A stretch of 64,000 bases of DNA from a virus. Its lineage: Duplodnaviria; Caudoviricetes. How positions within the stretch are numbered: position 1 is the first letter of the stretch; each line of letters starts with the position of its first letter. Shown one piece after another: positions 1 to 64,000 of the stretch. The notes under the pieces were generated by a model. The model did not search any database and was not told where the DNA came from. It saw only the letters and a program-made list of their open reading frames with translations. The stretch is taken from IMG/VR virus record IMGVR_UViG_3300031951_000008, one strand, 5' to 3'. The position numbers were made by a program, and so were the translations under genes.

Positions 1-5
1 CACTT

Positions 6-419
6 ATGCAACGATTGAAAGCCGATGTCGGAATTACTAGCCTTAACGGTTTGAGCCAGAGCCAGATTGTTCATAAGCTTTGGTATTACAGCTTAGAGAA
101 CGTAGAGCAAGTTATTTTCACTGATAGACACTCTGTGCAGAGGATCGGATATTTGGTGGAAATGAAATCTATTCCTACCGAAATGTGCTTAGAGCCTGAT
201 ATTGACGTAGCTGCCTTAGTTGCCAAAGTCGATTTGGAAGGTGATCTTGGAAAGGCTGAATCCAATGTTTTTTACTGGAATGAAAGATTTTGGATGCGGG
301 CCTTTACAATCGCCCCTGTGGGTAAGCATGGTATTGCTTACTACAAAAATCACAGATATCTGCTCTATGAAGTAGGTGTTGACGACCACAAAAAAGTGTT
401 AGGTTCATTAGTCTCTTGA
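6..419 (+). CDS. hypothetical protein (start may lie upstream of the window)
   Basis: 137-aa ORF co-oriented with the downstream AAA gene; no motif recognised. Confidence 0.6.
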   Translation: MQRLKADVGITSLNGLSQSQIVHKLWYYSLENVEQVIFTDRHSVQRIGYLVEMKSIPTEMCLEPDIDVAALVAKVDLEGDLGKAESNVFYWNERFWMRAFTIAPVGKHGIAYYKNHRYLLYEVGVDDHKKVLGSLVS

Positions 420-434
420 TAAGGATATTATAAT

Positions 435-1808
435 ATGGCCAAAATTAAGGCTATCAAGCAAGCAATTGAAGTTTGTATGAAGACCAGGGCAACTCCATTT
501 ATTTGGGGCCACCGTGGGATCGGAAAATCGAGTATTGTCAAACAAATCGCTGCTGAACAGGGCATCGGATTTATCGATCTGCGGTGTTCTCAGTTAGAGG
601 CATCTGATATTCGTGGGCTTCCCGATAAGTCCTACGGCGAAGGCGAGGGATCACAGGATTCTAAATGCACCAAGCAAACAGCTTACAGCCGCACTGTTTA
701 TCTTCCACCTGCTGATATGCCAATTGGCGACTTAGAGGATGCAGAGATTATGGCTCAGTTAGGCGACTATCCAAAGGATGGTGACTGGAAAGGCGATTTG
801 CAAGCCGAGAGGATTTTCGATCGCAAATGGAGGGCTATGCAGCCCCGGTTTAAGCGAGGTATCCTTTTCTTAGACGAACTTAATAGAGCAGCCGACGATG
901 TTCTCCAAGCTTGCTTCCAATTGGTTCTTGACAGAGCAGTTGGTCAATATACCCTACCTCCTGGGTGGGCTGTGGTGGCGGCAGGTAACTTCCAAGAAGG
1001 CTACCTCACTAACGGTTTTAATGACCCAGCATTCCTCGATCGGTTCGTCCATATGACACTCAGCACCGGCGAGGATACTCTCGAAGAATGGATCGACTAC
1101 ATTACTGCTGTGCATGGCAACAATGCTTCTTCTATTATCGAATTCGCTTCACAAAATACGAAGCACCTTGACGGCGATATCGCAGGCGACCTTGGATTCA
1201 CGATTCAGCCGTCAAGACGATCATGGGAGCAGGTAATCAAAGCTGAGAAAGTAATGCGAGAGATTGGGTCGTCACAAACTGTTCGATTGTTGATCCTTTC
1301 AGGCTTGATTGGCCAAGAACTAGCATTTGCCTACATCAATTACGATTGCCCCGTCAAGCCTAAAGATGTCATCAACAACGGTGTAAAGGCTTACATGAAA
1401 GAACTCGAATCATTACAACGCAACCAGCTTATCGGCCTAATGTGGGGTTTGGTCAGCTTTTGTAAGGACAAAATCGAAGACGATAAGGTCGGCGAGACTT
1501 GCCTTGATTTTGCGGAATACATGATCCCCAAGACTGCAGACAAAGACGTAATCGTAGCGTTTTGCCGAGCCCTTGTCGGTGCCAACGCGGACAACAACGA
1601 CGCTCAAACGTTGGCGGCCACTATTACCAATCCACAGCTCGCTAAGCTTATCGCCAACTACAGAGCGAAGACTGGTGTCGTCAGCAAGAACTTCGTCGAT
1701 CGCTTGGCGGCCAGACCGGCCTTGCAAGAAATCTTGTCTAAGACTGCTTGGGGTGATCCAAGCAATGAGCCTCTGACTACGAAGGGCAAAAAGAAAACTA
1801 AGGCTTAA
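435..1808 (+). CDS. MoxR/dynein-related AAA+ ATPase
   Basis: Walker A GHRGIGKS, DLRCSQLEASDIRGLP, Walker B ILFLDELNRA, AAGN, AFLDRF arginine finger, PSRRSWE; SD AAGGA. Confidence 0.9.
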   Translation: MAKIKAIKQAIEVCMKTRATPFIWGHRGIGKSSIVKQIAAEQGIGFIDLRCSQLEASDIRGLPDKSYGEGEGSQDSKCTKQTAYSRTVYLPPADMPIGDLEDAEIMAQLGDYPKDGDWKGDLQAERIFDRKWRAMQPRFKRGILFLDELNRAADDVLQACFQLVLDRAVGQYTLPPGWAVVAAGNFQEGYLTNGFNDPAFLDRFVHMTLSTGEDTLEEWIDYITAVHGNNASSIIEFASQNTKHLDGDIAGDLGFTIQPSRRSWEQVIKAEKVMREIGSSQTVRLLILSGLIGQELAFAYINYDCPVKPKDVINNGVKAYMKELESLQRNQLIGLMWGLVSFCKDKIEDDKVGETCLDFAEYMIPKTADKDVIVAFCRALVGANADNNDAQTLAATITNPQLAKLIANYRAKTGVVSKNFVDRLAARPALQEILSKTAWGDPSNEPLTTKGKKKTKA

Positions 1809-1813
1809 ATGAA

Positions 1814-1883
1814 TGGTCGGAAGTCGGAGGTATTAGACAGGGTGACAAGCCTAGATTCGCAGGTTCGATTCCTGCCCGGCCAT
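1814..1883 (+). tRNA. tRNA-like element with atypical D and anticodon arms (anticodon ambiguous: ACA or GAC)
   Basis: 7-bp acceptor TGGTCGG/CCGGCCA, canonical T arm GCAGG-TTCGATT-CCTGC, D-like GTC...GAC with GG; anticodon stem mismatched; no encoded CCA. Confidence 0.55.
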
Positions 1884-1910
1884 TTACTTCTATTACAAGG
1901 AATTTAAATT

Positions 1911-3095
1911 ATGTCTGATAAGCTAACAACTGCTAGATGCCGATTAATGATGCGTGAGCCATGGTATGGGCAATTCGCCCTACGCATGAGCTGGATTCCT
2001 TCTGATATGCCGTGGCTAGAAGAAGAACGCAGGACAATGGGCGTAAGGGTTATGTCTAGTGGCAATGTAGAATGTATCTTCTATCCGCCATTTGTGGAAC
2101 GTTTATCCTTGCCTGAGATTTTTGCGGTAGTTCAGCATGAGATTCAGCATATAGTCCGTTTACACTGCTTGCGAAGACACGACAGACATCCAGAGGCCTG
2201 GAACGTCGCGGCAGATATGACTGTGAACGGCACTAAGGATAGCCCAAGGATTGGTTACAAAGACACGAGCAATGGCTCCGGGGCATTAATCATACCAGAT
2301 AAGGATAAACTTGTCTGGATTCCAAAAGATTGGCCATCAGATGCAACTGCAGATTATTTCTATGATCGCTTAATGAAGGACGCTATAACAATTAACGTCT
2401 ATGGCACCGTTTTGGATGATCACTCAGTTTGGCAACAATCTGATGCTTCACCAGATGAAGCAAGGCAGATCGTAAAAAGCTTAGTCGATCAAGCAACGGC
2501 ATCAGCAAGAGGGCATGTTCCCGGTGACTTATCAGAAGCTATACAAAAACTAGGCAAGCCAATCGTTAGATGGAGGGAATTGTTAAAACAATACCTTGGA
2601 CGATACGTTGGTAACAAGAGAGACACTTATTCGCGACGCAATCGTCGCAACGATAGCTTCGGAGTACCAGGGATTAGCCATCATTCGGCTGCAAACATCA
2701 ATGTTATCGTCGACACATCCGGGTCCATTTCTACTGATGACTTGCAGCAATTCTTTGGCGAAATAGAAGCAATTAGCCACAGAGCTAAGACGATGGTCCT
2801 CCAATGGGATCATGGTTTTCAGAGTTATACGAAATATCGAAGAGGCGACTGGAAAAGCTTCAAGGTTAAGGGTCGTGGTGGCACTGATATGGCTGCTCCT
2901 ATGAGGTGGCTAAAAGAGAACATGAAAGTCGCAGATGTTCAGATAATGCTTACTGACGGAATGTGCAACTATCTGCCGAAGAAAGAGGTTAACTTTCCGG
3001 CTATTACGGTGCTGACACAGCCGCTGCCTACCGGACAGAAGAATGGCTATTACGCAGCTATTCCAGAGTATGGCCACGTTTTGTCGCTTAAGTAG
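1911..3095 (+). CDS. DUF2201-type metallopeptidase-like + VWA domain protein (MoxR partner)
   Basis: HEIQH zincin motif, WNVAADM, MIDAS DTSGS, GRGGTD, LTDG; follows the AAA gene. Confidence 0.85.
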   Translation: MSDKLTTARCRLMMREPWYGQFALRMSWIPSDMPWLEEERRTMGVRVMSSGNVECIFYPPFVERLSLPEIFAVVQHEIQHIVRLHCLRRHDRHPEAWNVAADMTVNGTKDSPRIGYKDTSNGSGALIIPDKDKLVWIPKDWPSDATADYFYDRLMKDAITINVYGTVLDDHSVWQQSDASPDEARQIVKSLVDQATASARGHVPGDLSEAIQKLGKPIVRWRELLKQYLGRYVGNKRDTYSRRNRRNDSFGVPGISHHSAANINVIVDTSGSISTDDLQQFFGEIEAISHRAKTMVLQWDHGFQSYTKYRRGDWKSFKVKGRGGTDMAAPMRWLKENMKVADVQIMLTDGMCNYLPKKEVNFPAITVLTQPLPTGQKNGYYAAIPEYGHVLSLK

Positions 3096-3160
3096 CTTTG
3101 TATTAATTATCAGGCTGTCTGGCAAATTTCTGATAGGTAACACTTATTAGGAACAAGCAA

Positions 3161-3358
3161 ATGGCAGACAAAAATAAAACAGCTTTCGAGGTCGATGGTC
3201 GTATTACTCTTTTGCTCGACCAAGATTTGGCTAATCATCTTGGTGATCTGATTCTGAGTACAGACACCAAGAATCCTGCTCTGCTCGCTATAGGCCATAA
3301 GTTAAAAGCCGAAGCTATCTCTAAGCAGCGTAAGAAGCCAGAAGACCAGAACATTTAA
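3161..3358 (+). CDS. small hypothetical protein
   Basis: 65-aa ORF with AGGA SD-like site. Confidence 0.6.
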   Translation: MADKNKTAFEVDGRITLLLDQDLANHLGDLILSTDTKNPALLAIGHKLKAEAISKQRKKPEDQNI

Positions 3359-3364
3359 TACTAT

Positions 3365-3376
3365 CAAATATACTTT
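3365..3376 (+). promoter_or_regulatory. candidate phage promoter motif CAAATATACTTT directly before ATG (possibly leaderless)
   Basis: Recurrent CAAAT(A/C)T element 12 nt before the 3377 start; no SD. Confidence 0.35.
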
Positions 3377-3898
3377 ATGAGAACCATATATGATGCTAGT
3401 TTTACCGGCTTAGACATATCTGACACAGTAGAATTATTAGAATTTGCTGTGCCCGATCAGAATATGTCTGTAATATCTATGATTAGTTTAAATAATCTGT
3501 GCGGTGAAGTAGGCGAATATGATTCTAAACTATATATAGATAACCACTTAGCTGTACCTGATCGAAAAGTATTAAATGCCTCTGGCAATACTTCGATTTC
3601 TCTTCAGAGCAGAGATATATCGATATATCAGGGTGCAGTTGTAAAGATCACGTTAAAGGGCTTAGTGGCAGACACTAACGTCGGTGGCCGATTGTTACTT
3701 TTAGATTCTAGCGTGTTTACGTTACAGGAGCTAGAATCTCTAATAAATGAGATTACACCGCAGCTCATTAGCCAAGTAGTAGCGGCTGTAAAGGGTATTA
3801 ATATTACAGTTAAACCAGAGACTAAGTTACTAGGTCCTTGTAAGGAGCCTATTGTACCGTCAGTGAAAGTACTTAATCAGTGTTCTGGCTCTCGATAA
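3377..3898 (+). CDS. hypothetical, possibly virion protein
   Basis: 173-aa ORF, beta-rich composition, precedes tail-type genes. Confidence 0.65.
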   Translation: MRTIYDASFTGLDISDTVELLEFAVPDQNMSVISMISLNNLCGEVGEYDSKLYIDNHLAVPDRKVLNASGNTSISLQSRDISIYQGAVVKITLKGLVADTNVGGRLLLLDSSVFTLQELESLINEITPQLISQVVAAVKGINITVKPETKLLGPCKEPIVPSVKVLNQCSGSR

Positions 3899-3950
3899 CA
3901 CTTTATGACACAAACATATGATAGATCTTTTTCAATAGAGGAAGTATATC

Positions 3951-4451
3951 ATGATTATTAGTGTTATTAAGTCTTTAGACTACAAAGATAAAACTGCCGA
4001 ACAGATATATAGTATTTTAAACGATAAAAATATAGATTATACAGACACAAACTTCTGGACTTGGGCAGGTGTTGCAGATGTTATCGGCAATCAAGGTGCA
4101 GAATGCTTAAGAATAGCACTATCAGAAGGTGGGATGGGCTGGGCGATACATCAATTGGGAGGTAAGGGTCTCATACTTAGTAGGCAGGACATACAGCAAG
4201 TTTTGTATAGCTTACACAATCATGGTATACCTGGGATGGAATTGCTAGCGTCAGCGGTGAAGCGGAAAAGATCCATATTGGAAGATAAGGGCATAGTAGT
4301 GACTCTTGCTGAGGTAAAGGAAGCGTTAAATTACATTAATCTTCAAGATTATAGGGATCTCAAGATAGACCAAGCACAAGATCGCCTGTATAATTATAAG
4401 CTTAATATGAACACCTGGGATGGTAACCCAGACACAGAACCGAAGTTGTAA
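3951..4451 (+). CDS. hypothetical protein in tail-spike cassette
   Basis: 166-aa ORF with GAGG SD. Confidence 0.7.
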   Translation: MIISVIKSLDYKDKTAEQIYSILNDKNIDYTDTNFWTWAGVADVIGNQGAECLRIALSEGGMGWAIHQLGGKGLILSRQDIQQVLYSLHNHGIPGMELLASAVKRKRSILEDKGIVVTLAEVKEALNYINLQDYRDLKIDQAQDRLYNYKLNMNTWDGNPDTEPKL

Positions 4452-4493
4452 TTAGAAGATAGATAGTATCAATAGCTTTATAAGGATCAAGGT

Positions 4494-7139
4494 ATGGCTC
4501 TACTAAAATCAATAGCATCTGGTAACTTCACATCTGCTTCAACGTGGGCCGTTTGCACAGCAGTTAATGATGGTACTGCTACTTCGGCTATTGGGTCATT
4601 GACTACGTATACTCTAACTTCTGCTAGTACCTATTCTTCTACAATTACTGGAAATGCGACTGGAGTTCTACTGAAAATCGCCACTAGACCCTCTACAACA
4701 GGAACGGTAACTGCTGCGTTAGCAAACAATGCGGGTACTATACTTGCAGAATGTACTATGAATGTTACGGATGTAGCAGGTAGTAGCTTACCAACAACTG
4801 GAACTACATCACAATATGGCCATTGGGTATTCTTTAAATTTAATACTCCTGTAGCTATAACTAGCGGAACCTTTTACCGGATCGGATTCAGGACTAGCGT
4901 TGCTTCTACGTTAAGTTTTAATAGAAACAGTTCCAGTGCCGGAGTCCATGCTAGCGCTATTGTTACAGATGTAACACAGGCACCAGCCGCTACTGATAGA
5001 CTAATAATAGTGGGTGACAATGTAGCTGATGCTGTATCTCCTGGGTCTGTAGCAGGCACCAAGGTATCCTATACTGTCACTATGGACAACACAACAACTA
5101 CTCAATTCGGCGACGGTGGTGCTGCTACCCTTCTTGGCATACCTTATTGGAGTTTGTATGTTGGCGATAACGCCACACTAGCCTACGGTAATAATGCAGC
5201 AACAAACTACAATTTAAGAGTGCGGGGTAATGTAGCAGTCGGTGCCGGTGGTGACCTTTATAAGGGCACTTTTACAATGGGTACGGTCGCCGACCCAATA
5301 CCAAGAGATAGTACAGCGACTCTTGAAATTGATAATGCTGCAGCTGGAAGCCACGTTCTTTCTATACAAGGTGGTGTTTTTATAGCTCAAGGTTTGAGCA
5401 GGACAATCGGGAAAGATGTTGATAGGTGCTTGTTAAATGCCGATGCTGCGGCTGGTGCGACTTCTTTAACAGTAGACACGGATACAGGATGGTTAAATGG
5501 AGATCAGATATATATCAGCCAAACTAACAGATCAGCTACTTTGTCTGCTGAAACTAGAACCCTTAATCTAGATGCTACAGCCACCAGTTTGTCAATCACT
5601 CCAAGTCTAACTGCAGCTAGAGAAGGTAATTCTACTATACAAGCTTCTATAGCTCTACTTACTAGAAATGTTGTTATAACGGGAGTCACTAATCAGTTTT
5701 ATGCTTATGTTGTTGGAGCTGGCAGTGTTGTAGATTGTGACTGGGTTAGGTTTAATTTATGCGGGACGGGCACGACTGGTAGGCAGGGCATTTATCTAGA
5801 TGGAAATTCTGCCTTGCTTTCATTCGATCGTTGTATTTTTAGTAATGTATTTAACGGATTGATTTGGTCTACAGCAAATGGCGGAGCCGGGATAACCAAT
5901 TGCATAGTAGCTAGTTGTACAGGCACAGGTATCGTAGCTCAAACTCTAACAGGCATCTCTACTACGATAACTAACCTTTGGTTAATATCTCTATCTGGCG
6001 GTATTGCCATGCGTGACATATTTCCTATCAGTGATATAAGGATTGCCGGGGCTAGTTCCTACGGAATAAGCTTTTCAACATTAGCCACACAGCTAACGTC
6101 TACTGTCACCTTAAGTAATATTGTAATTCATTCTACTCTAAATGGCATACAAGGACAGCTTGCACAAGATATCGACAGGGTTATATTAAGCAATTTACAG
6201 ATACAAAGGTGTACCAGTTCTGGATTTAATATCCAAGCTGCGACTGGTTTTATAGTTGATAACTTTAGAATATGGGGTAATAGTGCCAGAAATATTTATA
6301 ATACCAGTGGTTGCGGAATATGCTATTTCAGAAATGGGTACATAGCTTCACAGGCAGTCAATACTACTATTGCTGGCATAGAGTGGAACACCATAACACA
6401 AGGAGTACTTGTATTTGAGGATTGTCAATTTGGAACAGGTTTTACGGGCGCACAAGCACATACTGGGCAAGACATTTATTTTCCTAACCCTACTTCGGGC
6501 GTTGTCATTTTAAGAAATTGTGTATTAGGAAGTACACCAGAGGTCAGCACTCCAATCTATAACAACGGATATATTATTTCTGAGAATCACGATCAAGTAG
6601 CAGGTGCAAAAAGGGTATATCTTAAAAGGGGAAGAATCGATACTGATACGGCTATTATAAGAAGCGGTAGCCGTTCTTTACGCTTAATACCTAATAGTTT
6701 AGGTACTAAGCTAGAGTATATCTTTGCTAAGAGTGCAGTGGCTTCTGGTACTACTCCAACGATAGGGATTTATGTAAGAAAGAGTGTAGTAGGTGACGGA
6801 GCCGCCTATAACGGAAATCAGCCCAGGCTGATAATACGCCGCAATATATTAGTAGGAATCACAACAGACACTGTAATAGCCACAGCAACGAATGCAGCTA
6901 ATGGTGCATGGGAGCTATTGAGTGGTTCATTGCCTACGTTAACTGGGAATGGCATAGTAGAAATAGAATTGGATTGCGATGGTACTACTGGGTGGGTTAA
7001 TATAGATGATTTCCAAGCACCACCAGCATTAAACACTAAAAGCTTCGAATTTGGTGACGACACCGTGGGGATTACAGCTATTGGAGACAATTCTTACGGC
7101 GGTACCACCTTGATAGGAAAATCTACTTTAATAGGATAA
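4494..7139 (+). CDS. putative tail spike/receptor-binding protein (G8-like domain plus right-handed beta-helix)
   Basis: 881 aa, Gly/Thr/Ala/Asn-rich; SGNFTSASTW N-terminus; pectin-lyase-like ITNC/ISDIRI/LSNIVI/LSNLQI rungs. Confidence 0.6.
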   Translation: MALLKSIASGNFTSASTWAVCTAVNDGTATSAIGSLTTYTLTSASTYSSTITGNATGVLLKIATRPSTTGTVTAALANNAGTILAECTMNVTDVAGSSLPTTGTTSQYGHWVFFKFNTPVAITSGTFYRIGFRTSVASTLSFNRNSSSAGVHASAIVTDVTQAPAATDRLIIVGDNVADAVSPGSVAGTKVSYTVTMDNTTTTQFGDGGAATLLGIPYWSLYVGDNATLAYGNNAATNYNLRVRGNVAVGAGGDLYKGTFTMGTVADPIPRDSTATLEIDNAAAGSHVLSIQGGVFIAQGLSRTIGKDVDRCLLNADAAAGATSLTVDTDTGWLNGDQIYISQTNRSATLSAETRTLNLDATATSLSITPSLTAAREGNSTIQASIALLTRNVVITGVTNQFYAYVVGAGSVVDCDWVRFNLCGTGTTGRQGIYLDGNSALLSFDRCIFSNVFNGLIWSTANGGAGITNCIVASCTGTGIVAQTLTGISTTITNLWLISLSGGIAMRDIFPISDIRIAGASSYGISFSTLATQLTSTVTLSNIVIHSTLNGIQGQLAQDIDRVILSNLQIQRCTSSGFNIQAATGFIVDNFRIWGNSARNIYNTSGCGICYFRNGYIASQAVNTTIAGIEWNTITQGVLVFEDCQFGTGFTGAQAHTGQDIYFPNPTSGVVILRNCVLGSTPEVSTPIYNNGYIISENHDQVAGAKRVYLKRGRIDTDTAIIRSGSRSLRLIPNSLGTKLEYIFAKSAVASGTTPTIGIYVRKSVVGDGAAYNGNQPRLIIRRNILVGITTDTVIATATNAANGAWELLSGSLPTLTGNGIVEIELDCDGTTGWVNIDDFQAPPALNTKSFEFGDDTVGITAIGDNSYGGTTLIGKSTLIG

Positions 7140-7142
7140 ATC

Positions 7143-7685
7143 ATGATAGGTAATTTTAAAGTAGGCAGCACAATTAGATACCGCTTTAACACTAGGAAGC
7201 TTGATGGGAATCTAACCAGCTTCGACGGTTCGCCAGCTATAAGCATATATAAAAATTCTACTACTGAGACTACTGCTGGTGTCGTGTTGAACACCAATTA
7301 TGATGGAAGGACCGGCTTCCATGAAGTGGTTATTGATACTTCATCAGATAATGTTTTTTACGTAGCAGGCCAGGATTATGACTTAGTCGTAACATCTGGC
7401 ACGGTAGATTCGATCTCGGTCGTAGGTGAGAAGTTAGAATTTTTCTGCCTTGAAAACAGATTTTTAAATAGCACACTAAGCGAGATAGGCCAAGGCAACC
7501 CACCAGCGAGTTCTAACTTAGTCGACATGGTCAGGTATTTGTACAAAGCTTGGAGAAATAAAAAAACTCAAACTGCTACTCAGTATTCTTTGTACGCAGA
7601 TGACGGTACAACTATCGATCAAAAGTCGACAACTAGCGACGATGGCACAACCACTACTATAGGAGAAATAGGAACGGGGCCATAA
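7143..7685 (+). CDS. putative virion structural protein
   Basis: 180 aa beta-sandwich-like protein ending YLYKAWRNKKTQTAT...SDDGTT; tail-cassette context. Confidence 0.6.
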   Translation: MIGNFKVGSTIRYRFNTRKLDGNLTSFDGSPAISIYKNSTTETTAGVVLNTNYDGRTGFHEVVIDTSSDNVFYVAGQDYDLVVTSGTVDSISVVGEKLEFFCLENRFLNSTLSEIGQGNPPASSNLVDMVRYLYKAWRNKKTQTATQYSLYADDGTTIDQKSTTSDDGTTTTIGEIGTGP

Positions 7686-7705
7686 TTATTTAAAGGATTT
7701 GGATT

Positions 7706-8917
7706 TTGAGTTTAAATACGCAACAGAAAAGAGGGAGTGCGATACATATCGGATTCCCTGGCCGGACTTGGATTCAGGTCCCACAGGGGGTGTCGACTAA
7801 GCAAAGCCGCCTCTCTTTTGTTGGCTATGCGTCTGTCGGTGGCGGCAATGTTATATTATCTACAACAGATGCTAAGTTATACTTACTGGCTTACCAGTTG
7901 CAGACCGCAGATTCACTTTTACGTAGTACAACAATATTAACAAGTGCTACAGATTCGTTACTGCAAAGTAGTAACGAAATTTATCAATCTACTGATACAC
8001 TATTGGTACAGACTAATAGTAGCACATATACTACTGACTCTAGTTTAAAGAGTCTTAACAGTGCAGTACAATCGACAGATACTTTGCTTGTCAAGAACTT
8101 TAGCACTTCGCACTCAACAGATATATCTGTTTCTAGTGCCAGTTTTGCCAGTACGACCACTGACACATTATTAAAAGGGTCAGTAGCCAATCAACAATAT
8201 GTAGACGCTTTACTTAAACGGACTAGTGTAAGGTCACATACGACTAATTCTTTATTGAGAACGACCGTTGACAAGAGCTTAAGCACTGATTCATTGCTTA
8301 AATTGAAGACTGTTATACAACAAACTACGTCTAGTTTGCTTAAGGCCACATTTGTACCATACCAAAGCATTAGCTCTTTGCTAAAAAGAACTAGTACGAA
8401 AACAACGACTGCTGACTCTTTATTAAGATCCACTTTTATTAAACAACATGCAGTAGATTCTTTGCTTAAAGCGAGGAATGTTGTTAGTAATTATTCACAA
8501 TCGAGGTTAAAAGGCCAGCTCGATCTTGTAAATTACACTAACGCTCTTTTGAGGCTGAATAGTGTTCAGGCACTGACTACTAACGCTTTGTTAAAGCAGG
8601 CCAAGCAATCTAGCCATTACACCTCTAGCTGGCTTAAGCTGACTAGTACACGCACAGCTAAGACCGATTCTAGGCTGAAGTCTACTAATGAGAAGCAGCA
8701 GACTACAGGTGCCCTTTTAAAATCAACTAACACAGAGGTTCAGCAAGCTAATGCATTGCTACGAGGAAGGTTTACAAATGCCCATAATACTGTTGCTAGA
8801 TTAAAGTCTACATTTATAGTTAATCATAGCACTAACGCATACTTAATGCCGGATGCGTTAAATGGTATCTATACAGAGTCGACTTTCGATGCTGATATAT
8901 GGTGTTCAGTATATTAA
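7706..8917 (+). CDS. 14-residue repeat fibre/needle-like protein
   Basis: TTG start after AAGGA; 25 in-register 14-aa units T(D/N)(S/A)LL(K/R)x8 from aa 54 to the C-terminus. Confidence 0.75.
   Translation: MSLNTQQKRGSAIHIGFPGRTWIQVPQGVSTKQSRLSFVGYASVGGGNVILSTTDAKLYLLAYQLQTADSLLRSTTILTSATDSLLQSSNEIYQSTDTLLVQTNSSTYTTDSSLKSLNSAVQSTDTLLVKNFSTSHSTDISVSSASFASTTTDTLLKGSVANQQYVDALLKRTSVRSHTTNSLLRTTVDKSLSTDSLLKLKTVIQQTTSSLLKATFVPYQSISSLLKRTSTKTTTADSLLRSTFIKQHAVDSLLKARNVVSNYSQSRLKGQLDLVNYTNALLRLNSVQALTTNALLKQAKQSSHYTSSWLKLTSTRTAKTDSRLKSTNEKQQTTGALLKSTNTEVQQANALLRGRFTNAHNTVARLKSTFIVNHSTNAYLMPDALNGIYTESTFDADIWCSVY
7865..8914 (+). repeat. degenerate 42-bp/14-aa tandem repeat x25
   Basis: Units such as TDSLLQSSNEIYQS, TDTLLKGSVANQQY and TNALLKQAKQSSHY keep the register without indels. 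Confidence 0.85.
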
Positions 8918-10404
8918 AATTGAACATCAAGATCTCTGAACGAGCATACACCGGTTTGACCTAATGCGGAGTAATCTCCTAAGGTACCGCGTTTATTAGT
9001 CTTGCCTATCAACAAAGTTGTCGGATTGCCTGATAGAACTGATGTTGGCACGGTGATAACAGTCGTCCAAACGCCATCTCCCATTATTTCTCCGACATAA
9101 GTATTGTTCTCTCTTTTTATTCTTAGAATATACTCTTTGTTTGGCATAACTCTACCAATACCTGTAGTTTCTTTGCCATTAAGTGTAGCCGCGTAAGTAT
9201 TCTTACGTCTTAGGTTTATCTTAAGGTTACGGTCAGCGGGCCATAAGACCGACATTCCCGGTCCCCATGATAGCCCTTGGTCGGTGCCGGTGTTTACGGT
9301 AACTCTGATAGACTTAAACGAGCCTATATTACGTTGTATAACGCAATAGGCATTCGCCGGAGAATTGATTTCTATAGAATCTGGCTTAGTAGCAATTCTT
9401 CCGTGTACGGTAGCGGTCTGCCATTTTCCATCATCTAGCTCAAATGAAGGATTAAGCGACGCACCAGGATTATACAAGCTCAACCCATATCTATTGACAA
9501 CGGTGGATATGGGGTTTGCTATTGTCACCTTATCCGATCCGGCGAAAAGCAATGCTACAGCGTTCATATTCATATCTAGTATTAAGCTGCCTGAGTCTCC
9601 GCCGTCACTCATGCTAGTCAGAACAACACAATTATTAAACCTAGCTGGCCCGAAGTCGTATCCGATTGTGAAAGTAGCACTCAAGCCGATGATACGACCA
9701 GTAGTATATCCTGTTGTTCGACCTACTTTTTGTACGGGGGTGTTGACCGCTGGTGTCGCAAAGCCAGCTAGTGGCCTATTGATAGTCGGATATAATAGAT
9801 TAACCATCCCTGAACTGATGAATGATTCATGGATGCGGGCAATGGCTGAATCTTGGACGTTGCCGTCAGCATTCAATTTAACATAATCTTTGAGTGTTGC
9901 GAAATATGGTGAATTACTAGGGGATTGATTCCAACCCGTGAATTCCATATTCCCACGGCTATCGAGGGTACCAGGCTGATATATGACATCGCCTATCTTT
10001 GCAGCGTTTTCATTGGCTAGGACGTGATTGTTACTTAAGACTACTGGATGCTTATCTTTGTCGAGGAAAATGCCACCTATCGTCCCTGCTGTAACACTTC
10101 TGTGGCTGCAGCTATAACCTGGCTGTATTGGCCGGATCTTGCTAGTATAGCCCTGTTTAACTATGTCGCCTACTTCTATAACGTCGGTCGGAATGCCATC
10201 AATTCGATCTGGTATCAATTCAGACGCAGAGAATTTACCGATAACGTTAGCTTTGGTAGATTTCTTCTGCACGAACACAAGTATAGCTGGTGAATCGGTT
10301 GGCTTACCATCAACCCATTTGTGTCCTACACCAATGCCGTTGACGGATTTGAGACCAATAAATTGTTCAGTAACTGATTCTTTAACAGCTAATACATCAT
10401 CCAT
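8914..10404 (-). CDS. trypsin-like (S1, Nal1-like) serine protease with N-terminal prodomain and C-terminal beta domain
   Basis: LSNNHVL (His), DSAIA (Asp), GGDSGS (Ser), VQKVGRTTG, IDGIPTDV; SD AAGGAG. Confidence 0.85.
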   Translation of the reverse strand: MDDVLAVKESVTEQFIGLKSVNGIGVGHKWVDGKPTDSPAILVFVQKKSTKANVIGKFSASELIPDRIDGIPTDVIEVGDIVKQGYTSKIRPIQPGYSCSHRSVTAGTIGGIFLDKDKHPVVLSNNHVLANENAAKIGDVIYQPGTLDSRGNMEFTGWNQSPSNSPYFATLKDYVKLNADGNVQDSAIARIHESFISSGMVNLLYPTINRPLAGFATPAVNTPVQKVGRTTGYTTGRIIGLSATFTIGYDFGPARFNNCVVLTSMSDGGDSGSLILDMNMNAVALLFAGSDKVTIANPISTVVNRYGLSLYNPGASLNPSFELDDGKWQTATVHGRIATKPDSIEINSPANAYCVIQRNIGSFKSIRVTVNTGTDQGLSWGPGMSVLWPADRNLKINLRRKNTYAATLNGKETTGIGRVMPNKEYILRIKRENNTYVGEIMGDGVWTTVITVPTSVLSGNPTTLLIGKTNKRGTLGDYSALGQTGVCSFRDLDVQF

Positions 10405-10452
10405 ATTTCATCTCCTTAGATAACTAAGATAATTTTGATTATCTATAGGGTT

Positions 10453-10463
10453 CAAATCTATTT
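10453..10463 (+). promoter_or_regulatory. candidate promoter motif CAAATCTATTT
   Basis: In the divergent intergenic gap 10405-10485; matches the recurrent motif. Confidence 0.35.
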
Positions 10464-10485
10464 TAGTACATAAGAAAGCAATATT

Positions 10486-12072
10486 ATGGAATGCGGCAAT
10501 AGCACAATATTACCTAATGGAATATGCGCCCTTTTACCCTCAATACCGGTAGATGGCCAGGTCTTTATAGACAGCGAGCTGGTAAAATGGGTTTACAATG
10601 CTCAAAGCGACCTATGGGAAAGGTCCGGGACTGCGACTACCGTACCACTTGCTACAGATCAGTCTGTTGGCTATATGTCTTATACAGATAAAAACCTGCT
10701 AGACAGTATACCAGCGGTTCCTGGTGGTTTCGGCATCATAACCGATACTAAGCTATTATTACAAAGCGACACTAACCCAGACGGTGTAATAAGTGGCGAT
10801 ATTAAACTAGTAAGCGACAGCATTGACATATCGTGTGTAGATGAAAGCGACGAAGCAATCAATTACACACCTACTACCCTTGGTTGCCCATCCGCGATCG
10901 GAGAATCAAGACTACCAGGGTTACAATTCAGGCTCAGTGACAAGTTCATAAAAACTCTAATAGTAAATCTTCCAGGCAATATAGGCCGAAAGGGCGATAA
11001 GGGGGATAAAGGAGAGCAAGGAGAACCGGGATTTGCAGGCGGACCAGCAGGGCGGCCAGGCAATCCAGGAGTGAGCATTGATTATACAGATAGTTTGAGT
11101 GGCACTTACTACAACGATATTGATGGAGTTACAGATACCGCTATAGTCAACTTGGAAATAGTCGACGACGGCTCTGGATGTAAACTCGTTGTGTCCAAGT
11201 CTAAGCTGAATGTGTCAAATGCCCAAGTTGCCGATAAAGTCATAGCATCTCCGATTTCCAGAACAGTTAGTTTTGCCAGTGCTGGCGATTGTCCAACTGG
11301 CTTGAAAGAGTTTAGTCTTGCTAAGGTCGGTAGCGATGACGCACCAGTAAATGTTAGCTTAGTAAGGCTACCTAACGGCTCTGATAGAGCTACGGAGCCT
11401 GTTAGCTTTAATCCGACATATACACTAAGCGAATATGTTAACAGCATAGTTAGCGAATACCGTAAGCTGTTAGAAAGTGTCGATGAAGCCTACGGCAAAG
11501 AGGCAAAAGAATATGTTGAGAATATTGATTCAAAAGCACGTCAGATATTAAGCAATTTAGCCGGTGATCTGGCTAGTTGTGAGTTTAATCTGCCTGCAGT
11601 AGAGTACTGTATAACATTTAGAGGGTGCGATCAACCAGCCCAACCACCAGAGCCTCCCCAGCCTCCACAACCACCTACGCCCCCAGAGCCGCCTACGCCT
11701 CCTTCTACGGACTGTGCGTTCAAACTTAATCCATATGTTAACGGAGCAACGTCTAATACTAAGAGCATGTTAGAAGGCTCTGTGCTACAATTCGAATTAA
11801 GCGGTACCGGAGGCGGGTGCGGCCCATTTGACAGTAGCAATTGGACTTGGACAATAGAACCCGGAGTCGATTCTCCTGTTAGTTCCGCAGACTTTAAGCA
11901 GATGTCTGGCACTTTCAAGGTCACGAATGGTAAAGGATATTTTACCATTGAAGCTTTATTAGATACGCTTTTAGAGCCTACAGAGACTTTTAACGTAGTA
12001 TGTGCTCTTCCAAGAACCGCTGCGACTGCATCTTACGGTCCCATGAAGCTAACTGGTATTGCAGGGCCTTGA
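10486..12072 (+). CDS. tail fibre-like protein with collagen-like G-X-Y run, Pro-rich linker and Calx-beta-like C-terminus
   Basis: GRKGDKGDKGEQGEP; GYMSYTDKNLLD; QPPEPPQPP linker; SADF...SGTF...DTLLEPTETFNV. Confidence 0.6.
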   Translation: MECGNSTILPNGICALLPSIPVDGQVFIDSELVKWVYNAQSDLWERSGTATTVPLATDQSVGYMSYTDKNLLDSIPAVPGGFGIITDTKLLLQSDTNPDGVISGDIKLVSDSIDISCVDESDEAINYTPTTLGCPSAIGESRLPGLQFRLSDKFIKTLIVNLPGNIGRKGDKGDKGEQGEPGFAGGPAGRPGNPGVSIDYTDSLSGTYYNDIDGVTDTAIVNLEIVDDGSGCKLVVSKSKLNVSNAQVADKVIASPISRTVSFASAGDCPTGLKEFSLAKVGSDDAPVNVSLVRLPNGSDRATEPVSFNPTYTLSEYVNSIVSEYRKLLESVDEAYGKEAKEYVENIDSKARQILSNLAGDLASCEFNLPAVEYCITFRGCDQPAQPPEPPQPPQPPTPPEPPTPPSTDCAFKLNPYVNGATSNTKSMLEGSVLQFELSGTGGGCGPFDSSNWTWTIEPGVDSPVSSADFKQMSGTFKVTNGKGYFTIEALLDTLLEPTETFNVVCALPRTAATASYGPMKLTGIAGP

Positions 12073-12078
12073 AAGTAA

Positions 12079-14154
12079 ATGACAGATAACCTATTTCCCG
12101 AAAATCCGACGCATGGGATGATCTTCGAACAGAAGAATGGAGTTTTATACCAGTATGATGCTACAATCAAATCATGGTTAAAGCTGGCAAGCGATAATTT
12201 AAAAATGTCTCTGGCAACATCGGTCAGTGACGGGGCAATGTCGGCCCAAGACTTGCAAAAACTTAATCGATTAGTCTTTCCAGTTCCACAATCATCTGTA
12301 GCTGGTAATAATTGTATATCGCCTTTTACTAACGGCGTAATCCAACTACGAAGTGGAGATAGCTTTCTAAGTGTGGAGGCTAATTCTAAGCTATCTAATA
12401 TAGATCAATATGGAGACTATATTGAAAAATCTTTCAAATCGCAAATACATCAGCATACTTATCTGATCGACTTCGGTTTGGATGTAAGATCACTAATAAG
12501 CGAATTGGAGAAGAGAGGGCAGATAAAGTTAGAAGGCTCACGAGGGCCTACTGGCGACGAGGGCGAACCAGGAGACCCTGGCGTTAATAATATAATTTCA
12601 GGCCCACAAGGTACCAAGGGGGTATCTGGTTCTGCACCTGCGTGTGGTTTAACTATAGAGACGGAACCGATAGATACTCAACCGATCACTGGCTTAAACA
12701 GAGCTTTAGTCGATGTTCGTGTGGTTCCTGATACTGTAAAAGCAAATCAATATAGTATTGTATTTGATAGGCAAATCGTCGGTAAGCCGGATGCCAGTGC
12801 AAGTCAATTCAATTTAAAACAGATACCTAGTACTTGGGTGTTAGCTGTTGGTGTAGCTGCGGACACTGCTATTGTTGAGCCGGTGAAGGTCGAAGCCTCG
12901 ACTGTCGATTGCGGGTTACCAGGCGTAACGCCCCCGACTAGCACATCTCTCAGCTATAGTTTGTACTACCTAGATATGCAGCCGATAATGGATAGTATTC
13001 ACAGTCAATTTATTGATGAACTGAGCGCATTGAAGAAAAGCTACGAGAAGGCTGTGTTAGACTGGCTCCAGAAAATGTCGGACCTGTTTGATGAGCAAAA
13101 GAGAGCATTATGTTGTGCATTAGAAAGATGCATATCTCTCACTAAAAACGATGCGTTACGGCAGCATATGGAGTCTGTAGCGGCTGCGGCTGTTGGTAAG
13201 GCTAAAATTAAGCTGCATAACCGCGACAGTGCCGAATCTGTTGAGATATCAAGCACTAGATTATTGACTAAGATAGACGCAGAAGATCTGTGCGAGAATG
13301 GCCCAGAATTCCCCCAAGATCCTGCAGAAGCGGCGAGAGCATCGGCTGCAGTTCAGAAAGCAAGTATATCAGACAATAATGTGTCTATAATCACCGTCAA
13401 GGTCGATCCGCTTTTGAATTCTAACTTATCTTCTGCTGTTAAAGTGTCAATACCTGAAGGACGGTACGTAGCGACTATTTTGAATACTGATGCAATGGTT
13501 AATGGCAAGCATAGAGCCAATGTAAGAATTCAGCATATAACAGGCGGGAGTTTAAGTATTACTTCATTTATGGATAAGGGATCTTATGAGAGATCATATG
13601 AAGCACAGGCCGCCTACAGGGGTTTGACTATAGAATTTAACCACGATGGAGGCCCTGTTGATTTATTCTTACCTTCATTCCAGTCTCAGGAAACTTCTGG
13701 CAACATTATCGTTCAGTTGGCTAAGGTCAATAAGAAGAATATTATATCGAAGCCTAAGACCGATACTCCACTAGATTCGGGCGCATGCTCAATGCCTGCA
13801 TCACAGCTTGCTTGGTACGAAAAATCGTGGCAAGAAGGCAAGGCCTGTGGCTGTGTCGTTAAACTAAATGGGCAAGATTATATAGTAGTAAAGAGATCGA
13901 TTGATCCCGATGATAGCTGTGGCGGTCGTGAGACTTTACGCTCAGAATGCATGCAGAGGTTCACGGTCGATAATGTACCACCAGCAATCGCATGGCCTAC
14001 TTTTGATGGCGAGAACTTTATTGCTAAGCCTAGAGGCCAAGCTTATTTTGTGCACGACCCAGACTTGAACAAGGTCATATTAGATAAAATAAGTACTGGC
14101 GAAGCTACACAGCTTAAAGGCACATTTAACATTATATTGTTTCCGACAGTATGA
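12079..14154 (+). CDS. tail fibre-like protein, paralog of the upstream gene
   Basis: Shares the Y-D/N-A..W N-terminal segment, GAMSAQDLQKLN motif and collagen run GPTGDEGEPGDPG. Confidence 0.6.
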   Translation: MTDNLFPENPTHGMIFEQKNGVLYQYDATIKSWLKLASDNLKMSLATSVSDGAMSAQDLQKLNRLVFPVPQSSVAGNNCISPFTNGVIQLRSGDSFLSVEANSKLSNIDQYGDYIEKSFKSQIHQHTYLIDFGLDVRSLISELEKRGQIKLEGSRGPTGDEGEPGDPGVNNIISGPQGTKGVSGSAPACGLTIETEPIDTQPITGLNRALVDVRVVPDTVKANQYSIVFDRQIVGKPDASASQFNLKQIPSTWVLAVGVAADTAIVEPVKVEASTVDCGLPGVTPPTSTSLSYSLYYLDMQPIMDSIHSQFIDELSALKKSYEKAVLDWLQKMSDLFDEQKRALCCALERCISLTKNDALRQHMESVAAAAVGKAKIKLHNRDSAESVEISSTRLLTKIDAEDLCENGPEFPQDPAEAARASAAVQKASISDNNVSIITVKVDPLLNSNLSSAVKVSIPEGRYVATILNTDAMVNGKHRANVRIQHITGGSLSITSFMDKGSYERSYEAQAAYRGLTIEFNHDGGPVDLFLPSFQSQETSGNIIVQLAKVNKKNIISKPKTDTPLDSGACSMPASQLAWYEKSWQEGKACGCVVKLNGQDYIVVKRSIDPDDSCGGRETLRSECMQRFTVDNVPPAIAWPTFDGENFIAKPRGQAYFVHDPDLNKVILDKISTGEATQLKGTFNIILFPTV

Positions 14155-14663
14155 AGCTGAAAGTCGACCAATTCTGCTCTCTCGCTACTTCCCCCTCATG
14201 GCAGGCATGGCTATATAGATATAATCCAGAAATATACGCAGATTTTATACAGAAGATAAAATTAAATAATAGCTGTACGCGTAATAAAGAATACATGACG
14301 GATGTTCTTACTAAGATCAATCAAGTAGGAGGTGGAGACGACTTATGTGACTTCTTGCTTAATCATTACCCTTATGTGATTGATGGAATAGATTTCACCG
14401 CAGTGAAGCCTAACAGGCCAGTTTTCGAGTATTATAACCCAGATATTTTAACATTCCCAAGACGGATCATTTTTACAGGTAGTAACCTGAAGAGACAAGT
14501 AAATTCTTTTGTTATAGATAAAATAAAATATGACAGCATCATAGTAGATGGTGTAGCGTATGTAGAATATCTGACGAGCGAAGATAAAGGTATCATAGAT
14601 TCTATCCCAAGTGAAAATTGGCAAATTGCCTCTTATCGGCTCGCAGGTTTGGAAAGAATATGA
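14151..14663 (+). CDS. hypothetical protein
   Basis: 170 aa; ATGA overlaps at both ends (translational coupling). Confidence 0.7.
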   Translation: MKLKVDQFCSLATSPSWQAWLYRYNPEIYADFIQKIKLNNSCTRNKEYMTDVLTKINQVGGGDDLCDFLLNHYPYVIDGIDFTAVKPNRPVFEYYNPDILTFPRRIIFTGSNLKRQVNSFVIDKIKYDSIIVDGVAYVEYLTSEDKGIIDSIPSENWQIASYRLAGLERI

Positions 14664-17650
14664 AAAAGCGTAAACTTGAAAAAATGCCAGTAATTAAGCC
14701 TGAAGAGGGTGAAATAGAGAGGCATAACGCATATACGAGGCTAAACCCAAAGGGCCACAAGGAATTCGTTACAAGCGATGAAGAGACTCTAAATGAGTTA
14801 TATCTAGACGATTTGCTAGGTATAAATTTGAACGAATATATGGACATGGGCGAGAGCACACCCGCTATATCCTTTGAGCAACCTATGAGTACAAGGAACA
14901 GTAATCTAAGATTCACTCCTAGACTAACTGGTTCTCCAAATGAAGCTATAAGATCTAATGGCGATTCGCTTACAAATATGCGAGGTCCAACAAAGCTAGC
15001 TGCTGACTCTCCTGAGGATCAAAGGGCAAAGAGCAATCTGAAAGCTAATGCATTTAGAGGCTCGAAATACAAAGGTAATATATCTGGAAACAAAAATATT
15101 GTTAGCTACGGTGGTGACAATATTGATTATGGGGCCACTCATAACGAATGCGTTACGAGCACTGCTGGTATTGCGATAAATCCGTCTTTTGCCACATACG
15201 ATCAGCTCAGAGAGATCGGCAGAGAGATCGGTAAAAAGACGGGTAAGAAAAAGTCAAGAAGGAAACTTTCGGAGAACATTATGAATGACATCGATAGACT
15301 GCTGAACGAGTGGCAACCAGAATTCAAGGCCGGGGAATATGACCCAGGCGATTACAAGATGCCAAGTCCTACCGGCAATGGGGTCGCTAAGAAAGGCCTC
15401 AAAAAGGATAATACCGGTGCAAGAGACACCGAAATCAAGCACAGCGGCAAACCTTGGCCAAGGAAGCATAACGAAACAGCAGCCATGTGCGATGTTGAAG
15501 AAAGCGGCGTGGAAACTAAACCTCAAGGCTCACACGTTAGCAAGCATGCAAAAGCTGACGATGGAATCCAAACAGAATTAGGCCATAATTGGCCAAATCC
15601 TCCCAAGCATAGTGGTGGTGGCGTTGGCGAGCCAGTTTCTGGAACGCGTTACACCGATGGTGGTGTCCTTAAAGGCACAGCACCTAGCGATGGTAGCAAC
15701 CAAGGAGCCAAGGCAAAACTCCCATCTAGCGGACCAATCACTGGCACTAAAGGCCCTCAGCTAGGCCAGATGGAATGGTCGCCGGAAAAGGTAGGCCAGT
15801 TGCTCGGCGAAGGCCTGAATATCCAAGACCTGTTCGATGACTTTGTACGACATGGCAATTTGGCACAAGTCGACCTCGAATCTTTCCAACAACTATGTGA
15901 TGCACATGGTGCTGGCGTTACCTTAGATGAGAATTCTCTGCTTACGCTTATGGATAACAACGCCGAGTTCTTGTTTGAGGGAATGGAAGACTCTTACGGT
16001 GCTTACTGGCGTTATGAGCCACTGTCTGAAGCTAAAAAAAAGTGTAGGACATGTAATTGCTCGCCATGTGAGTGCGAAGGCGGTTGCATGGAAGAGTCAG
16101 TAGTCTCCGAGATGCAGATCGAGCCGGAAGAAGACTACATAGCTAGAACAGGTGGTCTGGATGATGACGACATGGAATCTGAGAGAGCCGCTCAACAGCT
16201 GAATCAAGAAGATGAAGACGAATTTGGTAGTAGGATGATGGATCAAGGTTATCTGGACGATGACTCTGAATATGATGAAGATGACCATGATCACCAATTC
16301 GGAGGAGGGCGGTTCGGCGGTGAAGATGTAGAGCTACAATGCCCTACTTGCATGTACATGGGCATGGAGGAAGAATGTCCTCAGTGTGGTAGCGAGATGA
16401 TGTCGAGCGAGGGCGATATTCCAGACGACTCTGGAGAGTGGGACGAAGATTACCTCGATCAAGGAGACGGGTCTGAGCCACAAGGCGTAGGAAACGAATA
16501 TGACTATAAGAATGGAATCGGCCCATACCACGAGTTCTCGGCAGCAGGTGAGATGTCTGATGATGAATACGAAAAACGAACAGGCCGAGTAAGAGGTATG
16601 GAAGAATCGATTCAAAGATTCAACAGGTATGCTAAAAACATACTTGAGAATAGATCCCTAAGTCGACAGGCAGTGACAGTTGCATTGAATCGATGCTGGA
16701 AGACTAATGCAAGTCGTATAAATCCTAAATCGCTGAATGAAGGCGTTGTGAAAACCCTACAACGAATTCAGCAAACATTCCCAGGATTTAGGCCGATTAT
16801 AGTCACAGAAAGCTCCGCGATGGACGCAGCGACGGGCAAACCGATTTCTAGCTCGACGCTTAAGCAGTCACCAGACCTAGCAGACCAGCCTAGTCCTGAT
16901 GACATACAAACGCATGGTGACAAGAGCCTTCTGGGCAAGGCACAGAAGAACAATTTGGACGGCACACCTATCATGAAGGGCACTGAGAAGGGCTTAAGTG
17001 GTACCGGTAGCGTTAGCGAGAGTGTGCAACGTAACCTTAACACGATGCGTAACAACGTCTCTAAGCTGTCACAAGCCATTAAGTTTGCGATAGCAGAATC
17101 AGCTAAGAATGTTAAGGGTGCAACCGTCACGCTACAGATATTAGTCCGTGAAGGTCAGCATGTGAATGCTACACCGAAGCGGGCTACTTTAACAGAGTCT
17201 GTGACGGATCTCGAAGAAATCCTTCAGCTTCATTCAGAGTCTGACGTGAGCGTGACGGCACAGTTTAAGGACAGATCTGGGGCGATAATCTTCAAGGCTG
17301 ATATGCCCTTGGCAACGATCGCTCCGAGAGGTCCGCTGGTTTCAGAAGGGAAAGCTTTGTTCAGGTTCCGTAAGAATGCTGAGTTATTTGCTGAAAATTG
17401 CACTAAGACTGGTGCAGTAGCAAAACTAGTAGGGCATAATTGGGGCCATGCAGTACAAGCTAAAGTAAGCTTCGAAAGTGCTAGCAAAGCCTTCTCGACT
17501 ATTTCGGAAAAGAAATGGCTTAAGGGTGCGGTAAACCCAGAACATAAAGGATACTGCACGCCCATGACAAAGTCTACTTGCACACCGAAGCGAAAGGCTT
17601 TGGCCAAGAGATTTAAGAAGGGTGGCGATCTTTACTCCGGTAATGAATAA
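14660..17650 (+). CDS. large acidic internal head/scaffold-like protein with Cys clusters
   Basis: ATG at 14660 overlaps the upstream TGA; many (I/L/V/M)-X-E sites; D/E-rich centre; CRTCNCSPCEC and CPTC..CPQC; basic C-terminus. Confidence 0.6.
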   Translation: MKKRKLEKMPVIKPEEGEIERHNAYTRLNPKGHKEFVTSDEETLNELYLDDLLGINLNEYMDMGESTPAISFEQPMSTRNSNLRFTPRLTGSPNEAIRSNGDSLTNMRGPTKLAADSPEDQRAKSNLKANAFRGSKYKGNISGNKNIVSYGGDNIDYGATHNECVTSTAGIAINPSFATYDQLREIGREIGKKTGKKKSRRKLSENIMNDIDRLLNEWQPEFKAGEYDPGDYKMPSPTGNGVAKKGLKKDNTGARDTEIKHSGKPWPRKHNETAAMCDVEESGVETKPQGSHVSKHAKADDGIQTELGHNWPNPPKHSGGGVGEPVSGTRYTDGGVLKGTAPSDGSNQGAKAKLPSSGPITGTKGPQLGQMEWSPEKVGQLLGEGLNIQDLFDDFVRHGNLAQVDLESFQQLCDAHGAGVTLDENSLLTLMDNNAEFLFEGMEDSYGAYWRYEPLSEAKKKCRTCNCSPCECEGGCMEESVVSEMQIEPEEDYIARTGGLDDDDMESERAAQQLNQEDEDEFGSRMMDQGYLDDDSEYDEDDHDHQFGGGRFGGEDVELQCPTCMYMGMEEECPQCGSEMMSSEGDIPDDSGEWDEDYLDQGDGSEPQGVGNEYDYKNGIGPYHEFSAAGEMSDDEYEKRTGRVRGMEESIQRFNRYAKNILENRSLSRQAVTVALNRCWKTNASRINPKSLNEGVVKTLQRIQQTFPGFRPIIVTESSAMDAATGKPISSSTLKQSPDLADQPSPDDIQTHGDKSLLGKAQKNNLDGTPIMKGTEKGLSGTGSVSESVQRNLNTMRNNVSKLSQAIKFAIAESAKNVKGATVTLQILVREGQHVNATPKRATLTESVTDLEEILQLHSESDVSVTAQFKDRSGAIIFKADMPLATIAPRGPLVSEGKALFRFRKNAELFAENCTKTGAVAKLVGHNWGHAVQAKVSFESASKAFSTISEKKWLKGAVNPEHKGYCTPMTKSTCTPKRKALAKRFKKGGDLYSGNE

Positions 17651-17671
17651 GCACACTATCTGTAAAACACG

Positions 17672-17704
17672 AATGCCCCAGTAAAACATATCTGGGGCAT
17701 TTTC
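17672..17704 (+). terminator. rho-independent terminator
   Basis: 10-bp stem AATGCCCCAG/CTGGGGCATT followed by TTT, after the 14660-17650 gene. Confidence 0.65.
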
Positions 17705-17738
17705 GTAGAAGTCGATTCATCGCAATAAGGGTCTAAAT

Positions 17739-18401
17739 ATGGCAGAGTTAAGCACTGGTTTTTGGTTCGCGGCTTTAGCCTTAGGCTTAGCAGCTTTATA
17801 TTGTGCGTCAACCGAAAGCCTACTGTTTATGACCATCATCACAATCATAGCCGCAGTAGGCTTAAGCTATACATTCCCTCTAGCCGTTTTCATCTGGAAT
17901 AACCCATTAATATTACTTGCTGGTGTGCTGGTGTATGTGGTTATCGGCACCGGTTGGGCGTTTTTCAAATGGTACTTGTATATTAGAGAACGCATTAGCC
18001 TGAGGAATGCTAAGATAGAAGAGCGTGTCCAAGAGCTTAAGGACAAAAAAGAGCCAGACTTAGTTCGTACTACTATTAAGGAATTTATAAATAATGGCTT
18101 TAACAAGAAGCCAGACGACTATCTGGGTGAGATAGTCGAGCCATACTGGTCCAAAGTTAGAAGGCACGAAGGTATCGAATACGTAAAGGACATACCATAT
18201 CAATTTAAACAACCGCTCATCGCTGATAACAAGGAGCGATTTACTACTTGGCTTATATTCTGGCCTTTTTCTGTCGCCGTATTTTGCCTATACGACTCTG
18301 CCAAGGCTGCTTGGCAGCTAGTTCAACGTACAGCTACATCGATTTATCATTATTGTGCGAAACGGTTGCAAGCGGTTTCAGATAAACTATGGCGAGATTA
18401 A
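17739..18401 (+). CDS. membrane protein
   Basis: Three N-terminal hydrophobic segments plus a C-terminal WLIFWPFSVAVF segment. Confidence 0.75.
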   Translation: MAELSTGFWFAALALGLAALYCASTESLLFMTIITIIAAVGLSYTFPLAVFIWNNPLILLAGVLVYVVIGTGWAFFKWYLYIRERISLRNAKIEERVQELKDKKEPDLVRTTIKEFINNGFNKKPDDYLGEIVEPYWSKVRRHEGIEYVKDIPYQFKQPLIADNKERFTTWLIFWPFSVAVFCLYDSAKAAWQLVQRTATSIYHYCAKRLQAVSDKLWRD

Positions 18402-18402
18402 T

Positions 18403-18705
18403 ATGCTACGTAGTGAGACTCTTTTAGAATTATTCAATATCAGGCATAAAGTATCTGATATTGTTATTCAAACGGTATGCGAATATCTAGAAGAGTATGG
18501 CATTGTTACTAACTTAATTGAAAACTTTGATATGTTCATTTACTTGACCATATCAAAAGATGGGAGTGAAGGCCGTATAGTCATCGATAGGATGAATAAG
18601 CAGTTCATACTAGAAGTGACCGGATTTATACCAACGAGGGGTGGGTTGCCCGCTATTGTAGAAGCTTTCACTTGCTACGCTAAGACAATGATTATTGCTG
18701 AGTAA
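18403..18705 (+). CDS. hypothetical protein
   Basis: ATG at 18403 just after the upstream stop. Confidence 0.6.
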   Translation: MLRSETLLELFNIRHKVSDIVIQTVCEYLEEYGIVTNLIENFDMFIYLTISKDGSEGRIVIDRMNKQFILEVTGFIPTRGGLPAIVEAFTCYAKTMIIAE

Positions 18706-18728
18706 TTATAATAAGGAGACTTATTATA

Positions 18729-19112
18729 ATGGATCAGATTCCGAAGATTGGCGTAGAGTACGACGAAGACATTGACAGGTATGAACTGATCTTAGATGAT
18801 CACATATCGACTCTTAACCCATCTGAGTATGGTGCCGAAGGGCCAATAATCGATCCGAAGGACTATTTTATAACTTCAGGCGATGCGGTCGAAAAATCCA
18901 AAGCACTGTGTAAGCGGGTACACGATATTGTCAGGGAAACAGCAGATAGCCCAAATGCACCATATAAGCAAGCCGTTGCTTTCTTGCTGAGTCAGTGCGA
19001 AGGACTCAGAGACAATCTCATCAAGGCTAGAGGCAAAAACATCTTCCTAGAGACAGAATGGGACTTGCATCGATTGTATTGTATACCAAAGAACCCAAGA
19101 GCAAGAGAGTAA
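18729..19112 (+). CDS. hypothetical protein
   Basis: 127 aa with SD AAGGAG. Confidence 0.7.
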   Translation: MDQIPKIGVEYDEDIDRYELILDDHISTLNPSEYGAEGPIIDPKDYFITSGDAVEKSKALCKRVHDIVRETADSPNAPYKQAVAFLLSQCEGLRDNLIKARGKNIFLETEWDLHRLYCIPKNPRARE

Positions 19113-19113
19113 T

Positions 19114-19794
19114 ATGCCATTTTTCATTTTCGAAGGTAGCGACGGTGCCGGTAAGTCTACGATTATAGAAAAAGTCCGTAAGCATTTAGAACGGCATTCA
19201 CCGCGAAATGCAGACAAGATACTCTGCACAAAATCTCCTGGTGCGACCCCATTGGGTCAGCATATACGTAAATTAGTGAAGCACACGAGTGAAATAAATC
19301 CTCTTATTCAAATAGACGATCTTTCAAGACAAGTCTTATTTATGGTGGACACAATCAATTTCACTCGTACGATGCTGATTCCCGCCCTCGATGCGGGCAA
19401 AATCGTGCTCTTAGATCGTAGCAGCTTTATCAGCTCCATGATATACGGCACAAATGAAGGGGTGGCTATCGAAGAGATCAGGTCCATGTTTAATTTGATA
19501 CAGACACCTAAAGCTGATAAATGCTTTATTATCACTTGTGACCCCGAAGTAGCACTTGGTAGAATGCTTAAACGTCGAGGGTCCGTTAGTGAGGCTGCAG
19601 ATCATTATGACGATAAGCCATTAGAATTCGCAAAAAGCATTGTCAATTCTTATAGAAGCATCCATGACTATCCTCCAGATATCGCATATAAAATAGTAGA
19701 TCAGCCAAACTTAGTATCGTTTGTTTCTACTAACAGGTCAGCCGATAGTATAGCTGACGCTATTACATCGACAATATTGCCTTTATTGCCTTAA
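19114..19794 (+). CDS. tmk: thymidylate kinase
   Basis: FEGSDGAGKST P-loop, TKSPGATPLG, LLDRS..SSMIYG. Confidence 0.9.
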   Translation: MPFFIFEGSDGAGKSTIIEKVRKHLERHSPRNADKILCTKSPGATPLGQHIRKLVKHTSEINPLIQIDDLSRQVLFMVDTINFTRTMLIPALDAGKIVLLDRSSFISSMIYGTNEGVAIEEIRSMFNLIQTPKADKCFIITCDPEVALGRMLKRRGSVSEAADHYDDKPLEFAKSIVNSYRSIHDYPPDIAYKIVDQPNLVSFVSTNRSADSIADAITSTILPLLP

Positions 19795-20110
19795 TAAATC
19801 TTAGTAATCTATTTTGCTTTTGTTCCGGTAAGGCCTTTTGTTCTATATTGGACATTCTGCAAGACGCTTTATATAATGCCTTACTGACAGTACTGGCTTC
19901 TACGACCTGTATAAGATGCTTAGTTCGTAGTGTCGTAGCAAGTTCGATAAATGTATAAGCCTTCATGTAGCCTTCAACGTATTGTAGAGAATCAGGGCCA
20001 GAATACGACTGGCCTTTAAGTTGAATCCCTTTGTAGTACCAATAACGAGGTGCCTTTTGAGCGACTTTCGGGCTTTCAGTATACCGCGTATCGATCTTGA
20101 AATTAGACAT
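19763..20110 (-). CDS. hypothetical protein (antisense, between tmk and dut)
   Basis: Only ORF filling the 19795-20056 gap; overlaps both neighbours; start uncertain. Confidence 0.35.
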   Translation of the reverse strand: MSNFKIDTRYTESPKVAQKAPRYWYYKGIQLKGQSYSGPDSLQYVEGYMKAYTFIELATTLRTKHLIQVVEASTVSKALYKASCRMSNIEQKALPEQKQNRLLRFIKAIKAILSM

Positions 20111-20515
20111 ATTCACCCTGATGCTATCACACCCACCAAAGCTAGGCCTACCGACGCTGGATATGATATATACGCCGTTGAAGATATCGAGCTGCCCCCC
20201 GCGACATCGACGTACGTCAAGACCGGTGTTCAGATATCGGCCCCGCCCGGCTATTATTTTACTATCGATGGAAGGTCGAGTATGTGGAGTAAAGGAGTAG
20301 TTCCAGACAGAGGGATCATCGATTCAACATACACTGGCGAGTTGCTTGTAGCATTATACAATCGTAACATTACAGCATATCACGTCAAGAAAGGCGATCG
20401 GATTGCTCAAATCTTATTACATAGGCAATTAGACGCTAATTTCAATGTCGTCGAACAATTCAGTAGTCTTTACAACAGTCGCGGCACAGATGGCTTCGGC
20501 AGCACCGGGAGGTAG
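20057..20515 (+). CDS. dut: trimeric dUTPase
   Basis: DAGYD, GRSS, GIIDSTYTGE, RIAQI, RGTDGFGSTG; TTG at 20057 preceded by GAGGTG SD. Confidence 0.93.
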   Translation: MSDFRAFSIPRIDLEIRHIHPDAITPTKARPTDAGYDIYAVEDIELPPATSTYVKTGVQISAPPGYYFTIDGRSSMWSKGVVPDRGIIDSTYTGELLVALYNRNITAYHVKKGDRIAQILLHRQLDANFNVVEQFSSLYNSRGTDGFGSTGR

Positions 20516-20517
20516 GC

Positions 20518-20817
20518 ATGTACCAGTTAGGGTGGGTAACAACTTATGGTAAAATAGTCATAAGTAAAGACGAAGGAATAATGTTGGAAGGTGTCTACTA
20601 CGGTGGCTCCAGTAATGATAAGACGGGTGCAGAAGAGCTAGCTAGGAATTGTGTGAACACTATTAAAGGTGCCACAATAATGCCTAGAATAGCCGAAGTT
20701 ACCGAGCCTAACCAACTAATTGGGCTTCTTCTTGATTGTGCCGATTGGATGGAAAAGACGGTTCAAAGCATGAAAGAAGCAGACGCTGTTATATCTAAAG
20801 CTAGCAAGAAACGTTAG
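20518..20817 (+). CDS. hypothetical protein
   Basis: 99 aa with GGAGGT SD. Confidence 0.7.
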   Translation: MYQLGWVTTYGKIVISKDEGIMLEGVYYGGSSNDKTGAEELARNCVNTIKGATIMPRIAEVTEPNQLIGLLLDCADWMEKTVQSMKEADAVISKASKKR

Positions 20818-20819
20818 CT

Positions 20820-21044
20820 ATGAGTCCAGATTTTGACTCCGATTTCGATTTAAAATTTAAACGTGATTATCCAGTGATCACGTTGGTGGTAAATCTTTTA
20901 AGTATCCCTATTTTATATCTAATCGTCTTATTGACAGCGATTTTCAATCTCGCCTGCTTGATTATCTTCAGCTTTGTAATGTTTAGTATAATATATATCT
21001 TATGTCTATTTATAGATTATATAATGATGTTAGTTGCTAATTAG
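20820..21044 (+). CDS. small membrane protein
   Basis: 74 aa, long hydrophobic stretch. Confidence 0.5.
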   Translation: MSPDFDSDFDLKFKRDYPVITLVVNLLSIPILYLIVLLTAIFNLACLIIFSFVMFSIIYILCLFIDYIMMLVAN

Positions 21045-21088
21045 CTTCTAGCAGGCCTTCCTTTGCCTTCTTTTAAATTCAAGCTACA

Positions 21089-21517
21089 TTAGGCCGTTGT
21101 ATTATCAGTCCTTGTTTCTTGTTCAAGAGAGGCCAAAGGAAGAGGCTCTTTGGATATCGTGATGGTGCCTGTTCCTGCAAGCCCACAACACTGGTGGCCC
21201 GGATTGCAGCAACATTTTATATCTGGCTCAATGTATCTAATAGTCGCTGTACCCTCGTGGTCAGTATATCCTGTTATTTTTCTATCATCGATTTCGATAT
21301 CGTATTTAAAGTTATGTGCTGCTCTGCCTCTATACCATACACTTATTACCGTCTCCCATCCCATGATCCCACCAGCCGGTACTGGTTGCTTCATACCTAG
21401 CATAGGCACTGTCCGCATGGCATTGTACACTTTTATGCGATAGTCGATATCGCCATACTCGGCAAGAATGTAACGGTGCTTCGCTAAAGCCACGGTTTTA
21501 GAAGGGGGAGTCGTCAT
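21089..21517 (-). CDS. hypothetical protein with Cys cluster
   Basis: 142 aa; CCCNPGHQCCG. Confidence 0.6.
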   Translation of the reverse strand: MTTPPSKTVALAKHRYILAEYGDIDYRIKVYNAMRTVPMLGMKQPVPAGGIMGWETVISVWYRGRAAHNFKYDIEIDDRKITGYTDHEGTATIRYIEPDIKCCCNPGHQCCGLAGTGTITISKEPLPLASLEQETRTDNTTA

Positions 21518-22304
21518 ATGCCTTACTTACGGCGGCAGGAACGCGACGCTTTCGTATGCGTTTGCGTCTTTTAAGTTGACCACCCTTTACTAGCTCAGGC
21601 TCGTCGTAATAATATGAATCATTATACATCTCCCGATTTGCCCGCTCCTGAGCATATGGAGTGGAGCCTTCCCACAATGGGTCTATTAAAACCAATTGTC
21701 CATTGGCTCTATACATCAAATTATTTTCATGTAGATCTAATACACCAGGAATATTATTTTGTTTTAGCAAGTATAGACCTTCTGCTACATTCCGAATATT
21801 AGGATCTTTTAGTCGACGCTCTACCAGAGCGAATGTTTCTGACATCGAATCTACGTCAGATATAGTCGACTTCCCACTAATGCTTTGAAAAATTAGGTCT
21901 ATGTATTTATCTAAGAAATTAACCGTTCGGCGGTGATCATCCCAATCTTTTGGCTCATACAATCTCTCGATTCGAGCGACATAGACCTTAGACCATCTTA
22001 GAGTTCTAGTCCATCTTGGGACTACCGATTTAGGTGGGCCGTAAATTTTAGGGAAGGACACATGAGGATGAGAATATGCGAATCTAATGAATTTTAGGTA
22101 AATGTCGTCTTGTGGGAATAATTTTATCACATATGGCCAATCAGGATGATATAATACTTGTCCATACCTTCCTTCGCCTAGAAGCTGTCCGCCGTCAGCT
22201 TCAAACTTGTCGACTAGCTTCCACCATGTAAGATGATCATTAGCCGGATCAGACAAAAGGTCTTTTGGAGCCCCAAAGCCCTCTATGATGTATGACAGTT
22301 TCAT
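21498..22304 (-). CDS. protein kinase-like (PKL fold) protein with putative head-targeting leader
   Basis: LLGEGRYGQV G-loop, YVIKLF, DLHENN catalytic loop, LIDP; N-terminus MKLSYIIEG; basic C-tail. Confidence 0.7.
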   Translation of the reverse strand: MKLSYIIEGFGAPKDLLSDPANDHLTWWKLVDKFEADGGQLLGEGRYGQVLYHPDWPYVIKLFPQDDIYLKFIRFAYSHPHVSFPKIYGPPKSVVPRWTRTLRWSKVYVARIERLYEPKDWDDHRRTVNFLDKYIDLIFQSISGKSTISDVDSMSETFALVERRLKDPNIRNVAEGLYLLKQNNIPGVLDLHENNLMYRANGQLVLIDPLWEGSTPYAQERANREMYNDSYYYDEPELVKGGQLKRRKRIRKRRVPAAVSKAYDDSPF

Positions 22305-24814
22305 TATGTCACTTCTAGCTGACCGTACGAAAATTCAGAGAACAATGATATCTGAGTTCTTACGTCCATTCTTCGTACAGTTGCGCCAGGCCAAAGTCTC
22401 GCACCGAACTTACCGAATGATCTATTTGGATCGTAGTCGATTGGGAAGTAAGGAGTTTGTACATTGACAGGTGTTGGAAGGCTCGCACTCAGAACAGAAC
22501 TAGGTGGGACGAGGAGCTGGTTCCACCAGATCCACAGTTGACTTTCTCTTACCATTATTTCTAAACGATTCCAATATTCGCTCTGAGACCCACCTATCTG
22601 AGCACCACCGTCGTAGACGACAAACCCTTCTGGTGTAGCAGAAGGCTGAGAGCCTATACCAGAGTAAGTGCCAGCTTGTGAGTAGATTCCGCTCACAGCA
22701 TATCCTGGAGCGAGACCACGGACAAAGTCGTCGACATCATCGAGTACGTCCTCTTCATAAGGCAGAGACATGTCCAAATGGCCGACTTTGAACTGGACAT
22801 CAACTACCTGCGAAGATTCGTTATATGAAAATTCTGCTCTTACGATAGTAGCTGAATATTCTTGGTGTAGTAATTCGACAATGTCTCCTACTTCACCAGG
22901 ATAGGGCAAGTTGTTACTTACTCCTCCGATTAGTACGATGGTGTCACAGCCACCGGGCAGATTTGGCGGGTTTGTGAAGTCAGTTATGTCCGAACCACCT
23001 AACCCTGTCCCTTGTGTCTCTTGTAAAGAGGTCGGGAACATTAGTTTACGCTTGTAATTATAGATAACATTTTGATTGCTATAAGGATACAAGCATCTTA
23101 AGGCACCAAATTGCGGAAGATCGTGGAAATGTGCACCGCAAACTCTCACGTAATGGCTGCCGTCTTTCAGAATACCTTTACCTATCACTCTCAGGTATTT
23201 AGTAGTAGTTTCATCAATAGGTGCCCTAATTAAGATATCGTACGGCGTAAAGTTAGAGCTAGACGGGCGACCGATATCTAGCCTCAGCTTAGCGTTGCAC
23301 AGATTCTTACGATTCCATAAGTATACCGGTCTCTCACTAAAGTCGGTCGGAGCCTCTGTAGAGGCTACTACCTTAAGGCCGGGCAGATCTGTATCGATAA
23401 TCGCTCTATGCTGGAGGCTTATATCTGCCTCTTCTGTACCGCCAGTTGAAGCCACGTCGTAGCTCAACAATGGATCATCATATCCGGTCAGCCCCCACAA
23501 TGTTTGACTAAATTCCCTGATAGCTGAGACCTGTTCTGCGCTGGTTTTGTCTTCGCTTCCAGCCCCCGGCGGCAGTTCTTCTCTCGCTATATCGACATCA
23601 CCAAACTGAGTCTGGCCTACCCACGTCCAAACGTGGTTTGGATTGAGTGTCGGCTTCTTAGAGAAATAATATCGCAGTATGGGTTGCCCTGATACTTCAG
23701 CGATCTTGAAGAACCATAGCTCCACTAGAGAGCCAATAGGCAGTAGGTCTATTGAAGCATCTAAGATCAGTGATTGAGGATTCGCCCCTGTAGATGGATT
23801 TTCTGGGTTAATATATTGCCATACGTTTTTAGCTGAGAATGGATCGCCAACAGCAGCATTCTTATCGACATTCCATTCCCGACAAGTATAGAGATTTGTA
23901 GAGAGGATAGAGCTAGTATAATCGACAATCACGGCCATCTTCTTAGATATTAAATGGCCTTTATACAACAGGCTGCCGAGCATGTTGGAGTTAGGCTCCA
24001 TGCTCAGGTCAAAGCGTGTTAAATTACCATCTGCGTCTTTGCCTGTAAACCAAACATTCTCTACTTTGCCGCCAGCACCTGGGGACATGGCCCAACCGAT
24101 TTCGGTTTGTAAGCTATTGAGTTGATTCCTTTTAAGTACGACTTCAAATTCGGCAGTGCCAGGAGCTATCGTGTCATCATACCTTTTAAATATAAGTGAC
24201 GGATACTTGCCCTTATTATTAAGAGTCGCACTTGGGTTGTTTGGGTCGGCTATAGTTGTCTCAGGGAACAGATGGATTTTAAGCTCCCCATAGGCATTAA
24301 CACCAGGAAGCTTACCACCGCACGATGGTGGTCGTATACTAGCAATATCTGTCTCGTCTTGAATCCAGTATATCTGAGTGCATTCTTCGCATGCACAATT
24401 TAGTGGGATTGGACTATCGACGGTAAACCTGACTACGTTACCAATCCGTTCTAAGCTGATAAACTCGGTTCCGGCAGCAAGGATTATGTCACCTTGCATC
24501 CAGCCACCGTCGTCTGGGAATCCTGCTCCTTGAAATCCTAACACTCCTAGCCTTGTTTGCAGTAAGGCATCAAGTTTGCATTTGTCATCAGGTGCCATTA
24601 GTCCAGGCGTTTCGCAAGTAGCAGATGGTATTGGGTCTTCTGCTATGTGAGAATGGCCGTGAAAACTGGGGAAGATAACCTGAGATTCCTTGAAGTACAA
24701 AGCTCTCTGTTGTTCATCATAGGAATAACCTGAGGTTATTCTATTAGGGCCTTCTACTTGAATAAACTGACCGTCCAAAAGGACTTGATGCTGCGGTATT
24801 TTGGTTATAGCCAT
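22304..24814 (-). CDS. putative virion structural (tail) protein
   Basis: 836 aa, acidic and beta-rich; ATCETPGLMAPDDKCKLD fibre-type motif; CACEEC. Confidence 0.55.
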   Translation of the reverse strand: MAITKIPQHQVLLDGQFIQVEGPNRITSGYSYDEQQRALYFKESQVIFPSFHGHSHIAEDPIPSATCETPGLMAPDDKCKLDALLQTRLGVLGFQGAGFPDDGGWMQGDIILAAGTEFISLERIGNVVRFTVDSPIPLNCACEECTQIYWIQDETDIASIRPPSCGGKLPGVNAYGELKIHLFPETTIADPNNPSATLNNKGKYPSLIFKRYDDTIAPGTAEFEVVLKRNQLNSLQTEIGWAMSPGAGGKVENVWFTGKDADGNLTRFDLSMEPNSNMLGSLLYKGHLISKKMAVIVDYTSSILSTNLYTCREWNVDKNAAVGDPFSAKNVWQYINPENPSTGANPQSLILDASIDLLPIGSLVELWFFKIAEVSGQPILRYYFSKKPTLNPNHVWTWVGQTQFGDVDIAREELPPGAGSEDKTSAEQVSAIREFSQTLWGLTGYDDPLLSYDVASTGGTEEADISLQHRAIIDTDLPGLKVVASTEAPTDFSERPVYLWNRKNLCNAKLRLDIGRPSSSNFTPYDILIRAPIDETTTKYLRVIGKGILKDGSHYVRVCGAHFHDLPQFGALRCLYPYSNQNVIYNYKRKLMFPTSLQETQGTGLGGSDITDFTNPPNLPGGCDTIVLIGGVSNNLPYPGEVGDIVELLHQEYSATIVRAEFSYNESSQVVDVQFKVGHLDMSLPYEEDVLDDVDDFVRGLAPGYAVSGIYSQAGTYSGIGSQPSATPEGFVVYDGGAQIGGSQSEYWNRLEIMVRESQLWIWWNQLLVPPSSVLSASLPTPVNVQTPYFPIDYDPNRSFGKFGARLWPGATVRRMDVRTQISLFSEFSYGQLEVT

Positions 24815-24840
24815 TTTTTCGCCCTGAAAGAAGATTTGTT

Positions 24841-24852
24841 ATTTAAGATTTG
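24841..24852 (-). promoter_or_regulatory. candidate promoter motif CAAATCTTAAAT
   Basis: Upstream of the 24814 start, second CAAATCTT at 24838-24831; same first 11 nt as 43004. Confidence 0.4.
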
Positions 24853-24874
24853 AATTCACGGATATATAGTTTAG

Positions 24875-26476
24875 CTACCATATAAAGAAATAGTTAGGTT
24901 CTTGAAAATAATTGGTAACTACTTTCGCTATATGTTTGGGTTCATATTTCTGCCTATAATTGTCTTTAAGAGCAGCAGGCACTAACACTATTATAGTTTT
25001 AGCACAATGCCTATATTCGAGTGCGTCTAGAATCTTAAGCTCTACATAGTCATATCTAAAATCGTGGTCATATATTACTGCGTCGACCTTTCCATTGAAT
25101 GCTTCATAATTAAGGCCAATAAAGCTGTCGAACCCTAGGTCTACGGCTTTGTTAAATCTTCTATCATCAAGATGAACATAAGTACAGCCAGCGAGAGATG
25201 CAGCAATGGCCCGTGCCCCAGTCCCAGTATGCAAGTCTAATATTTTGCCCTTTATGTTAAGTCTTTGAAATAAGTATCTGTATGTCGACGGATTAGGAGT
25301 TTTAAATGTGAACCTATGATGGTTTCGTCTTGTTATAGCTTTTACTAAGTGGTGATAATCGAATGGATTGCTTGAGCCTATCATGTCTCTAATGACTGAG
25401 AAGCATACATCTGGTTTCTTTAATACTCTGTCATATATTTCCGACATGTCGAAAAAATGCTGCATAATATACCGACCAGGAGCTTTTGCTATACTCGCCA
25501 TGAAGCAGCCTTCTTTTATATAATCCTTCTCCCTCGTCTTTTTCAATAGCTCTAAATCTTCTTGTATAACATTATCTGGAAATAGTGGCCAAATATATCC
25601 TCGCTTATTTAGCATATAATTATATTGATGTACCGCTAAATCACGTTCCAGCTTTGTCGCATTGTTCAAATCCTTTCTAGGAATCATTATATGTGCTGGA
25701 TAGGGGTTATGACCCGTAAGATCAGCGTATTGCTCTATTATAGGTGGTACATTGTTTATCTTCCAGTCATCCAAAGACATAGCTGAAAATCTATAAACAG
25801 CGACTTGGTTATCCTTAAAAGTAACAGCAACCTGGGCCTTGGTGATTTTTATACTTTTGACGTGTGGATGGTCTCTCAGCTTCTTCAGGGCTACCTTGTA
25901 GTTAAATGACAACTGCCGCTTAGTATTATGCTTTAGATATCTCACCCTTTTCGGGATATTAAACTTAACTAGCCAATCAGAGAATTTGGAATTGGATATG
26001 CCAGCTAATTTAGCACATTGCCTCTCCGTGAGACCTAGTTCTACATAGTGCTTATGACACCACGCCTTAGTACAATTCGGGTTTTTAGACTTATTGCCGA
26101 ATTTAGGCACTCCAAGCTTTCTCAATATTCTGTGTATCAAAACGTGAGAAATTCCAACTGCTCTTTGAACCGCCTTTACTCCATAACGCTGTGTATTTTC
26201 CGTCAGCCACTCTTTAGTTCTCCAATTAGCAGGGACTTCACCGATTTCTTGTTTAATGGAAATAGGCCTTTTCTTGGTCTTTGGCCTATTGCCCTCTATG
26301 CCAGCCAATTTTCGTAGCTTACGGACTGAAGCTGTCGACATACCGATAACCATTGCATGATCTGCTACTGACAAGTATGAGTGAGATTCAAACCATTTCC
26401 GCAGACTAGCTGGGTCTTTTTTGTTTACACGTTCGAACTGTTTACGCAGTCGCGAGTATTCTGAATCAATTATCAT
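24875..26476 (-). CDS. multi-HTH protein fused to a degenerate DNA methyltransferase-like domain
   Basis: HTH-like repeats (MSTASVRKLRKLAGI; LTERQCAKLAGISNSKFSDWLVKFNIP); motif I-like ILDLHTGTGARAIAA; no recognisable SPPY/DPPY. Confidence 0.5.
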   Translation of the reverse strand: MIIDSEYSRLRKQFERVNKKDPASLRKWFESHSYLSVADHAMVIGMSTASVRKLRKLAGIEGNRPKTKKRPISIKQEIGEVPANWRTKEWLTENTQRYGVKAVQRAVGISHVLIHRILRKLGVPKFGNKSKNPNCTKAWCHKHYVELGLTERQCAKLAGISNSKFSDWLVKFNIPKRVRYLKHNTKRQLSFNYKVALKKLRDHPHVKSIKITKAQVAVTFKDNQVAVYRFSAMSLDDWKINNVPPIIEQYADLTGHNPYPAHIMIPRKDLNNATKLERDLAVHQYNYMLNKRGYIWPLFPDNVIQEDLELLKKTREKDYIKEGCFMASIAKAPGRYIMQHFFDMSEIYDRVLKKPDVCFSVIRDMIGSSNPFDYHHLVKAITRRNHHRFTFKTPNPSTYRYLFQRLNIKGKILDLHTGTGARAIAASLAGCTYVHLDDRRFNKAVDLGFDSFIGLNYEAFNGKVDAVIYDHDFRYDYVELKILDALEYRHCAKTIIVLVPAALKDNYRQKYEPKHIAKVVTNYFQEPNYFFIW

Positions 26477-26484
26477 TGTAAGTA

Positions 26485-27555
26485 TTAACAGTGAATGAGG
26501 CTGACGGACTCAGTTATGTATCTTCCCAGCCTCGGCGAGTAGTATGTTATTACTGATTCTTCTAATTCTTCGTCTGTAGTGTTAATAGATATTGGTTCTT
26601 GCGGTGCTAGTTCTTCTTGTGGTGGCAATTGTTGTGCTGATTGTGATGGTTGTACTGGTGCTTGTGGCTCTAGTAATTTATCTTCATCGGGGGCTTTAGG
26701 ACGCATTAATTCTTGTTGGTTCTCTCGCCTTTCTTGCTCGAAGTCTCTTCTATTAGACGTTTTTTGCTGAGCTAGTGGCGGGGCGGCTTCTTTTCCTTTA
26801 TCAGCTTGGATTTCTGGGCCAATCTGATCTGGTGGTAGTTCTGGTGCCAGGCCAGGTACCTGTCGCCTTCTCAAGTCTTTAGCAGCTTTAACAAGAGGGA
26901 CATCTTCTCGACGTTCTACACCAGATGTAGAGTTATCATATTCAGCATCTTGCTTTTCTTTGTTAGCCATTTGCATTTCGGGAGAGTTAGGATCTGCGGC
27001 TGGAGCTTGCTGTAATTTTTGAACAGTATCATCTAACTCCTGCCTCATTTGCTGAAGATCCTGAGGATACTTGGGTTGTGCGTCCTGCGTTCTTTGATCC
27101 TTCGACTTGAACATGCTACTTATCTTATTCTTTACCCAATCCTTAGCGGTCTTCATTATACCATACTTAGGATACATTACATCCGTATCAACGCCACGTA
27201 TATAGGCAGCGTTGTAGGTTCTATAATAATTAGCGAATATATCCGGCAGTAATCTCTTACCCAAATGATAGCGTCGATATAAATTGCCAGCAGCCATAAT
27301 CTTAGGCAGTTCTTTGGCTAACTCTGTATATTGCTTTTGGGTGAGATAATTAAGGTTAATTCCGCCGACAAGATTATTTCTGGTGGTCGGATGGCGATAT
27401 GCCCCTAATAGTAGAATATCAGGATTTGGGTCATTGTTGAAGTTACTGTAATCGAACTTCCATCTCGGACCCTCTCCGTCCTCACAGAGGACTACCTCGG
27501 CTAGTATCTCTCTAGCTTCATTTAAAGAGATGGTAACAAGGTCTTCGTATTTCAT
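26485..27555 (-). CDS. internal virion protein with T4 gp2 (DNA end protector)-like domain
   Basis: DPNPDILLLG...GGINLNYL...YYRTYNAAYI resembles the gp2-family pattern; SLNE leader; low-complexity Q/P tail. Confidence 0.45.
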   Translation of the reverse strand: MKYEDLVTISLNEAREILAEVVLCEDGEGPRWKFDYSNFNNDPNPDILLLGAYRHPTTRNNLVGGINLNYLTQKQYTELAKELPKIMAAGNLYRRYHLGKRLLPDIFANYYRTYNAAYIRGVDTDVMYPKYGIMKTAKDWVKNKISSMFKSKDQRTQDAQPKYPQDLQQMRQELDDTVQKLQQAPAADPNSPEMQMANKEKQDAEYDNSTSGVERREDVPLVKAAKDLRRRQVPGLAPELPPDQIGPEIQADKGKEAAPPLAQQKTSNRRDFEQERRENQQELMRPKAPDEDKLLEPQAPVQPSQSAQQLPPQEELAPQEPISINTTDEELEESVITYYSPRLGRYITESVSLIHC

Positions 27556-30035
27556 ATGCTACGAATTATAGCCGCATTTTTCAAAACTAGCTGCCTAGAT
27601 TCGTTGATGCTCTTTGGCCGCTTAATTGAAACGAGATAGTCATTGCCTGCGAAGTGGTTATCTTCGCAAGCTATTTGTGCTGCTATATTTACATATGGTA
27701 TAGCATCGTGTGAGAATTCAAGTACGGCTTCCCGACCTTCTGTCTGTAGTATGCCCATACCATTGGCAGTATTAATGAATGAGTGCAAAGCTGCTTCCGT
27801 AGGCATAGTCAAGATTGCTTTAATTGGCTTTCTTGAGAATGGTATTCGTATGTCGTACCGTCTTCTGCATTCGTTAAGTGCTCTATCGAGCCTCGCAGCA
27901 ATGAGACGCGATGCGTTCTGTAGAAGCATAAAGTCTACCGCGTCCATTGACTCTAATATCGGTAACTCTTTGGCTAAGTAACTCTCAGCAAATCCCTCGG
28001 CTTTAAATCGATTTAAGTTGCTGGTAGCCGCAGCTATTCTGAGCTTCATCAAGCCGTTCAAGTATGCAGTGCTGACTGCCTTGTTTGAAATGGCTGTATC
28101 AGTTTTCTTAGAGATATCGACTTCCTTGCCGGTTCTCTTGTCGATGTACGTAGACTTCATACCAGGTGCTTCAGCTTTGGCGGACCTAGCAGTCTGGATG
28201 CCTAACTGTTCGAATTCCTTTACTTCCGCAGTCATTTCGTCCTGAATCTCTTTGGGATGCATCTGTGGATAATCACGCCGAGTCCATATAGAGTGCCAAA
28301 GTTCTCCGGATGGTGTTGGCTCGATCTCAGGGTCTTCGTTGGGAGACCACCAGCCAACAGCATCTCTAGGCTTGGATAGATTAGATCTTGTAACGCCCTT
28401 ACCAGGATATTGGCTTGCGATCTTACCTAAATGCCGCAATACGAAACGGAATTCATTAGCCGACATCGGGCCGCCTATCTTGGCAATACCAGATTGTTGC
28501 CATGGCTGCGATTCTGCTGCCGTGGGCTTCCTGGTCTCAGCCCCTAAATCTAGAGCTATTTGATTAAGCTTAGGCGATTTGGCGATGATGCCGGATAAAT
28601 TGTAATTCAATGCGATCTGCAGCAAAACATTAAGCCGGTCAGCTGCTTCTCGTCCTGCTAGTGTGAATTCTACTTCGGAGTCTTCGTCGGCTTGAGTGAA
28701 GTATTTGCTCTCTAATGATCGACCAGACTTCGCTTCAACGTCTTGCTTATTACCCAGATCGTCTTCTACATCGAGGCTACTAACACCCTTTGTTAGATTG
28801 ACGGCTCTAGTTTCGCCTTCGTAGGAGCCACTTCCCAACCATTCAGGAGCATCTGGGAAAGTCTTTTTGGTTTTTGCCCAGACAAACTGGCCTGGACTGG
28901 CTTCAGTCCATCGGTAGTATGCAACGTTCTTTCTCGATCCAGTAGATACAGCCTGTCCTAGGCCTGTTGAAGCACCTCTGATCGGGGTTTCTTCTAACTC
29001 GATCTCATCCTGTAGCTGGCGTATACGGGCCTGAGTAGCTTCAATCCTATCCTGGTTTCCACTCTCTAGTGCGTCGGCATAATCCATCGCAATAGCGTAG
29101 ACACGACTTGAGTATTGCTCGAAAGGATTGTCCGGATGCTTATCATAGCTCTTCTTGGTTCGGAAGGGTCCTTTAATTTGATCCGCTATCGCTCTGGCTT
29201 GAACTGGTTTTTTAACGGCTAGCAAAGCATCTAAGCCTTTTAATCCTGTCTTTTGCGATTTTCCACCAATAGTTTGTGTCGCCTCACCGCCTTTTGCCTT
29301 TATGCCTGCTATTGATCCGCCGATGCCGTGTTCTATAGCACCGGCAATATTTCGTGTAACGAAGGATATAAACGCCGACCTGGATTCGTCTACGCCAGGC
29401 TGCATCATCTTTGATAACTCGATCGCTCCATTTTGATAGAGGTCATTTATAAATTGGTTATCGTTACCTCGGCCATATTTTCCGGCAATTTTCTTAGCGA
29501 TGCGGTACAATGGTGCTCCACCCATACTCCCGGCTTTAGGACTGCGGGGATTGGGCTTGTTAGAATATAAAGCATTCATATCACCAGCATAAGCTATTGC
29601 TACCTCGTCTTGCGTCCATTGAGGAGCCGCTCCACCGGGCTGATAACCTGGAGGTGGGGGGTATCCACCTCTGCTCGTCCAGGGCTTAGTCTCATACTTA
29701 GGACTAGCTGTCAGTGGCCCAATGGTATGGAAAAGAACATCTTCAGCATACTGTCTATCGTAACCAGGAGCGTACGGGTCTTTCCAATTTGCACCTGGTA
29801 CAAATGAGGCACCTGGTTTTCTCTTCGCAGTAGGAGTGCTCGTTTGTGACGTAGTAGCAGATGGACCAGCTGCGGCTGGTTCTTCTTCTACTTGATCAGT
29901 CGACTGTTTCGTTTGGTCTTCTGATTCATCGTCATAGATATCAGAAAAATCTACGTTCAATGCTTCATTGATACCGCTAACACGTCTTAATTTCTGTTCT
30001 AAAATCGAATCTAGTGAACCAATAAAACTTTTCAT
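27552..30035 (-). CDS. large sigma-70-like protein with putative head-protease sites
   Basis: Region 2-like PLYRIAKKIAGKYGRG..NDLYQNGAIELSKMMQPGVDESRSAFISFVTRNIAGAI; region 3.2-like VSSLDVEDD; region 4-like MSANEFRFVLRHLG and ISNKAVSTAYLNGLMKLR. Confidence 0.55.
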   Translation of the reverse strand: MKSFIGSLDSILEQKLRRVSGINEALNVDFSDIYDDESEDQTKQSTDQVEEEPAAAGPSATTSQTSTPTAKRKPGASFVPGANWKDPYAPGYDRQYAEDVLFHTIGPLTASPKYETKPWTSRGGYPPPPGYQPGGAAPQWTQDEVAIAYAGDMNALYSNKPNPRSPKAGSMGGAPLYRIAKKIAGKYGRGNDNQFINDLYQNGAIELSKMMQPGVDESRSAFISFVTRNIAGAIEHGIGGSIAGIKAKGGEATQTIGGKSQKTGLKGLDALLAVKKPVQARAIADQIKGPFRTKKSYDKHPDNPFEQYSSRVYAIAMDYADALESGNQDRIEATQARIRQLQDEIELEETPIRGASTGLGQAVSTGSRKNVAYYRWTEASPGQFVWAKTKKTFPDAPEWLGSGSYEGETRAVNLTKGVSSLDVEDDLGNKQDVEAKSGRSLESKYFTQADEDSEVEFTLAGREAADRLNVLLQIALNYNLSGIIAKSPKLNQIALDLGAETRKPTAAESQPWQQSGIAKIGGPMSANEFRFVLRHLGKIASQYPGKGVTRSNLSKPRDAVGWWSPNEDPEIEPTPSGELWHSIWTRRDYPQMHPKEIQDEMTAEVKEFEQLGIQTARSAKAEAPGMKSTYIDKRTGKEVDISKKTDTAISNKAVSTAYLNGLMKLRIAAATSNLNRFKAEGFAESYLAKELPILESMDAVDFMLLQNASRLIAARLDRALNECRRRYDIRIPFSRKPIKAILTMPTEAALHSFINTANGMGILQTEGREAVLEFSHDAIPYVNIAAQIACEDNHFAGNDYLVSIKRPKSINESRQLVLKNAAIIRSI

Positions 30036-30053
30036 TGTTATCTCCCTTGTTAT

Positions 30054-30065
30054 ATAATAAATTTG
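30054..30065 (-). promoter_or_regulatory. candidate promoter motif CAAATTTATTAT
   Basis: Upstream of the AAGGGAG SD of the 30035 gene. Confidence 0.3.
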
Positions 30066-30073
30066 CAGTGGTA

Positions 30074-30727
30074 TTAATGCATCAAATATTTGGCTATGAT
30101 GGCTTCCTCTTCTTCATCTACTGATGACTTGAGGATAGTGTTCTTTGGACCTTTGATGGCTTTGATAACTAACTTAGGACAATTAACTATCGATACAGCC
30201 ATGTTGTTGTGACTAAATTTTTGGATAAGACTTAGTTCTTCATTTTTATCTATATTGTCGTAGTCAATTCCGTTTGGCCTGATAAACATGCATGTGTCAT
30301 ATACAGCTACACCTCTGACCTGATAAGTAGCGTTTCCGGTAATATGACTATACTGAAGAGTTTTTCCCAACATGACCATACTAGCTGGTTCTGCTGCCAT
30401 AGCCTTAGCAAGAGTGCTTAAATAATGAGGCTCGTAATGATAATCAAGTCTGAATTGAGCTATAATTTGCCCGTTCGCGTGAGATAATCCAAAATTTCTA
30501 GCAGTGCCAGCAGGTAGGAAGATCGGTGTATCAATAAGAATGACGTTAGCCTTGGCCGCTATGTTTAGTGTACTAGCTTCATGCTGTGTTGGCCGGTTGT
30601 TGACAATGATCAACTCTTTATAATCATAATCTTGCGATTCAAATCCCTCAATCGCTTTTAATAGCCCGTTATAATCGTTGCCTTTATATATCAGTACACA
30701 TGAGATAAGAGGAATGTCTTGAGTCAT
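30074..30727 (-). CDS. glycosyltransferase family 2 (GT-A)
   Basis: PLISCVL, SQDY..KELIIVNN, GTARNFGLSHANGQIIAQF; DxD degenerate (RLD). Confidence 0.75.
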   Translation of the reverse strand: MTQDIPLISCVLIYKGNDYNGLLKAIEGFESQDYDYKELIIVNNRPTQHEASTLNIAAKANVILIDTPIFLPAGTARNFGLSHANGQIIAQFRLDYHYEPHYLSTLAKAMAAEPASMVMLGKTLQYSHITGNATYQVRGVAVYDTCMFIRPNGIDYDNIDKNEELSLIQKFSHNNMAVSIVNCPKLVIKAIKGPKNTILKSSVDEEEEAIIAKYLMH

Positions 30728-31638
30728 TAGCTTCCTATATAGTCTAGACCACTGGAAATAGCTTTCCAGGCTTCTGAGAATTGAGACACCTCTTTTAATG
30801 TCCCATTATTGTATGATCTTTGTATGTATTCTGACAGCTTAGCGAACCATGGTAACCATTCATCTCTATGTTGTATAGCAGCATCATTGGCTGTCTTGGC
30901 CGCTGAAATTATTTCTGCAACATCGGTAAATTTACCGCTATCGATTTGTGTAGCTATGCTTTTAAATGCGGCGGCTAGTTTTTGTGCGTCTAACTTAATA
31001 TCTTCTTCTTGATTAGTTTCTGTTCTGATAACCAAGTTAGTCCATTCGGCGACAGATTTAGCAAGACCCTCTAATGGCACTGACGGGTTCGTGGGAATAG
31101 GCGGATTAGGCTCTGCTGGCGTTGTAGGTTCAGTAGGATTGGGGTTTATCGGTGTAACAGGCTCATCGGGCCTTCCAACGCTGACTATGACACTCTGAGT
31201 GCTAGACCTCTGTACAACATCGATTATTTTATCATTGTCCTTAACTGTATAAACAAATGATGTCGTAAGGATAACTGTATAATTTGCTGGTGCGGTCCCT
31301 GTTCCAAAAATCGCCCTTGTACCATCAGGCCAAACAAGCAAGTCTCTCTTAGGCAATATTGTCCAGGCGTAGGATATTGAGTGCAAATTGCTGGTCTTAG
31401 TGTCGACGGTCGTATTTAAGACGACTAATTCACCAATATCGATCGGCTTTTCAGCACCCGTGATATTGATCGTTGGTGTTTGGGCCTCAAATGCCGTTAT
31501 GCTGCTAGGTTGGTTTTGCTTTTGTGTGAACCCATTGAATTTCGAATTAGGATTAATCAAATCGAAATTCTGAGCCAAAGCGGACTGTGCCAATGCTGCG
31601 GCACACACCAAAATAAATGCTGCTCTGTACACTGGCAC
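30727..31638 (-). CDS. secreted protein with signal peptide, beta-sandwich domain and Pro-rich linker
   Basis: GTG start after AAGGAG; MPVYRAAFILVCAAALAQSALA signal peptide; PINPNPTEPTTPAEP linker. Confidence 0.7.
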   Translation of the reverse strand: MPVYRAAFILVCAAALAQSALAQNFDLINPNSKFNGFTQKQNQPSSITAFEAQTPTINITGAEKPIDIGELVVLNTTVDTKTSNLHSISYAWTILPKRDLLVWPDGTRAIFGTGTAPANYTVILTTSFVYTVKDNDKIIDVVQRSSTQSVIVSVGRPDEPVTPINPNPTEPTTPAEPNPPIPTNPSVPLEGLAKSVAEWTNLVIRTETNQEEDIKLDAQKLAAAFKSIATQIDSGKFTDVAEIISAAKTANDAAIQHRDEWLPWFAKLSEYIQRSYNNGTLKEVSQFSEAWKAISSGLDYIGS

Positions 31639-31678
31639 AATCTCCTTGACTTATGGATCAATAACTTAAGATCTTGGT

Positions 31679-32041
31679 TTAGAGAGCTTGGGTGAGCAAG
31701 TACTCTAGCAACTTCTCGGCGGCGAACTTTAGGATCGCCTTCCAGTCGATAATAGCTTGTGCAGAAACTCCATCTGCTTGAGCTAACACTTTTTCCATCT
31801 CGGCGAGAGGATCACAGACACTTTGAGCGGAAGCACAATTTCCACCGCAGCAAGTCTCCGGAGCCGATTGGCTGGAAAGGTTGAAGCTAGTCTCGCCAAG
31901 CAAACGACTTTGTGCGTATCCTTGTACAACCCAGAGGTCATGGGCGAATTCGGCTTTTTTACTAGCAATCTCTCCGCTGCGTGCGATATTGATGACATTA
32001 CGTGTCTCTAGAACCGGTAGATCTGCTGGATATGGTGTCAT
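31679..32041 (-). CDS. small protein with amphipathic C-terminal helix
   Basis: AGGAG SD; C-terminus IIDWKAILKFAAEKLLEYLL. Confidence 0.7.
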   Translation of the reverse strand: MTPYPADLPVLETRNVINIARSGEIASKKAEFAHDLWVVQGYAQSRLLGETSFNLSSQSAPETCCGGNCASAQSVCDPLAEMEKVLAQADGVSAQAIIDWKAILKFAAEKLLEYLLTQAL

Positions 32042-32075
32042 TTTCGACTCCTAGGTAAGTAATTATTTTATCAAA

Positions 32076-32093
32076 GTTACATTACAATGTAAC
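32076..32093. promoter_or_regulatory. palindromic operator-like site GTTACATT-AC-AATGTAAC
   Basis: Perfect 8-bp inverted repeat in the divergent intergenic gap 32042-32127. Confidence 0.45.
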
Positions 32094-32127
32094 AAACCAC
32101 CCTATATACTTTCGGGACAAGCCTCAG

Positions 32128-32550
32128 ATGCAAGATAGCATACGACAGATTATCGCCTTGATGAATGAAGACGGCATTGTTCCAGGCAGCACATCCGTAT
32201 TAACTGGTGCAGCAATGGCACAATCAGTACCAAACACTGATAACCCCAATATGCTTGCTTCAGACAATGGTGGATATGGAGAACCAACTGAACCAGAAGC
32301 AAATGATTTCACAGAGTTAGAATACAAATTAACCAAAAGATTCTTGGAGCTTATCGGCGGAACTGAGAGAGCACGGGAAATAATAAATAAGTGCGATGAT
32401 TGTGAAGAGTGCTTAAACTTGGTTACTGCCGATGACGATGATGTAATCAATAGCATAGCTAGTACTATGCCGGATGACGTAGGACTACCGACGAATATTG
32501 TAAATATGTCTTCATTGTACAATCCTAGTACTATAGCGGGGCCTATGTAG
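32128..32550 (+). CDS. acidic putative internal virion protein
   Basis: Leader MQDSIRQIIALMNED. Confidence 0.7.
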   Translation: MQDSIRQIIALMNEDGIVPGSTSVLTGAAMAQSVPNTDNPNMLASDNGGYGEPTEPEANDFTELEYKLTKRFLELIGGTERAREIINKCDDCEECLNLVTADDDDVINSIASTMPDDVGLPTNIVNMSSLYNPSTIAGPM

Positions 32551-32553
32551 TAG

Positions 32554-33111
32554 ATGATTGACTTTGATGCTACACTCAATATCTTATTAGAAGACGCAAA
32601 TGTGGATTGGCAGCCAATGGCACAAGCACAAGAGCTTGTACAGCAATTAGGCGATGCTAAGAGGAAACTCACTCAGATCAAACACCAGCTGAGCATGGTC
32701 AAAAATCAAATCATCGCTGATTTAGCCATGCAGATACGCCGACACTCACCCGCATTAAATGTCGGGCTAGACCACGGTTATTGTAAAGTTGGCTATAAAA
32801 CTAAGCATTTACTGTTGACTCCCGATTTAATCAATGGGGTGTGGAAGGTCAAGGCATCGGACGCTAACTTTGCAAATAAATTCCAAAAAGCTCGACTACG
32901 AGACTTATTTCTCGATTCAAGCATTGAAGTCCTGATACAGTCAATATCTGATTACTTCCTTGAGCATTATAAAACACTCGAAGAAGGAACAGGATGTGGA
33001 ATACTGCTGATAGAAGGTAAAATCAGTTACCTGGCAGATTTAGTTAGGTATCGTGACTCCTTTTCTACTAATCATATGCCTCTAAAATCACGAAGAGCGA
33101 GGCTTCAATGA
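32554..33111 (+). CDS. putative internal virion protein
   Basis: Leader MIDFDATLNILLED; coiled coil. Confidence 0.7.
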   Translation: MIDFDATLNILLEDANVDWQPMAQAQELVQQLGDAKRKLTQIKHQLSMVKNQIIADLAMQIRRHSPALNVGLDHGYCKVGYKTKHLLLTPDLINGVWKVKASDANFANKFQKARLRDLFLDSSIEVLIQSISDYFLEHYKTLEEGTGCGILLIEGKISYLADLVRYRDSFSTNHMPLKSRRARLQ

Positions 33112-34196
33112 TAGATAAATTAAGCAGAGTACGAGACTTCGTCGAGGAATATTGCAGCAGGAACCAAATACCTATAAGCTCAATTGCCGACACCACAGGC
33201 ATTCAGGGCATCAAGATATACGAAAAAGATAAGAATGAGTTATTTAAGCTATTCAATGAGCTATCTCCTCTACTTGAAGCTGATCAGGTTTGTCTGAGCA
33301 CAGAAAAAGTTAGAGGAGGATTGCTTTTAGCATTTTCGCTGAAAGCTTTAACAGAAACAGAAATCAGCCAATTTATAAATTCAATCGGCGAAGAGCGTGC
33401 GAATATGAGTTTTGAAGATAGAATCGACAATGCGTTGACAGTACCAGTAACAACTGTAGTCAAGTCGGGTCAGCCAAACCAAAAAGAGCCAAGCTTCCTG
33501 GACATGGCACGCAAGATCTTCGAAGACCAATACAAAGATGCTATATCGGGTGGTGATCGATGCAATCAGACAGGTCGTCAAAGGGTTTACTACGACCCAG
33601 ACACTGTTACATATGCAGGAAAGATCAAAAAGGGTAAGAAACCTAGGCGGCAATTTAGTACGTCTCTCAAAGAAGCATTGGAAGGAATCGCCACGCCTAC
33701 AGGCATACAGCCTAATGATTTGTTCGCTAGCTTCGCGAATGCTCTCCAGCAACTTGGCGAAAGACTTGGTGTAGGGCCTTTACAAAATAAGCTAAAGGAA
33801 CAAGGTATAGAGTACAGGAAGTCGAAGGATGGGCAAGCTATCATTCTCTATGTATTGAACGGGAAGACAAAAGCGCCGTCGCCTATCGCCAGGATTACAG
33901 CCGAGACTTTAAGCAAGCCCAATGAATTTGAGCAAGAGCTTTTAAAAATGGTTGACTTTTCCAAAGGCGACGCTCCAGGTGCATTTAAACAAAAGCAAGA
34001 AGAATTTAGAGAACAAGAAAAAGCAGTGCGTGAGATAGCTAAAGGTTCTGCCCCTCAGCCGCCTCAAACCACTCAAAGCCAGCCAGCAGCACAACCAGCA
34101 GCACAACCAGCAGCACAACCAGTGCAACCGGCCCCAACAGCACCAAACCGTGCGGCAGTCCAAGCGGCCTCACCCAAATCACCTGTCAAAGTTTAA
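33108..34196 (+). CDS. putative internal virion protein
   Basis: 362 aa; LTE, IFE and LKE sites; QPAA repeat tail. Confidence 0.65.
   Translation: MIDKLSRVRDFVEEYCSRNQIPISSIADTTGIQGIKIYEKDKNELFKLFNELSPLLEADQVCLSTEKVRGGLLLAFSLKALTETEISQFINSIGEERANMSFEDRIDNALTVPVTTVVKSGQPNQKEPSFLDMARKIFEDQYKDAISGGDRCNQTGRQRVYYDPDTVTYAGKIKKGKKPRRQFSTSLKEALEGIATPTGIQPNDLFASFANALQQLGERLGVGPLQNKLKEQGIEYRKSKDGQAIILYVLNGKTKAPSPIARITAETLSKPNEFEQELLKMVDFSKGDAPGAFKQKQEEFREQEKAVREIAKGSAPQPPQTTQSQPAAQPAAQPAAQPVQPAPTAPNRAAVQAASPKSPVKV
34080..34124 (+). repeat. 12-bp coding tandem repeat (QPAA)
   Basis: CA(G/A)CCAGCAGCA x3 plus a partial unit. Confidence 0.8.
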
Positions 34197-34199
34197 CAC

Positions 34200-34820
34200 A
34201 TGACTCTGCCCGATAACAGAATTCAGTTACCGCCTACTAAGATCGACTTTGATACCCAGGTCGGTGTTACTGGTCAAGTACATGATGACTATCCTCCTCC
34301 ACAGGGGCAAGCTCGCTTTGACCACATGCGGATGTACCTTATTGGTCTGTTATCACAACAATCATCATTCGATCCGCCTAGCCAAAAGAGGGATGGTACA
34401 CCTTGGTTCGATTTAAATGAACTAAGCCTTAAGATATCGTTTAACAACGTTTGGCTACCTTACAGCGATGCTATAAAAATCGGTGGCATGTCACTCTCTG
34501 ACTGGTACACCAATGTTGAAACAGCACTAGTAGGCATCGCTCCTGAGATATTTTTCTCTGGTGTCTGTACACAGCAGGGAGTAGTGGATATACCGATTCC
34601 TACAGAATACCAAGTCCTCATCTCGGCAGAATCAAAAGCTTTTGTCACGATTAATAGGACGCATCAATTTACTCCGTTAGAAGTCCAATTCATAGGCTCA
34701 CCCAATCCGACGACCATTAGGTTGTTAAATGCCGAGCTAGAAGCCGACGATACGTTTGCTGTGTCGATTAGAAGAATACCTAATTCGAATTTTCTTAATA
34801 GCACATTAAGCATACCTTGA
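34200..34820 (+). CDS. putative virion structural protein
   Basis: 206 aa, beta-rich, adjacent to a baseplate-type gene. Confidence 0.55.
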   Translation: MTLPDNRIQLPPTKIDFDTQVGVTGQVHDDYPPPQGQARFDHMRMYLIGLLSQQSSFDPPSQKRDGTPWFDLNELSLKISFNNVWLPYSDAIKIGGMSLSDWYTNVETALVGIAPEIFFSGVCTQQGVVDIPIPTEYQVLISAESKAFVTINRTHQFTPLEVQFIGSPNPTTIRLLNAELEADDTFAVSIRRIPNSNFLNSTLSIP

Positions 34821-34827
34821 GGATAAA

Positions 34828-35898
34828 ATGGCTAACATTGGTTTAAGCGATAGCTACGACAACATACGAACAGACAAAGGGTTCGTCAAAGCATACAAAG
34901 GCGAAATAGAGTTCGAATTTAGAGATCGCAACGGCCAGACCATACGGCAGCACCGTGAGCCCAATATTATCAAAATATTCGCAAAAGAAATCTTAGCCCA
35001 TAGGCTTGCATATGGTAAAGTGTGGGACCCGACTGCAAATACCGGAAGTGGCGGCTGGGTAAGTCACTCTATTGACTTGGAAGAATTTGCTGTGAAGTAC
35101 ATTGTTTTCGGTGCTTCCTTCGACGAAAACGGCAACCCGTTAGATTCTGCTGATACTGACTTTTATACACCTGATTCTACTGTTGGTAGCTACACGCCAA
35201 TCCAATTGGGTGTTGGCGCAGAATATGATGGCGGTTTAATTAAACCCGTACCGATTTCTGAGCCGACCAGACCACTCAAAAGGATAGAAAGAATCTACTT
35301 TGAGCCTACCTATCAGCCCGCTGGGACCCCTCTCTTAACGGCAGATGTTAGAGCCATTAACAATGTAGTGGTTTTTGAAACTACTTTAACCAAAGACGAA
35401 TACAATGGGTTAGGTGTCACACTCAACGACTACCTTACCATCACTGAGGTCGCTCTGGTGGGTGCTGCGGAAGTTGATTCTCTTGGGTCATGTGACTGTG
35501 ACCCAAGAGACATCTTCCTGCAGGGCAGGAGCACCGGAGGAGCCCTGTCTGCTGTGGCGAGTGGTACGGCTACAGTTACTATCGACATGTCTGAGACAGA
35601 AGTAGATCTGATAAAAGAAGGCGACCAAGTAAAGATCGTAGCCGCTGATTCGACAGCTAGTGAAGATCAGGAGCTTAACCAACTAAACCCGTATTATCTA
35701 GTGTTGAGTAAACTTCCAGGTGGTCACGACTTGCAGTTAGATAGGGTGCCAGTAGACGCGGATTCTAACCCGATTACTGGGAGCATCGGGTTATTACGCG
35801 ATGGCTTCAAGATCTTTTCGCACAGAATCCTGTCTGTGCCCGTCAAGAAGTCAGAAGACTTCGAAATAGTGGTAAGATGGCGCATAATATTTAACTAA
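34828..35898 (+). CDS. baseplate/tail-collar-type structural protein
   Basis: NIIKIFAKEILAHRL...VVFETTL..EYNG..ITEVAL...FSHRI..VKKSEDFEIVVRWRIIF pattern of fibre-attachment proteins. Confidence 0.6.
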   Translation: MANIGLSDSYDNIRTDKGFVKAYKGEIEFEFRDRNGQTIRQHREPNIIKIFAKEILAHRLAYGKVWDPTANTGSGGWVSHSIDLEEFAVKYIVFGASFDENGNPLDSADTDFYTPDSTVGSYTPIQLGVGAEYDGGLIKPVPISEPTRPLKRIERIYFEPTYQPAGTPLLTADVRAINNVVVFETTLTKDEYNGLGVTLNDYLTITEVALVGAAEVDSLGSCDCDPRDIFLQGRSTGGALSAVASGTATVTIDMSETEVDLIKEGDQVKIVAADSTASEDQELNQLNPYYLVLSKLPGGHDLQLDRVPVDADSNPITGSIGLLRDGFKIFSHRILSVPVKKSEDFEIVVRWRIIFN

Positions 35899-35927
35899 TC
35901 CAAAGTCTTTTGACTCTTTTATTTAAT

Positions 35928-37313
35928 ATGCCTACTGGTAAAAGTATCGACTGGCAACTATATGATAATATGATAAACATACATCTACCGCATATGACTA
36001 TCTCTGACTTTCAAGCCAGATACTTGCCTAGCATCTCTGCCAAGGCTATAGGTTCACGGGCGAAAAAATTAGGCGTTAGGCCTAAAAAATATGTCCCTAC
36101 TGATATACATAAAACCAAAATTTCTAAATCAGCAAGCAAGGCTTGGACTGATAAGGAAGATGATATTCTTTTATCTTCAGCTCATATCCAATCTATAGCA
36201 GAATTAGCGATACGGCTCCAAACTACTAAGTCGGCAGTTCATAGAAGATTAAAGCATCTTGGCTTTGAACAAAAAGAGGCAGACATCGCTCACAAACACA
36301 GCCGCAGGACAATCGAGTCATTTACTCTAGAAAGGAGGCAAATGCTTTCTACTCTTAGTAAAGGTCGTAAGCTTACAGATGAACATAAGGCTAAATTAGC
36401 CGAAGCACGCAGGAGACAATCTGGTAGAATTAGCAGTATACAGCAATCGTTTTATGATATAGCGGACAGTATGCATATAGAATATAGAAAAGAGTCGGAA
36501 CCCGAATGCAAAATAGGACCATGGACATTTGATGCGTTTGTTAGCCCCAATATCTTGGTAGAGATCCAGGGCGAGTGGATTCACTCTCAACACAAGAATA
36601 TTGTTAAAGACGCGGCCAAAGCAACATATATTGCTAAATATTTCCCACAATACCGTTTAGAATACATTTGGGAAGCTGAATTCGGTTCGCCTAATAGGAT
36701 AAAGGACCGTATTAACAAGATGATAGGCATTATACAGACAGAGCAAATAGATTTCTCTTTTGTAGATGTAAGAACAGGATTAGGTAATTTAGAAGAATCA
36801 AGACGGTTTATAAATGCATATCATTATTTGGGCAATTTAAAGGGCAGCATAACATTTTCTGCATATTTATATGATGAGATGATCGCTACAGCCATCTATG
36901 GAGCACCATCGCGACCGTTAAATGGAGACTATGGTAGTTATCCCTCATGTTTAGAATTAAGACGTTTAGTTATAAAAGAAGGATATAATAAGAAAAATTT
37001 CGCTAGTTGGTTTTTAACTCGCTCTGTAGCCTTGGTACCCCCTAAAACTAAAAAATTGGTATCGTATGCAGATCCTGTTTTTGGTCATAATGGCACAGTA
37101 TATAAATCTAGTGGCTGGGATTTCGACGGGATTACAGAGCCGAGCTACTATTATATAAGCAATGATGGTTACGTCATGCATAAAAAGACTCTTTTCGAAA
37201 GAGCCAATTCGGTTCACATGAAGGAAGCCGACTACGCTCAGAAGCATGGCTGGACTAAGGTACCGACTCCTCCAAAAAATAGGTTTGTAAAGAATTTATG
37301 CAAGTCAAGATAG
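35928..37313 (+). CDS. HTH/NUMOD3 + DUF559-like endonuclease + Mom-like GNAT DNA modification domain fusion
   Basis: WTDKEDDIL..SIAELAIRLQTTKSAV; KGRKLTDEHKAKL; FDAFV..ILVEIQGEWIH..D; FINAYHYLG, ELRRL, SYADPVFGHNGTVYKSSGW; TTG at 35910 is an alternative start. Confidence 0.7.
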   Translation: MPTGKSIDWQLYDNMINIHLPHMTISDFQARYLPSISAKAIGSRAKKLGVRPKKYVPTDIHKTKISKSASKAWTDKEDDILLSSAHIQSIAELAIRLQTTKSAVHRRLKHLGFEQKEADIAHKHSRRTIESFTLERRQMLSTLSKGRKLTDEHKAKLAEARRRQSGRISSIQQSFYDIADSMHIEYRKESEPECKIGPWTFDAFVSPNILVEIQGEWIHSQHKNIVKDAAKATYIAKYFPQYRLEYIWEAEFGSPNRIKDRINKMIGIIQTEQIDFSFVDVRTGLGNLEESRRFINAYHYLGNLKGSITFSAYLYDEMIATAIYGAPSRPLNGDYGSYPSCLELRRLVIKEGYNKKNFASWFLTRSVALVPPKTKKLVSYADPVFGHNGTVYKSSGWDFDGITEPSYYYISNDGYVMHKKTLFERANSVHMKEADYAQKHGWTKVPTPPKNRFVKNLCKSR

Positions 37314-37474
37314 GTGACACATTATATGATCCTATGGAAGTACCGATTTTACTTATTCTGTCAGATCAGGATAAGATAAGTATTTCTAGCATGCATCCAG
37401 ACAGCAAGAAAATAATATTTTACAATGATAAGCTTGACGCGGAATCCGTTAGAATATTATTTAATGACAAGTGA
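37298..37474 (+). CDS. small hypothetical protein (58 aa, absent from the ORF track)
   Basis: MQVKIGDTLYDPMEVPILLILSDQDK...; its TGA overlaps the next ATG. Confidence 0.6.
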   Translation: MQVKIGDTLYDPMEVPILLILSDQDKISISSMHPDSKKIIFYNDKLDAESVRILFNDK

Positions 37475-38586
37475 TGCAAAGAGTCGCATTAACAATAATT
37501 CTAAACGGCTTACATCATCTACTACATAACAGCCAAGCCAAGTTTATACTGCACAATTTTGATTTATGGATTGTCGTAGAAGGAGCAAGCAGGCCAGGCG
37601 GCAGTACTCGTTGGTGTAGGAGTATGCCAAGTGAATACCATAATAAAGGCTTGAGTATAGACGGTACATCGGACTATTTAGAAAATCTGTCTAAGCTATA
37701 TAACAATATATTACACATCAAGCCACATGACCTTTGGCCATCCAAAGATGCTCAGGTTAATACTGCGATTAAGCACTTGAGACAAATTACTAATCAGTGC
37801 TATCTTTGGCAAATAGATGCAGATGAACAATGGGATAAGGATGGTATTGCTACAGCAGAGAAAGAATTATCGACTGCAGGAGCCAGGACCGGTTTATTCT
37901 TTGCTAATTATTATGTAGGCCCTGATATTGTAGCTAAGGGCGACTGGGGTGAGAAAAGCACAGGGCAAGGCTACTCAAGATTATGGTTATGGTCAGGTGA
38001 ATACTTTGACAGCCATGAGCCGCCAAAACTATCAGGCGAAGGCAAGAGCATGTTATTGAGTCCAAGATTTAATCATTATAGTTATTATTTCGAGCAAGAT
38101 GTTAAATTTAAGGAAAACTGGTATACAGGCCATGAAAACGTGTATAATCGGTGGAAATATATTAATAGCAGGCCCAGTTATGAGTTCCCTTTGCCGCTAA
38201 GCCTATTGATATCAGGCCATTTGGGCAATACCCCGACTTTCCTTCATAAGGTAGATAATCAGGAGGACGAACACATGTTCAGAAGACACTTGTTGAGTGC
38301 TGCTAGAAAAGCGTGCGAGAACGGACAAATTACCCAAGAACAGCTAACTAAGCTTAGGAGGGTTAGCCTGAACCGCCGTAAACTCGATGAAATGGAAAGA
38401 GTGGCAAAAGAAAAGGTCTCTGCAGATCCAGGTGGTGCAGCGATTATTACTGAATATTTAAAAGACTTGCCTAAGGACGCAACAGATGGTCAAAGGCAAG
38501 AGCTGTTAAATATAAAATGGGATTGGGCTAAGTTCTTCGATATCTTATTGAAGGTCGCACCAATTGTCATTGCCTTATTCCTATAA
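37474..38586 (+). CDS. GT-A glycosyltransferase-like protein with an in-frame C-terminal extra module
   Basis: LTIILNG, WIVVEG, SIDGT, LWQIDADEQW (DxD); internal AGGAGG-ATG at 38275. Confidence 0.65.
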   Translation: MQRVALTIILNGLHHLLHNSQAKFILHNFDLWIVVEGASRPGGSTRWCRSMPSEYHNKGLSIDGTSDYLENLSKLYNNILHIKPHDLWPSKDAQVNTAIKHLRQITNQCYLWQIDADEQWDKDGIATAEKELSTAGARTGLFFANYYVGPDIVAKGDWGEKSTGQGYSRLWLWSGEYFDSHEPPKLSGEGKSMLLSPRFNHYSYYFEQDVKFKENWYTGHENVYNRWKYINSRPSYEFPLPLSLLISGHLGNTPTFLHKVDNQEDEHMFRRHLLSAARKACENGQITQEQLTKLRRVSLNRRKLDEMERVAKEKVSADPGGAAIITEYLKDLPKDATDGQRQELLNIKWDWAKFFDILLKVAPIVIALFL

Positions 38587-38597
38587 GGGTTGCAGAT

Positions 38598-39227
38598 TTG
38601 CTATTAGATGCGTCTTTTGAACAGGACCTCATTTGTGATGAGGTAGATGACTGCATATTGGATGGTCAGTTTTTTCAGTCTAAATTCAAGTTCTTTGATA
38701 AGGACGGATATGATCTGACTGAGTACGAGCAACATCTATATGGCATAAATGGATTTCAATTACATTATACATTAAATAAATGGTTGTTAGCTAAGGACTG
38801 GCTCGTTAAGGAGCAGATCCTTCCTCCACAACTCTACATTGACCATTGCTTGCTTTTTATGAGGTGTGAACTAGGCCCTAACAGTCTTAGTGCTCTTTCA
38901 GAGATGTCGAGTCGCAATCCTCTTATTACATATCTATTGCACTCTAAAAGGAAATGGGGCATAGATATTGACATTAACTGGTTACATAATGGCAAATATT
39001 ATGAGATACTACACTTAGAAAATGACTCGTACACATACGAATCCGCCTTAGAATTCAAATCACGCGTCGAAAATTATATGGCAACAGCTGATTTAGAGCA
39101 GATGGCCTTGTCGATTATATCCAGGTCTAGCCAATGGGCACATCTACATGGCCTTAAGCAAAATGACTGGAAGGCCAGGTATTTTGGATTCGATTTGTCA
39201 GAAGAGACCAGAAAATCTTATACTTGA
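38598..39227 (+). CDS. hypothetical phage protein
   Basis: 209 aa, TTG start; KWGIDIDINW...EILHLEND. Confidence 0.65.
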   Translation: MLLDASFEQDLICDEVDDCILDGQFFQSKFKFFDKDGYDLTEYEQHLYGINGFQLHYTLNKWLLAKDWLVKEQILPPQLYIDHCLLFMRCELGPNSLSALSEMSSRNPLITYLLHSKRKWGIDIDINWLHNGKYYEILHLENDSYTYESALEFKSRVENYMATADLEQMALSIISRSSQWAHLHGLKQNDWKARYFGFDLSEETRKSYT

Positions 39228-39400
39228 GTGTCGTGGCATTTACAGTCACAGCCTTGCACTTTTGTTTTAAATAGATACCGTGCCTTCTGGAGCTTATTAT
39301 AGAAATGCGTTGCCAGGCCAGATAGAAGACCGACAGTAGTCAGCATTAAAACTTCGAACAAGCCACCACAGAAACAGCCGATAAACATTTGACTTAGCAT
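39218..39400 (-). CDS. small hydrophobic hypothetical protein
   Basis: 60 aa filling the gap, overlapping the GT2 stop; CDCKC. Confidence 0.4.
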   Translation of the reverse strand: MLSQMFIGCFCGGLFEVLMLTTVGLLSGLATHFYNKLQKARYLFKTKVQGCDCKCHDTQV

Positions 39401-40161
39401 TGAGTTATTTCCTTTTCAATATTATGAAAACGTTGCCATTCTTGGTCGGTAATAGCTGAATTCCATAGATTTTGACCATCTCTGTAGTAGTAGTTACCTA
39501 GTGGTTCACGTATCCATAAGAACTCATTATGCTTATACTGACATTTATGGTCTAGTAAGTCGTACTGGTGATATATTCTTGTCCACCATTCAGCATCAGC
39601 CATCACAATGAAGTCAGTATTGAACAATCCATATTTATGATGTAGGGATCTTCGCCATACTGGAAAATGGCCACAGTTTGCATTTTTGATAACTCCTCTA
39701 AATTGCCCAGGCTGGGCTGTTTTAGCTTTGGCGTACAATACACTCGCCCAGTTAGGGTGTGCTACAGTTGAAACATACCAACTGCAATATGCTAGTGCTG
39801 CGTTATTGTTAGCATCTAGAGCCGCTATCATTTTGGTATAGGCATCTGGAGCTACCAGGTCATCTGTGTTGGCGTTGGTGATATACTGACTATTAGAGGC
39901 ACAAATTAAATAGTTCCAGGCTTCATATAGGGTGTTTCTGTGGTTGAGTTTAATGTAATGTACATTTTTAGCCTGATATGAGATAGCTATGTTGTGATCT
40001 CTCTCGTCAGGGCTGTCTGCATTGATACACCAAATATCAAAATCATTTATGTTATTGACTGACATTAGGTTATCTAATCTAGACCTGAGCCATTCACCGG
40101 AATTATAAATCGAGACTAAAACGGCAAGTTTAGGAGTTACGGTATTTAACACAAGCTTCAC
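39394..40161 (-). CDS. glycosyltransferase family 2
   Basis: LAVLVSIYNS, LYEAWN, ITNANTDD, GHFPVWRRSLH, ADAEWW. Confidence 0.85.
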   Translation of the reverse strand: MKLVLNTVTPKLAVLVSIYNSGEWLRSRLDNLMSVNNINDFDIWCINADSPDERDHNIAISYQAKNVHYIKLNHRNTLYEAWNYLICASNSQYITNANTDDLVAPDAYTKMIAALDANNNAALAYCSWYVSTVAHPNWASVLYAKAKTAQPGQFRGVIKNANCGHFPVWRRSLHHKYGLFNTDFIVMADAEWWTRIYHQYDLLDHKCQYKHNEFLWIREPLGNYYYRDGQNLWNSAITDQEWQRFHNIEKEITQC

Positions 40162-40405
40162 TGCCTAATTTGAAGTCTCTGCATATTTGTGGCCTATACT
40201 TGTAATGTATACACTGATTATCTTTTAACCAGATGCAGTTTTGCCCCGCTTCTTCTAATACCTGTTTGTTATCGTAGATCTCAAGCAAAGGCTGTTTTAG
40301 TTCAATAGGTAGATCAAGGATTTCGAAGTACATAAAGGGGGGAAACCCCATATGCTGACAGCATTTACCACAACCTTCACAACTTAGTACGGGCAAAACG
40401 CTCAT
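40130..40405 (-). CDS. YkgJ-family cysteine cluster (Fe-S/Zn) protein
   Basis: CEGCGKCC...CIWL..NQCIHYKYRPQICR. Confidence 0.85.
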   Translation of the reverse strand: MSVLPVLSCEGCGKCCQHMGFPPFMYFEILDLPIELKQPLLEIYDNKQVLEEAGQNCIWLKDNQCIHYKYRPQICRDFKLGSEACVKYRNS

Positions 40406-40419
40406 TTAAGGAACCTGCG

Positions 40420-41322
40420 ATGTCAGATATATTAGTTACTAAACAAGTAGTCAAGCAAGTAAGTGATAGTAATGATATTACGGAGGAATTAGCAAAGTTT
40501 GTTTTGGATTATATCGCATATTATTACCAAGAGCCGACGAGAGGTGTTTTGACTGCCCAAACGGTTGAAGAGCACGTTAAAACAATACAGAGCCAACTTG
40601 GTATGGAAGTTACTGGTCAAATAGACCTAAATACAGTAAAAACATTGGAGCACACTCCTAGGTGCGGTATTCCAGATTATACTAAGTCAGGGGCTCAAGC
40701 AGTCACGAGTTGGGGGCAAAGAAAGCTCACTTATTTTATTGAGAGGTTCGTCAGAGGGCTTTCTACATCCGATCAAGCGGATATTATCAAATTAGCTTTC
40801 GACCAATGGACAGAGGTAGCTAATATTCAATTCGAAAGAGTTAGTGATTCAAAGAATGCTAATTTGGTGCTGTCAACCGGGTCCGGAAGAGCAGACAACT
40901 TTGATGGCCCTGGGAACACACTCGCTTGGGCATATCTGCCACCATCTCTTAATTATAGGGGTCAATTGCTAATGCGATTCGATCTCGACGAGACTTGGAT
41001 CAATGATCCGAATTCAAGAGGTATACTAATGAGAAACGTCGCATGTCATGAATTTGGACATATGCTAGGCTTAGAGCATTCTCGTAATTCTAGGGCTTTG
41101 ATGGCCCCATACTATTCGCCTGGTGTAGCAAAACCTCAGGCACAAGACGACATTCCTAGAATACAGGCTCTATACGGCCCGCCAGTCTACGTGCCGCCAC
41201 CAAATCCGACTCCGACTCCTACTCCGACTCCTAGTGGCAAGTATGTCGTGCAGATTACGACTGATAGCTTGTCTAGTATTACTGTTAATGGCAAAAAGTT
41301 AACAGACTTCTCATTAATATGA
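40420..41322 (+). CDS. matrixin (M10/MMP-like) metalloprotease with PGBD-like prodomain and cysteine switch
   Basis: IQSQLGMEVTGQIDLNT, PRCGIPD, FDGPGNTLAWA, HEFGHMLGLEHS, ALMAPYY Met-turn, PT linker. Confidence 0.9.
   Translation: MSDILVTKQVVKQVSDSNDITEELAKFVLDYIAYYYQEPTRGVLTAQTVEEHVKTIQSQLGMEVTGQIDLNTVKTLEHTPRCGIPDYTKSGAQAVTSWGQRKLTYFIERFVRGLSTSDQADIIKLAFDQWTEVANIQFERVSDSKNANLVLSTGSGRADNFDGPGNTLAWAYLPPSLNYRGQLLMRFDLDETWINDPNSRGILMRNVACHEFGHMLGLEHSRNSRALMAPYYSPGVAKPQAQDDIPRIQALYGPPVYVPPPNPTPTPTPTPSGKYVVQITTDSLSSITVNGKKLTDFSLI
41206..41232 (+). repeat. Pro-Thr linker microrepeat
   Basis: CCGACT/CCTACT units. Confidence 0.7.
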
Positions 41323-42404
41323 GAATACCAGTGTACGAGCCTTGCTTAGACGAGGCCGAAACCGAAAATGTGCTGAAGTGCTTGAGAGAAGGTTGGATAT
41401 CCTCCAAGGGAGAGTTTATCGACAGATTCGAAGCTGACTTCGCTAACTATGTCGGATCAAGTCAAGCTATTAGTGTTTCAAATGGAACTGTAGCACTACA
41501 TTTGGCTTTATTGGCGTTAGGACTAGGTCCAGGGGACGAGGTTATAATACCAGGACTGACTTATGTAGCAACGGCTAATAGCGTCGCTTACGTCGGTGCC
41601 ACTCCAGTATTGTCTGATATTAATCCAGATGACTGGAATATAGACGTTGATCGCTTAGAGAGTCTAATAACATCTAAGACTAAAGCTATCATACCGGTGC
41701 ATCTATATGGCATGCCTTGTCATATGGAGCAAATAGTAGACATAGCCAGTAGGCATAATCTTTTTATCATAGAAGACTGTGCAGAAGCGTTAGGATCTAA
41801 GATAAACGGTAAACATGTTGGGACGTTTGGAGACATAGCGACTTTTAGCTTTTATGGCAATAAGACAATAACTACCGGTGAAGGAGGCATGGTAGTCACC
41901 AATGATCGTATGCTTGGCATGAAGACAAGAAAATTAAAGGGCCAAGGTCTATCAGATAAAGAGTATTATCACGATGTGGTAGGTTACAATTATAGAATGA
42001 CCAATATCTGTGCGGCAATAGGAGTCGCTCAACTTGGTAAATTAAATAGTATATTAACTCGTAAATCCGAGATTGCCGATAGGTATCGATGTGCTTTAAG
42101 CTTATTCGCCAGGTTCCAGCCAGACTTACTCGGTTATACGAATTCATACTGGATGGTAAGCTGTATCTTACCGGGCTGCAATATTGCTGCTATTAGAAAC
42201 CATCTGTCAGTAAACGGCATAGAAACTAGGCCATTCTTTTATCCAATAAATAAGCTGCCTATGTACAAGGCATGTTCAGAGATACCAACAAGTGAGAAGA
42301 TTAGCCCTATGGGGCTTAATCTGCCAAGCTCGCCCAACTTAACTGATCGAGACGTAGATTTTATAAGCAAGCTACTAGTCGATTTTATGAACAATAATAT
42401 ATAA
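41319..42404 (+). CDS. DegT/DnrJ/EryC1/StrS aminotransferase (perosamine synthetase-like)
   Basis: SNGTVALHLAL, IEDCAEA, SFYGNKTITTGEGG (PLP Lys), GYNYRM. Confidence 0.93.
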   Translation: MRIPVYEPCLDEAETENVLKCLREGWISSKGEFIDRFEADFANYVGSSQAISVSNGTVALHLALLALGLGPGDEVIIPGLTYVATANSVAYVGATPVLSDINPDDWNIDVDRLESLITSKTKAIIPVHLYGMPCHMEQIVDIASRHNLFIIEDCAEALGSKINGKHVGTFGDIATFSFYGNKTITTGEGGMVVTNDRMLGMKTRKLKGQGLSDKEYYHDVVGYNYRMTNICAAIGVAQLGKLNSILTRKSEIADRYRCALSLFARFQPDLLGYTNSYWMVSCILPGCNIAAIRNHLSVNGIETRPFFYPINKLPMYKACSEIPTSEKISPMGLNLPSSPNLTDRDVDFISKLLVDFMNNNI

Positions 42405-42947
42405 CGGCACGTTTTTTGACACTAATTGGCCGATAATTGGCTCGCTTGAGATTAAGGAATTTTGGTTAAGTGGTAGATTTACAAAAGGAGCAATCAGGTA
42501 ATCACGCTTAGGCTGCGGCGGAGGAATACTTTCTGTATAGGCTGCGTAGCTCTGGTCGATCGTCCCTTCTGAAGTTGCTAAATCAGGATAAGAAAAAACT
42601 GCCGGTGTCAGTACATTATCATCTATCTTGATCATAGACTTGCCATTAACTATTTTAAGAACCGCTATATCTAAGTGGGGGTCCTCGGCAAGTGGGGTGA
42701 TCTTCAGTAGGAAATACTTATAACCGGGTTGGTACCGAAACAGATGGTGTTGATCTAGATCCCACACTTGGACATTGCAGAAATTTGGCATGCGAGGGCT
42801 AGCTTCGAATCTTTGTTTTAAAAATTGAAGGTATTTGTCTGTGTCCATCCAATCTATAGTACGGGGAGAGATCAACACATTACTAATACAAAAATTAGGT
42901 AAACCAGAGTATACGAATTGTAGATTTTGGATAAATATTGGTAACAT
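42375..42947 (-). CDS. hypothetical protein (start uncertain)
   Basis: 190-aa ORF; internal Met MDTDKY is an alternative start. Confidence 0.55.
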   Translation of the reverse strand: MLPIFIQNLQFVYSGLPNFCISNVLISPRTIDWMDTDKYLQFLKQRFEASPRMPNFCNVQVWDLDQHHLFRYQPGYKYFLLKITPLAEDPHLDIAVLKIVNGKSMIKIDDNVLTPAVFSYPDLATSEGTIDQSYAAYTESIPPPQPKRDYLIAPFVNLPLNQNSLISSEPIIGQLVSKNVPLYIIVHKID

Positions 42948-43003
42948 AACTGCAGTGTTTATAAGACAATAAGTTCGTATATAAAATACGTCTGGCTTAT
43001 AAG

Positions 43004-43015
43004 CAAATCTTAAAA
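43004..43015 (+). promoter_or_regulatory. candidate promoter motif CAAATCTTAAAA
   Basis: Upstream of the 43066 structural gene; same first 11 nt as 24852-24842. Confidence 0.4.
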
Positions 43016-43065
43016 TAGAATCTCACTGTCTGGAGGGCTTAATCATTCCAACTATAACACCTAGC

Positions 43066-44781
43066 ATGATCCCCACTAAGTCGCCGGGGACCCTTTTTGA
43101 GTCTTTAACGGGTAATGACCCAACGCTCAATATTCGTTGGCTTCAAGCTACTGATCCAGTATACTTCGAAGTATTTAATAGGCCATTATCTGACTTGACT
43201 GTTAGGCAGCTTGTAATTGCCAAGGCACTCGACAATGTGCAACTAAAGTTAGGGCATCAAGCTTTATTTCCATTTTTAGTGCAACCCTTAGTTTCCTCCG
43301 GCACGGATGTCGTTGATGTGCCGCTCGGATGGATTTGGGATATGCACGCTTCGATGCCTAAGAAGTGGGAAAGGCTTAGACTAGCCAAGATTAAAAGAAT
43401 CTCTGGTGTTAATGACGTTACAAGCGGTTACACCGGAAAATTGCGACTGATTTTTACAGCAAGCGTTGGAGCGTCAACAACGGAGGTAGCCGTATTCTAT
43501 GTTGACTACGAGATCGATAGCGATCTGACTTATCAATGTCTAAAGCTACAAGTAGTGCCAAGCACTGAAGAGCCAATAGTAATAAACCCAGGCGAGGAAG
43601 AGACTGTTTGTGGATTGATTATATTCAAGACCATGAGCCTTGCTGAATCCGGTGTAATCAGCTTCTTAGATTTGTTGGCACCCCCAGCTGGTGGGACAGA
43701 TGCTAATTCGGATGGATATTATGACAATCCGACTGTTTACGACATTGTAGACACTGTACCGGGCGGCTCGTCCGTAACTGACGATTTTTCCAGCAACTCT
43801 CTTAATCACGGCACTGGCTTACTGACCAATAGTGCTTGGAACGCCATACCGCAACTAGACAGCGACATACAAGCGTGGCTTGTATCATTGAATTATCCAT
43901 TTGCTAGCGGTGCTTCAAGAACATCAAGTGACAGTATCCAGATTCCGGCAGGGTTATTCAAAGAATTTAATATTACGGCTCCGGTAAGCGACCAACCGAC
44001 CGGAGACATTTCAGGTACATATTCTCCTGTCTGGATTAATCGAATCGAGCAGGTAAACATCAACTTACTCAGGTTTTACTTTTCGACCTATAATATCACG
44101 GCAGATAGTCCGAGCGTGGAAGGAATTGAATTTGCTACATTAGATCTGCTAAGAAGCTACGGTGAAAACCAGAGAGTCGCGATCGTGCCGATCGACAACT
44201 TGCTTCTGCAACCGACTAGTGACGATTCTTTCCAGCAACAGTTTGGGAAAGGCCATGTGGTCCTATCGAGCCTATGGGATGGTATTACGACTGAAGTTGA
44301 AGATTTTTTTGACGCTTTTTCATTCTTGGTCGACAACCCAATCGACACCATATTTCCACAGGCCAATACTCTACTCAGTTCATTCGGCATAAGTCGAGTA
44401 CCAAGGTACACGCCAACTGCAGGCCAAGCCGAAGCTCTAGTAGGAAGCACAGCTAGACGAACCACACCCATCCATCCAAGTGATACCAACAGATACGTCT
44501 GTGAGCAGGATCAGGGCATCGGGAGCCAGGTCGATCTTGACAATCAGCCCGGTATTGTTACTAACTCAGCGATTGATAGATACGGTTATCGTGGTGGCTT
44601 AAACCACAGAATCGTAAAGCTCGTCATAGACGCTACGCAGCTTGGAAGCGACCCTAGCTTCTATGATAATCAAGTATTACCAAGACTACGATACCTATTT
44701 GGTAGGGACCCACAATTCGGAGATTTTTGGCATAACGGGACCAGACTAATGTTTTATAACGGCGATACCTGGCAAGGCTAG
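43066..44781 (+). CDS. putative virion structural protein
   Basis: 571 aa, acidic and beta-rich; composition like the 22304 and 57269 products. Confidence 0.6.
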   Translation: MIPTKSPGTLFESLTGNDPTLNIRWLQATDPVYFEVFNRPLSDLTVRQLVIAKALDNVQLKLGHQALFPFLVQPLVSSGTDVVDVPLGWIWDMHASMPKKWERLRLAKIKRISGVNDVTSGYTGKLRLIFTASVGASTTEVAVFYVDYEIDSDLTYQCLKLQVVPSTEEPIVINPGEEETVCGLIIFKTMSLAESGVISFLDLLAPPAGGTDANSDGYYDNPTVYDIVDTVPGGSSVTDDFSSNSLNHGTGLLTNSAWNAIPQLDSDIQAWLVSLNYPFASGASRTSSDSIQIPAGLFKEFNITAPVSDQPTGDISGTYSPVWINRIEQVNINLLRFYFSTYNITADSPSVEGIEFATLDLLRSYGENQRVAIVPIDNLLLQPTSDDSFQQQFGKGHVVLSSLWDGITTEVEDFFDAFSFLVDNPIDTIFPQANTLLSSFGISRVPRYTPTAGQAEALVGSTARRTTPIHPSDTNRYVCEQDQGIGSQVDLDNQPGIVTNSAIDRYGYRGGLNHRIVKLVIDATQLGSDPSFYDNQVLPRLRYLFGRDPQFGDFWHNGTRLMFYNGDTWQG

Positions 44782-45189
44782 TCTATCGGCATATTGCCAA
44801 GTTTGTCCGTGTAAAAACCTATCTATAAAATCCTTTCCCACTTGGATATTGGCCAGTATAGTATTGTTAAATAATACTAATAAGTCAGGCGAATTAACTG
44901 AGAAGTATGTTTCTGGGTGTGTCTTAATACATGAATCATGATCAGATCTGATACATAAGCTTCTAGGATGTTCATACCATCTATCAAAACACTGTTCATT
45001 ATCTTTAACTATAGCAACTAATCGTAAAACGTCCTTATGATGGCAAGATCTTTGAATAATTTGAAAGCCATGATATTCCGTTATTATAATCAAATCACCA
45101 TCGGCAGTATAGTCTAAACGATCCACCTCTTGCAGGTATGGTGTTAGATATAATTCTAAAGCTCTTAGTAGTATAGATTGGTCCATCAA
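44746..45189 (-). CDS. hypothetical protein
   Basis: 147 aa, coupled overlaps in a minus-strand run. Confidence 0.6.
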   Translation of the reverse strand: MMDQSILLRALELYLTPYLQEVDRLDYTADGDLIIITEYHGFQIIQRSCHHKDVLRLVAIVKDNEQCFDRWYEHPRSLCIRSDHDSCIKTHPETYFSVNSPDLLVLFNNTILANIQVGKDFIDRFLHGQTWQYADRLALPGIAVIKH

Positions 45190-45785
45190 TCCGCAGTGAG
45201 GTAAGGCAACAACTCTGTGATTGCTGCCGCTGGTTTATAGAATACGCTAAATGGCTTAATTAATAACTCTAAAGCTATTAATACTTGCTCAATAAAGTCT
45301 GGTTTGCTAGCGTCTATAAAGTAATGATGTGTCATTTTACCATTTGACTCAAAATCAAGGGGGATATTCAAATTAACTGGCACTATTGGAAGTGTTACAA
45401 CAATATCCTTCTTCAATTTAATGTCATACTTAATTATCTGCTTTGTATCCACCGTATAGCTTTTTGTGAATCTGAGCATTGCTCCATAGCTTACGAAATA
45501 GCCTACTGTGCAAATAAGTTGTTGCTGATTCCTAACAATTACCTCGATACTAGATAATCGCATTGTAGTGTGAGGGGTGAGACGGGAGGTTGTTGTATTT
45601 CGACCTGCTCCGATATAATAACCTGGCTCTATGGTGTCATAAAATCCTTTTACGATTTGTTTAAAGCCACATATTTCTCGTAATTGGTAGGTTGACTTTA
45701 ATGTGGCTCTAATCACTTCATCGATGCGGTAAGATGGGGACAACATTGTCTCCCCAGAAATAGTGCTAGGATTAGTTGAACTCAT
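45186..45785 (-). CDS. hypothetical protein
   Basis: 199 aa, ATGA overlap. Confidence 0.65.
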   Translation of the reverse strand: MSSTNPSTISGETMLSPSYRIDEVIRATLKSTYQLREICGFKQIVKGFYDTIEPGYYIGAGRNTTTSRLTPHTTMRLSSIEVIVRNQQQLICTVGYFVSYGAMLRFTKSYTVDTKQIIKYDIKLKKDIVVTLPIVPVNLNIPLDFESNGKMTHHYFIDASKPDFIEQVLIALELLIKPFSVFYKPAAAITELLPYLTAD

Positions 45786-46249
45786 CGACTATGCCTCTTA
45801 GAGATTTCCGAATTTAACTTGTCGCAGAATTTGAGGTCGTGGATATGGAATGAATTAACCCGTTCGATACGGCCATGAAGATTAACTTGACAAGTGAACT
45901 CGGTTAGGTGTATGTCGATTTTAGTATCAAAGACATATACATATTCTTGCTGTATTAAGGGAAATCTATTATTAGGAAACGCTAAAACACATATGTTATA
46001 GTTTCTAATCTCTGTGAGTAAACAATTTTGTGGCGATAGAGGTTGTTTATTTATAAATAAATAATAATATTCTTCTGCAAATGTGTCTCTTGAGAGATTA
46101 CCCCATAGAGGACGATCATTGTTGCCATTATCATCGAGAACATACCATTGGCATAGGTCATTGTTCCAGTTTATCAAGTTAGTGTAAAGTCCAGGTATGG
46201 TCTCACCGGATTTTAAAAGATTATTGATCGCTAGAAGAAGTGACAACAT
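45782..46249 (-). CDS. hypothetical protein
   Basis: 155 aa. Confidence 0.6.
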   Translation of the reverse strand: MLSLLLAINNLLKSGETIPGLYTNLINWNNDLCQWYVLDDNGNNDRPLWGNLSRDTFAEEYYYLFINKQPLSPQNCLLTEIRNYNICVLAFPNNRFPLIQQEYVYVFDTKIDIHLTEFTCQVNLHGRIERVNSFHIHDLKFCDKLNSEISKRHSR

Positions 46250-46281
46250 ATCTGATATAAAATTAGTATGAACTGCAACTC

Positions 46282-46860
46282 TTAATGATCTAGCAACGTA
46301 TTAAAGCCTGAGTCTCGTATTGATTTCACGATATTGTCTATACTGTATATAACTTCTGCGGTATATGTGGGTATGGTAGCGCGAAGGCGACTCCACTCCG
46401 GCCACAGATAGTAGCGATGATCGCTAAACAGATTTTCAATAATTGACAATACTCGATCTGCCCAATTGAATGTTGATGCATAATTATTTTGGTCATAATA
46501 ATGTATATGCATAGGCATCGCAAAACAGCTAGTATCGTGAGCATTCTTACGGGAACAAAATAAGTTGCAAGAAATATGAAGGGTCGGAGGCTTTGACAAG
46601 TTAAAAGATATATTAATAGCACGCCGATGACTAGAGTCGATATAGCATAATGCCAGTGTTTCAGGGGCAATACCTTTGGATTGTGGGGTAACGATTAGCA
46701 TATCATATTCACTCCAGCTACTAAATTTGCTGGACCAGGCATAGTTAGGATCAATAAGCCCTACGGAAGTTTTAAGATCTATATCGGTTGCCTGGCGAAT
46801 ATGCTTATCCAGATAGGACGCTATTGGTTTTATGATTTCGTTATAGACGTATAATTCCAT
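46282..46860 (-). CDS. hypothetical protein
   Basis: 192 aa; TAATG overlap with the upstream gene. Confidence 0.65.
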   Translation of the reverse strand: MELYVYNEIIKPIASYLDKHIRQATDIDLKTSVGLIDPNYAWSSKFSSWSEYDMLIVTPQSKGIAPETLALCYIDSSHRRAINISFNLSKPPTLHISCNLFCSRKNAHDTSCFAMPMHIHYYDQNNYASTFNWADRVLSIIENLFSDHRYYLWPEWSRLRATIPTYTAEVIYSIDNIVKSIRDSGFNTLLDH

Positions 46861-47231
46861 TATTGTCCTGCTCGGACTACAGACAGGTAGTTACAGTTCT
46901 TAGGGACCTTGAGAAAGGTGAAGATAGATTCTATATTATGGTTCCTGCTCAACAATGCTATAGCACCGATGTCTCGTAAGCTTTTAATAATAACATCGTT
47001 TTTACCACTGATCTCTGTTAGCAGGCCAATACTAGCATCTTGGCATCGATCAAGTTCTTCAAGAAGTAAATCTAAAATTCTTTCGAATATCTCGGCAGAC
47101 ACTAAGACATTAATTCCAACCAGGTAGTTGCCACCTATCTCTAGTTTCATCGGTTTACTGGCTTTTATGAATCGCAAAATTATGCTCGACTTGCAATGCT
47201 TATAGTGGTACCAGTAGCAGGAACACCCCAA
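46860..47231 (-). CDS. hypothetical protein (start uncertain)
   Basis: 123 aa; internal MKLEIG is the likelier start. Confidence 0.5.
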   Translation of the reverse strand: MGCSCYWYHYKHCKSSIILRFIKASKPMKLEIGGNYLVGINVLVSAEIFERILDLLLEELDRCQDASIGLLTEISGKNDVIIKSLRDIGAIALLSRNHNIESIFTFLKVPKNCNYLSVVRAGQ

Positions 47232-47410
47232 TCATCTACATCTCGTTTGTGACTTTTAGACACTTTATATGTCCTAACCTGGTACATTGTTACAATGGTT
47301 CCGCAACATTCCGTGGTTACATGTACAGTACTGTCGTATGCGTCTACATTACCATAAGCATAGCTTGGTACAACGAGTTCTTTATGACAGTTTGGACAGA
47401 CTAAAGACAT
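47180..47410 (-). CDS. small zinc-ribbon-like protein
   Basis: CPNC...TECCG. Confidence 0.6.
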   Translation of the reverse strand: MSLVCPNCHKELVVPSYAYGNVDAYDSTVHVTTECCGTIVTMYQVRTYKVSKSHKRDVDDWGVPATGTTISIASRA

Positions 47411-47420
47411 TTGTGGCCCC

Positions 47421-47897
47421 TTAGATTATCTTGCCAGTTTCATTAGAGAACAACCATTTACCATCTACAAAGTTACCACCGTTGCGTACTTTGAGCACGG
47501 TAACATCAGAAGGTATATTAAGAATACATTCGTCTTGATCGTCGAAGTATATCTTCACTCCCTCCTCTTTTATTACTCTGGCTTTATCGCTAAGGCTGTT
47601 AACGAGCACGATTTGGTCGAAATAGATGCCGTGTTTTGTGACATCATTGATCGCTTTTTGCTTATCCTTACGGTATGTGATGATAACAACACGGCCAGGA
47701 TATGATTGGCTTAGGTGTGAGAAAAACTGCGGGTTCTCGTCGATGGTACCATCTATATCTAAGCCAAGTGTTGGTAGACAATCGCAAATATATTTAGTGA
47801 ATAATCTTGCTTGGGCTGATCTGCCCTTGAAGTCCTGCTTATTGATAGCAGATTTGATTCCGTTATAAAGTAAATTTAATTGTTCAAGTGCACTCAT
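47421..47897 (-). CDS. HAD-superfamily phosphatase/nucleotidase-like protein
   Basis: LGLDIDGTI motif I, IITYR, SDKA, YFDD; start uncertain. Confidence 0.75.
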   Translation of the reverse strand: MSALEQLNLLYNGIKSAINKQDFKGRSAQARLFTKYICDCLPTLGLDIDGTIDENPQFFSHLSQSYPGRVVIITYRKDKQKAINDVTKHGIYFDQIVLVNSLSDKARVIKEEGVKIYFDDQDECILNIPSDVTVLKVRNGGNFVDGKWLFSNETGKII

Positions 47898-48636
47898 GAA
47901 TGTAACTGATTCCTTGGTAGACTTTTTGACGCTTCAAAATAGATTGTCGGGTATCGGTGTGCCGCCTGAAAAGGCTGAGCTTATTCTTAATAAATCTCTT
48001 GAAAGACTTAATTTAGAATTGGTCCAGGTCTTAGGTCAAGGCGATAACGGCATTGCTTTTATGGCAAGCAATGGCGATGTCGTGAAGTTCACCATCGACA
48101 AAGGTGAGGCAATCTTGTGGAAGAGATTGTTAGATCAGAAGTTAAGAGGTATCGCCGGAATAAAGGCTGTTTATAACCTATCAAGTAGTGTTCTTGGTAA
48201 TACACCACTATATTTAGTCCAAGTAGACTTTGTACCTTACCCTCTAACTCCAGAACAGGAACAGATGATCAGAAAGGGCCTAGAGCTAGTAAGACTGAGA
48301 CTGAGAGAGGAATATAAAGCTATTACTGGCGATGACCGTAATAGAAAAATGTGGGAATTAAGATCTATGAGATTCGCTAACATGTTCGATGAAATGGCTC
48401 AACAAGATCCAGCGTTTAGCGACATATTCGACCTACTATTAGACCTAGCTGACAAGCATAAAGGGTTTGTCCATGATCTGCATCCCGGCAATTTTAGAGT
48501 CAATGAGGGAGGCAAGATAACGCTTATAGATCCTAGTATACCGGACCTTCTCGGCGATATAGAGAACCCTTATAGCTTAGCGTTTGAATCACGCTTAGAT
48601 TTTGCACTTAAAACAAATAAGTTATTTTACGAATAG
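47896..48636 (+). CDS. protein kinase-like (PKL fold) protein
   Basis: VLGQGDNGIAF, VVKFT, HDLHPGNF, TLIDP. Confidence 0.7.
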   Translation: MNVTDSLVDFLTLQNRLSGIGVPPEKAELILNKSLERLNLELVQVLGQGDNGIAFMASNGDVVKFTIDKGEAILWKRLLDQKLRGIAGIKAVYNLSSSVLGNTPLYLVQVDFVPYPLTPEQEQMIRKGLELVRLRLREEYKAITGDDRNRKMWELRSMRFANMFDEMAQQDPAFSDIFDLLLDLADKHKGFVHDLHPGNFRVNEGGKITLIDPSIPDLLGDIENPYSLAFESRLDFALKTNKLFYE

Positions 48637-48647
48637 TCAATATAAGC

Positions 48648-48675
48648 AAAGAGCCTGGGTAAACCAGGCTCTTTT
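48648..48675. terminator. bidirectional rho-independent terminator
   Basis: AAAGAGCCTGG-GTAAA-CCAGGCTCTTTT between convergent genes. Confidence 0.8.
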
Positions 48676-48697
48676 AATAGTCAGTGTAGCGATTCTA

Positions 48698-49018
48698 CTA
48701 CTTATCTGTTGGCGTACCAGCCGAGACAGCCAAAGAAACGGCCTCCGAAGCCTTCACCTCAACATCGAGAACACCCGATAAGGTTTTGACACCAGTGCCT
48801 AAGTCAGCGTCAGCCGTGACACTAACGCGTGCACTTCCGAGCTTGCCGGTCGTCACCGCGACTGCACTCAGACCATCAGTAGCCACGTCAAGAGTGACGA
48901 CAGTAGGATCTGAAGTCTCCCAAACCGGTGCACCGTCGACTGGTGCTGGGTTGCCAGCCGCAGAGGTAGGACTAATAGAAAGTTGAACTTTTTGGATGTC
49001 CGTTAAGACCAAAGCCAT
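48698..49018 (-). CDS. Ig-like (BIG2-type) small protein
   Basis: VWETSDPTVVTLDV..G.SAVAV..GKLGSARVSVTA; AAGGAG SD. Confidence 0.7.
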   Translation of the reverse strand: MALVLTDIQKVQLSISPTSAAGNPAPVDGAPVWETSDPTVVTLDVATDGLSAVAVTTGKLGSARVSVTADADLGTGVKTLSGVLDVEVKASEAVSLAVSAGTPTDK

Positions 49019-49034
49019 AATATTGCTCCTTAAG

Positions 49035-49307
49035 CTATTTGTTAGAAACTGGACCGATCTTCAAATTTATATTTACCTCAGGAGACATGTCTCTTTGCGA
49101 TACCGGGCCAATGTTAATGACTAGCGGCACTGGTTCAACAGGCTCGTACCGCAATAAAGCATAATATCTAGTGACAAACCATGGTTCTTTATAGTACCAC
49201 TGGTGTACTAACCTAAATCCTTGCTTGTGTAGGTAAATATTGACCTTATCTATAAAATCTCTGGGGTTTGTAGAGTTCACTAATACTGATTGCGTGCTCT
49301 TCTTCAT
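49035..49307 (-). CDS. hypothetical protein
   Basis: 90 aa; twice-repeated INIGPVS/LKIGPVS. Confidence 0.6.
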   Translation of the reverse strand: MKKSTQSVLVNSTNPRDFIDKVNIYLHKQGFRLVHQWYYKEPWFVTRYYALLRYEPVEPVPLVINIGPVSQRDMSPEVNINLKIGPVSNK

Positions 49308-49320
49308 AAAATATATTTTT
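49308..49320. promoter_or_regulatory. 13-bp palindromic spacer AAAATATATTTT(T) between back-to-back ATGs
   Basis: CAT-AAAATATATTTTT-ATG; no room for an SD outside either gene. Confidence 0.4.
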
Positions 49321-50001
49321 ATGAATCAAGTAGTCGTTATAATCAGAAGAAGCTTCGACTTCTACTATAATAATACGGTAAAGTTTGTGGACGGGGCGGC
49401 TGTTAATCAGTCTCATATAGAAGGAATAGAAAGATCCCAAGGGTGGTGGCACGAGATATTCGGTTGTAGTTGGCAGGCCACGAGGCAAAGGATTGCGGAC
49501 ATAGTAATGCGGCATACCTTATCTTGTCGACCAGATGCGGTTGTACTACATAGCGAAACAAATGTTTACATCAAGGATTCTTGGATTATACCTCTCGATG
49601 ACGATGATCTTTTAGATATAAGAATCATACATAAGCTAAGAAATATGCAATTAAGCGAATCGGCATACTGGCCCACTAACAAACTATTACTTAGCACTGA
49701 GCATGAAGCTGGACTAGAAGAATTTCCGGCCAATTCTTATGCCATAAGCAGTGACTATTTTAACAGCCACAAAGATAAAGCTGCATTTTATAGACATATG
49801 CACGCGAGTAAAAATTTGAATCTTAAAGCTATTTGCATGCAGCCATGTGGACTTAAAATTAATCACCCTGCCAGCATAGGCATATTAAAGTTATATCATT
49901 CAAAGGATGATTGTATAGCCGCTGTTAATAAGTTCAGAGCAGCACAACCTACTAGATATAAGAGAACAGTGAACCAAATACAAGAGTGCTTTAAGTTTTA
50001 G
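49321..50001 (+). CDS. hypothetical protein
   Basis: ATG at 49321; IIPLDDDD could be a degenerate GT-A DxD region. Confidence 0.6.
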   Translation: MNQVVVIIRRSFDFYYNNTVKFVDGAAVNQSHIEGIERSQGWWHEIFGCSWQATRQRIADIVMRHTLSCRPDAVVLHSETNVYIKDSWIIPLDDDDLLDIRIIHKLRNMQLSESAYWPTNKLLLSTEHEAGLEEFPANSYAISSDYFNSHKDKAAFYRHMHASKNLNLKAICMQPCGLKINHPASIGILKLYHSKDDCIAAVNKFRAAQPTRYKRTVNQIQECFKF

Positions 50002-50657
50002 CACTGATATTTGATTGTACATATTGCACGTTCTATACATAGCATCTTTTTGTATACGCCAGGTCTATGTCGTTGTCGGCTAGCATCTCTACCATTCTTT
50101 AGCCATAACATAAACGTTTCAGCAAAGTCTTCACTAGCATTGGTAGTCGCATATTCGCTAGCATAATTGGCTAGTAAATGCTTATAGTACCATGTTTTCC
50201 TCTCGTTAGCAGTGCGGCATAATAGCTTGCCAGCTTTGTAATCTCTATCTTGTTGGAGTGTTTTCCTCCAAGCAGTGTAACCTACTGCCGCTTTATTTGA
50301 TACAGATGCTGCAAATGTTCGTATAAAATCATCCTTAAACTCGCCGCAAAAGAATCCATAAAAGCTATGCTCTATAACGTGGGCAAATTCGTGCCTGAAT
50401 ATGTCTCTGAGACAAAAGCGAAAAGCTTTGCTTTTGTGTAGCCTTCTCGAAGGTAGCATTATTGCTGGATCATTACCTTCTACGAATATCGCCCAGGCCA
50501 TCACATTCTTATCGTCATTTGAACCATAAAAATACGAAGTTCTATCGAAAACATTTGATGCCTTCAGTAAGCCCAGTTCTCTTAGTTCATATCTTACGTG
50601 CGAGAATGCACGGTGTACAGATCGGTGATATCTGGCTTGGTCAGAGCTTTTAAGCAT
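49998..50657 (-). CDS. zinc metallopeptidase (Peptidase_Mx-like)
   Basis: HEFAHVIEH and SEYATTNASEDFAETF. Confidence 0.75.
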   Translation of the reverse strand: MLKSSDQARYHRSVHRAFSHVRYELRELGLLKASNVFDRTSYFYGSNDDKNVMAWAIFVEGNDPAIMLPSRRLHKSKAFRFCLRDIFRHEFAHVIEHSFYGFFCGEFKDDFIRTFAASVSNKAAVGYTAWRKTLQQDRDYKAGKLLCRTANERKTWYYKHLLANYASEYATTNASEDFAETFMLWLKNGRDASRQRHRPGVYKKMLCIERAICTIKYQC

Positions 50658-50672
50658 AGGTCACCCATTTCC

Positions 50673-51686
50673 TTAGCTAGCCCCTCTAGATATCAATGGC
50701 GATAAATAAGAAACTTCGTTGATTATTGGTATTTGCAGGTTTAAGTGGCCTAATCCCTGTTGTACTAATTGTATGCCGTAACCATTGACCCAATCAGTCA
50801 GATTTTGGTGCTGCCAATATGGTTGCAATTTGCAGATACAACCAGGATTCCAAGCTCCTATCGGCCCGCTGGCTACAGTTCTCTTAGTGGCCAAATCCAT
50901 CCTGTGTGTATGCCCGAACCAAATATTAGAATTATATTTAGCCAAATGCGAAGCTGCTGCCGATTTATTTGTATATTGACCGTGGGTGAAATAACAATTA
51001 TCTCTCTTAATGGTGCCCGGCACTTGGCAATCGTCATACCATTCGCCTTGCTTATAGAGCAGTATACCACGCTTTTTCAGATTTAACACAATGTCGGTTG
51101 AGAAGAACTGGGATAGATATTCTAAGTCTTTCTTACTCCCTTTATTAGAGCGTAAGGTCGTAGTAACGATATATTTCTCTATACGTCTTTCGTGGTTGCC
51201 CTCTAGATATTCGATCTTGGCTTTTGGAGCTACAGATTGGATTTTATCTAACAACTGATTAGTCGCGTTACAATCGTCTTCGAAAGTGTAATCAGCTTCT
51301 GCTACATAGCCCCAGGTATGGTGTTCTGCTAAGAATCCTCCACAATCTAAGTGATCTCCTAGCATTATTATCGAATCAGGGTTAAGCATTTTGATATCTG
51401 CTAGCATGGCTGCAGCGACAGCCTCGTCGATGTAGCACCCATGTGAATCTGGTATTATGACGCGAAGAGTAACACCGCCTTTCACGCTCCTAGACCTGGT
51501 GTCTAGCTTCAGCTTTACCCGGCTTTCTCTTATTCGCGATAGCGTAGTATTAAGCCTTTGATTAGCGTCTTGGAGCCGTTTTATTTGAAGCTCTAGCTCC
51601 TTTATTCGTTCTTCGGCCTGATTTAGTTTATCAGACGAGTATACTTTGGTCTTATGGTACTTGTCTAAAGACTTTCGTATAGACAT
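50673..51686 (-). CDS. calcineurin-like metallophosphoesterase with N-terminal coiled coil
   Basis: DSHG, GDHLD, GNHE, FTHG, GHTH. Confidence 0.88.
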   Translation of the reverse strand: MSIRKSLDKYHKTKVYSSDKLNQAEERIKELELQIKRLQDANQRLNTTLSRIRESRVKLKLDTRSRSVKGGVTLRVIIPDSHGCYIDEAVAAAMLADIKMLNPDSIIMLGDHLDCGGFLAEHHTWGYVAEADYTFEDDCNATNQLLDKIQSVAPKAKIEYLEGNHERRIEKYIVTTTLRSNKGSKKDLEYLSQFFSTDIVLNLKKRGILLYKQGEWYDDCQVPGTIKRDNCYFTHGQYTNKSAAASHLAKYNSNIWFGHTHRMDLATKRTVASGPIGAWNPGCICKLQPYWQHQNLTDWVNGYGIQLVQQGLGHLNLQIPIINEVSYLSPLISRGAS

Positions 51687-51693
51687 TTAAGCC

Positions 51694-51987
51694 TCATTTG
51701 CTAAGCTTTTCGATGAGACGCGAGATTCTTGCAGGGGTCAGGTTGTCGCAATAATCAGTGCTATCTTTCAAAAATCGTAGCAGGCTTGCTTTTGAAGGCA
51801 GTATCGCCCTCGTTTCGCCCTTGTTGATCCAATCGGTCACGAACTCAACTAGCTCTTGTGCCGCAGCAGCGTTTGATGATTGTAGACCAGAAAACCAGTC
51901 TACTGCTCCAGATTTCTGGACATATCTCGATCTATCGTTGCGAGCTTTAGCCAATAAAGGATTTGCTTGTGTTTTTTTCTTGGCCAT
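51694..51987 (-). CDS. hypothetical protein
   Basis: 97 aa upstream of the phosphoesterase. Confidence 0.65.
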   Translation of the reverse strand: MAKKKTQANPLLAKARNDRSRYVQKSGAVDWFSGLQSSNAAAAQELVEFVTDWINKGETRAILPSKASLLRFLKDSTDYCDNLTPARISRLIEKLSK

Positions 51988-52026
51988 CTTTATGCCCTGT
52001 ATTAAGCCTTGTTATATTTGCTACAT

Positions 52027-52037
52027 CAAATCTATCA
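52027..52037 (+). promoter_or_regulatory. candidate promoter motif CAAATCTATCA
   Basis: Divergent gap 51988-52070. Confidence 0.35.
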
Positions 52038-52070
52038 TATCAAGTAGATTACTCAAGAAAGGAGCATTTG

Positions 52071-52385
52071 ATGCTAGATATAATTCAGCAAATAGCGAGT
52101 TTGATCGACGCAGAATCACACAATGCTTGTGATAGCCAAATAGCTGGCCTAACAACTGGCTTTGAGACAGGCAATGATGTGGATGGGCATTATCAAAACT
52201 ATATGTTCTTCCGTAATATTAAACATATGCGTGATCTACTAGACGAGATGCTTAACTATGACCAGGAGCAGATAGATCAATTGTTATCAGATGGTCATGA
52301 TTGGGCGAGTGATCATGTTTCTGCTGCAATGGAAAATTTGGAGCAAGTCGCTGGTTGGCTTAATGGCGAGCTAGACCGAAGTTGA
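52071..52385 (+). CDS. hypothetical, possibly internal virion protein
   Basis: AAGGAG SD then ATG at 52071; NYMFFRNI...DGHDWASDHV. Confidence 0.7.
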   Translation: MLDIIQQIASLIDAESHNACDSQIAGLTTGFETGNDVDGHYQNYMFFRNIKHMRDLLDEMLNYDQEQIDQLLSDGHDWASDHVSAAMENLEQVAGWLNGELDRS

Positions 52386-52691
52386 TATGTTGCGTATCAT
52401 AGTGTTAACGTTATTTAAGTCTTGATCTAAATTACCTATCTGATCAAGGCTTTTGCCCATGTCGTTTTGACCTTGTTGTAGATTCTTTCCGATATCAGTC
52501 ACAGACTTTTCTAGCTTTTTAAATTGGGGCTGTAACAGCTTTTTACGTTCCGCTTCCTGTCTTTTTCTATCCTGGTCTTGTTGACGCATTCTCTGTGTCT
52601 GGGCTGCTTTATTTGCATCCCTGTCTATTGCGGAATTGGTTAAGTCAAGCTCTTCCAGGACCGTCTCTAACGTCTTTAAGAATTTATTCAT
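52371..52691 (-). CDS. coiled-coil putative internal virion protein
   Basis: Leader MNKFLKTLETVLEE; Q-rich coil. Confidence 0.65.
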   Translation of the reverse strand: MNKFLKTLETVLEELDLTNSAIDRDANKAAQTQRMRQQDQDRKRQEAERKKLLQPQFKKLEKSVTDIGKNLQQGQNDMGKSLDQIGNLDQDLNNVNTMIRNISTSV

Positions 52692-53406
52692 CGTCTTCTG
52701 GGCTGCCTTCTACGCCTTTTGATCCACCTTGCGACCCGCTGCCTCTATTGCCTTTAACGGCTTTAGGGCGATATTTACTCTTGTCCCCGAAAATATCTGG
52801 GAAAGCCGATGTAGGGTCTAGCCGGAGTTGAGTGCAGATTTGAGAAGCTAAGCCCATCGATGGATTACGCCCTTGTGGGTCACCTTGTACGTCTTTTGGC
52901 TTTCTTAGAATGCGGGAGATAGCAGGAGGATCTACACCTACTGCTCTTGCAAGACTCGTGACTGTAAAGCCTCGGTCTTGCATTGCACGGACAATTGGTT
53001 TTCTGTCTACAGTCGCTATATCGATGTTTTGAGCAATCGAAGATTCTTCCGGCTTTTCATCCTCGGTCAACGTCTTACTAATTTTGTTCCAATTCTGCAA
53101 CAAGGTGTTAGTAAATATGTCATATTGTTCGGTTTGATGTTCCATAACATCATTAGCAGCAGTCGCTTTAGTCGGGACTAGCATAGTGTGCCCAGCATCA
53201 CTCATCCATACCATATATTCACCATGTGGGATCGCTAAGGCCTTAGAGGCCAATATTCCAACGTTTAGTATTGCACCTTCTGTGAGGTGATGGTGTAGAT
53301 CATCTTTACTATCGAAGCCAGTATTGATTAGTTCGACCATATTGTCGAATTCACGCAGTGTGCTGTCATTGATTAGGATGTCAAGCTTCGTAGTCAGTTT
53401 GTTCAT
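52684..53406 (-). CDS. XRE/Cro-type HTH protein with putative head-targeting leader
   Basis: MQDRGFTVTSLARAVGVDPPAISRIL..RNPSMGLASQICTQL; LRE and LTE sites. Confidence 0.7.
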   Translation of the reverse strand: MNKLTTKLDILINDSTLREFDNMVELINTGFDSKDDLHHHLTEGAILNVGILASKALAIPHGEYMVWMSDAGHTMLVPTKATAANDVMEHQTEQYDIFTNTLLQNWNKISKTLTEDEKPEESSIAQNIDIATVDRKPIVRAMQDRGFTVTSLARAVGVDPPAISRILRKPKDVQGDPQGRNPSMGLASQICTQLRLDPTSAFPDIFGDKSKYRPKAVKGNRGSGSQGGSKGVEGSPEDDE

Positions 53407-53432
53407 GTCTATCTCCTTATATCTATTTTTGA

Positions 53433-53444
53433 CAAATCTAAGTG
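53433..53444 (+). promoter_or_regulatory. candidate promoter motif CAAATCTAAGTG, 13 nt before ATG
   Basis: 39-bp divergent gap; the opposite strand carries CAAAAATAGAT (53431-53421). Confidence 0.35.
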
Positions 53445-53445
53445 T

Positions 53446-53847
53446 ATGAGTATACTAATCTTTGAAGCAAAAAGTAATAAGTTAAAGGCAGCAGTCGGCA
53501 TCGTACAAGATCGTGACAGATGGCTGCTTGGATTATCTACAGCTAAGGACGATAGGCATAAAAAGTGGTGTTTTCCCGGCGGCGGAATAGACAGGGGTGA
53601 ATCGCCCAGGAATGCTGCTAAGAGAGAGGTATTAGAAGAAACTGGGATCAAGTGCTATACCGTTGGTGATATGATACAGACCTCAGATAAAAAACACGTT
53701 GCATTTTTCCACTGTAAGGTCAGTTCACACAATCAAAAGATCATTTTAAGCGACGAATTCTATGCTATCGGCTGGTTTAAGGCTTCTGATCTCAGAAACC
53801 TTGATCTATATCCTAATGTCCGGACACTTATAAATAAAATCAAATAG
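53446..53847 (+). CDS. Nudix hydrolase
   Basis: Nudix box GGGIDRGESPRNAAKREVLEETG. Confidence 0.92.
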   Translation: MSILIFEAKSNKLKAAVGIVQDRDRWLLGLSTAKDDRHKKWCFPGGGIDRGESPRNAAKREVLEETGIKCYTVGDMIQTSDKKHVAFFHCKVSSHNQKIILSDEFYAIGWFKASDLRNLDLYPNVRTLINKIK

Positions 53848-53902
53848 CTAGCTCCGGTATTAATAGTCAAAAATCATATTAATACACTTTGAAAGGCAGC
53901 TA

Positions 53903-54889
53903 ATGTACCGTATAGACCCGCATTTACATCTCGGTGGAACTATATTCCCAGACGCTATTTGGGACATATTGCAAATAACAAAACAATACTATTTGGCCAG
54001 TGATCTAGAAGACGTTAAAAAGCAAGTAATGTTTGCCAGCGATGAGCCAAAAGAATTTCATCGATTTCTTAATAAGTTCAGATTATTAGATTCAATAAAT
54101 TGGAATGAACAAGCAATAGATAGATCCATTCAATCTGTTAGCAATTATCTAATAAAGCAGGGTCTTGATTATACTTGGATCGATTTTTCGATCAATAAGT
54201 ACATGGGAATCGGGTGGCATAAACATGAAGCCATACAATTTATATATGATAGGTTTAATACATATATTCCCGATAGATTTGGGCTTGTACTGTCGATTAA
54301 ATACGAGACATCGTTAACCCATCAGATAAGCTATACCAAGCTCTTAGAACACGAAGTATCTGAATTATTATTCGGTATCGACTGGGTCGGAGATGAAGCC
54401 TACTTTGACGGGTCTGTTTATCCTCCGATATTTAAAGAATGGGCAAGTGCTGGTAAGATGGTTAGAGTACATGCCGGTGAATCTCAATTCGCTAATAACG
54501 TGGTGCAGGCTATAAACGCTGGTGCGACCAACGTAGCACATGGTTTTAAGATACTTGGCAATGTATCTGCTATGGATCTTGCCTTGGACAAAGACATAAC
54601 ACTTGACATGTCGCTAATTAGTAATCGCATGACTGGTGTTTTTCAAAGGCTAGACCATCCGATTATTGGGCTACTTAGATATGGTATCAAGACTACACTT
54701 GGCAGTGACGACCCGGTACAATTCGACTCGTCTTTAGACAAAGAGCTAGAGTATGCCTCTAACATAGGGCTGGATAGGCAAGAACTATACAAGATTTCAA
54801 AAACCGCTTTTGACAATACGATACGGTTTTTGAAATCACAGAATAAAGCAATTCCAGCGCACTTAAGATCGATGTCTGCCGGATACTAA
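53903..54889 (+). CDS. adenosine/AMP deaminase-family amidohydrolase
   Basis: HLHLGG, VHAGE, VAHG, GSDDP metal ligands all present. Confidence 0.85.
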   Translation: MYRIDPHLHLGGTIFPDAIWDILQITKQYYLASDLEDVKKQVMFASDEPKEFHRFLNKFRLLDSINWNEQAIDRSIQSVSNYLIKQGLDYTWIDFSINKYMGIGWHKHEAIQFIYDRFNTYIPDRFGLVLSIKYETSLTHQISYTKLLEHEVSELLFGIDWVGDEAYFDGSVYPPIFKEWASAGKMVRVHAGESQFANNVVQAINAGATNVAHGFKILGNVSAMDLALDKDITLDMSLISNRMTGVFQRLDHPIIGLLRYGIKTTLGSDDPVQFDSSLDKELEYASNIGLDRQELYKISKTAFDNTIRFLKSQNKAIPAHLRSMSAGY

Positions 54890-55458
54890 GAGACTTCTTC
54901 GTTAGTCTTTTCTTTAGAAGCGTGCTCGTAGTGTTCTAAAGCCTGTGTGATCCTAGACATCTCGATCGACAGATTACCATGTCTTACAGCTACTTCAGCG
55001 AAACCGGTAATGCTCCAATCACTTTTGCGGATCTTAAGCACTGGCCTTCCTATATCGTCGACTACTACCTCTTCTTGTGCCGTCTCAGGCTGTTCATTTT
55101 CGTCATCATCGTCAGTACGAGGCTTCTTTTTTGCCTGCCTAACCTTCACATCGATTTTGCTGAGCAAGTGATCTAACAATGGGATTTGTTTGTCGGGGTG
55201 TTCCTTCCAAAAATCTCCGTCTATGAGGATTTCAGCGTCATAATTTTTGGTGATTCTGTCTTTAACCGGGACTATCTTCACCGATCCAAAGACGGGGTTG
55301 CCAGCCTCCTTAATGGCGGCTTGGCCTTCCTTACCAGCTACTACCATTAGAATCCCAACTTTAACTTGAGACTTAATGAGCAACGGGTGAAAGTCTTTAA
55401 TTACTTTGTTTGCAAGCAGACAACAATCATTAGACGCTTTGAAATAAATGGTTCCCAT
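54886..55458 (-). CDS. phage metallopeptidase-like protein, HExxH degenerate
   Basis: YDAEILIDGDFW...PLLDHLLSKI; HD(W)-like SDWSITGFAEVAVRHG tail. Confidence 0.5.
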   Translation of the reverse strand: MGTIYFKASNDCCLLANKVIKDFHPLLIKSQVKVGILMVVAGKEGQAAIKEAGNPVFGSVKIVPVKDRITKNYDAEILIDGDFWKEHPDKQIPLLDHLLSKIDVKVRQAKKKPRTDDDDENEQPETAQEEVVVDDIGRPVLKIRKSDWSITGFAEVAVRHGNLSIEMSRITQALEHYEHASKEKTNEEVS

Positions 55459-55459
55459 G

Positions 55460-55768
55460 TTATTCCTGATTAAATTTAGAGAGTTCCTTTTCAATCGAAC
55501 GCAATTGTATCAGTAGAGGCTCCACCTTAGCGGCATACTGTTGACCCCAGTTGGCGGCGATATGTGCCTGACGCTCTTCCAGCGATTGCCCATCAAGCAT
55601 CTGACACCTTTTCCTGATCTCGTCGCCTTTCAATACATTGGTACGCATCAATATGCTGTCAAGCTTGTTGCGTATGTCACGCCAATTAGCTTGCATATCC
55701 TCATACTGTTTTTGCATGCCAGTTTGTTTTTTACCGACGATTTGATCGATTCCTCGTTTGATGCTCAT
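55460..55768 (-). CDS. hypothetical helical protein
   Basis: 102 aa; GGAG SD, ATGA overlap. Confidence 0.65.
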   Translation of the reverse strand: MSIKRGIDQIVGKKQTGMQKQYEDMQANWRDIRNKLDSILMRTNVLKGDEIRKRCQMLDGQSLEERQAHIAANWGQQYAAKVEPLLIQLRSIEKELSKFNQE

Positions 55769-56145
55769 ATTTTCTCCCTGATGATTCGAACTTCCTGTGC
55801 ACCGCTTTTCATGACTATCTTACCATCAACTACTTCACATAGCTGATTGGCTACTTTTAGGAATTCTTCCTCGAACATGAGTTCAGGACCTATCTTACCA
55901 TGCCTTACTGGTAGGATATAATGGACACCACCCCTGGCTTGTGAATAGTTGCGGGATACTTCTTGTATCAACAGTTGAACCCGTAATGGCTCAAGATCCT
56001 TGACTTCAACATAGTAGACAGTTCTAATAGGCTTATCCGAAGCCACAATTTGTTCAGCACGCCTCTCTGCCTCATTGATTTGCTTGTTATTGATTACTAG
56101 TGGTGCGGTTTTATCCGTACGCTTGATTATTTTTTGAGGCTTCAT
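55765..56145 (-). CDS. hypothetical protein
   Basis: Likely start MKPQKII at 56145; CAATATACTT motif 15 nt upstream. Confidence 0.65.
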   Translation of the reverse strand: MKPQKIIKRTDKTAPLVINNKQINEAERRAEQIVASDKPIRTVYYVEVKDLEPLRVQLLIQEVSRNYSQARGGVHYILPVRHGKIGPELMFEEEFLKVANQLCEVVDGKIVMKSGAQEVRIIREKI

Positions 56146-56170
56146 TGCGTAAGTATATTGGAGGAACAAC

Positions 56171-56503
56171 ATGTCAAACTTTGTATTATTTACATTCAGT
56201 AATGAATCAGATCAGCTAGCTTTCGTAAACGAGCTAGATAAATTGTCTACTAAGAGTATTATAGTAAAGAAGGCTTTAGCGAGCAAAAGCCTTAGCCGCG
56301 AAACCATCTTAGCCGCCGTTAGTAATAGTAAAACTTACGCCGTCTTTGTGTCTGGTAAAGAGGTATTAAAGGGATCACTTGACCAGTGCACTAAAAAATT
56401 TCAATTTGAAACAGCCAGCCACAGTGCCGGTGTCCAACTTAAAGAATACAACCCCGCTGATGAAAGTTGGAAGCCTATAAAATCAAGGACTTATGGAAAG
56501 TAA
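56171..56503 (+). CDS. hypothetical protein
   Basis: GGAGG SD; 110 aa. Confidence 0.7.
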   Translation: MSNFVLFTFSNESDQLAFVNELDKLSTKSIIVKKALASKSLSRETILAAVSNSKTYAVFVSGKEVLKGSLDQCTKKFQFETASHSAGVQLKEYNPADESWKPIKSRTYGK

Positions 56504-57314
56504 AGAGCCATCCCGATCACCTGCCTTAGCATGTAAGCTAGGCTTGATTCGTTTTGGCCCTGCTACTACCAAACCACTCGGTGGGCTAAATCCATATTGC
56601 CCGGAATATAAATTAATAGGCGATCAGTTCGCTATAGTTCTAAAACGCCACGCTAGATTAAGGCCTGAATCAGCAATATTAGATTTAGGCTGTGGTACTG
56701 GTAGGTTGATTAAATCGATACAACCTTCTCCCAACTATGTTGGTTTCGATATTAATAGGTATTTTATTGAGTATTGCACAACAACATATACAGGCAACAA
56801 ATTCGTCCTTAGCGACATTTACAACGAGGAATTCAACGATACTGGTTCTATACCATCTGCAGAAGCTGTTTTGCCTTTTCCAGATAGTAGCTTTGATATA
56901 GTTGCATCATTTGGGGTATTTAACCATCTAGACATACAATCTGTTCTTAGATATGTTGACGAGAGTGCTCGTGTTCTCAAGAGAAATGGCTTCTTTATTT
57001 TTACAGCACTATTGCTTAATGATTATTCTTTAGGGCAGATCAAGCTAGGACTAACCAAGGCCCCATTCAAATTTCCATACCCTGATTCAGGTATGCGTTA
57101 TGAGCACAAAGACAGAAGATACCTTAATGTAGCTATTGAAGAGCAAGATGTACGGAGGCGATGCTTACGTAATAAACTAGCCATACAAGAGCCATTGCGG
57201 TATGGTCAATGGTGCAATAGTCACTTAGCAATTTCTGGACATGATGTCATTGTTGCTAAAAAGATCGATCATACTAGTTCAAGTAAAGTCGGTATAGTAC
57301 CGTTGCATAAATAA
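56493..57314 (+). CDS. class I SAM-dependent methyltransferase (glycan/small-molecule type)
   Basis: ILDLGCGTGR, YVGFDI, PFPDSSFDIV, ARVLKRNG. Confidence 0.88.
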   Translation: MESKEPSRSPALACKLGLIRFGPATTKPLGGLNPYCPEYKLIGDQFAIVLKRHARLRPESAILDLGCGTGRLIKSIQPSPNYVGFDINRYFIEYCTTTYTGNKFVLSDIYNEEFNDTGSIPSAEAVLPFPDSSFDIVASFGVFNHLDIQSVLRYVDESARVLKRNGFFIFTALLLNDYSLGQIKLGLTKAPFKFPYPDSGMRYEHKDRRYLNVAIEEQDVRRRCLRNKLAIQEPLRYGQWCNSHLAISGHDVIVAKKIDHTSSSKVGIVPLHK

Positions 57315-60300
57315 GTTTCTACGCCAATATTTTCAGTAGCAGACAAAAAGCGGTTAATCCTTACTTGGTCATTATTAAAATCAGGTCTGCCTAGCTCATC
57401 AACATACTTGGTAGTAGGACATGGTAATTGGCTTAATTGGGTAGTATTATCGCAAGAAGCTACCAAGCATCCACAATCTAAGCGATATGATGCAATACTT
57501 GAATTCAGTATGCCAGAGCCGAGCGTAAAGAGATAATTAGCGTCGGTTCCGAAGTCATTGCTTAAGTTCAAGCCTAGACCCTCTAGCACGTCATCATATA
57601 AACCTGATCTGCCTAAATCTTGACTAGTGTAAGCTTGATAACCGAAAATGCATGGGTAGCCATCGGCAAAGTCGTGATAGGAGTCTGTTCCGCACTGGCT
57701 GTAGCTATTAAATAATGGCTTGTTAGTGATAATATAACCATCAGACACTTCCGAACTATCAGAGATATCACAAGCCTGGTCTAAAGTAATAGCTGGATTA
57801 CCGCCTTGCATCTCTAAATAAACACTGTGTATCACGTCGGTGTCGACAAATTCCATGTCAGTACCTAGTGAATGGTCGCCTAAGTTGACAATATCTGGAG
57901 GTATTCCATTCCCAATAATCGAATAAAATACTTGATCATAAACTAGCGACTCGTTCCCGTCTGTGTCATTCTGCATGTAAAAATGTAAGAAAGATGGTTG
58001 ACTACCGCATGTTTTACCACAAACTTGCGAATAAGCATCATCCCACGGCCTCGCATTGAATTCAGCAATGTAGTCGTTCATAAGGGCATACATGTTTATA
58101 AAGCGACACCCAGGTAAATGTAGAGTCGCTTTCTCGATATTTATCTCAGGTCTCTGGAGAGCCAAATTATGTTTTTGATCCCATTCTACACTGCCTATTC
58201 TATTCGTGAAATGAATGGTTTCATTGGGGTTATCGTAAGCCCTATATAATTTAGACAATTGCGATAATGGTCGCGGGTCGTCGTATGATAAGTTAAGTTG
58301 TACACCTTGCGGCCCACTTGCATAATACTTTTGGCTAGCACTGCTTGAGCCGCCGCTGAATGTAGGGTTATCAGACTTGCTTTGTAATGACCTGTTAGCT
58401 GTGCCTTTTAGGGCCATTGTGGTTAAACTTGGATATGACCAGTATACCCCCGAACCCATTCCCAATCCACAGATTTTGTTGGTATAAGCTTCATTGAATG
58501 ATAATGAAGACTTGTAAGATATTGTATCCCCTACACGCCCTTTGTATTTGAAATCAATAGCCCCTGCATTATCACAGTATGATTCCCTTGCAGCCGGGCC
58601 ATCTGACTTGTATACTCCATCATTAGCCACCGATTTACTTGATTGGCTGTTATCGCCATTCTTAGGCAAGTATTCGTATACTGTCTTGTCCAGGTAGTTA
58701 TCAATAACTCTATCTTGCCCATACTCAGTATAAGCACAATGTGTGCCTTGTGGTACATTCGGCTCGATGACGCATAACGGTGAACTATCGCTTGGTCGGT
58801 TATCTAGCATTTTGTAAGCTAGATATTCTTCCATCAGATTCTTAAGTTTTCTCTGTCTTAATATAATATCTTCTGGCTTGTACCCAAGGCTAACTGGATC
58901 TAATTTACTGCACTCTTGCTCGTTAGGAGTGTTCGGTAATATTGCTGGGGGGACCTGCAATTTACCAATATCGGTATACCATTCTTGTGAATAAGTTCCG
59001 CCAACGCTTAGGTCAGTTACCTCGTACGTTTCATTTTGTTCGACACTTGTTTTGACAAGGTTCAGTAAGCTATGTAAAGCACGAATTCGTCTTAAGAATT
59101 CTAGCGAGAATTCTAGCGAAGTAGGGTCTGCAAAGTCCTCACCGTCCTTGATTAGTATTTGTATATCGAATTTGTTACTTTGATTATTAGTTAATGTCTC
59201 TGGTACTATTAATTCTTGTTTATAATATGTGGCAAAGATGAATATTCTATAATCGTCAGATTCTTCATGGTAGCCATTTAAGGTTAGGTTTAGAAAGTTA
59301 TCATCTCTGTCTAAACGTACGCCGGTTGTGGTAAGCGGATTTATCTGGCCTACAAATATTTGTTGCTTGTCTAATCCTAACTTGCCGGATACCAGGATTT
59401 GATTATGGCCAAGCAATCCTTGCGACCCTATTATTTGAAAAGAACTAACATCTAGAAAACCGGCATTATCTTGGATCACATCAACTGTGTCGCCGTACCC
59501 ATCTGGATTGGCTTTGATGCTATTGCTAATATTTTGTAGTTGTGTGTAGGCATCAGAGCCGTTTTCGACTATAAATGCGTCGATAGTGATGCTTCCACCA
59601 TCTAATCTTGCTTTATAATTATCTAAGCCACGTAAAACCTGTGGCCTGAATAGCAATGGGACTTTATATTGTATGTCAGTACCGGCTAGTACAGCATCAA
59701 GTAGGAGATCTACTTGTGGCAACTTTACGATATCTATCTGCTCCTGAACATACGCATCAGGTTGCTTATCGCCAGGCCTTATTAACCTCTTGCCGTCAGT
59801 AGACCAATATAAGTTCGATATTAATATTTCGAAGCCGAATAATCTGAACAGCTCAATTATAGCTTTTTTAGACCCTTTTAGATTCTGCAGGTCTACCGTT
59901 CTGCGGAGTACTGCTCTCCTTAGTTGATCGAGTGACTTGGGAAAATATGGAAGATCCCAACCTAACAAAGATGAAAGATATGGAATTATTTCTGGTTTTA
60001 CATCAAAAACCCAGTTTAGCCTCTCAAGTAGTCCCTGTTCGTCAGATATATCTTGCATCATATCTGTAAAGGGACGATATAATGCGACTGTGGTGTCTTG
60101 GGACTTGCTTGCGTTAGTGAGATATGGTGGTGGTGTATGTCGATAAAATTCTTCAAGCACCTCGCCCGGATGGTTTATTACTATACGAGTAGTCGCTAAA
60201 CCGACGTGCTGATCGTCTATACATAAAAACTGGTCTTCATCATCTTCTGATGTTATTCTATTATAATATTCCGCTACATATGATAGTATATAGCTGCCGC

Positions 60301-60757
60301 TAGGGAGGGTTTCTGTTTCAATTGCTATGTCCGATAGGTCATAATAGTCAGCTCCCTGATAATAGACGAGATCACCCTTTCTGCCTGATCTTGAGATATA
60401 CTCGATAATATCGCCATCTTGTATATCCGAGTAAGTGATCGTGGTCGTGCCTCTCCTGTAGGTATATTGAGATATATCGACGATTCTTTCTCTATAGTCA
60501 AAGGAGTTAAAATTTATAGCGTAAAGCTCTATATTAGGATGTCGCATTCCGACATGGTCATGCCCGGCCACCAGTGCTTCCTGAGGTACATTTTCGATAG
60601 CGACGCGAACATTAAAGATTCCTGAATTCGCTATAGGCTCCTCTAATGGGTTGCGTTTACGTGGTACCGTAAGCACAACCGGCATAGATATTGGTCGCCA
60701 ACCTGTACGATTATTGTTAACAGGCAACAGTGTAAAATATGGTTGATTCTTTGACAT
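57269..60757 (-). CDS. baseplate wedge protein (Tail_P2_I-like domain)
   Basis: PEIIPYLSSLLGWDLP...RRAVLRRTVDLQNLKGSKKAIIELFRLFG; 1162 aa; GAGGAG SD. Confidence 0.7.
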   Translation of the reverse strand: MSKNQPYFTLLPVNNNRTGWRPISMPVVLTVPRKRNPLEEPIANSGIFNVRVAIENVPQEALVAGHDHVGMRHPNIELYAINFNSFDYRERIVDISQYTYRRGTTTITYSDIQDGDIIEYISRSGRKGDLVYYQGADYYDLSDIAIETETLPSGSYILSYVAEYYNRITSEDDEDQFLCIDDQHVGLATTRIVINHPGEVLEEFYRHTPPPYLTNASKSQDTTVALYRPFTDMMQDISDEQGLLERLNWVFDVKPEIIPYLSSLLGWDLPYFPKSLDQLRRAVLRRTVDLQNLKGSKKAIIELFRLFGFEILISNLYWSTDGKRLIRPGDKQPDAYVQEQIDIVKLPQVDLLLDAVLAGTDIQYKVPLLFRPQVLRGLDNYKARLDGGSITIDAFIVENGSDAYTQLQNISNSIKANPDGYGDTVDVIQDNAGFLDVSSFQIIGSQGLLGHNQILVSGKLGLDKQQIFVGQINPLTTTGVRLDRDDNFLNLTLNGYHEESDDYRIFIFATYYKQELIVPETLTNNQSNKFDIQILIKDGEDFADPTSLEFSLEFLRRIRALHSLLNLVKTSVEQNETYEVTDLSVGGTYSQEWYTDIGKLQVPPAILPNTPNEQECSKLDPVSLGYKPEDIILRQRKLKNLMEEYLAYKMLDNRPSDSSPLCVIEPNVPQGTHCAYTEYGQDRVIDNYLDKTVYEYLPKNGDNSQSSKSVANDGVYKSDGPAARESYCDNAGAIDFKYKGRVGDTISYKSSLSFNEAYTNKICGLGMGSGVYWSYPSLTTMALKGTANRSLQSKSDNPTFSGGSSSASQKYYASGPQGVQLNLSYDDPRPLSQLSKLYRAYDNPNETIHFTNRIGSVEWDQKHNLALQRPEINIEKATLHLPGCRFINMYALMNDYIAEFNARPWDDAYSQVCGKTCGSQPSFLHFYMQNDTDGNESLVYDQVFYSIIGNGIPPDIVNLGDHSLGTDMEFVDTDVIHSVYLEMQGGNPAITLDQACDISDSSEVSDGYIITNKPLFNSYSQCGTDSYHDFADGYPCIFGYQAYTSQDLGRSGLYDDVLEGLGLNLSNDFGTDANYLFTLGSGILNSSIASYRLDCGCLVASCDNTTQLSQLPCPTTKYVDELGRPDFNNDQVRINRFLSATENIGVETYLCNGTIPTLLELV

Positions 60758-60834
60758 AGGCTCCTCATTTTTAGCTACTAGTATATTTTACGTATCTATT
60801 ATATGAGAGCTAAAATAAGAGTAAGGATAAAATT

Positions 60835-61329
60835 ATGATAGATACAAATGGTTCTGTGTTTTACCAAGACGATTATGGGCAGCTCTATAGGACGACTTGG
60901 GAGGTCAAATCTGACAGGATCTCTATTACGAGTGCTGTTTTCCAACCATACATATGGGGTAAAGAATCTGAAGTAATTAGACGCAATAATAACATATATA
61001 AGGAAGGCATTGTCACGGTTACTGAACAGATCTTACAACCTGTCGAATATGGTTATATAATTATAGCCGAAGGAACTACTCAGTACGAAGATTATATACA
61101 ACTAACTTTTAATTGCGAGATGGGTCCAAGAGACGATTTTAAATATCATCTCAACAATCTGTGTACAGACCAGGTAATATCAGCCATCACCTCTGGTCCT
61201 CGTTGGGCAGATCCGGATGATCCTAACGATGTTAATTGTGTATGGGCGGACGTGAATAACGATGGCAGCCCAGTTGACATTACCGCAACTGGAGGAGTAG
61301 ATATATTATCTTGGATCGATGTCTGGTAA
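60835..61329 (+). CDS. hypothetical, possibly structural protein
   Basis: 164 aa, acidic, AAGGA SD. Confidence 0.65.
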   Translation: MIDTNGSVFYQDDYGQLYRTTWEVKSDRISITSAVFQPYIWGKESEVIRRNNNIYKEGIVTVTEQILQPVEYGYIIIAEGTTQYEDYIQLTFNCEMGPRDDFKYHLNNLCTDQVISAITSGPRWADPDDPNDVNCVWADVNNDGSPVDITATGGVDILSWIDVW

Positions 61330-61338
61330 TATCTGAAC

Positions 61339-63033
61339 ATGCGAACTATATTATTAATCATTTTACTGGCAAGTACCTGTATAGGGCAAGATAGATTCTC
61401 ATTGGTTAATGGTGCTGTTACGCCAAAGGCCATCGATTTTAATTTATCCGATTACCAAGCATTCGTAAAAGATGTAAAGACAGCTCCTACGCCTACTAAC
61501 GCTATAGATCTAGCTATAAGCGATCTAGCTACTGTCGATGAGTTCCAAAGACCTTTCTTAAGATATGTGTGGGTACCAGATGGCGACATGGCTAAGGTCG
61601 GACAGGTATCCTTTGCTGTTAATACTGCTATATCGCATTCGAGCAATATCGTTATACCAAGCGTGGTTCAAGGTGGTAAGCTAGTTAGATGGGATCTGCG
61701 ATTATTAGCTCCTATAACAAGTGACTTGACAAGGTTGATTACTCTATGGGAAAAGCTAGCCGACGAGCCGTACTTTCACGTTAAACCAGCGTTACCTTTA
61801 AATGCCGTAGTAATCGCATCCGCTACTGGCGACCCAACAGGATCTAAGAGGTTTAGAATAGGCGATCAGCTATTTTTCCAAGCGGTAACTGGTGATATAT
61901 TCCTATTTTATAACAACGCCTGGAAAAAGCAAGATATACCAGCATTTGGTAGCCACACCAATTTACAATCAGCAGTGATATTGCAAGGCCTCACGCAATC
62001 AAATGCCCCTATTGTGAGATACGATTGGTTTATCGTAAAGATTTTGTCTGCTGTAGATGGTGGCTTGTATTATGATTTTATCAATGTAGAAAGAAATCCG
62101 AGGGGTAAATCTGCACAAGATGCATGGCTAGAAAGTTTAGGAGTGTCGGAGAAAGCGATTCAGAGCCTGAAATCCGACCAAAGGTCAGCTATCTTTAGGT
62201 CCAACGTTACCGGAAGACCCAGACGAATAGATTTATTTCAAGGCTCTTACGTTAGACCTTCTGCTGGCAGTGGCCTTATAACTATAACCCACGACATTGG
62301 AGAGGGTGATCTAGGGACTGATAAAGATCCAATAAGAAATTTATTAGATTTTAAAGACAAGGCGAGAGAGGTTATAGCCGAAAGACCAAACGGTTTGCAC
62401 ATCTTTCTCTTATTTGACGGCAATGGTGGCCTGCAAAATTCTGCACCAGATGATATCGTTAGAGATCATACCATTCCGTCCCCTCATCCCGCCAGAGTTC
62501 AACCTGCTATTGGGTGTATTCGTTGCCACGGTCCTTTCGAGGGGGTACAACCATTTGCAAATGATGTTCAGACAATGCTCAAGAGCCGTTTAGACATATT
62601 CGGCGATCTATCTAGCAAGCAATCAACACCGGACGTGCTTGATAGGCTAGCCGGGCTGTATACCGGAGACTTTCAAAAGCCTATAAGAAGGATGAGAGAT
62701 GATTACTCCGATGCAGGGTTTATGGCATCTGGTGGCCAAAGCATTCCTGTCGTTTCTGCCGGTATATCGAAAATATATGGTGAGTATTTTTACGATACTG
62801 TAAGTGCTGAAAAAGCTTGTGCTGAATTAGGTTTTATAGTACCCAAAAGCAAATCTGTAGACTATTTAAAGATATTATTGCCCCCATTGCCACGGGACAT
62901 AACTGGCATTATTCCTGAAGACCCTATAATTGGTGCGTTGAAGTCAGGCTTAGCGGTAAATAGATTCCAGTGGGAACTGGTCTATGGTGACGCTGCATTT
63001 CGCGTGCAACAATCATTACGGTCGAAGAAATAG
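61339..63033 (+). CDS. secreted monoheme c-type cytochrome-like protein
   Basis: Signal peptide MRTILLIILLASTCIG; CIRCH at 62515-62529 after ERPNGLHIFLLFDGNG..APDDIVRD. Confidence 0.65.
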   Translation: MRTILLIILLASTCIGQDRFSLVNGAVTPKAIDFNLSDYQAFVKDVKTAPTPTNAIDLAISDLATVDEFQRPFLRYVWVPDGDMAKVGQVSFAVNTAISHSSNIVIPSVVQGGKLVRWDLRLLAPITSDLTRLITLWEKLADEPYFHVKPALPLNAVVIASATGDPTGSKRFRIGDQLFFQAVTGDIFLFYNNAWKKQDIPAFGSHTNLQSAVILQGLTQSNAPIVRYDWFIVKILSAVDGGLYYDFINVERNPRGKSAQDAWLESLGVSEKAIQSLKSDQRSAIFRSNVTGRPRRIDLFQGSYVRPSAGSGLITITHDIGEGDLGTDKDPIRNLLDFKDKAREVIAERPNGLHIFLLFDGNGGLQNSAPDDIVRDHTIPSPHPARVQPAIGCIRCHGPFEGVQPFANDVQTMLKSRLDIFGDLSSKQSTPDVLDRLAGLYTGDFQKPIRRMRDDYSDAGFMASGGQSIPVVSAGISKIYGEYFYDTVSAEKACAELGFIVPKSKSVDYLKILLPPLPRDITGIIPEDPIIGALKSGLAVNRFQWELVYGDAAFRVQQSLRSKK

Positions 63034-63054
63034 AGGCTGATAAGGAGCTTAAAA

Positions 63055-63933
63055 ATGGTTAGAGTGTTAGGTATTTTAATCGTTATTATGTTTACTACTT
63101 CCGCTGACGCGCAATTGCTGCGATCGAGATCACGGGTAGTTGTTCAACAACCAGTATGTGCTAATGGTGTTTGCAATGTGCAAGCAGCACCTGTAATCCA
63201 AGCAACACCTGTAATTCAAGCAGCACCGGTAATCCAAGCACCGGTTAACCATTTCCAGCAGCCAATCATCCAAAGCCAAGTGGTCGGAGTACCTGTCCCG
63301 GTTCAGTATACCCAGCCTCTAGTAGCACAAGGCAACACCGTATATGGCTACCACGCATTGTCACAATTCCAGAATCAAGTAGACATGGGTCTACTTTATA
63401 ATCAAGCGGCGAGGTTAACAGATCAAGCACAACAATTAGCTGGTCAGGCTGCTACTGACTTTCAAAATATCGTGCAAAATGAGGGTCAAAACCGCTTAGA
63501 GATAGCTAAGATCATTGCACAGGGTCAGGCTGCTAAAGAGGCTTTGCTAGCAGCCAAAGGTCCTGAGACAATTGTTCAAAAGCGTGAATTCAGTTTTAAG
63601 ATCACTCAGCAATCGGACGGTCAGTTTAAGATAGAGCAAACGGATATGAGTCCTGACTTTGGCCTGATTAGCGGTAAACAGTCTGCTAATAATGTGGCTA
63701 GCGTATCAAATTTGTTATCTCAGAAGTGCGTTGCTTGTCATAATGACAGTAATTCAATGGGCGGGTTAAACTTGTTGAAGCCTATAACGGAGCAGCAACA
63801 ACAGTCTATCATCAACCGTGTCGTAACAGATGATGAGTCAATTAGAATGCCCAGATTGAAGTCTGGCGCACCCGCCCCTAAGCTGTCCAAAGAAGAAATA
63901 GCCTTGCTATATCAGGCTTTCAAAGCTCAGTAA
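63055..63933 (+). CDS. secreted protein with C-terminal Planctomycete-type cytochrome c (PSCyt1-like) domain
   Basis: Signal peptide ending ADA-Q; CANGVC; CVACHN..GGLNL...RMP...LSKEEIALL (heme motif 63727-63741, distal Met). Confidence 0.75.
   Translation: MVRVLGILIVIMFTTSADAQLLRSRSRVVVQQPVCANGVCNVQAAPVIQATPVIQAAPVIQAPVNHFQQPIIQSQVVGVPVPVQYTQPLVAQGNTVYGYHALSQFQNQVDMGLLYNQAARLTDQAQQLAGQAATDFQNIVQNEGQNRLEIAKIIAQGQAAKEALLAAKGPETIVQKREFSFKITQQSDGQFKIEQTDMSPDFGLISGKQSANNVASVSNLLSQKCVACHNDSNSMGGLNLLKPITEQQQQSIINRVVTDDESIRMPRLKSGAPAPKLSKEEIALLYQAFKAQ
63181..63246 (+). repeat. 18-bp coding tandem repeat (QAAPVI)
   Basis: Three full units plus a partial unit. Confidence 0.8.
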
Positions 63934-64000
63934 AAATACTTAACAGTCTTAGATTTTAGATGGTGGGTACAGTCTGGGAGGTACTCAATACTACCTTTCG

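What the first reader, a model, noticed from the sequence alone, without database searches (positions are those of the whole stretch)
27552..30035. Giant insertion-rich sigma-70-like protein carrying head-protease sites: candidate virion-delivered sigma factor
Seen: aa ~174-237 (nt 29516-29325) align by eye with sigma-70 region 2 (LVISIAKRY.GRG..EDLIQEG.IGL...FD..RG..FSTYA...I..AI versus PLYRIAKKIAGKYGRG..NDLYQNGAIELSKMMQPGVDESRSAFISFVTRNIAGAI). Downstream in the correct order are VSSLDVEDD (3.2-like, ~28775), MSANEFRFVLRHLG (4.1-like, ~28460) and ISNKAVSTAYLNGLMKLR (4.2-like, ~28060), separated by large inserts. Both termini carry ILE/INE/LNE/AES sites. Established: phage sigmas such as T4 gp55 and SPO1 gp28 are small and made during infection, while packaged transcription machinery is known as virion RNAPs (N4, phiKZ, crAss). 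Inference: a packaged, proteolytically matured sigma that redirects host RNAP on entry. I know of no described case.
Basis: partly seen in the sequence, partly recalled or inferred. Interest (0 to 1): 0.85.

Follow-up and report, generated by a model that had tools for sequence, protein, structure and literature searches.

The report
Giant sigma-like factor of jumbo phages
An unannotated 827-residue phage protein is a greatly enlarged, very divergent relative of bacterial sigma factors that is almost always encoded just ahead of a DNA-end-protector gene in uncultured T4-like jumbo phages, so delivery inside the virion is a serious but unproven possibility.

Summary
The ORF (27552-30035, minus strand) is real and has a good ribosome-binding site. 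It belongs to a metagenome-only family of about 100 sequence clusters, found on contigs up to 408 kb.

P0001 itself hits nothing in Pfam, PHROGs or Foldseek. The sigma reading still holds on five counts:
- Sigma70_r2 is the commonest Pfam hit among close relatives (6 of 19) and passes the curated cut-off in one distant relative.
- A profile-profile alignment puts aa 177-250 on regions 2.1-2.4.
- The AlphaFold model matches six sigma domain-2 structures.
- A separate model of aa 448-732 matches eight sigma domain-4 structures.
- Pfam region-4 hits in relatives map to aa 590-665.

Complete related genomes carry a gp23-type capsid protein and a T4-type prohead protease. No RNA polymerase was detected in them.

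Three indirect clues bear on packaging:
- A conserved N-terminal leader ends in [I/L]-x-E in 69 of 82 members.
- The capsid protein of relatives carries the same type of site.
- The next gene, usually overlapping, is a T4 gp2-like DNA end protector in 10 of 11 loci, including the most distant subfamily.

Verdict:
- Sigma-family factor for host RNA polymerase: about 0.7.
- Virion delivery: about 0.4, untested.

Another first-stage note in this scan flagged this same stretch.

The parts
27552..30035 (-). ORF of the giant sigma-like protein (827 aa, P0001)
   Evidence: 98% identical copies lie on contigs of 324 kb and 110 kb.
30041..30048 (-). Ribosome-binding site AAGGGAGA, 5 bases before the ATG
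29964..30035 (-). N-terminal leader (aa 1-24). It is a predicted helix carrying ILE (11-13) and INE (22-24). The family consensus is hydrophobic-hydrophobic-x-[RK]-[LI]-N-[RK]-[RK]-[LF]-x-x-[IL]-x-E. This is the candidate capsid-targeting and prohead-protease site.
   Evidence: [LI]xE ends at aa 10-35 in 69 of 82 members.
29784..29963 (-). Acidic, low-complexity linker (aa 25-84), predicted disordered. Present in only a few members.
   Evidence: pLDDT below 50
29526..29783 (-). Conserved N-terminal extension (aa 85-170; WKDP, YDRQxAED, HTIGPLT, PAPxWT). It includes a helix that superposes with sigma region 1.2.
   Evidence: Sigma domain-2 alignments start at model residues 87-108.
29325..29516 (-). 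Sigma region 2.1-2.3 equivalent (aa 174-237). It includes the DLYQNG core-binding-type motif and invariant F222.
28986..29324 (-). Insertion holding a beta-hairpin and a long helical hairpin (aa 238-350; NPFG and YADALESG motifs). The last helix is included in structural alignments to sigma domain 2.
28938..28982 (-). Highly conserved motif IRGASTGLGQAVST (aa 352-366). Role unknown.
   Evidence: G354, G358 and A362 invariant in the main clade
28665..28787 (-). Predicted disordered acidic linker (aa 417-457) with conserved S420-x-D422. Its position corresponds to sigma region 3.2.
   Evidence: The equivalence is inferred from position only.
28017..28667 (-). Sigma domain 4 equivalent with large insertions (aa 457-673). 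It comprises the 4.1-like helix aa 524-540 and the helix-turn-helix halves aa 594-611 and 650-671.
   Evidence: eight sigma domain-4 chains, Z 4.1-4.8. Pfam region-4 hits of relatives map to aa 590-665.
27612..27833 (-). C-terminal ferredoxin-like alpha/beta domain (aa 735-808). Present only in P0001 and a few close relatives.
   Evidence: (Z about 7 to many ferredoxin-like domains)
26485..27555 (-). Downstream gene (356 aa, P0120), whose start overlaps the sigma stop (ATGA). It is a T4 gp2-like DNA end protector with its own MK....[LV]xE leader.

Best explanation
P0001 is a very divergent, greatly enlarged member of the sigma-70 superfamily, encoded by uncultured T4-like (gp23-type capsid) jumbo phages in which no RNA polymerase was detected.

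Most likely mechanism (steps 1-3 are inferred from homology):
1. Its domain-2 equivalent (aa about 90-360, core aa 174-237) docks on the beta-prime clamp helices of the host core RNA polymerase.
2. Its domain-4 equivalent (aa about 457-673) docks on the beta flap and reads an upstream promoter element.
3. The acidic disordered linker (aa 417-457) takes the path of region 3.2. The host enzyme is thereby redirected to phage promoters.

Shown here: sequence and fold homology of both domains in the right order, family-wide conservation, and the genomic context.

Second tier, about 0.4: the protein is made together with the gp2-like DNA end protector. It is targeted to the prohead by its conserved N-terminal leader and trimmed after [I/L]-x-E by the T4-type prohead protease. 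It then enters the next host with the DNA, so that phage-specific transcription can start at once.

The confidence given below is for the first tier.
For: Sigma homology:
- Sigma70_r2 is the only recurrent Pfam hit in the main clade: 6 of 19 members, best E 5.9e-4.
- It also hits six distant relatives: P0090 at 5.9e-8 and 32.8 bits, over the cut-off of 24; P0108 at 2e-4; P0092, P0101, P0110 and P0097 more weakly.
- Those relatives are tied to the family by hmmsearch E-values of 1e-5 to 1e-25, and their region-2 hits align with aa 174-237.
- hhalign against 26 true sigma factors gives a single hit, aa 177-250 on regions 2.1-2.4, E 1.1e-3.
- A PDB profile search gives sub-threshold FliA, SigA and SigB hits, all on the same profile stretch.

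Fold (AlphaFold model, mean pLDDT 79.8):
- An exhaustive structural search lists six sigma domain-2 chains among the top 50 of 48,161: SigB Z 6.9, RpoS Z 6.8, sigma-70 Z 6.4 at rmsd 1.8 and 27% identity, sigma-32 Z 6.2, T4 gp55 Z 6.0, SigE Z 6.0.
- The model of aa 448-732 (pLDDT 86.7) lists eight sigma domain-4 chains at Z 4.1-4.8 and rmsd about 2-3.7 A. Several alignments span a whole free-standing domain-4 chain.
- Sigma70_r4 and Sigma70_r4_2 hits in P0101 and P0082 map to aa 595-665.

Core binding in silico:
- aa 85-365 with E. coli beta-prime 220-340 scored 0.60, best control 0.00, verdict weak support.
- The mark was reached by 58 of 80 solved complexes and 2 of 110 mismatched pairs. At 0.60 or under, only 7 of those 80 solved complexes reached it, together with both mismatches.
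- The runs agree in at least 74% of contacts and the partner's pLDDT is at least 77.
- The score may partly reflect memory of solved sigma-core complexes.

Dependence on the host polymerase:
- Three near-complete related genomes have a gp23-type capsid protein.
- The Rpb1 and Rpb2 models rang in none; the T7-type model gave nothing over its cut-off (one 12-bit match, E 0.009).

Second tier (packaging):
- The leader with [LI]xE is present in 69 of 82 members, against a motif density of 0.011 per position elsewhere.
- Peptidase_S77 rang in 3 of 3 related genomes, over the curated cut-off in 2.
- Their capsid proteins carry conserved [LI]xE sites, the last just before the conserved mature-type N-terminus.
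- The sigma-like to gp2-like gene pair is kept in 10 of 11 loci, including the subfamily at about 20% identity, mostly with overlapping stop and start.
- T4 gp2 is a head-resident protein that binds DNA ends (PMC3012670).
Against: Against the sigma reading:
- P0001 on its own hits no Pfam or PHROGs family.
- Foldseek finds no sigma for either model.
- All structural Z-scores are under 8, a range in which helical domains can match by common arrangement.
- Region 4 is not found by profile-profile comparison.
- The tryptophan pair of region 2.3 and the region 2.4 residues of sigma-70 are not conserved, so promoter melting as in sigma-70 is not assured.
- The host is unknown, and the only binding test used an E. 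coli stand-in and gave a weak verdict.

Against packaging:
- No virion data exist.
- A leader profile finds no other protein in three related genomes.
- The gene is 39-58 kb from the head module.
- No promoter class could be assigned.
Confidence: 0.7

Rival explanations
1. It is a working phage sigma factor but is not packaged. It is made during infection and switches host RNA polymerase to a middle or late gene class, as T4 gp55 or SPO1 gp28 do. On this reading the N-terminal helix has another role, such as autoinhibition like region 1.1 or partner binding.
For: - All the sigma evidence above applies.
- Every characterised phage sigma is of this kind. The one report found of a phage sigma in a virion preparation was judged by its authors to be carry-over (PMC5618024).
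- About 20 of 82 members end in a short hydrophobic-acidic tail behind a variable Lys-rich linker. This recalls the clamp-binding tail of T4 gp55 (PMC2988020).
- The leader profile finds no second protein with that leader in three related genomes.
Against: - The [I/L]-x-E end of the leader is kept at about 20% overall identity, in phages that have a protease of that specificity.
- The gene is translationally coupled to a gp2-like gene, whose T4 counterpart is a late, head-resident protein. That is an odd place for a factor that must act before late genes.
- Relatives already encode ordinary sigma factors of 257-336 aa.
- No gp45-type or beta-type clamp rang in relatives.
Confidence: 0.35
2. 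It is derived from a sigma factor but no longer acts as a promoter-specificity factor. It uses the sigma domains only to grip host core RNA polymerase. Its role could be to shut off host transcription, or, together with the gp2-like protein, to tether the polymerase to the incoming DNA end.
For: - The best-kept part is the region 2.2-type core-binding motif, while the melting residues of region 2.3 and region 2.4 are not kept.
- Insertions break the helix-turn-helix of domain 4.
- The link to a DNA-end-binding protein is conserved.
Against: - Domain 4 helices, an invariant arginine in the 4.1-like helix and K664 in the recognition-type helix are conserved.
- An aromatic residue at the position of sigma-70 Y430 is kept.
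- ECF sigmas and T4 gp55 also lack the tryptophan pair and still work. This last point is my own knowledge, not tested here.
Confidence: 0.12
3. It is not related to sigma factors. On this reading the helical matches and weak profile hits are chance, and the protein is a structural or other virion component.
For: There is no direct Pfam, PHROGs or Foldseek hit for P0001. All structural Z-scores are under 8.
Against: - Independent methods converge on the same residues and the same domain order.
- One relative passes Pfam's curated cut-off for region 2, and another reaches it for region 4.
Confidence: 0.04

Closest known systems
Sigma-70 family factors with two domains (group 3 and 4 / ECF type, such as SigB, SigE, sigma-32)
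   Same: - Domain 2 followed by a flexible linker and domain 4.
- A region 2.1-2.3 sequence pattern with a DLxQxG-type core-binding motif.
- Region 4.1-type L[ST]xxExRxxIRxxG and a C-terminal recognition-type helix.
- Structural matches at Z 6-7 for domain 2 and Z 4-5 for domain 4.
   Different: - It is two to four times larger (550-950 aa).
- It has a conserved 90-aa N-terminal extension, large insertions after region 2.3 and inside domain 4, and a GASTGxGQA motif.
- The tryptophan pair and region 2.4 are not conserved.
- It carries an N-terminal leader ending in [I/L]-x-E.
- It is below detection by Pfam for most members.
T4 gp55 (late sigma) with gp33 and the gp45 clamp
   Same: - A phage-encoded, extremely divergent sigma domain 2 for host core polymerase, in a gp23-type phage lineage.
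- gp55 is among the structural matches (7d7d_F, Z 6.0).
- Some family members carry a hydrophobic-acidic C-terminal tail like the clamp-binding tail of gp55.
   Different: - gp55 is small and lacks domain 4, whereas this protein has a domain 4 equivalent.
- No gp45-type clamp was found in relatives.
- gp55 is not linked to gene 2. This last point is my own knowledge.
T4 head-packaged proteins with a capsid targeting sequence (IPI-III, Alt) and T4 gp2
   Same: - A short N-terminal leader ending in [I/L]-x-E, the site type of the gp21 protease.
- A Peptidase_S77 protease in related genomes.
- An adjacent gene of the gp2 family.
- Alt likewise acts on host RNA polymerase after injection. That point is my own knowledge; the targeting sequence and gp2 are described in PMC3012670.
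   Different: - No known packaged protein of T4-type phages is a sigma factor.
- The leader here is longer (16-24 aa) and specific to this family.
- Packaging has not been shown.
Virion RNA polymerases (N4 vRNAP, phiKZ and AR9 virion enzymes) and the sigma-like subunits phiKZ gp68 and AR9 gp226
   Same: The idea is the same: transcription machinery is carried into the cell with the DNA. gp68 and gp226 are also divergent specificity subunits of jumbo phages (PMC13282480).
   Different: - Those phages carry or encode the whole polymerase. In these phages the Rpb1 and Rpb2 models rang in none and the T7-type model gave nothing over its cut-off, so the factor would have to use the host core enzyme.
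- gp68 and gp226 belong to non-virion enzymes and show no sequence likeness to sigma.

Membership tests
Sigma-70 superfamily | Domain 2 with regions 2.1-2.3 (Pfam Sigma70_r2) | tested here: met
   - P0001 itself has no Pfam hit.
- 6 of 19 close relatives hit Sigma70_r2 (best E 5.9e-4).
- P0090 passes the cut-off, 32.8 bits against 24.
- hhalign E 1.1e-3 on aa 177-250.
- Six sigma domain-2 chains at Z 6.0-6.9.
Sigma-70 superfamily | Domain 4 with regions 4.1 and 4.2 (helix-turn-helix) | tested here: inconclusive
   - Eight sigma domain-4 chains at Z 4.1-4.8, several alignments spanning a whole free-standing domain-4 chain.
- Sigma70_r4 at 24.2 bits against a cut-off of 24.1 in P0101, and Sigma70_r4_2 at E 0.013 in P0082, both mapping to aa 595-665.
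- hhalign finds no region 4, and insertions split the motif.
Sigma-70 superfamily | Binds core RNA polymerase through the beta-prime clamp helices | tested here: inconclusive
   The in-silico verdict was weak support: score 0.60 against best control 0.00, with an E. coli stand-in. There is no experiment and the host is unknown.
Sigma-70 superfamily | Confers promoter-specific initiation, including -10 recognition and melting | not testable with these tools
   An aromatic residue is kept at the sigma-70 Y430 position. The W433/W434 equivalents and region 2.4 are not conserved. No promoter motif was identified.
T4-type head-packaged proteins (capsid targeting sequence plus gp21 cleavage) | N-terminal leader ending in [I/L]-x-E | tested here: met
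   Found in 69 of 82 family members at the aligned position. P0001 has ILE at 11-13 and INE at 22-24. In a single protein the motif is not significant: 21 of 67 window ORFs carry one.
T4-type head-packaged proteins (capsid targeting sequence plus gp21 cleavage) | Cognate Peptidase_S77 prohead protease in the same genome | tested here: inconclusive
   It rang in 3 of 3 related near-complete genomes, over the cut-off in 2, next to a gp23-type capsid gene. It is not inside this 64-kb window, and the rest of this genome could not be searched.
T4-type head-packaged proteins (capsid targeting sequence plus gp21 cleavage) | Protein present, in processed form, in virions | not testable with these tools
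   No cultured relative was found in 50,697 phage records, and there are no proteomes.
T4 gp2 DNA end protector (the downstream gene P0120) | Sequence or fold likeness to the gp2 family | tested here: met
   phrog_429 is hit in 21 of 30 family members, best E 4.2e-5, with every other family at 2 or fewer. An Atlas structural row is the Phage_T4_gp2 cluster at TM 0.47. P0120 alone gives no hit.

The most novel reading that the evidence does not exclude
The sigma-like protein and the gp2-like DNA end protector are made as a coupled pair. Both are loaded into the prohead and trimmed at [I/L]-x-E, and both are ejected with the DNA end. The first DNA to enter the cell would then arrive with its own promoter-specificity factor for host core RNA polymerase. 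That would be a virion-delivered sigma factor, a takeover route between the injected RNA polymerases of N4 and phiKZ and the injected RNAP modifier Alt of T4.
Probability: 0.4. Interest if true: 0.9.

Novelty: new variant of a known kind. Interest (0 to 1): 0.7.

Why it matters
Sigma factors are among the best-studied proteins, and phage sigmas are thought of as small proteins made during infection. This finding matters for three reasons.

1. It adds a whole unannotated family, about 100 clusters at 50% identity, all labelled hypothetical. It shows that the two-domain sigma scaffold tolerates a doubling to quadrupling in size. It also supplies a missing transcription component for a widespread freshwater lineage of T4-like jumbo phages.

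2. The strict pairing with a DNA-end-protector gene links transcription initiation to the incoming DNA end. That link has not been described before.

3. If the protein is packaged, it would be the first case of a virus delivering a sigma factor to capture the host's core enzyme at the moment of entry. It would also explain how phages without their own polymerase can be independent of host sigma from the start.

Tried and rejected
- Direct family scans of P0001 (Pfam at E up to 10, PHROGs) gave nothing.
- megablast and tblastn of P0001, of the distant relative P0090 and of the conserved 836-aa neighbour against 50,697 phage records gave no match.
- A PDB profile search with the close clade found no sigma. 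With the wider alignment it found only sub-threshold sigma hits.
- Foldseek against PDB found nothing significant for either model.
- hhalign of the C-terminal profile against sigma factors found no region 4.
- The T4 late-promoter word TATAAATA and the word YAAATATA, suggested by another first-stage note, are not enriched in the window. Reading the upstream regions by eye gave no shared promoter motif, so expression timing stays open.
- A profile of the leader found only the sigma-like gene itself in three related genomes, so the leader is not a shared tag by sequence.
- The clamp-tail idea was not supported: no gp45-type clamp, beta clamp or family B polymerase rang in relatives.
- No whole genome is held for the window, and the 324-kb sister contig could not be searched.
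- No RNA holder is listed among sequencing runs.
- ARAGORN finds no tRNA in the window.
- PF26869 (Phage_T4_gp2) is not in the local Pfam copy.
- tblastn of the gp2-like N-domain against phages gave only a chance-level hit.


Full report
THE OBJECT

The finding is one ORF on the minus strand, 27552-30035, encoding 827 aa (P0001). It starts at an ATG preceded by AAGGGAGA 5 bases upstream. It lies in a minus-strand gene run from 21498 to 32041.

Pfam and PHROGs give nothing for it. No cultured phage among 50,697 records holds a relative, by DNA or by tblastn.

It does have relatives in metagenomes:
- A word-indexed search found 21.
- A profile search of 1.84 billion representatives found 99 clusters, all of this family.
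- Contigs reach 324, 310, 354, 356 and 408 kb, so these are jumbo phages.
- The DNA recurs in freshwater metagenomes from several studies.

IS IT SIGMA-LIKE?

The main clade conserves three blocks:
- aa 300-366;
- aa 520-615.

Several tests bear on the sigma reading.

1. Each of 19 close members was scanned against Pfam. Sigma70_r2 is the only recurrent family: 6 members, best E 5.9e-4, with every other family at 2 or fewer.

2. A distant subfamily (520-710 aa, about 20% identity) is tied to the family by hmmsearch E-values of 1e-5 to 1e-25. Six of its members hit Sigma70_r2:
   - P0090 at E 5.9e-8 and 32.8 bits, above the curated cut-off of 24;
   - P0108 at 2e-4;
   - P0092, P0101, P0110 and P0097 more weakly.
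   In the joint alignment these hits lie on P0001 aa 174-237.

3. hhalign of the 82-member family profile against 26 true sigma factors returns one hit only: aa 177-250 on regions 2.1-2.4, E 1.1e-3, 26% identity.

4. A PDB profile search gives sub-threshold FliA, SigA and SigB hits, all on that same profile stretch.

5. The AlphaFold model is confident (mean pLDDT 79.8, with 373 residues at 90 or more). Foldseek finds nothing. An exhaustive structural comparison with 48,161 chains lists six sigma domain-2 structures in the top 50, spanning model residues about 87-361:
   - SigB, Z 6.9;
   - RpoS region 1.2 plus 2, Z 6.8;
   - sigma-70, Z 6.4, rmsd 1.8 A, 27% identity;
   - sigma-32, Z 6.2;
   - T4 gp55, Z 6.0;
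   - SigE N-domain, Z 6.0.
   Each Z on its own is middling. The repeated return of one family, with 17-27% identity for five of the six (gp55 is at 9%), is what counts.

6. A separate model of aa 448-732 (pLDDT 86.7, pTM 0.83) lists eight sigma domain-4 structures at Z 4.1-4.8 and rmsd about 2-3.7 A. Several alignments span a whole free-standing domain-4 chain. They span aa 457-673.

7. Pfam Sigma70_r4 (24.2 bits against a cut-off of 24.1, in P0101) and Sigma70_r4_2 (E 0.013, in P0082) map to aa 595-665.

Profile-profile comparison does not find region 4. I therefore rate domain 4 as likely but not certain.

The 3.2-like motif lies in a predicted disordered acidic linker between the two domains. 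Its position fits. Nothing more was tested.

WHAT DIFFERS FROM ORDINARY SIGMAS

- Size, at 550-950 aa.
- A conserved N-terminal extension.
- An insertion with a beta-hairpin and a long helical hairpin after region 2.3.
- A GASTGxGQA motif.
- Two insertions inside domain 4.
- In P0001 and a few close relatives, a C-terminal ferredoxin-like domain.

The region 2.2-type core-binding motif is the best-kept part. An aromatic residue is kept at the sigma-70 Y430 position. The tryptophan pair and region 2.4 are not kept.

WHICH POLYMERASE?

Three near-complete related genomes (408, 354 and 356 kb) were searched:
- All three have a gp23-type capsid protein.
- Peptidase_S77, the T4-type prohead protease, rang in all three and passed its cut-off in two.
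- Two of the three have ordinary sigma factors of 257-336 aa.
- The Rpb1 and Rpb2 models rang in none; the T7-type model gave nothing over its cut-off (one 12-bit match, E 0.009).

This is the group 2 pattern described for jumbo phages: gp23-type capsid, no polymerase, own sigma factors (PMC7824862). The factor must therefore work with host core enzyme.

An in-silico test paired aa 85-365 with E. coli beta-prime residues 220-340:
- It scored 0.60 against 0.00 for the best control, and the verdict was weak support.
- The mark was reached by 58 of 80 solved complexes and 2 of 110 mismatched pairs. At 0.60 or under, only 7 of the solved complexes reached it, together with both mismatches.
- The runs agree in at least 74% of contacts, and the partner's pLDDT is at least 77.

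Because sigma-core complexes are solved, this shows likeness more than binding.

IS IT PACKAGED?

An N-terminal [LI]xE in a single protein is uninformative: 21 of 67 window ORFs have one. Across the family the picture changes.
- 69 of 82 members have [LI]xE ending at aa 10-35, mostly at aa 15-19.
- It follows a conserved basic amphipathic leader, whereas the motif density elsewhere is 0.011 per position.
- It persists in the subfamily at about 20% identity.
- The lineage has the protease with that specificity.
- The capsid proteins of relatives carry conserved [LI]xE sites, the last directly before the conserved mature-type N-terminus.

The new and strongest contextual clue is the next gene (26485-27555).
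- Its start overlaps the sigma stop, ATGA.
- Its family hits PHROG 429, 'DNA end protector', in 21 of 30 members, best E 4.2e-5, with every other family at 2 or fewer.
- An Atlas structural row is the T4 gp2 cluster at TM 0.47.
- The pair, sigma-like gene then gp2-like gene, is kept in the window, in L001-L005 and in four further loci. Two of those come from the distant subfamily.
- In one genome the single gp2-like gene lies about 10 kb away instead.
- The gp2-like family also has a nearly invariant leader, MKL....[LV]xE.

T4 gp2 is described as a low-copy head protein that binds the DNA ends and protects them from RecBCD. T4 internal proteins are loaded through a capsid targeting sequence (PMC3012670).

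Against packaging:
- A profile of the leader finds no other protein in three genomes.
- The gene is 39-58 kb from the head module.
- I could not assign a promoter class.
- No phage sigma is known to be packaged. The one proteomic detection found was judged carry-over by its authors (PMC5618024).

I put virion delivery at about 0.4.

RIVALS

- An ordinary stage-specific sigma that is not packaged (0.35). About 20 members have a hydrophobic-acidic C-terminal tail like the clamp-binding tail of gp55. No clamp was found in relatives.
- A sigma-derived protein that only grips core enzyme (0.12).
- Chance resemblance (0.04).

NOVELTY

The family is unannotated. It is a new, giant variant of a known kind. 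The conserved pairing with a gp2-like gene is new. Packaging, if shown, would be a new mode of host takeover.

Another first-stage note in this scan flagged this same stretch.

Noticed in passing
window 26485-27555 (-): The 356-aa protein is a T4 gp2-like DNA end protector: an N-terminal domain of about 160 aa followed by a low-complexity Pro/Gln/Glu-rich tail. Its family has more than 150 members at 53-66% identity, with a nearly invariant leader MKL....[LV]xE[SA].
   Followed up: yes
family members P0005, P0013, P0017, P0019, P0023 and others (C-termini): About 20 of 82 sigma-like proteins end in a short motif K-M-[KRQ]-P-[VI]-D-x-[IL]-x-[FI]-[DE] behind a Lys-rich variable linker. It recalls the clamp-binding tails of T4 gp55 and gp33. 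No clamp was detected in related genomes, and P0001 has only a degenerate version.
   Followed up: partly
window 22304-24814 (-): An 836-aa beta-rich protein is 59-71% identical across phages whose sigma-like proteins are only 37-41% identical. It has no Pfam or PHROGs hit. Weak language-model likeness to tail-fibre and minor-tail clusters suggests a conserved virion protein.
   Followed up: partly
window 21498-22304 (-): A T7 gp0.7-like protein kinase (phrog_15752, E 1.7e-9) begins MKLSYIIE, a T4 targeting-sequence-like start. It is not kept at this position in related loci.
   Followed up: partly
window 24875-26476 (-): A 533-aa protein has several helix-turn-helix-like stretches and a C-terminal motif that looks like a SAM-methyltransferase glycine loop. 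It is syntenic with the sigma-like gene in all related loci.
   Followed up: no
window 1809-1910: This intergenic stretch contains a sequence like a tRNA T-arm and acceptor end, but ARAGORN calls no tRNA. It may be a tRNA remnant.
   Followed up: partly
L007 (G002:C1:266688-269870): The ordinary 257-aa sigma factor of a related jumbo phage is closest (about 40% identity) to primary sigma factors of Planctomycetota. One gp2-like homologue is filed under a Dolichospermum bin. These are conflicting host hints, and the host remains unknown.
   Followed up: no
L019, L020, L022 and window 53903-54889: An adenosine-deaminase-family gene (PF00962) lies within a few kb upstream of the sigma-like gene in three distant loci, and is present in the window as well.
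   Followed up: no

Follow-up and report, generated by a model that had tools for sequence, protein, structure and literature searches.

Phages carry a cassette of two predicted exported c-type haem proteins that is a split counterpart of a bacterial two-haem protein

Introduction

Haem c is carried by a beta-sheet fold in cytochromes P460 and c'-beta, which bind NO and CO or oxidise hydroxylamine, and YhjA is a three-haem peroxidase in which an N-terminal cytochrome c domain is the electron entry that feeds the catalytic haem. The PSCyt1 class has, to our knowledge, lacked an explanation ever since the first planctomycete genomes. Among phage genes, exported c-type cytochromes are almost unheard of, and the sole precedent that we found is the c-type cytochrome SoxD, which Kieft et al. 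(2021, PMC8190135) reported in only two viral contigs. An earlier note on the DNA studied here had called c-type cytochromes atypical of phages; they are indeed rare, yet SoxD shows that there is a precedent. Here we analyse a stretch of DNA of 64,000 nucleotides from a giant freshwater phage (the whole stretch is called the window below) in which two adjacent genes, P1 and P2, encode predicted exported haem proteins, and we compare this pair with its relatives in phages and bacteria.

Results

The P1-P2 locus

The features discussed below have the following coordinates in the window.

57269-60757, minus strand: Tail_P2_I-like baseplate protein, 1162 aa (PF09684, 24.1 bits, cut-off 20.6), divergent from the cassette
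60835-61329, plus strand: 164-aa open reading frame (ORF), which lies 10 nt ahead of P1 and probably opens the transcription unit
61339-63033, plus strand: P1 gene, 564 aa, a predicted exported mono-haem protein of an undescribed family
61339-61386, plus strand: P1 signal peptide, residues 1-16, predicted cleavage before Gln17
62515-62529, plus strand: P1 haem-attachment motif CIRCH, residues 393-397 (C393, C396, H397)
63055-63933, plus strand: P2 gene, 292 aa, predicted to be exported
63055-63111, plus strand: P2 signal peptide, residues 1-19, AxA site (...SADA) before Gln20
63286-63555, plus strand: best-conserved part of P2, residues 78-167, with the motif PVPVQY..QG.TVYGY followed by one helix (111-167)
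63685-63930, plus strand: predicted C-terminal class-I cytochrome c domain of P2, with CVACH at 63727-63741 and the distal Met-Pro at 63847-63852
40420-41322, plus strand: matrixin (Peptidase_M10; PF00413, E 2.8e-33), candidate partner protease, 20 kb from the cassette

The earlier note had described two adjacent secreted CxxCH proteins, and we find a leader and a single motif in each, CIRCH in P1 and CVACH in P2. Within the 64-kb window, CxxCH is limited to these two proteins among credible ORFs. All 254/254 P1 homologs (120/120 and 134/134) have the motif exactly once, as do 86/87 P2 homologs, among which only a 176-aa fragment departs from the rule. In the alignments of both proteins the motif is invariant (21/21 for P1 and 19/19 for P2). 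Export signals were judged by rule of thumb. In the P1 leader a positive n-region is followed by a hydrophobic core and then by a small-residue site ahead of Gln17; in the alignment, P1 homologs have either hydrophobic leaders with a small residue before Gln or N-terminal membrane anchors, and small-residue sites likewise precede Gln in the P2 alignment. A hydrophobic N-terminal segment is found in 98/116 P1 homologs and 84/85 P2 homologs. These sequence features support the view that P1 and P2 are exported c-type haem proteins, each with a predicted site for covalent haem.

As the note had also stated, the window holds no genes for haem attachment that we can recognise, in that the WWD motif of the CcmC/CcmF/CcsA type was not found. 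Its suggestion that the phage relies on host maturation agrees with two related jumbo phages, one of 408 kb and 100% complete, the other of 354 kb and 98% complete, in which PF01578 and PF05140 were not found. Because such near-complete relatives come without haem-attachment genes, we conclude that the host matures both proteins; a host Ccm or Ccs system would attach haem to P1 and P2.

The note was mistaken on one point, the placing of a structural-type gene upstream on the same strand. The Tail_P2_I-like gene lies on the minus strand, and the upstream gene on the same strand is the 164-aa ORF. This ORF lacks a signal peptide and has only a weak match to DUF6985; PHROGs, NCBIfam and PADLOC gave no match and an Atlas search returned nothing usable. 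It is kept at the same position only in 7 jumbo-phage loci, and a Tail_P2_I-like gene likewise adjoins the cassette in 7 jumbo loci. A promoter and terminator scan of 60.5-64 kb gave scores no better than those of shuffled sequence, and no RNA dataset is listed as containing the 7-kb stretch or P1 alone.

Reality and spread of the cassette

PSCyt1-like domains are typical of Planctomycetota rather than of phages, and one P2 homolog lies in the chromosome of Bremerella sp. P1, so that host DNA misjoined to a phage contig, or a CxxCH that arose by chance or stays free of haem, has to be weighed as an explanation. We regard such an artefact as extremely improbable. The gene order of the segment, with the same junctions, recurs in at least 5 independent assemblies, and window positions 57-64 kb are found nearly whole in 13 freshwater runs from at least 9 studies, so the chimera check at 60.8-64 kb that the note had advised came out in favour of a genuine contig. 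G+C content is even across the junction, and relatives at about 50% identity keep the synteny with baseplate, Nudix, deaminase and sigma-factor genes. In IMG/VR, 32 loci carry terminase, portal or baseplate genes; GTDB genomes yielded only 4 matching contigs, from four unrelated phyla, one of them identical to an IMG/VR contig. Recurrent junctions, synteny and the invariance of CxxCH across hundreds of homologs lead us to reject both the misassembly and the chance-motif readings. In the Bremerella sp. P1 genome there is no match to the phage protein P1, and a 540-aa gene near the P2 homolog, considered as a P1 relative, was rejected as not related.

A survey of related phages, likewise proposed in the note, places P2 directly after P1, or no more than a few genes away, in 31/35 distinct phage loci, and 3 of the 4 loci without this pairing are cut by a contig end. 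The order persists down to 28% identity. At least 31 distinct P1-P2 loci are known to us, on contigs of 26-408 kb, and the phages that carry them differ widely in G+C content and genome size. P1-P2 is therefore a genuine and widely conserved phage cassette and an undescribed module; we count it as a real module because of its conserved haem sites, its standing as the split form of a two-haem protein (below) and its recurrent protease neighbours.

P1, a large predicted haem domain of no described family

A word-indexed search found 217 P1 homologs at E<=1e-3, and an exhaustive search found 2851 cluster representatives at 50% identity; identity is 37-66% across very different phages. P1 has no match in Pfam (none at E<=1), NCBIfam, PHROGs, PADLOC or the PDB, which bears out the note's description of the system as possibly undescribed. 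Its profile matched nothing at E<=10 among PDB sequences, and Foldseek found no meaningful match for the P1 model among the PDB and Swiss-Prot models. The AF2 model of P1 has a pLDDT of 83 and a pTM of 0.80. For residues 245-450, the three best PDB fold matches are all cytochrome c'-beta or P460, with VIA-align Z scores of 5.0 for 8brk (105 residues, rmsd 3.6), 4.8 for 6hiu and 4.3 for 7s5o; since unrelated rows come within 1 of a Z of 5, the resemblance is weak. The haem site of P1 may possibly be a beta-sheet pocket like that of these cytochromes.

P1 is multidomain and has many invariant polar residues outside the haem site. The invariant columns common to its phage and bacterial members comprise Arg, Asp, Tyr, Asn and Glu in addition to CxxCH. 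Because the P1 alignment holds no conserved Met, Cys or Lys as a possible sixth haem ligand, the haem is probably open. Judging from the sequence, it is probably a ligand-binding or catalytic haem, held in a large domain of no described family.

P2, a predicted cytochrome c domain behind a conserved phage-specific half

We found 88 P2 homologs. P2 is laid out as a leader, a Pro/Gln/Val-rich linker, a docking-like conserved motif, a long helix and a C-terminal cytochrome c domain. The PSCyt1-like pattern with a candidate distal Met, pointed out in the note, is present: CVACH (residues 225-229) is followed by GGLNL and then by RMP (M265-P266), and C225, C228, H229, G236, M265 and P266 are all invariant in the alignment. 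The PSCyt1 profile (PF07635) does match P2, as the note had anticipated, yet at 20.2 bits the match falls just below the Pfam cut-off of 22; precomputed annotation assigns PF07635 to 19/88 homologs and PF13442 to 2. The P2 profile matched cytochrome c subunits in the PDB (E 9e-4), the model has three helices at 211-290, and among solved structures residues 213-292 fit best onto the N-terminal cytochrome c domain of YhjA, with Z 6.1 and an rmsd of 2.6 A over 73 residues. Sequence and model together lead us to infer that P2 ends in a small class-I cytochrome c of the PSCyt1 kind, with His and Met as the predicted haem ligands.

Conservation in P2 peaks in the half that holds no haem, where invariant or near-invariant columns run from G78 to L164. 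In the AF2 model the helix at 111-167 has a pLDDT of about 88-90, and the PVPVQY..QG.TVYGY motif is modelled as disordered. An Atlas search with the N-terminal half returned coiled-coil look-alikes only. Since its conserved part is present in just 1/401 Planctomycetota genomes searched, we consider this half to be essentially phage-specific. A complex prediction for P1 (18-564) with P2 (70-292), run with alignments, scored 0.00, which counts neither way on binding.

Bacterial relatives carry both haem sites on one chain

Comparison of P1 with Planctomycetota proteins by hhalign gave a probability of 99.5% (E 9e-23) over 362 columns, spanning P1 residues 54-504, at about 24% identity between the phage protein and the bacterial P1-like domain. 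These relatives, of roughly 600 aa and found in Planctomycetota and Myxococcota, have an N-terminal PSCyt1 domain above the Pfam cut-off followed by the P1-like domain, with two CxxCH motifs on one chain, and the CIRCH of P1 aligns with the second of them. In some Planctomycetota a Ser/Thr kinase precedes the fused domains. P1 itself has one CxxCH and no PSCyt1, and the PSCyt1-like domain is on the separate protein P2. Because P1 is homologous to a domain that is fused with PSCyt1 in Planctomycetota, the phage pair is a split two-haem protein, the counterpart of the single-chain bacterial one.

In Atlas and AlphaFold DB clusters the P1-like fold is joined to PSCyt1, WD40, DUF4384 or a Ser/Thr kinase, clusters that carry PSCyt1 align with P1 at TM 0.64-0.69, and fusions of WD40, PSCyt1 and the P1-like fold also exist. 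The Ser/Thr kinase fusions favour a sensing or binding role. At the sequence level, relatives of P1 were found in only 7/301 Planctomycetota genomes searched. In Planctomycetota, a WD40-caspase-like gene adjoins the two-haem gene at 5/7 loci, and one locus has an M48 peptidase as well. A bacterial partner protein of about 400 aa (A4) was considered as a relative of P2 and rejected as not related.

Protease genes recur beside the cassette

Protease genes adjoin the cassette in 20/28 non-jumbo loci, mostly directly upstream and on the same strand; the other 8/28 have no recognisable protease. The neighbours belong to five unrelated families, namely subtilase, matrixin, papain-like, astacin-like and Nal1-like. 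Homologs of the window matrixin, whose N-terminus in the window is weakly PG_binding_1/propeptide-like and holds a cysteine-switch-like propeptide, lie directly upstream of P1 at four loci (L010, L013, L018 and L022), and each of the four jumbo relatives that carry P1-P2 has exactly one matrixin gene. In the jumbo phages, the window included, the protease is 12-50 kb from the cassette, so that the link there is one of co-occurrence only. The phage proteases show no obvious signal peptide, and for this reason they would meet P1 and P2 only after a membrane breach, or never. At L013 a baseplate wedge gene lies just upstream, and the adjacency of proteases could also reflect a possibly shared insertion hot spot near tail genes. 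A 516-aa gene after the L013 cassette was considered as a Tail_P2_I-like relative and rejected, having no detectable kinship to the window protein.

Two other identities for the pair were considered and set aside. Two-component spanins came into question because the pair lies after a possible lysin, but P1 is a globular haem protein of 564 aa and not a small coiled-coil one, neither leader has a canonical lipobox, and neither protein matched a PHROGs lysis family. A virion structural role in baseplate or tail was rejected, since PHROGs and Pfam gave no structural match and the signal peptides and haem c sites of the two proteins speak for export rather than for assembly in the cytoplasm. A lysis cassette is still a possible setting for the pair. 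PHROGs assigned none of the flanking genes tested to a holin, endolysin or spanin, and searches of five smaller phage records, which are only 43-75% complete, did not find the three common endolysin families PF00959, PF01510 and PF01464.

Discussion

The best overall explanation, to which we give a probability of roughly 0.55, is that P1 and P2 form an exported and split two-haem cassette that is matured by the host, transfers electrons between P2 and P1 and may act with a protease. Electrons would move between P2 and the P1 haem, in one direction or the other, and the module may sense or alter the redox or ligand state of the envelope. It may control a phage protease late in infection, be processed by it or act beside it, in which case the setting may be lysis or envelope remodelling. 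That the module works together with the protease, as a periplasmic haem switch or an oxidoreductase, is a guess of ours with the odds against it. Wider still, and rather unlikely to hold as a whole, is the idea that envelope proteases have P1-like haem c domains as their sensing or activating partners: secreted WD40-caspase-like proteins would fill the protease role in bacteria, and phages would have captured the haem protein, split it and re-coupled it to interchangeable proteases, so as to time or execute envelope breakdown or to subvert the host version.

The pair might instead be auxiliary respiratory genes, that is, extra soluble cytochromes that feed the periplasmic electron-transport chain of the host and sustain energy during infection. 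The C-terminal domain of P2 is of the ordinary electron-carrier type, phage auxiliary genes for c-type cytochromes have been reported (SoxD, PMC8190135), and both proteins are predicted to be periplasmic and dependent on host maturation. We nevertheless think this unlikely, since no family of respiratory or sulfur-oxidation cytochromes matches either protein, the many invariant polar residues of the large, multidomain P1 lie away from its haem site, and the best-conserved region of P2 is the half without haem. Further, the bacterial relatives are fused to kinases, WD40 or DUF4384 and have caspase-like rather than respiratory neighbours, and phages of such different G+C content and size suggest no single host pathway.

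A reading that starts from these relatives makes the phage homolog a decoy or antagonist, which would block or hijack a periplasmic stress or suicide pathway of the host composed of the two-haem and WD40-caspase proteins. Phages often carry mimics of host defence parts; P1 is homologous to a sensor-like bacterial domain, the kinase fusions imply a sensing role and caspase-like genes adjoin most of the bacterial genes. We doubt it all the same, for the bacterial module has no counterpart among the known defence systems in PADLOC, phage P1 shares only about 24% identity with the bacterial domain, relatives in 7/301 Planctomycetota genomes stand against a very large phage family, and the placement of proteases beside the phage pair is left unexplained. 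Superinfection exclusion or receptor masking, in which exported proteins block the entry of further phages as T5 Llp or Cor do, would accord with the predicted export of both proteins and with the baseplate genes that adjoin the pair in jumbo phages and L013, as the receptor-blocking genes of T5-like phages adjoin receptor-binding genes. Known exclusion proteins are small and fast-evolving, whereas P1 is large and retains 37-66% identity across very different phages; the invariant haem sites of P1 and P2 point to redox or ligand chemistry, which we know of no exclusion protein using, and tail genes are absent beside the pair in most smaller loci. Exclusion, which the note had put forward beside redox and sensing roles, is therefore a very unlikely role, and none of our tests spoke specifically for it.

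A split two-haem cassette with a protease partner would be of interest beyond this phage. The two-haem module is conserved in dozens of phage lineages whose contigs or genomes range in size from 26 to 408 kb, and P1 defines a family of thousands of sequence clusters with no Pfam entry and no solved structure. Through the relation between split and fused forms, the large PSCyt1 class acquires a defined partner domain for study. Taking phages and bacteria together, the haem proteins are paired with proteases of at least 7 unrelated families, and displacement by unrelated genes usually marks a true functional link. If the protease link is true, proteolysis in the bacterial envelope would be controlled or assisted by haem, and phages would possibly have a new mechanism of lysis or takeover.

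Set against the described systems, P1-P2 resembles several in part. Like SoxD it is phage-carried, has CxxCH and needs host maturation; SoxD belongs to a known sulfur-oxidation pathway, whereas P1-P2 is found widely in phages and has no match to any metabolic pathway. In the model, P1 residues 245-450 weakly resemble cytochrome P460 and c'-beta, with a beta-sheet and then a C-terminal CxxCH, and with no conserved sixth ligand. Unlike them, P1 bears two further domains, and with a weak fold match (Z 4.3-5.0) and no sequence match this is a resemblance and not membership; nor does the P1 alignment have an invariant Lys that would correspond to the Lys cross-link of P460. P2 213-292 is 25% identical to the N-terminal cytochrome c domain of YhjA (PDB 9qdt), and P2 has none of the peroxidase domains; P1 is unrelated to the two-haem peroxidases, one sub-threshold NCBIfam hit in a bacterial relative aside. 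The c-type haem gene beside a WD40-caspase-like gene at 5/7 Planctomycetota loci recalls the apoptosome, with its cytochrome c, WD40 Apaf-1 and caspase. The likeness is one of analogy only, in that the Planctomycetota proteins have export signals and no NTPase was seen in them, while the phage proteases are of other families and without WD40. The closest kin are the bacterial proteins that join PSCyt1 to a second large domain. P1 is homologous to that domain over 362 columns, haem site included, and the C-terminal domain of P2 shares the CxxCH...GGL.L...MP pattern of PSCyt1 (PF07635) proteins. In the phages, however, the two domains are on two polypeptides instead of one, and the PSCyt1-like domain is C-terminal, behind the phage-specific N-terminal half of P2.

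A conserved pair of predicted exported haem-c proteins

Two adjacent ORFs, P1 and P2, lie 21 nt apart on the plus strand in the following setting.

Features of the P1-P2 region
57269-60757, minus strand: Tail_P2_I-like baseplate protein, 1162 aa, divergent from P1-P2
Ends 10 nt before P1, plus strand: 164-aa ORF with no assigned function, the same-strand upstream neighbour
61339-63033, plus strand: P1, ORF of 564 aa; single CxxCH (CIRCH) at residues 393-397
63055-63933, plus strand: P2, ORF of 292 aa; single CxxCH (CVACH) at residues 225-229, then GGLNL and RMP

As an earlier note on this DNA had claimed, each protein combines one CxxCH with a predicted Sec leader (positive n-region, hydrophobic core, small-residue site, then Gln). 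The note had also placed a structural-type gene before the pair on the same strand, but the baseplate gene is on the opposite one. Credible ORFs of the 64-kb window contain no further CxxCH, and the window has no WWD motif of the CcmC/CcmF/CcsA type, in agreement with the earlier statement that it lacks Ccm/Ccs maturation.

We identified 217 P1 homologs by word-indexed search, 2851 cluster representatives (50% identity) by exhaustive search, and 88 P2 homologs. Exactly one CxxCH is present in 120/120 and 134/134 P1 homologs and in 86 of 87 P2 homologs, the lone exception being a 176-aa fragment. In the P1 alignment (A1), C393, C396 and H397 are invariant down to 37% identity; the P2 alignment (A2) has C225, C228, H229, G236, M265 and P266 as invariant positions. 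A hydrophobic N-terminal segment is found in 98/116 P1 and 84/85 P2 homologs, and in the alignment a membrane anchor replaces the cleavable leader in some distant P1 homologs. It had been asked whether the contig is chimeric at 60.8-64 kb. It is not: the exact P2 sequence occurs in at least five independent assemblies with unchanged neighbours (methyltransferase, baseplate gene, 164-aa ORF, P1, P2 and downstream genes), 13 public runs, mostly freshwater metagenomes and from at least nine studies, contain almost all of the window's 57-64 kb, and G+C is level across the region. The segment is neither a misassembly nor a set of chance motifs.

Predicted properties of P1 and P2

After its leader, P2 has a short Cys-x4-Cys segment and then a linker rich in Pro, Gln and Val. 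The stretch that the family conserves best comes next: the motif PVPVQY..QG.TVYGY and, in A2 and the model, a single helix (111-167). The model ends with a beta-hairpin and, at the C-terminus, a cytochrome c domain about 80 residues long. The earlier note described this domain as PSCyt1-like (PF07635, "Planctomycete cytochrome C"): P2 itself scores 20.2 bits, slightly below the cut-off of 22, and 19/88 homologs carry PF07635. In the PDB, the P2 family profile hits bc1-complex cytochrome c subunits (E 9e-4), and the best fold match of the domain is the peroxidase YhjA, whose own N-terminal cytochrome c domain it resembles (Z 6.1, rmsd 2.6 A, 73 residues). Based on these three matches, we predict that the domain is a class-I, His/Met-type electron-carrier cytochrome c of PSCyt1-like kind.

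P1 gave no match to Pfam, PHROGs, NCBIfam, PADLOC or PDB sequences. It gives a confident AF2 model (pLDDT 83, pTM 0.80) in which the N-terminal part is alpha/beta and the C-terminal part helical, with five strands forming a sheet at 283-360 and the CxxCH borne by a helix at 391-397. Foldseek matched this model to no solved structure and to nothing among Swiss-Prot models. With an exhaustive structure aligner, residues 245-450 have cytochrome c'-beta / cytochrome P460 at ranks 1-3 (Z 5.0, 4.8 and 4.3, too low for membership), a weak resemblance to haem-c proteins that are built on a beta-sheet, have their CxxCH at the C-terminal end and leave the haem open. Phage and bacterial members of the P1 domain share conserved Arg, Asp, Tyr, Asn and Glu residues and have no conserved Met, Cys or Lys as sixth ligand, which suggests that the P1 haem may be open or weakly ligated. 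We place P1 in an unnamed family of haem-c domains, as a branch found in phages.

Using searches validated on named control genomes, which gave the expected families, we find no CcmC/CcmF/CcsA-family or ResB genes in two jumbo relatives carrying P1-P2 (408 kb, 100% complete; 354 kb, 98% complete). Judging from these two genomes, host Ccm or Ccs probably attaches haem to both proteins.

Distribution among phages and bacteria

Relatives of about 50% identity, on contigs of 294, 354, 369 and 408 kb, keep the same four-gene layout: baseplate gene (minus), then an ORF of about 160 aa, P1 and P2 (plus). Those of 28-42% identity are on IMG/VR contigs of 26-185 kb with terminase, portal, Mu-F or baseplate genes. 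When related phages were surveyed with HMMs built from A1 and A2, 31 of 35 distinct loci had a P2 homolog after P1 in the same orientation, in most cases as the very next gene, and a contig end truncates three of the remaining four. In GTDB (one genome per species), P1 patterns match only four MAG contigs; since these are labelled as four unrelated phyla and one is identical to an IMG/VR contig, the simplest reading is mis-binned phage. Among 401 Planctomycetota genomes searched, only that of Bremerella sp. P1 yielded the N-terminal, non-haem half of P2; it has a lone 257-aa P2 homolog (L001 / L065, about 1.275 Mb on the chromosome; 48% identical over 72% of the query) in a region with transposase and Peptidase_U49 (Lit-like) genes, and no match to the phage protein P1 anywhere. 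It hints, weakly, that Pirellulales may host part of the family.

Some loci carry additional genes. A small gene (90-163 aa, signal peptide) directly follows P2 in many of the phage loci (L006, L008, L013, L014, L022, L025, L031); these are too diverged to cluster, and the window's phage has none. One P1 homolog (P0250, 700 aa) has a CAP (cysteine-rich secretory protein) domain fused to its C-terminus, and several large phages (L006, L017, L019, L044) encode small CAP-domain proteins (157-196 aa) within a few kb on the downstream side of the pair. Within the window itself, a 467-aa ORF (35910-37313, plus) belongs by its C-terminal part with the Mom proteins (E 1.1e-14), a sign that the phage may modify DNA adenine, and at 435-3095 (plus) an AAA-type ATPase gene precedes one for a DUF2201 putative metallopeptidase with a VWA-like domain, genes often found as a pair.

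The P1 fold (TM 0.6-0.8; AlphaFold DB clusters and ESM Atlas) occurs in two viral clusters; the bacterial ones that have it come from Planctomycetota, Myxococcota and Pseudomonadota, and in these it is fused to PSCyt1 (up to 96% of members), WD40 plus PSCyt1, DUF4384 or a Ser/Thr kinase. At the sequence level, 7/301 Planctomycetota genomes match P1. These ORFs are about 600 aa long, with a signal peptide, an N-terminal PSCyt1 scoring above the Pfam cut-off and two CxxCH about 390 residues apart; one relative is a 952-aa kinase-PSCyt1-domain protein and another joins the domain to DUF4384. When the profile of phage P1 was aligned with that of five Planctomycetota proteins (probability 99.5%, E 9e-23, 362 columns), the match covered P1 residues 54-504, including the haem site. 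By this homology to PSCyt1-plus-domain proteins, P1-P2 is the split form of a bacterial protein that has both haem sites on one chain, and no other evidence speaks as strongly for P1 and P2 working together. PSCyt1 proteins are a large class with, to our knowledge, no known function.

Association with proteases

When the neighbours of P1 in the 35 phage loci were clustered, P2 was the sole universal one. The next commonest are proteases of unrelated families, usually directly upstream on the same strand.

Proteases near P1 (usually same strand)
Subtilase, beside P1: two clusters, 7 and 4 loci
Matrixin, beside P1: 4 loci
Astacin-like protease, beside P1: 4 loci
Papain-like protease, beside P1: 2 loci
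Nal1-like serine protease, near P1: 1 locus

A protease is near P1 in 20 of the 28 non-jumbo loci (eight have none recognisable), and none lies within 7 kb of P1 in the seven jumbo loci, which are of the window's own type. The window does encode a matrixin (40420-41322; Peptidase_M10, E 2.8e-33; weak PG_binding_1/propeptide-like N-terminus), and its gene shares an overlap with the 5' end of one for a DegT/DnrJ/EryC1 aminotransferase (E 2.8e-117; together 40420-42404). In four smaller phages, homologs of the matrixin immediately precede P1, and each of four jumbo relatives examined has exactly one matrixin gene. A 496-aa ORF at 8914-10404 (minus) matches the N-terminal domain of NAL1 below threshold (24.5 bits; cut-off 27) and may be a second protease of a cassette-linked class; at L011, a Nal1_C-type serine protease is two genes upstream of P1. 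None of the P1-adjacent phage proteases has a clear signal peptide.

In Planctomycetota (L058-L064; genomes G138, G208, G191, G224, G301, G044), the secreted two-haem gene has a conserved neighbourhood. The gene after it encodes a secreted protein (A4, about 370-470 aa) of no known family, a WD40 plus Peptidase_C14 (caspase-like) gene is adjacent in 5/7 loci, and one of the seven also has an M48-TPR peptidase. By analogy only, this may recall the apoptosome, with its cytochrome-type protein and WD40-caspase.

When unrelated enzymes that share an activity take each other's place beside a gene, a functional link is usually behind it, and because unrelated protease families do so here, we propose such a link between P1-P2 and proteases. 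The association is a new observation. It is possible that the adjacency instead reflects a common hot spot for insertions close to tail genes, as the baseplate wedge gene just upstream at L013 would fit.

Proposed role and comparison with known systems

P1 and P2 form a conserved pair, both exported and both with a haem motif; they have a fused bacterial homolog and are associated with proteases. We propose that host Ccm or Ccs would place one haem on each protein, that the His/Met domain of P2 would exchange electrons with the P1 haem, and that the latter would be open to a ligand or substrate. As a guess, to which we give about one chance in three, the pair senses or alters the periplasmic redox or ligand state and, with a protease, acts on the envelope late in infection. 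Extra respiratory cytochromes, a role that the electron-carrier domain predicted for P2 might fit, are an unlikely explanation, and we hold a decoy for a host haem-caspase pathway, to be read beside the Planctomycetota caspase-like genes, to be just as doubtful. Superinfection exclusion is more improbable still, and an artefact, given the independent assemblies, scarcely credible.

A literature search found no published description of the pair or of its protease link. The earlier remark that c-type cytochromes are not typical phage genes agrees with the one precedent, SoxD, in two viral contigs (PMC8190135). Exported c-type cytochromes are a known kind of phage accessory gene, and the function of P1-P2 among them may be new.
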